From: Sulfurimonadaceae bacterium
GTDB taxonomy: Bacteria; Campylobacterota; Campylobacteria; Campylobacterales; Sulfurimonadaceae
Assembly: GCA_041562555.1 (NCBI GenBank)
Contig: JBFEXS010000011.1
Span: 1 to 34,267, forward strand
DNA: 34,267 bases
Direction of reading: 5' to 3'
Under the pieces are notes generated by a model. It ran no database searches. It was given only the letters and a program-made list of their open reading frames with translations, and was not told the DNA's origin. Shown one piece after another: positions 1 to 34,267 of this stretch (position 1 is the first letter of the stretch; each line of letters begins with the position of its first letter). Both the position numbers and the translations under genes were made by a program.

Positions 1-1
1 A

Positions 2-769
2 AAGTTCTTTGAACGCATAGGCGAGTTCTCCTATAACAAGGCCAATGAGATACTCTCACTCTATTCCGGTGCCCGTGAGATTCAGATCAAGTTCGGTGCA
101 CCAGAAGAAAAAACGAGGGTTATCCCTAATGCCGTAGATGTAGACGGATTGAATGCATTGCTTGAGCAGCGTGATGAGACAGTACCGAAGGTGATCACAC
201 TTATCGGAAGGGTGGTCTCGATTAAAGACATCAAGACATTCATCCGTGCGATGCGTATCACTGTCAATAAGATCCCTGAGGCGGAAGCGTGGATAGTAGG
301 ACCGATGGATGAGGACAAGGAATATGCGACTGAATGTCAGAACATGGCAGAATCTTTGGGTATTGAGGATAATATCAAGTTCTTAGGATTTCAAAACATC
401 AAGGAGATACTTCCAAAATCGGGGCTTTTGACCCTGACATCCATCAGTGAAGGGATGCCTTTGGTGATCTTAGAAGGGTTTGCGGCGGGTGTCCCCTGCG
501 TGGCAACGGATGTGGGTTCATGTTATGACCTTATCAAGGGTGGTCTGGATGAAGAAGATATCGCTTTGGGTTCAGCGGGAGAAGTGACGAGTATTGCCAA
601 TCCGACAGCCTTGGCCGACGCATACATTCGCTACTTGCAAGATGATAGCTTATGGAAATCCGCTCAGCAGGTCGCCCTTGCACGTGTTGAAAAATATTAT
701 CGGCAAGAGAAGTTTTTGGGAGATTACCGAAAACTCTATCAAAGAGAGATGACACAATGGCAGGAATAG
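2..769 (+). CDS. pelF: Pel polysaccharide GT4 glycosyltransferase PelF (5'-truncated by window edge)
   Basis: Frame is open from base 2 (KFFERIGEFSYNKANEILSLYSGAREIQIKFGAPEEKTRVIPNAVD...). Contains GRVVSIKDIKTFIRA and the GT4 EX7E motif in SISEGMPLVILEGFAAGVPCVATDVGSC. Overlaps pelG. Confidence 0.92.
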   Translation, partial: KFFERIGEFSYNKANEILSLYSGAREIQIKFGAPEEKTRVIPNAVDVDGLNALLEQRDETVPKVITLIGRVVSIKDIKTFIRAMRITVNKIPEAEAWIVGPMDEDKEYATECQNMAESLGIEDNIKFLGFQNIKEILPKSGLLTLTSISEGMPLVILEGFAAGVPCVATDVGSCYDLIKGGLDEEDIALGSAGEVTSIANPTALADAYIRYLQDDSLWKSAQQVALARVEKYYRQEKFLGDYRKLYQREMTQWQE

Positions 770-2133
770 GATTTGAATTAAAGAAGATCCTCAAAGAGGA
801 CAGACTCTTCTCTTTATTGAAGATGTACTCCTATTCGGGAATGCTGAGTGCAGGACCCTGGGTGATTTCGATCATCGCAATTTTGTTCGTCGGTTTTATC
901 AATATCGCTTCTGAACAGGGAGGACACGGGACTACCGCTTCATTCCAGATCGTTATCACCTATGCGATCGCCTTAGCTTCGAGTTTAGTGATCACGGGGT
1001 TTATACAGCTGCCTTTTACCCGTTATATCGCCGATCTTATTTTTGCAGGAAGAGAAGATGAGGTTCTATCGTCGTACCTCTCAACCCTGTTTGTCTCATG
1101 GTTGGTCGGGTTTGTGTTAGGTGCTCCTTTGGCCTTTGTTGTATTCAGTGATCAAAGTCTGTTGTTTGTCGTCAGTATCATCGGCACATTTTTGGTCCTG
1201 TGCGGTGTATGGATATCAAATATTTTGGCGATAAGTCTCAAGTATTATAAGAGTGTTTTATTGGCATATGCCATTGCATACGGATCGATCGTATTCGCCT
1301 CGTATATGTTTGCCAATTCATTAGAAACGCTCGTAATTATTTTTTTCCTGGGTAATGCATTGCTATTGGTTGTCTTAATGACGCTGATCATCAAAAGTTA
1401 CAGTGCATCTTATCTGATAAACTTCGGGTTCTTCAGGGATAAGAACTTTTATTGGTCTTTGGCGCTTGCGGGTCTTTTCTATAATCTAGGGGCCTGGATC
1501 GACAAATTTATATTCTGGTATCATCCTTCAACGGGTACCAATATCATCGGAGGTTTGAATGCTTCGGTGGTATATGATATGCCGATCTTTATCGCGTACC
1601 TGTCCATTATACCGGGAATGGCGATCTTCTTTTTTCGTCTTGAATCAGACTTCGCCGATCAGAACGACCTCTTCTTCAATGCGGTAAGAGATGGTTCGAC
1701 TTTGGAGATGATCGAACGGTATCGAGACGGGATGGTAGATATCATACGTCACTCTATTCGTGAGATCATGGTTGTGCAGGGGATCATCAACATACTGCTT
1801 TTTCTGGGTGCATCAAAACTGTTTGCACTGTTAAACATTCCGCAACTCTATTTGGGGCTTTTTTATATCTTGACGATCGGTGCACAGCTGCAGCTTGGGT
1901 TCATGTCCGTCCTTGCCTATCTGTACTATTTAGATAGACGGGTGGTGGCGATGTGGCTGAGTATCGCTTTTTTTGTGCTAAACCTTGTCTTGACCTTCGC
2001 CTCTATATATCTGGGACCTGCAAGTTTCGGATATGGATATGCGGTATCACTCTTGATTGTCTTTGTTGCCAGTTTGATCGTGCTTAGACGTGAGATGAAA
2101 GGATTGGTGTATGAGACCTTTATGCTTCAGTAG
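757..2133 (+). CDS. pelG: Pel polysaccharide inner-membrane transporter PelG (MOP/MATE-like)
   Basis: Characteristic N-terminus MAGIGFELKK...YSGMLSAGPWVISI and FYNLGAWIDKFIFW; about 12 hydrophobic segments; directly follows pelF. Confidence 0.95.
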   Translation: MAGIGFELKKILKEDRLFSLLKMYSYSGMLSAGPWVISIIAILFVGFINIASEQGGHGTTASFQIVITYAIALASSLVITGFIQLPFTRYIADLIFAGREDEVLSSYLSTLFVSWLVGFVLGAPLAFVVFSDQSLLFVVSIIGTFLVLCGVWISNILAISLKYYKSVLLAYAIAYGSIVFASYMFANSLETLVIIFFLGNALLLVVLMTLIIKSYSASYLINFGFFRDKNFYWSLALAGLFYNLGAWIDKFIFWYHPSTGTNIIGGLNASVVYDMPIFIAYLSIIPGMAIFFFRLESDFADQNDLFFNAVRDGSTLEMIERYRDGMVDIIRHSIREIMVVQGIINILLFLGASKLFALLNIPQLYLGLFYILTIGAQLQLGFMSVLAYLYYLDRRVVAMWLSIAFFVLNLVLTFASIYLGPASFGYGYAVSLLIVFVASLIVLRREMKGLVYETFMLQ

Positions 2134-4855
2134 AGTCTTTATCTTTCTGTCTTTATTGCTTGTGCAATTACATGCGGCTCATACCGAAAAATCGGCTGCG
2201 CTCTATTATGGGGATGATATCTCATACAGTAATCTGGGAATACATGACTATATTATCGTCGAGAGTGATAATATCTCTTCCTATACCCATGGATTCAAGA
2301 CCTATAAGGACAAGATCTATGCCTATGTCAGTATAGGTGAAGCATCGGAGTATCGCAAGCATTTCGATGGACTCAAAGCAGAGTGGAAGCTTTCTCAGAA
2401 CAAGGCATGGAAATCGACTGTTCTAGATGTCTCAAACGATGCGTATCATGAGTATATGTATGAACAGGTCATTCAACCGCTTGTGAATAAGGGATATAAA
2501 AACTTTTTCTTTGATACGCTTGATTCCTATCAGCTTGCGGCAAAGAATGAAGAACAGCGTCAGGAGTTTGAAAAAGGTCTGATACGTTTTATTGTTAAGT
2601 TCAAGCGGCGGTTTAGCAATACGAAATTGATCGTCAATCGTGGTTTTGAGATTTTAGATCAGATACATATGCATATTGACGGCTTACTTGTCGAGTCCCT
2701 ATTCTATGGTTTGTCTCTTCCCGACCTGGCCTATAAAAAGGTCAGTGAACAAGATAGGCAATGGCTTTTGTCACAGATACAAAAAGCGCAAAAATATGGC
2801 TTGGATGTTATCAGTGTCGAATATATCAGCCTAAAAGAGAAAGCGAAGATACGCACGACAATAGAGCAGTTGAAAAACCTGGGAGTGATCCCTTACGTCT
2901 CCAACAAGGAGCTGACACGTTATGGACAGAGCTCAAAAGAGCCGATCAAACGTGAAGTCCTTGTCTTATACAGTGCCACTTCAACCAAGCAATACTCAAA
3001 TGCACACCGTTTGCTCTCTTTGCCTTTGGAACATCTGGGGTATATTCCTGTTGTAAAAGCTATATCAGGGGAATTCCCAAACATGGAAGAGATGAGTCGT
3101 TATAAGGGAGTGGTCGTTTGGAATGAAGCACCGTTTGATGCGACGGATGCCTATGAAACATGGATCAAGTCTTTAGTGGATGCAAAGATAAAAGTCCTTT
3201 TTTTAGATGGGTTTGGCGTCTCAGATGACACGTCCATATGTGAACTCTTAGGGATTAAAAAGCAAACGAACAGAGCAGGGCTCTTTGAGAAGGTCCAGAT
3301 AGGGCACAAGGCGGATATCTTTGACTATGAGACACCTCTTGGGGTGGAGTATTTTGAAACCTTGTATCGCCTTAAAGAAGGAGAAACACTCTTAAGTCAA
3401 GTGAATGTTTACGGACAGGAAAACACACTTGTCGCTACTGCTCCTTGGGGTGGATATGCCTTGAATGGTACTGTGAGTAAAGAGTTTGGTGTAGATGCTT
3501 TATGGATATTGAACCCTTTTGACTTTTTTCCAAAGGCACTGGATCTGGCACCGATTCCTGTACCTGATCCGACCACTGAAAACGGCAGACGTCTGCTTTT
3601 TTCCCATATAGACGGGGATGCGGCAATGAACAGAGTAGAGTGGAATCCAAGGTTATACAGTATTGAAGTCATGTATGAACATATTCTGAAAAAGTATACA
3701 ATCCCGCATGGTGTATCTATTGTTGAAGCGGAGATATCGGCTGAAGGACTTTACCCAAAAGACGCAGCCAAACTTCAGAAGGCTGCGCGAAACATCTATG
3801 CACTTGAGCACGTAGAGGCAGCAAGCCATACCTATACCCACCCATTTGAATGGGAACGCGTCAAAGAGGGAAAACTTGATCCACAGTACAGATTGGGTGT
3901 GAAGGAATACGACTTCTCTATCGACAGAGAGATAAGTGGCTCTTTGGAGTATATCAATTCCCGTCTTCTCCCCGCAGGAAAAAAAGCGGCAAAGACAGTA
4001 TACTGGACAGGTGATTGTGTACCTCCGGAAGAGGTCTTGGCATATACGTACAAACATGGGTTGCTCAATATTAACGGCGGAAATACACTGATTACCAATG
4101 ATAAACCCTGGCTCTCTCGTATCGCCCCTTACAGTTTGAAGCGGGGTGAATATAGACAGGTCTATACCGGAGCGGAAAATGAGAACGTATATACGAACAT
4201 GTGGCATGGTCCCTTCTGGGGATATAAAAAGGTGATACAGACCTTTAAACGGACCGAGTCTCCCAGACGTTTAAAACCTATTGACATCTATTACCATTTT
4301 TATGCAGCTTCCAAAACGGCTTCCTTAAAAGCTCTGGATGAGGTCTACACATGGGCACTTTCTCAAGAGGTTATGCCGATATACCCTTCCGAATATATTC
4401 CCAAGGTCTTGGAGTTTTATGATCTTAGTATGGCAAAGAGCGTTGATGGATGGTATATTGAAGGTATGGATGCACTCAATACGCTTCGCAGTGATACTGC
4501 AGGAACAATGGATAGGCTCAAGCAGAATGCATCTGTCATCGGATACCGGACTCAAGGAGACAGAACCTACATACATGTCAATACACAAAAACAACCGGTC
4601 GTACTCCAAAGCAGAGGCGAAGAGGAGTCAAATCATCTTATCCATACGAATGCCAGGGTGAGCAACTATATGCAGAATGAACAAGGAATCTCGTTTCATC
4701 TGAAGGGGTATGTCGATATTGAGTTAGATTACCATCTCAAAGAGGGGTGTTCGATCAGAAGCAGTATCAAGCCGGGTGATCACCGAATCAGTGGAGCCGA
4801 GCATTCACTGAAATTCCGCGTAAAGGAGAGTGATGTATTCATCCGATGCAGATAA
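2111..4855 (+). CDS. pelA: PelA bifunctional endo-alpha-1,4-galactosaminidase / polysaccharide deacetylase
   Basis: Signal peptide. N-terminal hydrolase motifs AYVSIGE, FFDTLDSY, NRGFE, VESLF. Deacetylase motifs PDPTTENGRRLLFSHIDGD, ASHTYTHPF, WTGDC, NENVYTNMW, RRLKPIDIYYHFY. 914 aa. Confidence 0.95.
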   Translation: MRPLCFSRVFIFLSLLLVQLHAAHTEKSAALYYGDDISYSNLGIHDYIIVESDNISSYTHGFKTYKDKIYAYVSIGEASEYRKHFDGLKAEWKLSQNKAWKSTVLDVSNDAYHEYMYEQVIQPLVNKGYKNFFFDTLDSYQLAAKNEEQRQEFEKGLIRFIVKFKRRFSNTKLIVNRGFEILDQIHMHIDGLLVESLFYGLSLPDLAYKKVSEQDRQWLLSQIQKAQKYGLDVISVEYISLKEKAKIRTTIEQLKNLGVIPYVSNKELTRYGQSSKEPIKREVLVLYSATSTKQYSNAHRLLSLPLEHLGYIPVVKAISGEFPNMEEMSRYKGVVVWNEAPFDATDAYETWIKSLVDAKIKVLFLDGFGVSDDTSICELLGIKKQTNRAGLFEKVQIGHKADIFDYETPLGVEYFETLYRLKEGETLLSQVNVYGQENTLVATAPWGGYALNGTVSKEFGVDALWILNPFDFFPKALDLAPIPVPDPTTENGRRLLFSHIDGDAAMNRVEWNPRLYSIEVMYEHILKKYTIPHGVSIVEAEISAEGLYPKDAAKLQKAARNIYALEHVEAASHTYTHPFEWERVKEGKLDPQYRLGVKEYDFSIDREISGSLEYINSRLLPAGKKAAKTVYWTGDCVPPEEVLAYTYKHGLLNINGGNTLITNDKPWLSRIAPYSLKRGEYRQVYTGAENENVYTNMWHGPFWGYKKVIQTFKRTESPRRLKPIDIYYHFYAASKTASLKALDEVYTWALSQEVMPIYPSEYIPKVLEFYDLSMAKSVDGWYIEGMDALNTLRSDTAGTMDRLKQNASVIGYRTQGDRTYIHVNTQKQPVVLQSRGEEESNHLIHTNARVSNYMQNEQGISFHLKGYVDIELDYHLKEGCSIRSSIKPGDHRISGAEHSLKFRVKESDVFIRCR

Positions 4856-5882
4856 ACGCATAGAAGTCGTCAGTTATCTTGAAGCGGTATTGGTATTTGT
4901 CGTCTTCGCTTTTGTTCTATATGCCCTGTATCCTAAGCAGATGCTTGAGAAACAGGTACTTGCAGAACAGAGCAACTATGACTTGACGGCAATTTATCTT
5001 GAGAACATGCTGCGACTAGAGCCGGAGAATATCGAATTGAGTATGGCTTTAATCGAAGCCAGCCTAAAGAGCGGAAAGTTCGACCTTGCATTAAAAATGA
5101 TCGAGATAGTACAAAACAGGGCTGAGCCGACACTGCAAGAGGAATTGATACGGTATCGTTTTGAGGCATTGAAGGTGAAATACTTTTCCACCAATGAGCT
5201 AGTGCTTCGCAGTGAGATACGTGACGAGATTCACACAGTACTTGATGAGGTGAGCAAGCGCTCAGGATATTATCAAAACAGATTGGAATACTGGTATAAG
5301 GCATCCAGAGAGTTCTCCCTGAACAACTCAGCACTTTTCTTTTTATATAAACTGCTTGAACACGAAGAGAAAGCATTGTGGCTTAAGGAGTGCTTCTACC
5401 TCAGTACGGATTTGAAGAATGAGGTGATGCAAGAGGATTGTTTGACACGTTTAAGAACGGTCGATACCAGTAACTATGATACATGGACGCAACAGGCGTA
5501 TTATATGGCACTGCAAGAGGGAAAAACTGAACGAGCCCTCTCTTTGTTGAAAGACATGGCTTCGCGTTCGCAAAGATGGCGTATTGAACTGGCAAAGTTT
5601 TATGTGGAGCTGCGACGATACAAAGAGGGGTCTGGAGAGTATATGAAGCTTTACAAAAAAGCGCGAAGCGCCCAAGAACATCAAGCATATCTGCGAAAAG
5701 CTTTGGCTGCATTACAATCTGGTGCATTGATGAACGAAGCAGCTGCATTAGCCCGTCAATATGAGGCTCTGTATTACAAGGATAAACAGATGAGTATATT
5801 CTTTATCAAGCTTTACCTTGCAGCCAATAAACTTGATGACGCGAAACGGGTATCCCTTGAGCGATTGAAGTATGTGGACTAG
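4833..5882 (+). CDS. TPR protein corresponding to the N-terminal part of PelB (N-terminal hydrophobic helix + TPRs)
   Basis: AAGGAG upstream of ATG 4833 (GTG 4830 is an alternative start); overlaps the pelA end. Hydrophobic helix followed by DLTAIYLENMLRLEPENIELSMAL, which resembles the PelB N-terminus as I recall it; helical TPR-like repeats. Confidence 0.75.
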   Translation: MYSSDADKRIEVVSYLEAVLVFVVFAFVLYALYPKQMLEKQVLAEQSNYDLTAIYLENMLRLEPENIELSMALIEASLKSGKFDLALKMIEIVQNRAEPTLQEELIRYRFEALKVKYFSTNELVLRSEIRDEIHTVLDEVSKRSGYYQNRLEYWYKASREFSLNNSALFFLYKLLEHEEKALWLKECFYLSTDLKNEVMQEDCLTRLRTVDTSNYDTWTQQAYYMALQEGKTERALSLLKDMASRSQRWRIELAKFYVELRRYKEGSGEYMKLYKKARSAQEHQAYLRKALAALQSGALMNEAAALARQYEALYYKDKQMSIFFIKLYLAANKLDDAKRVSLERLKYVD

Positions 5883-8800
5883 ATGATGCGTTGGTTATGT
5901 ATATCCCTTATCTCTGTTCTTGTTACCCTGTTAGAGGCGGAGGAACTCTGCTATTCTGTACAGCTCAATAGTTTTGTCATCAAAGAGAAAAACCTATATC
6001 GCTTTGAGGGATATCCCCCATCCTGTAAACTGATCGAGGGAGAAAGACTTAATACAGTACGATGCGGATGTTTTGAAAAATATTCACAGGCAAAAGAACA
6101 TCATGCGCTCCTTCGTACCGATTATCCGGATGCCATGATCGTCGAGACCTACCGTTATCGTTTTTCCGATGGGGAAGTTCAGCAGGCAAGCAGTGTGGAT
6201 GAACAGGAACTAAAGTTACTTTTTCAGGTGTTCTCTTTCTCAAGCGATCTTGAAAATGCCTATGCAACGGCGAAAAAAGCGCTTCGGGCTTATCCGCGCT
6301 CTTTGTACTGGCATAACAAAATGGCTGAAGTATCAATGTGGACGGAGAGACGTGAAGAGGCCGTAGAACACATGATGTATGTTTACAAACGTACCCATAG
6401 TAAAGAGCTGGAGAAAAAACTTCTTGAGTATGCTCTTTTAGCCTATCAGTATGAGACGGCAGCAGCTATCATCGAGAAGAAGGTCAAACAAGACCCAAGT
6501 GAGGAAAATGTACAGAAGATGGTCTATATCTTCGATCTGGCGGGAAGACCGGAAGCATCTGCACTTATCTTGGATGAGGTGTATAGACAATTTCCTTCCC
6601 GCACCTATCTTTTAACACAGCAGTTGCAAATCTATTTGAACATGGGAGAGACGGAGTCTGCTTCCGGTGTTGTAAAAAAGATCGAAAAAGTAGGTCTAAA
6701 TGATATGTCTACCGCCTATCTGTTGTCATATTATTATTTTTTGCGTCAAGATGTAGATGCTTCCTATAGAGCACTAAAAGCAGCTGATCTTGAAAAGAGC
6801 AAAGATACGAACACGACACGGTATTATATGCAGTTGAGTGACCTCTCGTGGTACGTGAAGGCATATAAGGAGGGAGCTGAGGCCTCTATACAGGTTGATG
6901 AGGCTGGTGCTGCCCGGTTGGTCGATTATGAGCGTATACTGGCAGTATATAAAAAGAGTGATCCAAGGATGGCGATGAAGGCCGCTCTGGATGCATATCA
7001 GAAGTTTTCTCAGCACTATTTATTCTATACCTATGCGTATTTGGGGATTGAACAAACTGCTTATCATGAGGTCCTTGCCCTATGTGAGAAGATTGAGCAA
7101 GATAGAGAGAACACCTTGGTCGAGGAAGCCTTGTATTGGATGATCAAAGCACAGCTGTATGGATATACAGATCAGACTATAGAGGCACAAGAGGCATTTT
7201 ACAAGGCCCAGATGATATCGCCATCTTCTCAGCAGATCATCGAATCCTATATCTGGTTCCTGATGGATATCAGAGACAGCAGCAGGCTAATAGAGATTTT
7301 GACACAATTGGAAGAAGAAAATGAAATAAACAAGACTCTATGGCTTCCGATGGCTGTTGCTTATTTTTATCTTCAGTATACGGACAGAGCGGAATTTTAT
7401 CTGAGCAAACTCAAGGATGCAGGGGTTCAAAGCCGTCAAATCCACCTGCTTGATGCCTATGTCATGCAGTCTCAAAACAGAGAGGATGCTTTTTACAAGG
7501 TATTGACTAAGCTTGAGACGCAGATGAGGCTTGAATTGAGAGCGGACCCTATGCTGGAACGCTCTTCGGATTTTATGCAGGAATACCTTGGTATTTCGAT
7601 GTTCTTGTCCGGTGCAGATACATTTGCAGCAGAACTTGAGAAAGCGAAAAATATTTTGAGCAAAGAGGCATACGAGGAGCTTTCACTCTCCTTTGCTATG
7701 CGAGAAAATGTGGACGAGCAGGTGCATCGACAGATGACCCGTATGCAAAAGAACGAGCCATGGATCAGATTGAATTATGCGCTGAGCAGTCATGATCTGT
7801 CTGAACAGCAAGAGTTGTTGTATAAATATTATCGAATCCTACCATTGAGTGATACTGTAACGGCAGCGCAAAATACACAACAGGTTTCTTTGGCACAGGA
7901 TATGGTCTTTGAGGGCCTTGCACACAATCGTAAAAATGCATTGACCTATGATCAGATGCGTCAGCTTTATGAAGAATCAGCGGACGTGTTCTCAGTAGAG
8001 ACAGGGGTATTGGACAGGAGTGGTCTGGAACAAGTTTATGCCCAAATAGACAATAGGTATTATATGGCTAAGGGCTATACTCTCGAAGGAGATCTCTTCA
8101 TCGGCAGCAACACTGTCAATGACAGTGCAGTGTTTAAGAGTATACCCTCCACTTCAACGGCACTTTCTTTTGGTCTCACGAAGGATTTTGCACGGGGTGA
8201 TTACACGTTAAGCTTTGGGGTGAAGGATTCCGCAGAAGCCTATTATACACTTGGATTTACGTATAGAACCGCATTGTCACGACGATTGGACATGGAACTT
8301 TCAATCGACAAGGCTGCCAAAGCAGAGGAAAGCGTCTACCTTCTGGTGGGTGGTTATAAGGATCGCATAGCGTTGCAGGCACGTTATGCAATTCTGGGCT
8401 CATCAACTGTCGGATGTTACCTGGAACACGCAGGGTATCGTTCGGATGATGGTACAGACCTTGGCTCCGGATATAGCGGACGGATAGATTACAGCTACTT
8501 ACAACGCTCAGCTTATCCAGATATCAGTGTCACACCTTTTTACACCTTTGGAAAGTATGATGAGACAAGCGGCTCAAAAGGGGTGATAGATGATATGCTT
8601 ACTTTCCCTGATGCGAAGGTTGTCTCTGATGATTTTTGGTATGCAGGGTTTGATCTGAGTTATGGGATGCAAAATCGATATAATTATACACGTGTTTGGC
8701 GTCCCTTTATATCGATAAGCCCCTATTATAACGGACTGGAATCAAAATATAATTTTGGATTCTCCTCCGGAATAGGCGGAGCAGTTTTTGGGCAGGACCA

Positions 8801-8891
8801 CCTTGCCTTTGTGATCGATTACTCCGAGAGTGTGAACGGGACAAGCGATCAGCTTTGGCGAAGCTATTTCAGCTATAAAATTTTGTATTGA
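5883..8891 (+). CDS. pelB: PelB-like outer-membrane export protein (signal peptide + SPOR-like domain + TPRs + C-terminal beta-barrel)
   Basis: Signal peptide MMRWLCISLISVLVTLLEA; TPR-like repeats (LENAYATAKKALRAYPRSLYWHNKMAEVSMW). The C-terminal ~300 aa are Gly/Tyr/Ser-rich amphipathic beta strands ending GGAVFGQDHLAF...SYFSYKILY. Lies in the pel cluster. Confidence 0.82.
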   Translation: MMRWLCISLISVLVTLLEAEELCYSVQLNSFVIKEKNLYRFEGYPPSCKLIEGERLNTVRCGCFEKYSQAKEHHALLRTDYPDAMIVETYRYRFSDGEVQQASSVDEQELKLLFQVFSFSSDLENAYATAKKALRAYPRSLYWHNKMAEVSMWTERREEAVEHMMYVYKRTHSKELEKKLLEYALLAYQYETAAAIIEKKVKQDPSEENVQKMVYIFDLAGRPEASALILDEVYRQFPSRTYLLTQQLQIYLNMGETESASGVVKKIEKVGLNDMSTAYLLSYYYFLRQDVDASYRALKAADLEKSKDTNTTRYYMQLSDLSWYVKAYKEGAEASIQVDEAGAARLVDYERILAVYKKSDPRMAMKAALDAYQKFSQHYLFYTYAYLGIEQTAYHEVLALCEKIEQDRENTLVEEALYWMIKAQLYGYTDQTIEAQEAFYKAQMISPSSQQIIESYIWFLMDIRDSSRLIEILTQLEEENEINKTLWLPMAVAYFYLQYTDRAEFYLSKLKDAGVQSRQIHLLDAYVMQSQNREDAFYKVLTKLETQMRLELRADPMLERSSDFMQEYLGISMFLSGADTFAAELEKAKNILSKEAYEELSLSFAMRENVDEQVHRQMTRMQKNEPWIRLNYALSSHDLSEQQELLYKYYRILPLSDTVTAAQNTQQVSLAQDMVFEGLAHNRKNALTYDQMRQLYEESADVFSVETGVLDRSGLEQVYAQIDNRYYMAKGYTLEGDLFIGSNTVNDSAVFKSIPSTSTALSFGLTKDFARGDYTLSFGVKDSAEAYYTLGFTYRTALSRRLDMELSIDKAAKAEESVYLLVGGYKDRIALQARYAILGSSTVGCYLEHAGYRSDDGTDLGSGYSGRIDYSYLQRSAYPDISVTPFYTFGKYDETSGSKGVIDDMLTFPDAKVVSDDFWYAGFDLSYGMQNRYNYTRVWRPFISISPYYNGLESKYNFGFSSGIGGAVFGQDHLAFVIDYSESVNGTSDQLWRSYFSYKILY

Positions 8892-8902
8892 TTGAGAGAA
8901 AA

Positions 8903-9583
8903 ATGGAACATCTAGACTTATACTCCAAGGTTGAGCATCTTTTGGGAATCGAAGATGCAACAAAATACCTGCATACTATCTATACCGAAGTGCTCTACAA
9001 TTATGAGATCAAGACACTTTTGGATGTCGGATGCGGCAGGGGTGAACTGATGAAGACCTTTGCAAAATTTGACATCGATTGTGAAGGTATAGATCTGAGT
9101 GCGTTGATGGTCGAAAAGGCCAAGGCCAAGGGTTTAAAGGCTGAACACAAGTCCATCTGTGAAGTAGAAGGTTATTATGATGCAGTAGTCGCTGTCTTTG
9201 ATGTCTTGAACTTCGTTTCTCCCGATGCATTGGAAGGTTTTATAGCGTGTGTACACAGGGTCTTGAATGATGACGGGATCTTTGTTTTTGATGTCAATAC
9301 CTTGCATGGCTTTGCCAATGTCGCCGATGGGACGATGAGCCAGGAAGAGGGAGAAAATTTTCTTAGTGTCGATGCGGTGTTTGAAGATAATGAACTGCAT
9401 ACGAAATTTACCTATTTCAGCCAAGAAGGTGCCTTGTATAGAAAAGAACAGGAGACGATAGTCCAGTATTTCCATCCCTTGAAGCTCTTCAAGAAACTGA
9501 AGGATTTCAAGGTCGTACAGAGCGCCTATCTGGACCTGTATGATAAAAAAGACAAGGCGCTGATCGTCTTGAAAAAAGCCTGA
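8903..9583 (+). CDS. Class I SAM-dependent methyltransferase
   Basis: Motif I LLDVGCGRG, GIDLSALMV, motif VFDVLNF. ATG 8903 preferred over TTG 8888. Confidence 0.88.
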   Translation: MEHLDLYSKVEHLLGIEDATKYLHTIYTEVLYNYEIKTLLDVGCGRGELMKTFAKFDIDCEGIDLSALMVEKAKAKGLKAEHKSICEVEGYYDAVVAVFDVLNFVSPDALEGFIACVHRVLNDDGIFVFDVNTLHGFANVADGTMSQEEGENFLSVDAVFEDNELHTKFTYFSQEGALYRKEQETIVQYFHPLKLFKKLKDFKVVQSAYLDLYDKKDKALIVLKKA

Positions 9584-9593
9584 GGAGATAAGT

Positions 9594-10154
9594 ATGCTTG
9601 AAGATAAACAGCGATGGAATGAAAAGTATATGAACAAATGTCCGATGCCCGACTGGCCATCGGAACTGTTAGTCGAGAATATCGGTTTGGCAAAGCCGGG
9701 AAGAGCATTGGATATTGCCTGTGGCACGGGAAGAAACACCCATTTCATGGCGGACAAGGGCTTTGTCGTCGATGCTGTTGACCTTTCGGATTATGCTCTT
9801 TCGCAAGTACGGGATGATACGGCTATCAATAAAATCGATGCAGATTTGGATGATTACTCTTTACCGGAGGACAGCTATGATCTGATCGTAAAGTTCAACT
9901 TCCTGGATCGCAATCTCTTCTCTCAGATTATCAAGGCCTTGAAAAAAGACGGGGTGTTTATCTATGAAACCTTTGTAAAGACGCCAACAGGTGAGGGATA
10001 TCATAATCCGACAAACCCTGATTTTCATCTGGACAGGGATGAAGTGCCCAAAGTCTTTTCCGAGCTTGAACTGATCTTTTATGAAGAGAGGGATACGATT
10101 AATCTGCGGGATGAGAAAGTCAGGGTCGCCTCATACGTCGGCAGAAAGTCCTAG
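9594..10154 (+). CDS. Class I SAM-dependent methyltransferase, TehB (tellurite resistance)-like
   Basis: RWNEKY, GRALDIACGTGRN, AVDLSDYAL, NFLDR, NPDFHL; RBS GAGGAG upstream. Confidence 0.85.
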   Translation: MLEDKQRWNEKYMNKCPMPDWPSELLVENIGLAKPGRALDIACGTGRNTHFMADKGFVVDAVDLSDYALSQVRDDTAINKIDADLDDYSLPEDSYDLIVKFNFLDRNLFSQIIKALKKDGVFIYETFVKTPTGEGYHNPTNPDFHLDRDEVPKVFSELELIFYEERDTINLRDEKVRVASYVGRKS

Positions 10155-10160
10155 CAGTGA

Positions 10161-11519
10161 TCAACGGGTCGAAAAGCTGTATAAAAACTGTAAAAAGAGT
10201 TTCGAAGCATTCTTTTGCGAAATATCGTTCTTTGTGATAAAGTCACCGGCATTCAGATAGGTATAGATTCCCAATAGTTTCAGATCCTTATTCATCGTAT
10301 ACTTCAGAATAAGATCGTATTCGTCCCCAATTTCCTTGTAGCTGTTTCCCGGTTGATTCTTGTATCCGAAGGTATACCATTTGTCGCTTGCTTGGGCTAA
10401 GCTGAAGTGATGGTAGGCCGTCTCAACAAAGAGCTTGGGTATGGGCTTGAATGAGAGTGTTGCCTGATAGTCTTGCATATTTGCCCAGATCATGATGTCC
10501 ATCCGTCCATAATGTAAACCGTCATTCGCACCAAAGGGGGCTGAGAAGGTCTGTTTACGCATATCATTCGGGTTCTCATCCCCTGTTGCATAGATAGAAC
10601 CCAGAGTGAATCTTGTTTGATAACTGTTTTCCCATTGATAGCCCAGTTTAGCGGCATAGGCATAGGCGTCTATATCCAGGCTTCCATATGTCCCCGTGGC
10701 ATCTACCGCGGTCACATCATAGATAACACCTGCCGAGTCATCATAGAGTCGGGCTCCATAGTAATAGGCGTTTTCATCCGGGACCTCTGTGTGGTAGAGG
10801 GTGTTCCTATAGGCCATGAACGGCTCTATGCGAAGTTTTGAACTCTCAAAGTGGCTGTAAAGTCCCACCCCCTGATAGCGGTGTTTTTGAAGGATACTAA
10901 AGTCGTCGGGTTCTTTAATACGTGTCTGTCCATACCAAAGGTCGACAAAGTTTTGCTTCTTTGCATAGGAGAGGTGTGCAGCATCCCAAAGCCACCCCAT
11001 GGTGTTTCCCCACTTGCCCGGTCCAAAGATACGTCTGTCACCGTAACCTAGCTGCTGGCGGCCGATGGTCAGTGTGAGATCCTCTGTTAAGAAACCATCT
11101 TTTTTGATATAGGTCTCAAATAGCTCATGATGATCGTCATAATAGGACATCGTATATTCATCCTGGGTAGACCTGTTTTTTATAAAATCATTCGCATCCA
11201 AAGAAGAGCCCCATGACCTGGAGTCATACATAGAAGCTTTGAAACTCCATAAATCGGATGGAAAATAACTTATCCCTGCAATGATCTGTTGTAGATAAAT
11301 GACATCGTCGGGATCTCCGCTGATCTCTCCTTTTGCATTGATAGCGTCTTCTCCATAGGAGACCTTGTTGATACCATCATAGATGTCAAAGCGACCTCTG
11401 TATTGAGCATTGAAAAAGAGGGATTGTTCATCGGTCAGTTGGACAGGTACAGGAGTTGTAAACTCCTGCTCGGCATATAAAAATACAGAGAAGATAAAAA
11501 GAAGAAAAGACTTCGGCAT
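10161..11519 (-). CDS. Alginate export (AlgE-like) family outer-membrane beta-barrel protein
   Basis: Signal peptide; LTIGRQQLGYGDRRIFG...WDAAHL, YATGDENPND, EIGDEYDL, and terminal amphipathic strand FLQFLYSF. Its start overlaps the upstream gene's stop (TAATG). Confidence 0.8.
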   Translation of the reverse strand: MPKSFLLFIFSVFLYAEQEFTTPVPVQLTDEQSLFFNAQYRGRFDIYDGINKVSYGEDAINAKGEISGDPDDVIYLQQIIAGISYFPSDLWSFKASMYDSRSWGSSLDANDFIKNRSTQDEYTMSYYDDHHELFETYIKKDGFLTEDLTLTIGRQQLGYGDRRIFGPGKWGNTMGWLWDAAHLSYAKKQNFVDLWYGQTRIKEPDDFSILQKHRYQGVGLYSHFESSKLRIEPFMAYRNTLYHTEVPDENAYYYGARLYDDSAGVIYDVTAVDATGTYGSLDIDAYAYAAKLGYQWENSYQTRFTLGSIYATGDENPNDMRKQTFSAPFGANDGLHYGRMDIMIWANMQDYQATLSFKPIPKLFVETAYHHFSLAQASDKWYTFGYKNQPGNSYKEIGDEYDLILKYTMNKDLKLLGIYTYLNAGDFITKNDISQKNASKLFLQFLYSFSTR

Positions 11520-11914
11520 TATTTGCTTAAGTCATCTGCTTTGTGTAATATCTTTAGGAAGAAAGGTGCCGTTTTACCACCGATAAGGGTGTCCGTGCTT
11601 TTTGTTCCGTCACTTTTCAAAAAATGAAAGACGGGAGTGACATCAACCTGAAGTTCCTTAGGTGCGTCATTCGTATGAATGTCTGCGGAAACAGAGATAA
11701 AGTGTGTATTGAGGTAACTAACAACAGCTTCGTCTGTAAAGACGTTCTCTTTCATATATTGGCAAGAGCCGCAACCGGGTTTGTTCATGAAGACCAGCAT
11801 AGGCTTATCTGTTCTTTTCGCTTCTGCAGCTGCTTCTTTGTAGGAGTGGAACCAATTAACGTCGGTGGCATAAAGAGAGATAGTTAACAATGTAAGTAGG
11901 AAAAATTTTAACAC
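11519..11914 (-). CDS. Exported thioredoxin-fold protein, SoxW/DsbJ-like (CGSC)
   Basis: GTG start at 11914 with AAGGAT RBS; signal peptide VLKFFLLTLLTISLYA; WFHSYKEA...KPMLVFMNKPGCGSCQYMKENVF; cis-Pro VTPVFHF. Confidence 0.85.
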   Translation of the reverse strand: MLKFFLLTLLTISLYATDVNWFHSYKEAAAEAKRTDKPMLVFMNKPGCGSCQYMKENVFTDEAVVSYLNTHFISVSADIHTNDAPKELQVDVTPVFHFLKSDGTKSTDTLIGGKTAPFFLKILHKADDLSK

Positions 11915-11960
11915 GGATGTATCCTTTTGATGTGTCTTGAAAGACGGGAAATGGATTGAA

Positions 11961-11969
11961 ATTATAGCA
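11961..11969 (-). promoter_or_regulatory. Extended -10 promoter (TGCTATAAT) for the thioredoxin-porin operon
   Basis: The reverse complement of attatagca is TGnTATAAT, about 47 nt upstream of GTG 11914. Confidence 0.65.
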
Positions 11970-12114
11970 CAGTAATCAACCTGATAAGTGTTTTTGTCTC
12001 CCTGTCTCACAGGAAAAGTATTGATGTCGTAAAGTGCCTTGTGTATTGGTTGGAAGTTTGTGAAAAAAATGATTTTCGTAAAGCGGAATAAAGATAAATT
12101 TAATATTTACATAA

Positions 12115-12120
12115 TATAAT
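12115..12120 (+). promoter_or_regulatory. -10 box (TATAAT) of rhodanese gene
   Basis: TATAAT in AT-rich DNA 23 nt upstream of ATG 12144, with an AAGGA RBS in between. Confidence 0.55.
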
Positions 12121-12143
12121 CGCTTTTAATAAAAGGATGGAAT

Positions 12144-12611
12144 ATGAAATTACATAAAGTTATAGCATCAACACTTCTTGCAATGGGCCTTGGCATGCCT
12201 GTGATGGCAGGGGACCCTCTGGCAAAAGAACTTCTGGAATCGGCGAAAAAATGGTCTAAAAAGATCACTCCTGCTGAGCTGAAGAAAAAGATCGATGCTG
12301 AAGAAGAGCTGTTCATGCTTGATATTCGTGAACCATACATGCGTCCGGAAGGATCAATCGAAGGACTGGAAAACGTGGAAATCCCTCGTGGTCTATTGGA
12401 GTTTGAACTTGCCGACAAGATTGAAAACAAACAAGCCCTGGTTATTGTCTATTGCCGTTCAGGCAAGGGTGCCGCACTTTCGGCAGAGATGATGACTGAA
12501 AAACTGAAGTATACGAACACCTATTATCTTGAGGGCGGATTGGATGCCTGGCTGGAAGCCGGATACAGTGTATTTAACCATCTTGGAGAGCTAAAGCTCG
12601 TCAAAGAATAA
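12144..12611 (+). CDS. Exported single-domain rhodanese-like sulfurtransferase
   Basis: Sec signal peptide; LDIREP, EIPRGLLEF, active-site loop YCRSGKGA, LEGGLDAWLEAG. Confidence 0.9.
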   Translation: MKLHKVIASTLLAMGLGMPVMAGDPLAKELLESAKKWSKKITPAELKKKIDAEEELFMLDIREPYMRPEGSIEGLENVEIPRGLLEFELADKIENKQALVIVYCRSGKGAALSAEMMTEKLKYTNTYYLEGGLDAWLEAGYSVFNHLGELKLVKE

Positions 12612-12660
12612 TTTCTATAACTACTTTTATTCTCTGAGCCTTATTAAAGAGCTCATTGGA

Positions 12661-12666
12661 TAGAAT
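12661..12666 (+). promoter_or_regulatory. Putative -10 box (TAGAAT) for a leaderless ygiQ transcript
   Basis: TAGAAT followed by 7 nt then ATG 12674; no Shine-Dalgarno. Confidence 0.45.
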
Positions 12667-12673
12667 CCCACTC

Positions 12674-14410
12674 ATGAAAAAATCTAAACACCTATATTTA
12701 CCAACAACACGTGAAGAGATGAGAGAGCGTGGCTGGAAACAGCTGGATGTGATTTTGATCTCCGGTGATGCCTATATTGACTCTCCCTATATCGGTGTGG
12801 CCGTTGTAGGGCGCATGTTGGAGAAGCTCGGATTCAAGGTCGGTATCATCGGTCAACCAGATGTCAACAGTGATGTGGATATCAAGCGTTTGGGTGAGCC
12901 AAAGCTCTATTGGGGAGTAAGTGGTGGAAGCATTGACTCCATGGTTGCTAACTATACAGCGACAAAGAAATTCAGAAAATCAGATGATTATACTCCGGGC
13001 GGTTTGAACAATAAACGTCCTGACCGGGCCGTCAATGTCTATACCAACCTGATCCGTAGGCACTTTAAGGGAACGGTCCCTATCGTTCTTGGCGGCATTG
13101 AAGCAAGTCTTCGTCGCATTACGCATTATGACTACTGGACCAATAAGTTGCGTAAACCGATTTTATTTGATTCCAAAGCGGATCTCTTGATATACGGTAT
13201 GGGTGAGAAAGCCATAGAAGAACTCAGTATTGCCCTTCGTGACGGAACAGACTACAAACATATACGCGGAGTCTGCTATATTTCCAAAGAGCCTGTGGAA
13301 GAGTACATTCAGTTACCGTCCCATGCCGAGTGTCTCGAAGACAAAGAGAAGTATATAGATATGTTTGATGACTTCTATGATAATAATGACCCGATCTCGG
13401 CAAAGGGACTGTGTGAACCGGTGGACACCCGTTACCTGATCCAAAACCCTCCCTGTGAGTATTTGAACGAGGAAGAGATGGATGCCGTCTCTGACCTTCC
13501 TTTTACACGGGAACTTCATCCCTATCACCGTCCTGAAGGCAAAGTGAAGTGTCTGGAAACAATCAAGTTCTCTATCAATACCCACCAGGGATGCTGGGGT
13601 GAATGTAACTTTTGTGCTATTGGAGTCCATCAGGGACGTACTATCCGTACCCGTTCGGAAGAGTCTATTCTTAAAGAGGTGAAGAAGTTCACCGAGTACA
13701 AAGATTTCAAGGGGATCATTTCGGATGTCGGCGGTCCTACGGCAAATATGTATGGTTATGAGTGTAATAAAAAGCTCAAACATGGTACCTGTGCCCACCA
13801 GCGTTGTGTGGATGCCAACCATCTTTGCTCGTCCATGAAAATCAATCATAAACGTAACATCGACCTTCTACGTAGAGTACGTGCCGTTGATGGAGTAAAA
13901 AAAGCCTTTGTCGCTTCAGGAATCCGTTATGATTTTATCACTGAGGACAAGGCTCATGGATACGAGTATCTTAAAGAGCTGGTAAAGCACCATATCTCGG
14001 GACAGATGAAAGTCGCTCCCGAACATACACAGCAACATGTCTTGGAATTGATGGGGAAACCGGGTAAACAGACGCTGATCGACTTTAAAAAGATGTATGA
14101 CAAATTGAATGCGGAAGAAGGGAAAAAGCAGTTTTTGACCTATTATCTGATCGCAGCCCACCCGGGGTGTGAGGAACGTGACATGCATGAGCTTAAGCGT
14201 TTCACCACGGAAGAGTTACAGATGAATCCGGAACAGGCTCAGGTCTTTACGCCTACTCCAAGTACCTATTCAGCAGTGATGTATTACACAGAGATGGACC
14301 CGGTAACACGAAAAAAGATCTTCGTCGAAAAAGATATGCATAGAAAAGAGAAGCAAAAAGCTATCGTTGTTAAAAAGGAGAGGATAGAACGAAACAAGTT
14401 TGCCGGTTAA
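12674..14410 (+). CDS. ygiQ: YgiQ family (UPF0313) radical SAM protein
   Basis: LPTTREEM...GDAYID, RPDRA, GGIEASLRR, CxxxCxxC (CWGECNFC), DVGGPTANMY, VASGIRYD, KVAPEH, YLIAAHPG, QVFTPTP. ATG 12674 preferred over TTG 12656. Confidence 0.93.
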   Translation: MKKSKHLYLPTTREEMRERGWKQLDVILISGDAYIDSPYIGVAVVGRMLEKLGFKVGIIGQPDVNSDVDIKRLGEPKLYWGVSGGSIDSMVANYTATKKFRKSDDYTPGGLNNKRPDRAVNVYTNLIRRHFKGTVPIVLGGIEASLRRITHYDYWTNKLRKPILFDSKADLLIYGMGEKAIEELSIALRDGTDYKHIRGVCYISKEPVEEYIQLPSHAECLEDKEKYIDMFDDFYDNNDPISAKGLCEPVDTRYLIQNPPCEYLNEEEMDAVSDLPFTRELHPYHRPEGKVKCLETIKFSINTHQGCWGECNFCAIGVHQGRTIRTRSEESILKEVKKFTEYKDFKGIISDVGGPTANMYGYECNKKLKHGTCAHQRCVDANHLCSSMKINHKRNIDLLRRVRAVDGVKKAFVASGIRYDFITEDKAHGYEYLKELVKHHISGQMKVAPEHTQQHVLELMGKPGKQTLIDFKKMYDKLNAEEGKKQFLTYYLIAAHPGCEERDMHELKRFTTEELQMNPEQAQVFTPTPSTYSAVMYYTEMDPVTRKKIFVEKDMHRKEKQKAIVVKKERIERNKFAG

Positions 14411-14487
14411 GTGAGAATATAGTAATAAATAAACAGTATAATCCCTTAGAGTATTAATGATTTAGTATTAATACAACTTTTGCATAT

Positions 14488-14493
14488 TATAAT
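14488..14493 (+). promoter_or_regulatory. -10 box (TATAAT) of MMPL operon
   Basis: TATAAT 26 nt upstream of ATG 14520; AAGGA RBS present. Confidence 0.5.
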
Positions 14494-14519
14494 CTATGTG
14501 AAAGTAATAAGGAAAAGAT

Positions 14520-16907
14520 ATGAACTGGCGAACACGAGCAGAGATGAGACTGGAGAAGATGGGTGCAGCCATTGCCGTCCATCCTAAGAAAACGATTTTC
14601 TTTATCCTTACCTTGAGTCTTTTTTTCATTTCCAACCTTCCTAAAATCACTATTGATACCTCGACAGAAGGTTTCTTGCATGAAAACGATCCGGCACTGA
14701 TCCGATATGAGGCATTTAAGGAGCAGTTTGGCCAGGATGAAAAGATCATGGTCGTTGTGCAAACAGATGACCTGTTTAGTTTTGAGACCTTGGATAAACT
14801 CAGACGATTACACAATGAACTTGAAAACAGGGTCCCCCATCTGAATGATATAACGTCTTTGATTAATGCTCGTAATACACGGGGTGAGGGCGACAGGTTG
14901 ATTGTTGAAGACCTTTTTGAGGTATGGCCGGAGGATGAAAAAGCCCTTGATGCTATCAAAGAGACAGCAATAAAAAGTGAGATGTATGAAAACCTTTTGC
15001 TCAGTAAGGATTTAAGACTCACGACGATCATCCTGGAACCAAACGCATATGAAGGTTCAACATCCGATAATGAGCTGGAAGGTTTCTCCGATATTGAAGA
15101 ACCAGTGCAGAATGTGAAATTTTTAAGTGATAAATCAAAATCTCAGATGGTCAGAGAGACGGATGCAATAATCAAAGAATTCAGTTCAGATGAGTTTGAG
15201 GTGTTTATTGCGGGTTCCCTGGCAGTTAACGATTATATCAAGGCCTCCATACAAAAAGATCTGCAAAAGTTTGTTAAATTGGTCCTGTTGATGATGGCAA
15301 TTTTCTTGTTTGTCGTATTCCGCCGTGTATCCGCTGTTATCCTCCCTATGTTCATCGTTGTCATATCTTTGCTGATAACCTTGGGCATAATGGCTTTATG
15401 TGAGATACCCATTACCATTCCTACACAGATTCTTCCCTCTTTTTTGTTAGCTGTCGGGATCGGGGCAACGGTGCATCTTCTGGCGATGTTCTTCAAGCAC
15501 TTTAACCAAAATGGCTCCAAGGATAAAGCAGTTGTGTTTGCCCTAGGGCATTCAGGTCTGGCGATTATCATGACCTCTTTGACAACTGCAGCAGGACTGC
15601 TGTCCTTTGCAAGTGCGGAGATTGCACCTATATCCCAACTAGGGGTTTTTGCTGCTGCAGGTGTCATGATAGCACTTATCAATACCTTAACGCTTTTACC
15701 GGCTGTTTTAGTGATTCTTCCTCTTAAACCTGCTAAGCAAAAGCAGATACAAAAGTCGACAAAGATGGATCAGTTCTTGCGCTCTGTGACGCTGTTCAGC
15801 TTACATCATGCCAAGGGGATCGTCTTTATAGGTTTTATGCTTTTTGTACTCTTTATGTACAGTGCCATAAAGTTAGAGTTTAAGCATGATGCCTTAAGCT
15901 GGCACCCGGATGATTCACCTATCAAGCAGGCGACAGCCAGAGTTGACAAAGGACTGAGAGGATCGGTAACTGTGGAAGTCATTGTTGATACAAAAAAGGA
16001 GAATGGGCTGTATAATGCAGCTCTTTTGCATAAGATTGACAGTGTAAGAAAACAAGCCGAAGAGATAAAGGATGACAACTATTTTGTCGGTAAGGGTTGG
16101 AGCATCGCTGAAGTGCTAAAAGAGATACATAGAGCCTTGCATGGAAACAATCAGGAGTATTACACGGTTACTGATGATGACAGACTCATACCGCAGGAGT
16201 TCCTGCTTTTTGAAAATAGCGGAAGTGATGATTTAGAGGATCTTGTAGATTCCAGTCTGTCCCAAACACGAATAACATTTAAACTTCCGTGGATGGAAGC
16301 AGGGGAGTATACGGAATTAAACAATAAAATCAAGAAAGTAGTTGTTGAAGAGATAGGAAAAGACGCGGAAGTCACTATTACCGGTATGGTTCCTCTTTTT
16401 CAGAGAACACTGGTCGCAGCAATGAGTTCAATGGCTATGAGTTATGTCATCGCGTTTATCATGATCTCGGCGATGATGGTCATACTGCTTGGAAGTTTTA
16501 AAGTGGGGATGGTCAGTATGATCCCAAATGTATTGCCGGTCATCATCACTTTAGGCTTTATGCATATGGCCGAAATGCCGCTTGATATGTTTACGATGCT
16601 GGTAGGGGCCATTATCATTGGACTCTCGGTAGACGACACGGTACATTTCTTTCATAATTTTGCGCGTTACCGTCATCAGGGAAAAAGTGTGGAAGCTTCT
16701 GTCGAAGAGACGATGCTTGGAACGGGACGGGCAATGGTCGCGACAACGATCGTACTTTCACTCGGCTTTTTCGTATACACCTTTGCGACATTAAATAATC
16801 TGATTAATTTCGGTATTTTAACGGGTGGAGCGATTATTGTCGCACTGTTGGCAGATATCCTGCTTGCTCCGGCATTATTAAAACTACTGAGTAAGGAAAG
16901 ACAATGA
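14520..16907 (+). CDS. MMPL / RND-family efflux transporter permease
   Basis: Two repeats of TM + large periplasmic loop + 5 TM; TSLTTAAGLLSF, GLSVDDTVHF, GTGRAMVATT; 795 aa. Confidence 0.92.
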   Translation: MNWRTRAEMRLEKMGAAIAVHPKKTIFFILTLSLFFISNLPKITIDTSTEGFLHENDPALIRYEAFKEQFGQDEKIMVVVQTDDLFSFETLDKLRRLHNELENRVPHLNDITSLINARNTRGEGDRLIVEDLFEVWPEDEKALDAIKETAIKSEMYENLLLSKDLRLTTIILEPNAYEGSTSDNELEGFSDIEEPVQNVKFLSDKSKSQMVRETDAIIKEFSSDEFEVFIAGSLAVNDYIKASIQKDLQKFVKLVLLMMAIFLFVVFRRVSAVILPMFIVVISLLITLGIMALCEIPITIPTQILPSFLLAVGIGATVHLLAMFFKHFNQNGSKDKAVVFALGHSGLAIIMTSLTTAAGLLSFASAEIAPISQLGVFAAAGVMIALINTLTLLPAVLVILPLKPAKQKQIQKSTKMDQFLRSVTLFSLHHAKGIVFIGFMLFVLFMYSAIKLEFKHDALSWHPDDSPIKQATARVDKGLRGSVTVEVIVDTKKENGLYNAALLHKIDSVRKQAEEIKDDNYFVGKGWSIAEVLKEIHRALHGNNQEYYTVTDDDRLIPQEFLLFENSGSDDLEDLVDSSLSQTRITFKLPWMEAGEYTELNNKIKKVVVEEIGKDAEVTITGMVPLFQRTLVAAMSSMAMSYVIAFIMISAMMVILLGSFKVGMVSMIPNVLPVIITLGFMHMAEMPLDMFTMLVGAIIIGLSVDDTVHFFHNFARYRHQGKSVEASVEETMLGTGRAMVATTIVLSLGFFVYTFATLNNLINFGILTGGAIIVALLADILLAPALLKLLSKERQ

Positions 16908-17686
16908 TTATAAAGATTTTATTTATGTTCTCTTTGGCATTGACACCGCTGTTGGGCATTACTGGAGTAGAGATAGCCCAGAAAGTACATGATAGAGACG
17001 AGGGTGACAATCATACTTCAAAAATGAAGATGATACTGGTGGACAAGAACGGAAACAGACGAGTCCGGGAATTAAAGACCTTTGCAAAAGAGAAGGGTGA
17101 AGATACACTGAAATTAATGTTTTTCCTCTCTCCTGCAGATGTAAAAGAGACAGGTTTTTTAACCTATGATTATGAGGACAGTTTAAAAGATGATGATCAA
17201 TGGCTCTATCTGCCCGCGCTTCAGAAAACAAAACGTATTGCTTCCTCGGATAAGAGTTCATCATTTATGGGTTCAGATTTCACTTATTCGGATATGACCT
17301 CACGGAATGTGGAAGATTATGAGTATACGATTATGAAAGAGCCTGAGATTAACGGGCATAAGACCTGGCAGATGTTGGTCGTACCCAAGACACAGAAGAT
17401 AATTGATGAGACAGGCTATACCAAATCCATCGTGTTTATCCGTCAGGATAATTTTGTGATCGTACAGGCACTTCATTATGTAAAAGCCGGAAAAAAGCTC
17501 AAGTATATGAAGGTGCTTGGACTGGAAAAGATTGATGGGATCTGGACGACGACAAAAATACAGATGGTGACCAAAAAAGGTAAAAAGACACTGCATAAAA
17601 CCATTTTGGAATTTACAGACATCAAATATAATCAGGATTTAGATGAATCATTTTTTACAACACGTACGATCGAAGGAGGTCTCTAG
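16904..17686 (+). CDS. Outer-membrane lipoprotein-sorting (LolA-like) periplasmic protein
   Basis: Signal peptide; FLSPADVKETGFL, DDDQWLYLPALQKTKRIASSDKSSSFMGSDFTYSD; ATGA overlap with the MMPL gene. Confidence 0.9.
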   Translation: MIIKILFMFSLALTPLLGITGVEIAQKVHDRDEGDNHTSKMKMILVDKNGNRRVRELKTFAKEKGEDTLKLMFFLSPADVKETGFLTYDYEDSLKDDDQWLYLPALQKTKRIASSDKSSSFMGSDFTYSDMTSRNVEDYEYTIMKEPEINGHKTWQMLVVPKTQKIIDETGYTKSIVFIRQDNFVIVQALHYVKAGKKLKYMKVLGLEKIDGIWTTTKIQMVTKKGKKTLHKTILEFTDIKYNQDLDESFFTTRTIEGGL

Positions 17687-17690
17687 GTAG

Positions 17691-19184
17691 ATGAAATATA
17701 ATCTGCTGGTTTCTTTTGTCGTCTTTATATCCGTGCTTGTCCAAGAGATATCTGCGAACAGTATCGAAGATGATCTAAGCGGGTTTATTGAGGAGACGTC
17801 TCCATCGGAATCTGCTATGACAGAAGCCCTTGGTGAAGAAGGTGACTTGAACGGTTTCATGGATGAAGAGGTCCTGGAAGGTTTCGATGATGATCCATTA
17901 CCGGTTCAGAGTAAGGAAGAAGGATTTTCCGAAGAAAAGAGTGACCATACATTGAGTGGAGATATCGCTTTTAAAACATCCATAGGTTATCAAAAACATG
18001 AAGTTGACGGCTCAGACTACAGCGGGTTTAATCAGGCGCAGACAGCACTTTATATTCAATATGACAGCAGGCTCTCAGATGATTGGAAAGCACGTATAAG
18101 TGCAGATGGGTTTTATGATGCTATTTATGATCTTCGCTCCAACGAAGATTATAGAAATACGGTCAAAGACGATTACCGGACACAGCTGAGACTGGATGAT
18201 ACCTATATACAAGGTCGCTTAAGTTCAAACCTGGATATCAAGGTAGGGCGACAGGTCGTTGTCTGGGGTAAATCGGATAATATCAGAGTAACCGATGTGA
18301 TCAACCCCTTGGATAACCGCTTGCCGGGAATGATTGATATTGAAGACCTGCGCCTGAGTGTCGGTATGGCGAAGTTGGACTATTATCTAAAACAGTGGAA
18401 TGTCTCAGCGATGGCAATTGCCGAAAACCGTATCATGATCGAAGCAACACCGCGGGGCGAGTTCTTTCCTGTAGATTCGATTTTCAGTGTTCCCGGCGGA
18501 GTGGTTGACCCTTTTCCTCCTTTGCGCACACCCTCCAGCTCCTTGGAGAACATGCAATATGCTTTCGCGCTCAATGGAATCTTTGCGGGTTGGGATCTCT
18601 CCTTTTACGCAGCTGACGTCTTGGATCAAAAATGGCATTTCAAAGAGCTGCCTGTACCGGGTGTTCCTTTGAGTAGCCGGACTGTCTCGAAGCTGAAGAT
18701 GCTGGGCTCCGCGTTTAATCTTGCCTATGGTTCATGGCTCTTAAAGGCAGAGGTCGCACATCTGGATGGAGTGAAATATAATACGACCTTAGATGACAAA
18801 CGGCGTCTGGATACCCTGATCGGTCTTGAGTATATGGGGATTACTGATAGTACGATCTCTTTGGAGGTGGCCAATAGACATATCTTTGATCATGAAGGAC
18901 AGATGCAGAATCAGGCGGATTTTGTCGATAAGAACGAGATGCAAAGTGCACTTCGCATAACACACTCCTATGCCAATGATACTCTTAATACGACAGCCTT
19001 GATCACGCTTTTTGGTTCCTCTTTGGAAAATGGTGGTTTCTTCAGGCTCTGGAGCGAATACGACCTGATGGATGCGGTCAGTCTTAATGTAGGCATTGTC
19101 GATTATATAGGTGGAGATAAACCGCTAAGCGAAGCGATTAAAGATAATGACAGGATATTCGCAGATATAAAGTACAGCTTTTAA
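17691..19184 (+). CDS. Outer-membrane beta-barrel protein, DUF1302-like, with acidic N-terminal extension
   Basis: Signal peptide; KVGRQVVVWGKSDNIRVTDVINPLD; C-terminal DRIFADIKYSF with terminal Phe. Confidence 0.8.
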   Translation: MKYNLLVSFVVFISVLVQEISANSIEDDLSGFIEETSPSESAMTEALGEEGDLNGFMDEEVLEGFDDDPLPVQSKEEGFSEEKSDHTLSGDIAFKTSIGYQKHEVDGSDYSGFNQAQTALYIQYDSRLSDDWKARISADGFYDAIYDLRSNEDYRNTVKDDYRTQLRLDDTYIQGRLSSNLDIKVGRQVVVWGKSDNIRVTDVINPLDNRLPGMIDIEDLRLSVGMAKLDYYLKQWNVSAMAIAENRIMIEATPRGEFFPVDSIFSVPGGVVDPFPPLRTPSSSLENMQYAFALNGIFAGWDLSFYAADVLDQKWHFKELPVPGVPLSSRTVSKLKMLGSAFNLAYGSWLLKAEVAHLDGVKYNTTLDDKRRLDTLIGLEYMGITDSTISLEVANRHIFDHEGQMQNQADFVDKNEMQSALRITHSYANDTLNTTALITLFGSSLENGGFFRLWSEYDLMDAVSLNVGIVDYIGGDKPLSEAIKDNDRIFADIKYSF

Positions 19185-19232
19185 GGGGCCATTTGAAAAA
19201 GGATGTTCCCAGTCTGTCCTTCTGCCTGTTTT

Positions 19233-19250
19233 TTGGCACATTTTTTGCGT
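19233..19250 (+). promoter_or_regulatory. sigma54 (RpoN) -24/-12 element
   Basis: TTGGCACATTTTTTGCGT: GG at 19235-36 and GC at 19247-48, exactly 10 nt apart; matches TGGCAC-N5-TTGC; intergenic. Confidence 0.7.
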
Positions 19251-19313
19251 CTCTTAGACTCCTTTTAGCTAACTTCCTCTAAAATATCTAAAACAGATAT
19301 AAGATAGATAAAT

Positions 19314-19583
19314 ATGAGAATAGATAAATTTTTGAATGCCGTCAACTTGACAAAACGCCGTGCTGTAGCGCAAGATATGATCTCGAACGGGGTTGTTTCT
19401 ATCAATGGCAAGGTCGTCAAGGCGAGTAAGAATGTCGAAGTAGGCAATATTATCGAGCTTGCCTATTTAAAAGGTGTCAAAGCCTACGAAGTCCTTCTTC
19501 TGCCTACGCTTAAATCTACCCCTAAATCTGAACAAGACAAATACATCAAAGAGATACAATCTGAAAATGAGGAAGAAGCCTGA
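19314..19583 (+). CDS. RNA-binding S4 domain protein (Hsp15/RqcP-like)
   Basis: MRIDKFLNAVNLTKRRAVAQDMISNGVVSINGKVVKASKNVEVG. Confidence 0.92.
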   Translation: MRIDKFLNAVNLTKRRAVAQDMISNGVVSINGKVVKASKNVEVGNIIELAYLKGVKAYEVLLLPTLKSTPKSEQDKYIKEIQSENEEEA

Positions 19584-20569
19584 TGAATTATGATGAAGCG
19601 AAAAAGGCCTTTGAACAACTTTTTGCCCATGAGATGAGTGATGAGCAGATGCGGGACTTCTTGGTCTCCATGCGGCTTGATGAGACGACTTCCGTCGAAT
19701 CGATCGCAGCGGCAGCGCATGTGATGCGTTCTAATGCCATCGCACTCCCGATTCCAGCTGAACTGCGACCCAAGCTACTGGATGTTGTGGGTACAGGCGG
19801 TGACAAGATAGGCTCTTTTAACATCTCATCGACAGTCGCACTTCTATGTGCGGCGGCAGGTGCTTTTGTGGCTAAACATGGCAGTCGGTCGGTTACGTCA
19901 AAATCGGGTTCGGCGGATATGTTTGAATCTCTTGGCGTGCGACTCGATCTGAGTATTGAGCAAAATGCGAGATTGCTTGAAGAGACGGGGTTTTGTTTTA
20001 TGTTTGCACAAAATCATCATCCCGCTATGAAGTTTATTATGCCGGTTAGAAAGAGCATCTCCGAGAAGACAATATTTAATGTACTTGGTCCTTTGACGAA
20101 TCCTGCAGGTGTAAAAAAGACGATGTTGGGTGTCTTTGACAAATCCTTTGTACCAAAGATCGCAGAAGCCTTGAAGATCAATGACGCTTCTTCGGCTATG
20201 GTGGTAAGTTCAAAAGAGCATATGGATGAGATCTCGATCTCGGATATCAGTTATGCTGCCCGATTGGAAAATGACCACATACATGAGTTTGAGATAGATC
20301 CGTTGGCTTATGGGATAAAGCGCGCTCCGCTGGAGGCTATTGTCGGTGGAGATGCCAAGGATAATGCGATTATTCTTCATAATATCTTCAAGGATACTGC
20401 AACGGATGCCCAACGGGATATCGTCATGATCAATGCTGCAGCAGCCTTGATGGTTGAGGGTATGGCAAGGGATATCCAAGATGGATTGGAGATTGCCCGA
20501 GAGACGATCCTGAGTCAAAAAGCGATGCAAAAGCTTCAAGAGATCATCAAGGTGTCTGAGAAACTGTGA
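19583..20569 (+). CDS. trpD: Anthranilate phosphoribosyltransferase
   Basis: DVVGTGGD, FNISST, AKHGSRSVTSKSGSAD, HHPAMK, TIFNVLGPLTNP, DEISI. Confidence 0.96.
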   Translation: MNYDEAKKAFEQLFAHEMSDEQMRDFLVSMRLDETTSVESIAAAAHVMRSNAIALPIPAELRPKLLDVVGTGGDKIGSFNISSTVALLCAAAGAFVAKHGSRSVTSKSGSADMFESLGVRLDLSIEQNARLLEETGFCFMFAQNHHPAMKFIMPVRKSISEKTIFNVLGPLTNPAGVKKTMLGVFDKSFVPKIAEALKINDASSAMVVSSKEHMDEISISDISYAARLENDHIHEFEIDPLAYGIKRAPLEAIVGGDAKDNAIILHNIFKDTATDAQRDIVMINAAAALMVEGMARDIQDGLEIARETILSQKAMQKLQEIIKVSEKL

Positions 20570-20976
20570 AAACGTTTAATTTGGGATTGGATGAACTGGA
20601 TGCGATTGCACAAGAGATCGTTGCGCGCTTGCCTGAAGGCGGGGTAGTAATACTTGAAGGTGATCTGGCTGCCGGCAAGACAACCCTGACGCAAGCTTTT
20701 GCTTCTTATCTGGGGGAAGAGGGGATTGTGACTTCACCGACGTTTTCTCTGCAGCAACGCTATGGACAAAAGCTGTATCATTATGATCTGTACAATAAAG
20801 GTTTGGAGAATTTTTTAAGTTTGGGGCTTTTGGAGGAATTGGAAAAAGAGGGATATCATCTGATCGAATGGGCAGATGAAAGTCTCAAGGTGTTTCTAGA
20901 CGGTGCAGGTGTGCCCGTCTTACATATCAAGATAGAAAAACAAGAGAATAAAAGAGTTTATCAATGCATACACTAA
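20566..20976 (+). CDS. tsaE: tRNA threonylcarbamoyladenosine biosynthesis ATPase TsaE
   Basis: LEGDLAAGKTT, VTSPTFSL, HYDLY, IEW. Confidence 0.95.
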   Translation: MKTFNLGLDELDAIAQEIVARLPEGGVVILEGDLAAGKTTLTQAFASYLGEEGIVTSPTFSLQQRYGQKLYHYDLYNKGLENFLSLGLLEELEKEGYHLIEWADESLKVFLDGAGVPVLHIKIEKQENKRVYQCIH

Positions 20977-21686
20977 AAGCCCAAGGCTTAGTCAAAACGA
21001 TTAAAAAGACGCAGATTGTTCGCGGCATGTCCCTTGAGGTACATAGCGGTGAGGTTGTAGGACTGCTCGGTCCTAACGGAGCAGGGAAGACAACGACCTT
21101 TTATATGATCTGCGGTCTCGTGGAATCTACCGAGGGCGAAGTGTTTTTTGACGGAGACAACATCTCTAAACTCCCTTTACATAAACGTGCGGTCAAAGGG
21201 ATCGGTTATCTGCCTCAAGAGTCTTCGATCTTTAAAGATCTGACAGTAGAGGACAATCTTTTGGTTGCAGCAGAGGTTAATATCAAAGACGAAGATGCCC
21301 GTTATGTACGTATTGATGAGCTTCTTGACCTGTTTAACATTGAGCCTATCCGTCACCGAAAAGGAGTAAGCCTTTCTGGAGGTGAGCGTCGTCGTGTCGA
21401 GATCGCGCGTGCCTTGGTCAATGCACCAAAGTTTTTGTTACTGGATGAACCTTTTGCCGGGGTCGATCCGATAGCGGTAATGGATATCCAAAGTATTATT
21501 AATCAGTTGACTGACATTGGCATAGGTGTACTCATCACCGATCACAATGTGCGTGAAACTTTAGCAGTATGTGACAGAGCTTATGTAATCAAGTCCGGAG
21601 AACTTCTTGCTTCGGGAAGCAGTGATGAGATCTCCGAAAATGAAGATGTCCGCCGCCATTACCTCGGTGAGAGCTTCAAGTTTTAA
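20964..21686 (+). CDS. lptB: LPS export ABC transporter ATP-binding protein LptB
   Basis: GPNGAGKTT, YLPQESSIF, LSGGERRRVEIARAL, LLDEPFAGVDP, ITDHNVRETL, YLGESF. Confidence 0.97.
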   Translation: MHTLKAQGLVKTIKKTQIVRGMSLEVHSGEVVGLLGPNGAGKTTTFYMICGLVESTEGEVFFDGDNISKLPLHKRAVKGIGYLPQESSIFKDLTVEDNLLVAAEVNIKDEDARYVRIDELLDLFNIEPIRHRKGVSLSGGERRRVEIARALVNAPKFLLLDEPFAGVDPIAVMDIQSIINQLTDIGIGVLITDHNVRETLAVCDRAYVIKSGELLASGSSDEISENEDVRRHYLGESFKF

Positions 21687-21770
21687 GATGGTATTCGAAG
21701 AGATGAGAACGGGACTGACTAAAAGCTTGCCTCTCTCTTCAAAAGGTGTGGATGTACTTAAGGAGTGTTT

Positions 21771-23045
21771 ATGGCCTTAAGGACTTCTCAGAATGTTGAG
21801 AATAAGACAAAACTCTCTTCCACCCTGCGTAACTGGCTTCCCATACTGCACTCCTCTCTAGGTGACCTTGAAGAAGCGATGCAGCCTTTTGTAGAGGGAA
21901 ACCCGCTAATCGAAGTCAAGTCCGGATATGAAGAGAATTTTGAGAAAAAACTTCCCAAGAAGGTCCTCTACGGACAAGGGGTGAAAAACTCGCAAACCGA
22001 GCAGATCGAAGCACTTACGATTGCAAACAAATCTATATATGATGTCCTGGATGAACAGATCGATTCCAAGCTTTTTCCTACACCGATTTCGCAAGAGATC
22101 GCGTACACGGTGATCGAAAACCTGGATGAGAACGGTTTCTTTGAAGGGGATGTGGCTGAACTCAGTGAAAAACTGGGAGTGAGTGCTGAGGAGTTTGAAA
22201 AAGTCCGTAAGCGCTTTGCTTACCTGGATCCTATCGGTATTGCCGCAAAAGATGTCAAAGAGTGTTTTATGTTTCAACTGGATGATATCTTTATCTCAGA
22301 TGAGGGATATTCACTGGCAGTGAAGATCATTGAAAACCTTGAAGATATCCACTCCTTTGCCAAAGAACCGCATTTTGATGAAGCACTGAAGGTCATTCAG
22401 AGTTTTCGAAATCCTCCGGCTATTGAATATTTTGAAGATTCGGATCAGGTGATCTGTGATCTGATGATCTATTTTAATGATGATGGAGGCATTGAGGTGA
22501 AGATCAATGATGCCTATTACCCGGCAATTACCATAGATACAGAGTATGGCGTTGAACACGAATATGTCACGGCGAAGATCAAAGAGGCAAAATCCCTGGT
22601 AGATGCTCTGGATATGCGACGGGCTACTTTGTATAAAGTGGGATTGATGATCGTAGAGTATCAATATGAGTTCTTTACCGGCGGGGCGATCAAACCTTTG
22701 ACACTTAAGACCTTGGCTGACGAGTTCGGACATAATCCCTCGACGATATCCCGTGCGATCGCCAATAAATATATCGCCTGTGAACGGGGAATATTTGCGA
22801 TGAAAGAGTTTTTTACAACGGCGATTGATGAGGATGTCTCCAATGCCGCTATCAAAGAATTTTTGAGTGAATTGGTCAAGAACGAGCCCCATCAAAAACC
22901 ACTTTCGGATATGAAACTGCTTGACCTTATCCAAGAGAAGTTCAAGGTCAAGATGGTCCGTCGTACGATTGCCAAGTATCGCAAGCAGCTGAATATTGCC
23001 GGTTCAAGCGAACGTAAAAAGCTTTATCTTCTGGGTGTAGGGTGA
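21771..23045 (+). CDS. rpoN: RNA polymerase sigma-54 factor
   Basis: AAGGAG RBS then ATG 21771; LDENGF, DPIGIAA, PLTLKTLADE..HNPSTISRAIANKY, PLSDMK, RpoN box VRRTIAKYR. Confidence 0.97.
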   Translation: MALRTSQNVENKTKLSSTLRNWLPILHSSLGDLEEAMQPFVEGNPLIEVKSGYEENFEKKLPKKVLYGQGVKNSQTEQIEALTIANKSIYDVLDEQIDSKLFPTPISQEIAYTVIENLDENGFFEGDVAELSEKLGVSAEEFEKVRKRFAYLDPIGIAAKDVKECFMFQLDDIFISDEGYSLAVKIIENLEDIHSFAKEPHFDEALKVIQSFRNPPAIEYFEDSDQVICDLMIYFNDDGGIEVKINDAYYPAITIDTEYGVEHEYVTAKIKEAKSLVDALDMRRATLYKVGLMIVEYQYEFFTGGAIKPLTLKTLADEFGHNPSTISRAIANKYIACERGIFAMKEFFTTAIDEDVSNAAIKEFLSELVKNEPHQKPLSDMKLLDLIQEKFKVKMVRRTIAKYRKQLNIAGSSERKKLYLLGVG

Positions 23046-23794
23046 AAAAAAAAGATACAGAACTCAAACTGAGACTGGATGCAGAAGTGGATGCCAGAAA
23101 CCTCAGAGAAGAGGTTAGTGAAGAGAAGCCCGATCCGATATTGATTGCCCGGGAATACAAAGATGAATACAGTGCTTTGGTGTGTGCTTTGTTCGCTTAC
23201 GGAAAGGTAGAGAACATCATCAGATTCCTTCGTTCTCTGGATATGTCTTTGATTGATGCAGATGAGAAAACGATACGAACAGGCCTGAGAGAACATTATT
23301 ACCGTTTTCAAAACTCAGAAGATATCATCCAGTTCTTTATCTCCCTTTCACGGCTCAAAAAAGAGGGCTCGTTGAACGCATGTTTTTTAGACGGGTATCG
23401 TAAGGATTCAGATGTGGTGGAGGGGATCAATGCTATCTTGAAAAAGATAGGGCGGCTTAACCCTTACACAAGTCGGGGGTATGGTTTTTTGGTCGGAAAA
23501 GAGACAAAAAAACGTAAGGGATCCGGTGCGTTGAAGCGATGGAACATGTACCTCAGGTGGATGGTGCGTTCTGACAATATCGATATGGGATTATGGGAGG
23601 GGGTAGATAAAAAAGACCTGCTATTCCCGCTGGATACACATACCTTTTCCATGGGACATAAACTTGGTCTGCTTAAGCGTAAGAGTTATGACCTTGAAGC
23701 TGCATGGGAGATGACGCAGACACTTAAGAAGTTTGATCCGGATGACCCGGTTAAATATGACTTTGCCCTATATCGTCTTGGACAGGAGTCTTAA
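23042..23794 (+). CDS. TIGR02757 / DUF2400 family protein
   Basis: ALFAYG, YRFQ, KRWNMYLRWMVR, DMGLW, PLDTH, DPDDPVKYDFALY. Confidence 0.92.
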   Translation: MKKKDTELKLRLDAEVDARNLREEVSEEKPDPILIAREYKDEYSALVCALFAYGKVENIIRFLRSLDMSLIDADEKTIRTGLREHYYRFQNSEDIIQFFISLSRLKKEGSLNACFLDGYRKDSDVVEGINAILKKIGRLNPYTSRGYGFLVGKETKKRKGSGALKRWNMYLRWMVRSDNIDMGLWEGVDKKDLLFPLDTHTFSMGHKLGLLKRKSYDLEAAWEMTQTLKKFDPDDPVKYDFALYRLGQES

Positions 23795-25257
23795 TCCTTC
23801 GGTCGGTAGACCTTGACATTGTCTGTCCCTTTTGCATCCCTTAGGTATTGGGCATGCAGTTGACTCATGATGCCCTTGTCGCAATAGAGTAGATACTCTT
23901 TGTCTTTCGGGAGTTTGTCAAATTCTGTCTTAAGTTGATGAAATGGGATCTTGATGTTTTCACAGGGAGTCTCTATACATTCTCCTTCTGCCCGGATGTC
24001 GATGACAACGTGTTTGGCAGGATCAAGTTCATGAATGACTTCTACGGCTGCGAGATTGTTGACATCGGCAACGATCTCATCCACATAAATATGCTGAGCC
24101 TCTTCTACCGCTTTATCCAGCACAGTGTAATCAAAACGCTCAGCCTCTTTTTTCATACGTTTAAAAGAACCATGAGTGATCGGATTTTGCGAGATGACGC
24201 CGCAATATTCAGGCATGTTCTCCGCAAAATGTCGGGTGCCGATATCATTGGCGATGGAGATGATCTCAGGTTTGTTCATGGTAGACAAGGGTCTGAGGAT
24301 GAGTTTGTTGCTGACTTGATCGATCAGGGCAAGATTTCTTAGTGTCTGGCTAGAGACCTGTGCGACACTTTCCCCTGTCAGGAGAGCATCAATACCCATC
24401 TCATCAGCGATCTTTTCCGAAGCCATGAGCATAAGGCGTTTAAGGGTGACGCCCATGTAGGTCTGTCCGGTGGAGCGGAATATCTCTTCAACGACCCCTT
24501 CAAAAGGAACGGAGATGAACTTGACTCTGTGGGAAGAGCCAAATTTCGACCAGAGATAGAGAGCAACCTGTTTTACACCGATCTCGTGAGCAAGCCCGCC
24601 AAGGTTAAAAAAGATGAAGTGCGTCTTGATACCCCGTTTCATTGTCAGGTAGGAGGCAACGGTTGAATCGAAACCGCCCGACATCAATGAGAGGATATCC
24701 CCCTGCGTACCTATAGGAAATCCGCTAAGGCCCTTATACTTGGTGGTGATCAAGTTCAGCTGGTTGTGAATCAGTTCCATACGGATAGTGACTTCCGCAT
24801 TTCTAAGATCAACACCCTTTGCCTGTGTATGAGCAAGAAGATATCCCCCTACGGTCTGTTCGATCTTTGTGGAGTTGAATGGGTGTGTTCCTGTACGTTT
24901 GACCCTTACGACAAAGGTCTTCTCAGAAATCTCGTCGGCGACATGTTCGTGTACTTTTTGTTTGATCTTTTCAAGGGTGTCCATGCCTTCAAACTGCAAG
25001 ACTTCGAGGATATATTCGATACCGGATGTGTTTAAGAGTACCTGTCGTACTTCTGGGACATCTGTTTTGGGAGCTAGAACTTCTATCTTGTCAGAAAACT
25101 TTTTAACCCTTATATCTTCGCTGAGACGACCCAGTATCTTAAGAAGGTTCTCATACAGCTGATTGACCATCTGCTTTCTGGCAGAAGAACCTTTGACCAT
25201 GATCTCCGGAAAAAGTTTTAAAATGAATTTTTGAGTGTTGTCTGAGGTGGTTTGCAC
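23791..25257 (-). CDS. thiI: tRNA 4-thiouridine synthase ThiI with C-terminal rhodanese domain
   Basis: KLFPEIMVKG, THUMP region, PP-loop SGGFDS, TGESVAQVSSQTLRNL, MPEYCGVIS, C-terminal LLYCDKGIMSQLHA. Confidence 0.96.
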   Translation of the reverse strand: MQTTSDNTQKFILKLFPEIMVKGSSARKQMVNQLYENLLKILGRLSEDIRVKKFSDKIEVLAPKTDVPEVRQVLLNTSGIEYILEVLQFEGMDTLEKIKQKVHEHVADEISEKTFVVRVKRTGTHPFNSTKIEQTVGGYLLAHTQAKGVDLRNAEVTIRMELIHNQLNLITTKYKGLSGFPIGTQGDILSLMSGGFDSTVASYLTMKRGIKTHFIFFNLGGLAHEIGVKQVALYLWSKFGSSHRVKFISVPFEGVVEEIFRSTGQTYMGVTLKRLMLMASEKIADEMGIDALLTGESVAQVSSQTLRNLALIDQVSNKLILRPLSTMNKPEIISIANDIGTRHFAENMPEYCGVISQNPITHGSFKRMKKEAERFDYTVLDKAVEEAQHIYVDEIVADVNNLAAVEVIHELDPAKHVVIDIRAEGECIETPCENIKIPFHQLKTEFDKLPKDKEYLLYCDKGIMSQLHAQYLRDAKGTDNVKVYRPKD

Positions 25258-25287
25258 GTTATATAAGCCTTGGTTGTTGTAAGTGGA

Positions 25288-25296
25288 ATTATAACA
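25288..25296 (-). promoter_or_regulatory. Extended -10 promoter (TGTTATAAT) of thiI
   Basis: Reverse complement of attataaca, 30 nt upstream of GTG 25257. Confidence 0.6.
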
Positions 25297-25344
25297 TAAG
25301 CCTAAGAGAAAACTGCTTTGTACAAGGTGGTGTTTTATGGGTGT

Positions 25345-25360
25345 AAGGGGAAGTCCCCTT
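25345..25360 (-). terminator. Hairpin downstream of OMP gene (possible intrinsic terminator)
   Basis: AAGGGG-AAGT-CCCCTT perfect stem 10 nt after the stop at 25371; the U-tract on the minus strand is poor. Confidence 0.4.
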
Positions 25361-25370
25361 GATTTCTATT

Positions 25371-25871
25371 TTAGAATTTGATCTCAACACCGAAAGAGTA
25401 GTTAGAAATCGTTTCACCCAAAACAGTATAGTCTGCATACAGACGCAGGTTGCTTTCAATCTTGTAGGTAGCACCGAACCCACTGCTTAGGATAAGATCA
25501 CGGCTGTCGATATCATCTTTCATATTCGGAAGTATCGCACCGATCTTGGGACGAAGTGTCAATTTAGAACCTGGGATGTCAATATCAAACGTGGCATAGG
25601 TCGCCAAGGTCATAACATCTATATCTCTGTTCGCAGCATTCTCAGGATCAGAAAAGGACTTGTTAAGTTCAACCTGGATGCCCAGACCATCAAGTGTATC
25701 GTCCAGCTCAAGACCTCCTCTCAGGCTCATTCCAAGACCGGCATCACCGTGCTTGTTGGTTGACATAAGACCGATTCCGGCACCTGCATATAAGCCTTGG
25801 TCACCAGATGCCATCTCTTCTGCGTATGACACGGAAAGTAAAAGAGACAGTGCCAATAAAATTTTTTTCAT
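25371..25871 (-). CDS. Small outer-membrane beta-barrel protein (OmpA-like/porin family)
   Basis: AGGAG RBS; signal peptide MKKILLALSLLLSVSYA; GLYAGAGIG; alternating beta strands; terminal SFGVEIKF. Confidence 0.85.
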   Translation of the reverse strand: MKKILLALSLLLSVSYAEEMASGDQGLYAGAGIGLMSTNKHGDAGLGMSLRGGLELDDTLDGLGIQVELNKSFSDPENAANRDIDVMTLATYATFDIDIPGSKLTLRPKIGAILPNMKDDIDSRDLILSSGFGATYKIESNLRLYADYTVLGETISNYSFGVEIKF

Positions 25872-26055
25872 TATTTCTCCTATGAAATTTTTTATGATTG
25901 TACAGGGATATGATTAATAGATGACTTATGAAACGATTCTTTTACATAGGATGGATAAAATTCCACAGTAAAAACTTTTATGAAATATTTATATCTATTG
26001 GTTAAACTTATAATTATAGGGTCGGGTAATATAGTGTTTTAGTTTGGGGAAATGA

Positions 26056-27882
26056 ATGAACTTAAGCGATAGAATTGCGTTTATGCCGTTACGAATATTA
26101 ATGCCGCTTATATGGTTGATTATTATTTTGGCAACCAGCGTATTCTCTTATCTTTATGTCGAGCGCGAGTTGACACAGCAGGTGAGAGAGGATACTTTCT
26201 TACATGTGTCGCAACGTTTTGATGCGGCCAATCATAACCTGAATATCGCTTTGGATCTGAACCTGTCAAAGCATATATTGATGCAGATGAAAAATGGATT
26301 TGAGTATGAAGAGGAACCGGGTATCGTTATGGGATATCAAAGGGCAGGTGATCAGGTTTTTCAACTTTCAGACAATAAAGAGCAGAATATCTTAGAAACA
26401 TACATCAACACGGATTTTTCAAACAGTGCAGAGAACCCTTTTGAAAACGCTCTTGTCGCCTTATGTCAGGAAAAACGTTCTGTATATGCACTCTGGCCGA
26501 AGGAAGATGTTTTTTACCTGTTTAAGCCTTTAAAGAATGTATGTGAAGGAAATATCCATATCTTGCGTTATAGCATTGGCTATGAGAGACGAACGCACTT
26601 GGCCGAAATGCTGCAGATCGTCATTATCTATACGATGACCCTATTGAGTGCGATGCTGGTCATCGGAGGATTTTCTTATGGAGTGATTCATCAGCGTTTT
26701 CAGCGTCTTTTGAAACATATTTCAGGATATCGCCACAGTATTGAAAATGAGGTAGATGTGATTGAAGGGGGTGATGAGTTCGCTTCCATATCCAAAGCCT
26801 TTTTCGGAATGGCAAAGCGTTTGAACGGTGTCCTGGATGACATGTATACCTTTGTTGCTGTTCTGGATACAAAGGGAGAAGTCGTCTTTGTCAATAACAC
26901 ACCGTTGCAGGTATCTGAGATCGGCTTTGCAGATGTCAAAGGGAAAAAACTGAGCAGGACCTATTGGTGGGCATATGATGACACTACCTGTTTTGAGATC
27001 GACAAATTGATCGATCGTGCTTTAAATGGGGAAATCATCAATGAAGAGAGTCAGATTCAGATCGCAGGAGGAAGACTGATATGGATCAACTTCAGTATGC
27101 ACCCTGTGTATGGTGAAGATGGTTGTATCGAGCATCTTGTGGCGGAGGGCGTCGATATCTCGAGACAGAAACAGGCCTATGAGGAGATGTTGCGTCAGAG
27201 CCGCAAGGCACAGATGGGAGAGATGCTTTCGGTGATCGCTCACCAATGGAGGCAGCCTCTTGGAGTGATCTCTTCTGTGGCAAACAAAATAATCCTGGAT
27301 ATAGAACTCGGATTGGTGAATGATAAGGAATTGCGTTTGTCTATGGATAAGATCAACCATACGGTAACGCATCTGGGTTCTACGATGCACCAGTTTACCA
27401 GTTTTTTCAATCCTAATAAGAAAGAAGAACTCACAAGCTTTTTATCCATTGTCAATAAATGTACGGAAATATTAGGCTCCAAGCTGGAATCAGAAGGGGT
27501 GCATATTAGTTTGGAATTGGGGGATGAGATCAAGTTCCTCAGTTTTGAAGAGGAACTGATGCAGGTCGTTATGGACATGATGAAGAACTCTGCCGATTTC
27601 TTTAAGATCAATGCAATAAAGAATCCACAGTTGACGTTACGTCAGATGACATATGAGGATTATGTCTGTCTTGAGATCGAAGACAATGCCGGAGGGATCA
27701 AGGATGAGGACATGGAAGATCTCTTCAAACCTTATTTCTCTACAAAACCTCAAGAGGGCGGTACGGGTCTGGGGTTACATATGTCCAAGATGATCGTCGA
27801 AGACCATTGTCGTGGAGAGATCAAAGTCCAACAGCTTGAGAACGGTGCATGTTTTACTATATGTATACCTAGGAATGATTAG
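26056..27882 (+). CDS. PAS-domain membrane sensor histidine kinase
   Basis: Two TM helices around a periplasmic domain, HAMP-like linker, PAS domain, H-box IAHQWRQPL, N box KNSAD, DNAGGI, PYFSTK, GTGLGL. Confidence 0.93.
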   Translation: MNLSDRIAFMPLRILMPLIWLIIILATSVFSYLYVERELTQQVREDTFLHVSQRFDAANHNLNIALDLNLSKHILMQMKNGFEYEEEPGIVMGYQRAGDQVFQLSDNKEQNILETYINTDFSNSAENPFENALVALCQEKRSVYALWPKEDVFYLFKPLKNVCEGNIHILRYSIGYERRTHLAEMLQIVIIYTMTLLSAMLVIGGFSYGVIHQRFQRLLKHISGYRHSIENEVDVIEGGDEFASISKAFFGMAKRLNGVLDDMYTFVAVLDTKGEVVFVNNTPLQVSEIGFADVKGKKLSRTYWWAYDDTTCFEIDKLIDRALNGEIINEESQIQIAGGRLIWINFSMHPVYGEDGCIEHLVAEGVDISRQKQAYEEMLRQSRKAQMGEMLSVIAHQWRQPLGVISSVANKIILDIELGLVNDKELRLSMDKINHTVTHLGSTMHQFTSFFNPNKKEELTSFLSIVNKCTEILGSKLESEGVHISLELGDEIKFLSFEEELMQVVMDMMKNSADFFKINAIKNPQLTLRQMTYEDYVCLEIEDNAGGIKDEDMEDLFKPYFSTKPQEGGTGLGLHMSKMIVEDHCRGEIKVQQLENGACFTICIPRND

Positions 27883-27883
27883 G

Positions 27884-28294
27884 TCATAGTCTGTCCAAAA
27901 TTGCCAGATGGGAAGAACTGGTCGCAATCAGTCTATCATCACAAAAAAGCTCTGTTGTGACAAATGCCGTGCGCTTTCCGATCTTTACAAGGGTACCGAC
28001 GGCCCTAAGCTCCTTGCCTTTTCCAGGGTGCAAATAGTTGACTGTGAGCTCCTGCGTCATTGCCGTTTGGTCCTTGTCAAGATGCGGCTCAAGCACAAAC
28101 CATCCTGTGTTGTCTGCAAGGGTAGAGATAACGCCGCCATGGATATAACCCATATGCTGCAGGTGTTCTTGGGATATCTCTATCTTTAAAACGGCTCCTG
28201 TCCTATCACTCTTTTCGACACTGCATCCGATATATTCCAAAAAGTTAAAACAGGGTGTCTCAACGTTTTGTTGTTTCATCTGTTTGTGTGACAT
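27884..28294 (-). CDS. PaaI family hot-dog fold thioesterase
   Basis: HLQHMGYIHGGVISTLAD, ELTVNYLHP, GKRTAF. Confidence 0.92.
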   Translation of the reverse strand: MSHKQMKQQNVETPCFNFLEYIGCSVEKSDRTGAVLKIEISQEHLQHMGYIHGGVISTLADNTGWFVLEPHLDKDQTAMTQELTVNYLHPGKGKELRAVGTLVKIGKRTAFVTTELFCDDRLIATSSSHLAILDRL

Positions 28295-28300
28295 GAGACC

Positions 28301-28306
28301 ATTATA
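28301..28306 (-). promoter_or_regulatory. -10 box (TATAAT) for a leaderless PaaI transcript
   Basis: Minus strand reads gcTATAAT-ggtctc-ATG; no Shine-Dalgarno. Confidence 0.55.
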
Positions 28307-28455
28307 GCTACTTTTTGATATCTGATATCTAATAGATCAAGTTAACTATCAGGCTTAAGTTTGAAGCTGGGCGCGGTGTTTTCACAGTTATAAGAGACAT
28401 TTTGTAAATTTAAAAAAAAATACTCTATTTTAGGGATGTTTAATGCAAAAGCTTC

Positions 28456-28461
28456 TATAAT
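28456..28461 (+). promoter_or_regulatory. -10 box (TATAAT) of atpB operon
   Basis: TATAAT 54 nt upstream of ATG 28516, preceded by AT-rich tracts. Confidence 0.55.
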
Positions 28462-28515
28462 CGCGTCAATATTTTAATAGATGTGTCAATACATCTTGAA
28501 CAAGGGACGCTTAAA

Positions 28516-29220
28516 ATGGAAGGTCGTTTATTTACATTTTTTGGAAGCATTGGAGAGATGCTGGGTTATACAGGACATGATAATCATGTTGTTATCTTTT
28601 TCACACATATGATTTTAAGTGCGATTATCGTACTTGTAATTGCAAAGATCGCGACAAAGAGCATGCGCCTTGTTCCGACAGGGACACAAAATGTAATGGA
28701 AGCTTATCTTGGCGGTGTTATCGCAATGGGTGCAGATGTTATGGGCAAGGAAGAAGCACGTAAATATCTTCCACTTGTAGCGACAATCGGTCTGTTTGTG
28801 GGTGTGGCTAACCTTATCGGTGTTGTTCCGGGTTTTGAAGCACCAACGGCAAGCCTTAACATGACACTGGCGTTAGCGTTGGTTGTATTTGTGTATTATA
28901 ACTTTGAAGGTATCCGCCGTAACGGTGTTATCAAGTATTTCGCACACTTCATGGGTCCTGTATGGTGGTTGGCATGGTTGATGTTCCCGATCGAGATCGT
29001 TTCTCATATTTCTCGTATTATTTCTCTTTCTTTCCGTCTTTTCGGAAATGTGAAAGGTGATGATATGTTCCTGATGGTTCTATTAATGCTGACTCCATGG
29101 ATTTTTCCAATGATCCCATTCGCATTATTGACATTCATGGCATTCCTTCAAGCCTTTATCTTCATGATGCTGACATACGTTTACCTCGGCGGAGCGGTTT
29201 TAGTATCTGACGATCACTAA
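28516..29220 (+). CDS. atpB: F0F1 ATP synthase subunit a
   Basis: MEGRLFTF start after [47 protein letters not shown]. Confidence 0.97.
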
Positions 29221-29232
29221 GCGAGGGCTTAG

Positions 29233-29541
29233 ATGCGTAAAAGCCTGTTTGAGACTATCCTTAGTTTTCTTCTGGGCATCTCCTGGGCCTTCTTCTTTCT
29301 GGGGGCTCTTCTCACTTTTGACACCTTCATCGATTTTGGATTTTTTGCAGCACTCTTCGGCACCATTGTTTTTGCCTTCGTCACACTATTGTTCATTCTT
29401 CTTTTGGAGACGATGAATCTTTATAGAGAGAGTCATGAAGAGAAGAAAAAGCAGACACAGCTTCTAAGCGAAATAAAGGCGCTATTGCTTCAACAGAAGT
29501 CATCAACGACCCTATCAGAGGCTGTTTCAGGGGATGATTAA
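29233..29541 (+). CDS. Small membrane hypothetical protein (2 TM + coiled tail)
   Basis: Fills the gap between atpB and the next gene, overlapping it; two hydrophobic helices; GAGG RBS. Confidence 0.75.
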   Translation: MRKSLFETILSFLLGISWAFFFLGALLTFDTFIDFGFFAALFGTIVFAFVTLLFILLLETMNLYRESHEEKKKQTQLLSEIKALLLQQKSSTTLSEAVSGDD

Positions 29542-30073
29542 ATCCTATCAGATCACGGATCCTTCGATCATAGGTACAAACCCCGAATCTCTGATCGAAG
29601 TCCTGCCGACTTTGCTCAAAAAGCATTCTCCCGATTATGTCTGTCTACGAGATAAATCAACAAGAATATATTCCCAATTAGCAGAGGCCTTTCTTTCCCT
29701 TGAGGGTAAGCATAAGGCTTTGCTGCACGGGAATGTCGATCTTGCTATCGAACTGAACGCATATGGGGTGCATTTGAGCTCTCTACAATACGATGAGATT
29801 GCCAGGGCTAAAGCAGCGGGGCTGTATGTCATCGCTTCTACCCACTCCTATGCTGAAGCACAAAAAGCGTCCGGAGCAGATGCCATCACCTATAGTCCCG
29901 TTTTTCACTCTCCGAACAAGGGTGAACCTAAGGGTTTAGGGGATTTAAAAGAAATAACAGGTAAAATAGAAACAAATATTTTTGCTTTAGGCGGGATTAC
30001 TACGCAAGAGCAAATTAATCAGGTTGAAGCGTGCGGTGTTTACGGTTTTGCCTCAATACGATACTTTACTTAA
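29534..30073 (+). CDS. Thiamine phosphate synthase (ThiE/TenI) family protein
   Basis: YQITD, LRDK, GVHL, ASTHS, YSPVFHSPNKG, FALGGI. Confidence 0.85.
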   Translation: MIKSYQITDPSIIGTNPESLIEVLPTLLKKHSPDYVCLRDKSTRIYSQLAEAFLSLEGKHKALLHGNVDLAIELNAYGVHLSSLQYDEIARAKAAGLYVIASTHSYAEAQKASGADAITYSPVFHSPNKGEPKGLGDLKEITGKIETNIFALGGITTQEQINQVEACGVYGFASIRYFT

Positions 30074-30085
30074 GGAAATATACTC

Positions 30086-31510
30086 ATGTTTGAAACCGTC
30101 ATTGGCTTGGAAGTACATACACAGCTTAATACCAAAACGAAACTTTTTTGTTCATGTGCGACCAGCTTTAACGAGACTCAAAATACAAATACCTGTCCAA
30201 CATGTTTAGCCCTTCCGGGTGCACTTCCTGTATTAAACAAAGAAGTTTTACATAAATCGATCATGTTCGGGACAGCGATCGATGCGCGTATCAATCGTAC
30301 CTCATATTTTGATCGAAAATCCTATTTCTACCCGGACAGCCCGTCAGCCTATCAGATTACTCAGCTCTATACACCTGTAGTCGAAGACGGCAAGCTTCGC
30401 ATCGATTTTGAAGATGGCTCTCATAAGACGATCCGTATCAATCGTGCCCATATCGAAGCAGATGCGGGTAAAAACATTCATGACGGTCCGGTATCAAAGG
30501 TAGACCTTAACCGCGCAGGAACACCGTTACTTGAGATCGTTTCGGAGCCGGATATCCGTTCAGCTGAGGAAGCGATCTTATATCTTAAAAAACTCCATTC
30601 CATTGTGCGCTATATCGATATCTCCGATGCAAATATGCAGGAAGGATCATTCCGTTGTGATGTGAATGTGTCTATCCGTCCAAAAGGGGATGAGAAACTC
30701 TATACCCGCGTTGAGATCAAGAACATCAACAGTTTCAAGTTTATTGAAAAGGCGATCGAGGTAGAGGTAGAACGTCAGATCGATGCCTGGGAAGACGGTT
30801 TATATGATGAAGAGATCGTCCAAGAGACGCGATTGTATGATCAGGATAGAAATGAGACACGCTCTATGCGTGGAAAAGAGGGTGCCGCAGATTATCGGTA
30901 TTTCCCTGAACCGGACCTTCTTCCTGCAAAGATCGATGATGCAATGTATGAACAGTTCAGCAAGATCCCGGAGCTTCCGGATGAGAAACGTGACCGTTTT
31001 ATCAATGAATACAAGATAAGTGAATATAATGCTAATGTGATCACCTCTTCTTTAGAGATGGCTCATTTCTTTGAAAAGATGCTGGAGCAGGGTGGGACAG
31101 CGAAGACAGCGACAACGATGTTGACCGTTGAACTGCTAGGCAGACTCAAAGGAGGCCTTAGTCTTGAGACATCTCCTGTAGATGCTATAAAGCTTGGTAC
31201 TTTGGTCAGTCGCATCGATGATCAGACGATCTCAGGAAAGGCAGCCAAAGAGGTACTCGATTATCTGATGGAGAATGATATCGAAGTAGATGCAGCTATT
31301 GAGAAGCTTGGCTTGAAACAGGTGACGGATATGGGTGCCATCGAAGCGATATGTGATGAGATTATTGCTGCCAATGAAGAGAAGGCAGAAGAGTATAGAT
31401 CCGGTAAAGAGAAACTCTTTGGTTTCTTTGTTGGTCAAGTGATGAAGGCAAGTAAAGGTTCGGCAAACCCTCAAGCTGTCAATGAGGTATTAAAAGCTAA
31501 ATTAGGATAA
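30086..31510 (+). CDS. gatB: Asp-tRNA(Asn)/Glu-tRNA(Gln) amidotransferase subunit B
   Basis: [75 protein letters not shown]. Confidence 0.98.
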
Positions 31511-31512
31511 AT

Positions 31513-33069
31513 ATGGGTTTTGTCTCAAAACGTTTTGTAGATCTCTCCTATTTTCTTCAGGCATCTAAAGGATACCAGGGAACGAAACGTTTTTTCTATG
31601 CTCTCTTGGAGGATGACACCTATCCTTACAAAAAGTATTTTGACTACTTTATGATGCTACTGATACTTTCGAGTGTCATGCTTTTGATACAGGGCGTCAA
31701 GCACCCTCTGCCTAATATGGCACACGTCTATAATGATTATATTATTTCATTGATTTTTTTGACCGAATATTTGCTGCGTTTTTGGGTGCACAGTTCGATT
31801 TCAAGGACAACCGTTCATCAATATGAGAAAGATGAGTTATTGGGAAAGTCCTTTCGTTTTTCCAAGGTGATCGGAAGCACGATCAAGGAGAAATGGCAAT
31901 ATGTAACCTCTGCTTTTGCCATCATCGATCTTCTGGCGATTATGCCTTTTTTCCATGAACTTCGGATCTTGCGTCTGTTCATTCTTTTCCGCGCATTCAA
32001 AATATTTCGCTACACAAAAAGCCTGCAGCAGTTTGCGCAGGTCCTTGCCTCAAAGAAGTTTGAATTTTTCACCCTGATGGTCTTTACATCGGTGATGATC
32101 TCTGTCGCAGCCGTATTGATCTATGTTGCCGAGGCGAATAATGAGGATTCGGCTATTGATACCATGTTTGAGGCTTTTTATTGGTCTTTTGTGACGTTAT
32201 CGACCGTAGGCTACGGTGATTTTGTTCCTGTGACCGATCTTGGAAGAACGGTGGCAATGATCATCATTATCTCCGGTGTGGCAGTGATATCCTTTACCAC
32301 CTCAATAGTTGTTTCTGCTTTTACCGAACAGCTTGATGGCATCAAAGAACAGAAAATGATCTCGGATATCTCAAAGATGAGCAACTTCTATCTGATCTGC
32401 GGTTACAGCGAGGTAGCCTCAATCGTGTGCAAACGTCTCCAAAAAGACGGACTTCCTTTTGTGATCTTTGATAAGGATGCATCGCATGTCTCGCAGGCAC
32501 TTAAAGCCAAAATGCCTGCTATACTGGCTGATCCATCCAAGCAAGAGAGTTATGAGACATATGGAATAGACCTGAAAGAGCAGGTGATCTCGGTCTTATG
32601 TCTCGAAAGTACGGATGTGCAAAACATCTATACGAGTCTGACGATTCGTTCGATTCATCCGGACATGAGGATACTCTCTTATCTGCATGAAGCCAAAAAT
32701 CGTAAAAAGCTTTCCTTGGCCGGAGTAGATCAGATCGTCTATCCTCAAGAACTCATCGGAGTGATCTCCAATGAGTTTACAGGTAAGCCTGTGGCCTTTG
32801 AGGCGATCCATGTACTTCGTTCTCAGAGTACAGATATCATTATGGATGAAATCCTGGTCAATGAACGTATCTTACATAATGTCAAGACGGTAGAGGAGTT
32901 AAGGATCGATACGAACAGGCTGATCTTGCTCGGGGTATATCGTAAGGGAAGTTTCACCTTCAACCCCGATAAACAGATGGCCCTTCGAACAGGTGATATC
33001 TTGGTGGTCATCGGTCTTGATATCGTAATTGAAGAGTACTCATTAAGTCTACACAAGGTTGGTGTATGA
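31513..33069 (+). CDS. 6-TM potassium channel with S4-type helix and C-terminal RCK (TrkA-N/C) domains
   Basis: IIDLLAI, LRILRLFILFRAFKIFRY, selectivity filter TVGYGD, ICGYSEVA, AGVDQIVYP. Confidence 0.92.
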   Translation: MGFVSKRFVDLSYFLQASKGYQGTKRFFYALLEDDTYPYKKYFDYFMMLLILSSVMLLIQGVKHPLPNMAHVYNDYIISLIFLTEYLLRFWVHSSISRTTVHQYEKDELLGKSFRFSKVIGSTIKEKWQYVTSAFAIIDLLAIMPFFHELRILRLFILFRAFKIFRYTKSLQQFAQVLASKKFEFFTLMVFTSVMISVAAVLIYVAEANNEDSAIDTMFEAFYWSFVTLSTVGYGDFVPVTDLGRTVAMIIIISGVAVISFTTSIVVSAFTEQLDGIKEQKMISDISKMSNFYLICGYSEVASIVCKRLQKDGLPFVIFDKDASHVSQALKAKMPAILADPSKQESYETYGIDLKEQVISVLCLESTDVQNIYTSLTIRSIHPDMRILSYLHEAKNRKKLSLAGVDQIVYPQELIGVISNEFTGKPVAFEAIHVLRSQSTDIIMDEILVNERILHNVKTVEELRIDTNRLILLGVYRKGSFTFNPDKQMALRTGDILVVIGLDIVIEEYSLSLHKVGV

Positions 33070-33773
33070 TCAAAAAGGTCCTTATATTCGGATACAATGA
33101 ATATGCTAAAGAGATAGCATATAATTTCAGACTAGACAAGACTCCTATGCAAATCTTTGTATTTGATGAAGAGAGTCTGATCAGTGCCAAGGGCGATGGA
33201 TATGAGGCTGAATGGGCAGAATTGAATGATGAATGGCTTGAGATCGGTGCGTCACACAACATCAATGAGATCATCTGCTTTTGTGCGCTGAACGATGATG
33301 CCCAAAACGTGTTTTTGACCATCTCTTTGCGGGCGGAATACAAGGATCTGAATATTATCTCACTGGCAACGTCCAAGGACAGTGCAGATAAGCTTAGACT
33401 TGCAGGGGCGAACAAGGTCATCGCAAAGCTGGAAACGACTGCTAACGTGATCGTAGAGTCTTTGGAAAAACCTGCAGTGGTAGAAGTGATGAATGAGATC
33501 TTGTATCGCAACAGGGACCTGAAGCTTGCGGAATATCGTATTGAACAAGGGACATTGCTGGAGGGGCTGTATCTAAATGAGATCACCTTGCACAAGGAAC
33601 ATAATATTATCATCCTTGCGATTGCAGACAAAGAGCTTGATGCAGAGTTTATGTTTACGACACAGGGACATAATCATAAGATAGATGCTGATGACGTATT
33701 GGTCGTCATGGGCAGAGAAGCTGATCTGTTGGCCTTTGAGGCTTTGATAGTACAAGCTCCTAGAACAGAATAG
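33066..33773 (+). CDS. TrkA/RCK family potassium channel regulatory protein
   Basis: VLIFGYNEYA, DDAQNVF, KLRLAGANKVI, C-terminal TrkA-C (IDADDVLVVMG); ATGA overlap with the channel gene. Confidence 0.88.
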   Translation: MIKKVLIFGYNEYAKEIAYNFRLDKTPMQIFVFDEESLISAKGDGYEAEWAELNDEWLEIGASHNINEIICFCALNDDAQNVFLTISLRAEYKDLNIISLATSKDSADKLRLAGANKVIAKLETTANVIVESLEKPAVVEVMNEILYRNRDLKLAEYRIEQGTLLEGLYLNEITLHKEHNIIILAIADKELDAEFMFTTQGHNHKIDADDVLVVMGREADLLAFEALIVQAPRTE

Positions 33774-33827
33774 CTGCTCTGGGTATGAAGATTGTTGATA
33801 TTTGGAAGTTTATTTAAAGGATAGGGT

Positions 33828-34265
33828 ATGAAAATAGGTGTTATCGGAGCCGGTAAATGGGGATCGGCTCTTGCTTTTGCATTGAGCGAAAAAAATGATG
33901 TTTATATTACATCACGGACACCTCGGGATGTTCCAAACTTCATCTCTTTGGATGAGATGATGGAATTGGAGTATTTGGTAATATCGGTTCCTGCACAGGC
34001 GATTTCACAATGGCTTGAAGACAACTTTGTGTTTAAGGGACAGAAAATCCTGGTCGCTGCAAAGGGGATAGAAGCTTCGAGTGGACGATTTTTAAATGAG
34101 ATATATGAGCAGTATGTACCCAAGGAGAACCTCTCTTTTCTTTCCGGCCCCTCATTTGCTACAGAGGTAATGCAGAGCCTGCCGACCGCACTGGTGATCA
34201 ACTCCCATTCTGAGCAGACTGCACAAACGTTCGCATCTATGTTTCCCTCGTTTATCAAGACCTAT
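33828..34265 (+). CDS. gpsA: NAD(P)H-dependent glycerol-3-phosphate dehydrogenase (3'-truncated by window edge)
   Basis: Own translation (absent from the ORF track): MKIGVIGAGKWGSALAFAL...VPAQ...AAKGIE...LSGPSFATEV; AAGGA RBS. Confidence 0.95.
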   Translation, partial: MKIGVIGAGKWGSALAFALSEKNDVYITSRTPRDVPNFISLDEMMELEYLVISVPAQAISQWLEDNFVFKGQKILVAAKGIEASSGRFLNEIYEQYVPKENLSFLSGPSFATEVMQSLPTALVINSHSEQTAQTFASMFPSFIKTY

Positions 34266-34267
34266 GT

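Follow-up and report, generated by a model that had tools for sequence, protein, structure and literature searches.

In the synthase-dependent exporters of Pel, alginate, cellulose and PNAG, a TPR scaffold must thread through the cell wall. In PelB of Pseudomonas aeruginosa (PDB code: 9h80, chain M, 1193 residues), a TPR region is followed by a C-terminal β-barrel, and the parts of the PelB literature consulted describe no wall-binding element on this protein. Literature searches returned no paper that connects PelB of the Pel system with a SPOR domain, the matches listed all using pelB in other senses or contexts; none containing both PelB and Sulfurimonas; and nothing relevant on a SPOR domain, a porin and a tether together. 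Wall-binding modules are described in other envelope proteins. SPOR domains, such as those of FtsN, DamX, DedD, RlpA and B. subtilis CwlC, consist of about 70 residues forming a four-stranded antiparallel sheet with helix α2 on one face. According to PMC6895207, SPOR domains are glycan binders in which a Gln residue and the residue at the +3 position (Q270/A273 in RlpA, Q251/S254 in FtsN and Q351/S354 in DamX) lie at the glycan contact, the Gln recognising the lactyl group that is free in denuded glycan, through contacts with NAM lactyl and NAG. The outer-membrane channel protein PilQ begins with one to three small peptidoglycan-binding AMIN domains, which are proposed to hold the channel beneath the wall and to bring it to division sites (PMC5285504). 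In the OmpA-type wall tethers, a barrel and a domain that binds the wall are connected by a flexible linker.

The stretch of DNA analysed here (the window, 34,267 nucleotides) is an entire contig (C11; JBFEXS010000011.1) of a Sulfurimonadaceae bacterium (GCA_041562555.1) and begins inside pelF. The Pel genes described here lie on the forward strand. The pelF-like glycosyltransferase gene at positions 2–769, whose 5' end is cut by the contig start, gives a Pfam Glycos_transf_1 match (E 5.6e-25) and a DUF3492 tail. It is followed by a full-length pelG at 757–2133 (Pfam PelG, E 6.6e-123) and by a pelA-like gene of 914 codons at 2111–4855, in which residues 56–269 match Glyco_hydro_114 (E 1.5e-16); a gene of matching position and size is present at two related loci, L043 and L045. 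PelB therefore belongs to a Pel operon, as pelF, pelG and the pelA-like gene lie directly upstream of it, and the gene order is kept at both related loci. PelB is not encoded as a single polypeptide running from an inner-membrane anchor to the barrel. Instead, PelB-N (P0156, 350 residues; 4830–5882) is an inner-membrane-anchored TPR half with a hydrophobic helix at about residues 14–34 followed by TPRs, and PelB-C (P0001, 1002 residues; 5883–8891), identified from the ORF translation and Pfam, is the outer-membrane half. Residues 5–343 of PelB-N align with residues 2–307 of a fused PelB of 1213 residues from genome G039 (E 3e-38), and residues 97–1002 of PelB-C align with its residues 311–1213 (E 1e-141), so that the two proteins jointly span the fused PelB. 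On the fused protein, PelB-N reaches residue 307 and PelB-C takes over at residue 311, and this split junction is the exact site of the SPOR-like domain described below. The first-pass annotation of this DNA overlooked both the split and the position of the domain at the junction.

PelB-C is a PelB-like protein by its barrel, its TPR region and its operon context. The PelB C-terminal β-barrel (8061–8858; PF24604, B-barrel_PelB_C) covers residues 727–992 with an E value of 1.2e-39 and a score of 137 bits, the cut-off being 31, and a genome scan places it at C11:8058-8858; residues 736–986 align with residues 913–1174 of P. aeruginosa PelB. The TPR or α-rich periplasmic region, with approximate limits of 6201–8060, contains Pfam TPR_19 (residues 122–162) and TPR_15 (275–535), and residues 122–506 are homologous to residues 302–683 of P. 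aeruginosa PelB. The two systems therefore share homologous TPR and barrel regions as well as the context of pelF, pelG and pelA. They differ in that PelB is here encoded by two genes, with the break near residue 285–300 of the P. aeruginosa protein, and in that PelB-C has its own signal peptide and a SPOR-like domain with no counterpart in P. aeruginosa PelB. Residues 1–19 (5883–5939) read as a predicted Sec signal peptide cleaved after LEA, an assignment made by the cleavage rule and the missing lipobox. The Cys-stapled SPOR-like domain occupies residues 22–94 (5946–6164), delimited by AlphaFold models, structure searches, hhalign and HMM tests and conservation. A short linker (residues 95–106; 6165–6200) connects it to the TPR region; both models drop to a pLDDT under 50 at their end, and homology to a domain-less PelB begins at residue 105.

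The peptide on which the first-pass annotation based its SPOR resemblance, CYSVQLNSF...TVRCGCFEKYSQAKEHHALLRTDYPDAMIV, is indeed residues 23–89 of the ORF translation (5949–6149). Two AlphaFold models of the domain have pLDDT values of 89.0 and 88.5, the sheet and α2 reaching about 90–97, and both have the same topology of β1 (residues 22–31), a β2–β3 hairpin (48–52 and 57–64), α2 (67–77) and β4 (85–90). A search of 48,161 PDB representatives placed SPOR domains at ranks 1 and 3–5. With the first model, CwlC (1x60) scores Z 7.0 with an rmsd of 2.3 over 66 aligned residues, followed by RlpA (6i0n, Z 5.9), DedD (6ztg, Z 5.7) and DamX (2lfv, Z 4.8). With the second model, the Z scores are 6.7 for CwlC, 6.2 and 5.7 for RlpA and 5.8 for DedD, with the next unrelated chain at 4.1, and SPOR entries account for four of its top five Foldseek candidates. 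The top Foldseek match is the CwlC SPOR domain (E 0.026, probability 1.00), Foldseek against the PDB giving nothing at E<=1e-3, and no structural match reaches Z 8, below which a score can reflect a common arrangement. The four strands, α2 and the SPOR neighbours agree with a SPOR fold, whereas of the SPOR helix α1 the first model keeps a single turn and the second nothing. The motifs of SPOR domains are in register with the PelB-C domain, namely YxVQ..S in β1, vRvGpf in β3, the helix and A.I in β4. Compared with canonical SPOR domains, the PelB-C domain falls below every Pfam and NCBIfam threshold, has a degenerate α1, has four conserved Cys residues that flank the β3 Gly and start β1 and β2, and carries an extra conserved TY.YRF tail at residues 89–94 (R93 in 140 and F94 in 150 of 163 copies). 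Its placement also differs, since it is N-terminal, directly after a signal peptide, on outer-membrane barrels, whereas SPOR-FtsN, SPOR-DamX and SPOR-RlpA are C-terminal in their proteins (PMC6895207).

Searches with one or a few sequences did not detect the relationship. The domain of the window has no Pfam match even at E<=10 and hence does not reach the PF05036 gathering score; an alignment with four close homologs gave only chance-level Pfam matches (TSP1, ClpS and TPR_6) and no SPOR; an NCBIfam search of the domain gave nothing relevant; and a four-member profile HMM found only chance matches among PDB sequences (E 0.28–1.3), none of them SPOR. A PF05036 scan of the whole genome identified three other loci, the PelB-C domain not being among them. 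When 163 domain copies were compared with 32 canonical SPOR domains by hhalign, homology was detected over 67 columns with a probability of 85.7%, a P value of 5.4e-6 and a score of 32.0, against 10.95 for the reversed control and 14.7 for the best of 60 column shuffles. In searches of tiny databases, the family HMM scored 26.7 bits on a canonical SPOR domain of locus L019, and the SPOR HMM matched 38 of the 163 copies at E<=1e-3. The window's own domain is one of the most diverged copies, with 9.2 bits and an E value of 0.015 against the SPOR HMM. Of the 30 feature matches in the ESM Atlas, 14 fall in a set whose cluster has PF05036 on 12% of its members. The resemblance noted at first pass is therefore that of a true domain, of the SPOR type by both fold and profile homology, and exceeds chance at the level of the family only. 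Residues 22–94 are homologous to canonical SPOR domains and constitute a diverged member of the superfamily.

In the hhalign register, CYSVQL lies over yyIQVGAF, and Q27-L-N-S30 in β1 (5961–5972) is the counterpart of the glycan-contacting Gln and its +3 position. A β1 Gln and a small +3 residue are kept across the family, Q27 in 120 and S30 in 132 of 163 copies, Q27 being replaced by Glu in 28. Arg60 in β3 (6060–6062), within VRCGCF, which corresponds to the vrvGpf motif, aligns with the canonical Arg/Lys; it is present in 157 copies, and position 49 is Lys or Arg in 94. Q27, S30 and R60 are thus, as judged from the alignment, in register with the Gln, its +3 neighbour and the basic patch of the SPOR domains in PMC6895207, although the PelB-C domain family has one invariant Arg where RlpA uses three.

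The four Cys residues named in the first-pass annotation, at positions 23, 48, 61 and 63, are confirmed by the translation, and they are present in 159, 153, 153 and 160 of the 163 copies, respectively. All four occur together in 152 copies; C48 and C61 are jointly gone in seven, which keep C23 and C63; all four are gone in three; and a single one is gone in one. Since the Cys residues are lost in pairs across the family, Cys23 (5949–5951) is the putative partner of Cys63 (6069–6071), and Cys48 (6024–6026) that of Cys61 (6063–6065). The suggestion of two disulfide pairs agrees with this pattern of loss, and C23–C63 and C48–C61 disulfides are likely. The SPOR domain of FtsN also has a disulfide, which is linked to peptidoglycan binding (PMC6895207). 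Metal binding by the four Cys residues is less likely than disulfide formation because they are lost in pairs and the domain is periplasmic. A lipoprotein anchored through Cys23 was rejected, as position −1 is mostly Thr or Ser (76 and 48 of 163) and position −2 mostly charged (Glu 46, Asp 35, Lys 26), at odds with the lipobox rule.

The domain family comprises at least 155 clusters at 50% identity and is unannotated. In 134 of 139 family proteins the domain begins upstream of residue 30, and 22 of 139 carry two or three tandem copies. Host typing by Pfam, which covered the family proteins of at least 480 residues, 78 of 154 being shorter, identified all 22 proteins of at least 900 residues as PelB-type, none of these having SPOR among its Pfam matches, and assigned Porin_O_P to eight, Alginate_exp to six, OEP to five and DUF1302 to four of the 54 proteins of 480–899 residues. 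The hosts besides PelB therefore include phosphate porins and TolC-like, alginate-export-like and DUF1302 barrels. Among the genomes sampled, the domain is largely limited to one Campylobacterales family, and in the genome of the window, which is 89% complete, PelB is the only carrier. That canonical PelB lacks such a domain, as had been assumed, is borne out by the alignments: P. aeruginosa PelB aligns with PelB-C only from residue 122, the fused relative only from residue 97 and the domain-less PelB only from residue 105. The latter, from a genome of the same genus (G013), is a PelB-C of 936 residues that is 54% identical from residue 105 on, and in a Psychromonas PelB homolog the signal peptide is followed directly by the TPRs. 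Since both proteins lack the domain, it is an accessory of PelB, and since split PelBs exist without it, it is dispensable for the basic machine.

These observations lead us to favour, with reasonable though far from complete confidence, the explanation that a diverged, Cys-stapled SPOR module is a portable N-terminal peptidoglycan anchor for PelB-C and other barrels. In PelB-C, a SPOR variant would have been placed after the signal peptide and ahead of the TPR solenoid. After Sec export, C23–C63 and C48–C61 would staple strands β1, β3 and β2, and the open face of the sheet with Q27, S30, K49 and R60 would bind peptidoglycan glycan strands in a SPOR-like manner. The periplasmic tip of the solenoid would thus be fastened to the sacculus near its meeting point with PelB-N, and in Sulfurimonas and its relatives one to three copies of the module may anchor many outer-membrane barrels. 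Peptidoglycan binding is the best supported of the putative functions. Such an arrangement would resemble the N-terminal AMIN domains of PilQ, which nevertheless belong to a different fold family and sit on a secretin rather than a BAM-type barrel; binding and targeting by AMIN are experimentally shown, whereas those of the PelB-C domain are putative. It would likewise resemble the OmpA-type tethers, although OmpA_C has another fold and is C-terminal, whereas the PelB-C module is N-terminal and Cys-stapled.

Since the same module occurs on porins and on TolC-like, alginate-export-like and DUF1302 barrels, and since a PelB of the same genus lacks it, the module is not Pel-specific, and its role is more probably to tether outer-membrane proteins to the wall in general than to localise Pel, at the septum or elsewhere. 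As the window's own genome has the domain only on PelB, this generality draws on other genomes. The septal targeting proposed at first pass would require the domain to keep specificity for amidase-denuded septal glycan, so that PelB-C is captured at division sites and new poles have the Pel pore already in place for polar secretion. The Gln with which SPOR domains recognise denuded glycan by its free lactyl group (PMC6895207) is conserved and tandem copies occur as in PilQ, but the module is also on porins, TolC-like and other barrels with no obvious need for polarity, the Gln gives way to Glu in the copies counted above, and the congener G013 has the same operon without the domain. We regard this reading as unlikely, and given the broad use of the domain, septal or polar Pel targeting appears less likely than a generic wall tether. 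It is decidedly doubtful, too, that the disulfide-stapled variant is a lineage-wide address tag in Sulfurimonas and its relatives that captures newly exported outer-membrane channels, namely the PelB pore, porins, and TolC-like and alginate-export-like barrels, on amidase-denuded septal peptidoglycan; if so, the division site would be where outer-membrane machines, the Pel exit among them, are put in place, and new poles would inherit them, as happens for pili through the AMIN domains of PilQ.

The SPOR scaffold might instead bind a ligand other than peptidoglycan, either Pel, which is a GalNAc/GalN glycan, or a protein partner, for example the PelB-N C-terminus, in which case it would re-join the two halves. 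The location of the domain exactly at the split junction would fit this, as would the glycan binding of SPOR domains (PMC6895207) and the four Cys residues and TY.YRF tail that the subfamily has beyond canonical SPOR. Neither ligand, however, suits the porin, TolC-like, alginate-export-like and DUF1302 hosts, split PelBs without the domain exist, and the idea is quite improbable. It is more improbable still, to the point of being hard to credit, that the SPOR likeness is a shared ferredoxin/RNP-like arrangement only and that the domain is an unrelated Cys-rich periplasmic module, for example a folding or redox-sensing cap. The domain has no Pfam match and no α1, its best Z scores of 7.0–7.5 are within the range of a common arrangement, and an uncharacterised B. 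pseudomallei protein (6ozd) scores level with SPOR domains; against this stand the profile–profile match in register across the whole domain with clean controls, the score of the family HMM on canonical SPOR, and the SPOR domains among the best neighbours, four of five for each model.

If the wall-tether explanation is correct, the natural split of PelB, with a SPOR-type anchor at its junction, would provide a handle on where the outer- and inner-membrane halves sit with respect to the sacculus. The family also suggests that N-terminal SPOR variants tie many outer-membrane barrels of one Campylobacterales clade to the wall, and would thereby extend the range of envelope staples known so far. 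The loss of Cys residues in pairs gives a testable disulfide map, and natural congeners with and without the domain offer a ready comparison. A search for related loci with the single protein yielded no confirmed relative. A canonical SPOR domain in a frame of 1043 residues in genome G040 was rejected as a bridging architecture, being C-terminal and on an unrelated protein. In genome G054, a canonical PF05036 SPOR domain is located at the N-terminal head of a TolC-like protein.

Upstream of P0001, a PelB-like protein of 1002 residues identified by ORF translation at 5883–8891 on the forward strand, Pfam searches identify genes for a PelF-like glycosyltransferase cut at its 5' end, PelG (E 6.6e-123), a PelA-like protein of 914 residues and a TPR protein of 350 residues, P0156. 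P0001 contains the PelB C-terminal barrel at residues 727–992 (E 1.2e-39) and TPR_15 at residues 275–535 by Pfam, and in the P0156 sequence TPRs follow a hydrophobic helix. Residues 5–343 of P0156 align with residues 2–307 of a single 1213-residue PelB in G039, a genome of another family of the same order (E 3e-38), and residues 97–1002 of P0001 align with residues 311–1213 of the same fused protein (E 1e-141). Since both align with consecutive parts of the fused PelB, P0156 is, as judged from these alignments, the inner-membrane half of a PelB whose outer-membrane half is P0001. PelB is thus split into a transmembrane and TPR gene at 4830–5882 and a gene for a signal peptide, TPRs and a barrel at 5883–8891; the comparison loci in other genomes are L054 (761–4402) and L053 (138–4001). 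The break between the halves is the exact site of the signal peptide and of a Cys-rich domain at residues 22–94.

By the cleavage rule for Sec signal peptides, residues 1–19 of P0001, with LEA at their end, resemble one. Directly behind it, the first-pass annotation had placed a SPOR-like domain at 5949–6149 that carries cysteines at residues 23, 48, 61 and 63, and had proposed that it confines Pel secretion to the septum or pole. Translation confirms that this region is residues 23–89, with the peptide quoted and the four cysteines as described; the interpretation is partly supported. The remark that PelB normally lacks such a domain also holds. A genome of the same genus, G013, has the same two-gene arrangement, and its 936-residue PelB-C, which shares 54% identity with P0001 beginning at residue 105, has just a short linker between its signal peptide and the TPRs. 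A Psychromonas MAG, in which PelB is split likewise, keeps the gene order of the window (pelF, pelG, pelA, a transmembrane TPR gene of 325 residues and a PelB-like gene of 950 residues), and the signal peptide of the latter leads directly into an ELVLLFKVF segment equivalent to the stretch that starts at residue 105 of P0001. Pseudomonas aeruginosa PelB (PDB code: 9h80, chain M) aligns solely with residues 122–506 and 736–986. Because these alignments begin at residue 105 or 122, residues ~20–100 of P0001 have no counterpart in the three PelBs. Of the 61 related genomes scanned, 15 have a match to the domain profile at E ≤ 0.01 (9 of the 16 others in the genus are among them), and the PelB barrel is present in 18. 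Domain and barrel share one frame in nine of these 18, one with a weak domain match (E 0.001) and one with two copies. Contig ends truncate the PelB gene of two others, where the fragment with the domain corresponds to P0001 residues 1–593 or 23–452; the remaining seven have no domain (six PelBs of 927–937 residues and one fused frame of 1218 residues). In the window's own genome, which is 89% complete, the domain occurs on PelB only.

The domain is covered by no Pfam or NCBIfam model, and PF05036, the SPOR model, detects three other loci in this genome (an FtsN-like protein, RlpA and a lipoprotein) but misses the domain of P0001. The resemblance to SPOR stands at the family level and not by direct match. 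When an alignment of 163 copies of the domain was compared by hhalign with 32 canonical SPOR domains, picked up by PF05036 in this genome and elsewhere in its order, the whole domain aligned in register over 67 columns (probability 85.7%, P 5.4e-6, score 32.0), CYSVQL falling on yyIQVGAF and TVRCGCY on KVLVGPY, with the helix and the A.I segments also matching. The reversed SPOR alignment scored 10.95, and the best of 60 column-shuffles 14.7, no shuffle exceeding a probability of 2.1%. In agreement with this, the family HMM gives 26.7 bits on the canonical SPOR domain of L019, and the 32-domain SPOR HMM detects 38 of the 163 copies at E ≤ 1e-3 in a tiny database, in which the copy of P0001 itself gains just 9.2 bits (E 0.015). 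As a lead only, 14 of the 30 matches of an ESM Atlas feature search fall in a set whose cluster has PF05036 on 12% of its members.

Two AlphaFold models, from 4-row and 25-row alignments (mean pLDDT 89.0 and 88.5), both place β1 at residues 22–31, β2 at 48–52, β3 at 57–64, α2 at 67–77 and β4 at 85–90; the β1–β2 segment, in the place of SPOR α1, forms a single helical turn in the 4-row model and coil in the 25-row one. Foldseek against the PDB puts the CwlC SPOR domain on top (E 0.026, probability 1.00) and that of RlpA at rank 24, but finds nothing at E ≤ 0.001. For the first model, the best match by VIA-align among 48,161 representatives is the SPOR domain of CwlC (Z 7.0, rmsd 2.3, 66 aligned), followed by 6ozd (6.9) and the SPOR domains of RlpA (5.9), DedD (5.7) and DamX (4.8), with FtsN at rank 49 (3.3); the second gives 6ozd 7.5, CwlC 6.7, RlpA 6.2 and 5.7, and DedD 5.8 before a gap to 4.1. 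Since a Z below 8 can reflect a common arrangement, as the tool warns, the structural support rests on which chains head the list and on their agreement with the profile result. Residues 82–168 of 6ozd, an exported, uncharacterised Burkholderia pseudomallei protein (BPSS2145), fit the models as well as SPOR domains do (Z 6.9–7.5), and may hold an unrecognised SPOR-like domain.

[quoted passage not shown] In the alignment register, these positions are Gln-27, Ser-30 and Arg-60 of P0001. Among the 163 copies, position 27 is Gln in 120 and Glu in 28, Ser-30 is kept in 132, Arg-60 in 157 and Gly-62 in 154, and position 49 is Lys or Arg in 94. A tail after β4 (6147–6164), Thr-89, Tyr-90, Arg-93 and Phe-94, is conserved in 130, 128, 140 and 150 copies; this TY.YRF motif has no canonical SPOR counterpart and is the family's own extra. 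Cys-23, Cys-48, Cys-61 and Cys-63 are present in 159, 153, 153 and 160 copies. All four occur in 152, Cys-48 and Cys-61 are jointly absent with the other two kept in seven, none is present in three and only Cys-23 is absent in one. Such paired loss is what Cys-23–Cys-63 and Cys-48–Cys-61 disulfides would produce, suggesting that these two bonds form. They would also fit the predicted strand layout, in which β3 lies between β1 and β2 and the neighbouring strands start opposite its end. A disulfide tied to peptidoglycan binding is known in the FtsN SPOR domain (PMC6895207).

A word-indexed search found three close homologs, all PelB-like proteins of ~1000 residues with the four cysteines invariant. 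A profile of these and P0001, run against 1.84 billion representative proteins, matches 155 at E ≤ 0.001, 68 at E ≤ 1e-10 and 4 at E ≤ 1e-30. Local re-search of 150 of the 155 and the four starting proteins gives 163 near full-length copies in 139 proteins (one copy in 117, two in 20, three in 2), the first beginning before residue 30, directly behind the signal peptide, in 134. Relatives with a name comprise Sulfurimonas MAGs along with a single MAG labelled Arcobacter. In a host tally that leaves out 78 proteins shorter than 480 residues, mostly contig fragments, all 22 proteins of at least 900 residues have the PelB barrel and TPR_15, and the 54 of 480–899 residues match Porin_O_P (8), Alginate_exp (6), the TolC-like OEP (5), DUF1302 (4) and OMP_b-brl (1), the remainder having TPRs only, no match or a few odd single Pfam matches. 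On non-PelB barrels the module is often in tandem and often followed by long charged linkers. In a related genome (L042, 644–2371 of G054:C7), a 575-residue protein read from its sequence as TolC-like, of the OEP type, has a canonical SPOR domain (PF05036) immediately behind the signal peptide, so N-terminal SPOR domains on outer-membrane proteins also exist in the ordinary type within the order.

The domain is thus probably a diverged, disulfide-stapled SPOR domain that binds peptidoglycan and serves the outer-membrane proteins of this clade as a portable wall anchor. It would bind glycan strands and pin the periplasmic tip of the PelB outer-membrane half to the sacculus, near its meeting place with the inner-membrane half. 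That the module also sits at the front of porins and of TolC-like, alginate-export-like and DUF1302 barrels, that a TolC-like protein of a related genome carries a canonical SPOR domain N-terminally and that congeners manage without the module all argue for a portable anchor rather than a Pel-specific device. The septal or polar targeting of the first-pass annotation would be a special case of wall anchoring; PilQ's AMIN domains provide a real precedent on an outer-membrane channel (PMC5285504), and we regard such targeting as possible though rather unlikely. Binding of the domain to Pel or to PelB-N appears still more doubtful. That the likeness to SPOR is a chance similarity of fold seems very improbable. 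SPOR domains as a family, PelB, and the tethering of outer-membrane proteins to the wall are known already. No printed account was found of PelB with a SPOR-type domain, papers pairing the two terms never concerning the Pel protein at the level of listings, and none was found joining PelB and Sulfurimonas. Nor was this Cys-stapled N-terminal SPOR subfamily found in print, nor its use on many barrels, a search for SPOR domains with porins and tethers yielding nothing relevant. PelB TPRs are described as guiding Pel and binding PelA, and the accessible text of that study mentions no wall-binding element (PMC12022489).

Elsewhere in the window, the GH114 segment at residues 56–269 is the sole Pfam match of the PelA-like protein (2111–4855), and the deacetylase part expected of PelA has no Pfam match there. 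Directly 3' of pelB-C lie two SAM-dependent methyltransferase genes at 8888–9583 and 9594–10154 (Methyltransf_25/11, the second TehB-like); ORFs of the same size (227 and 185 residues) follow pelB in L043, a locus of another genome, the likeness being one of size alone. The region 10161–12010 on the reverse strand encodes an Alginate_exp-type outer-membrane barrel of 452 residues, preceded by a thioredoxin-like (Thioredoxin_7/DsbH-like) gene; the barrel lacks the Cys-SPOR module, in contrast to the six family members elsewhere that combine the two. A cluster at 14520–19184 encodes an MMPL/RND-type transporter, a LolA-like protein and a DUF1302 barrel, the last also without the module that four DUF1302 proteins elsewhere carry.
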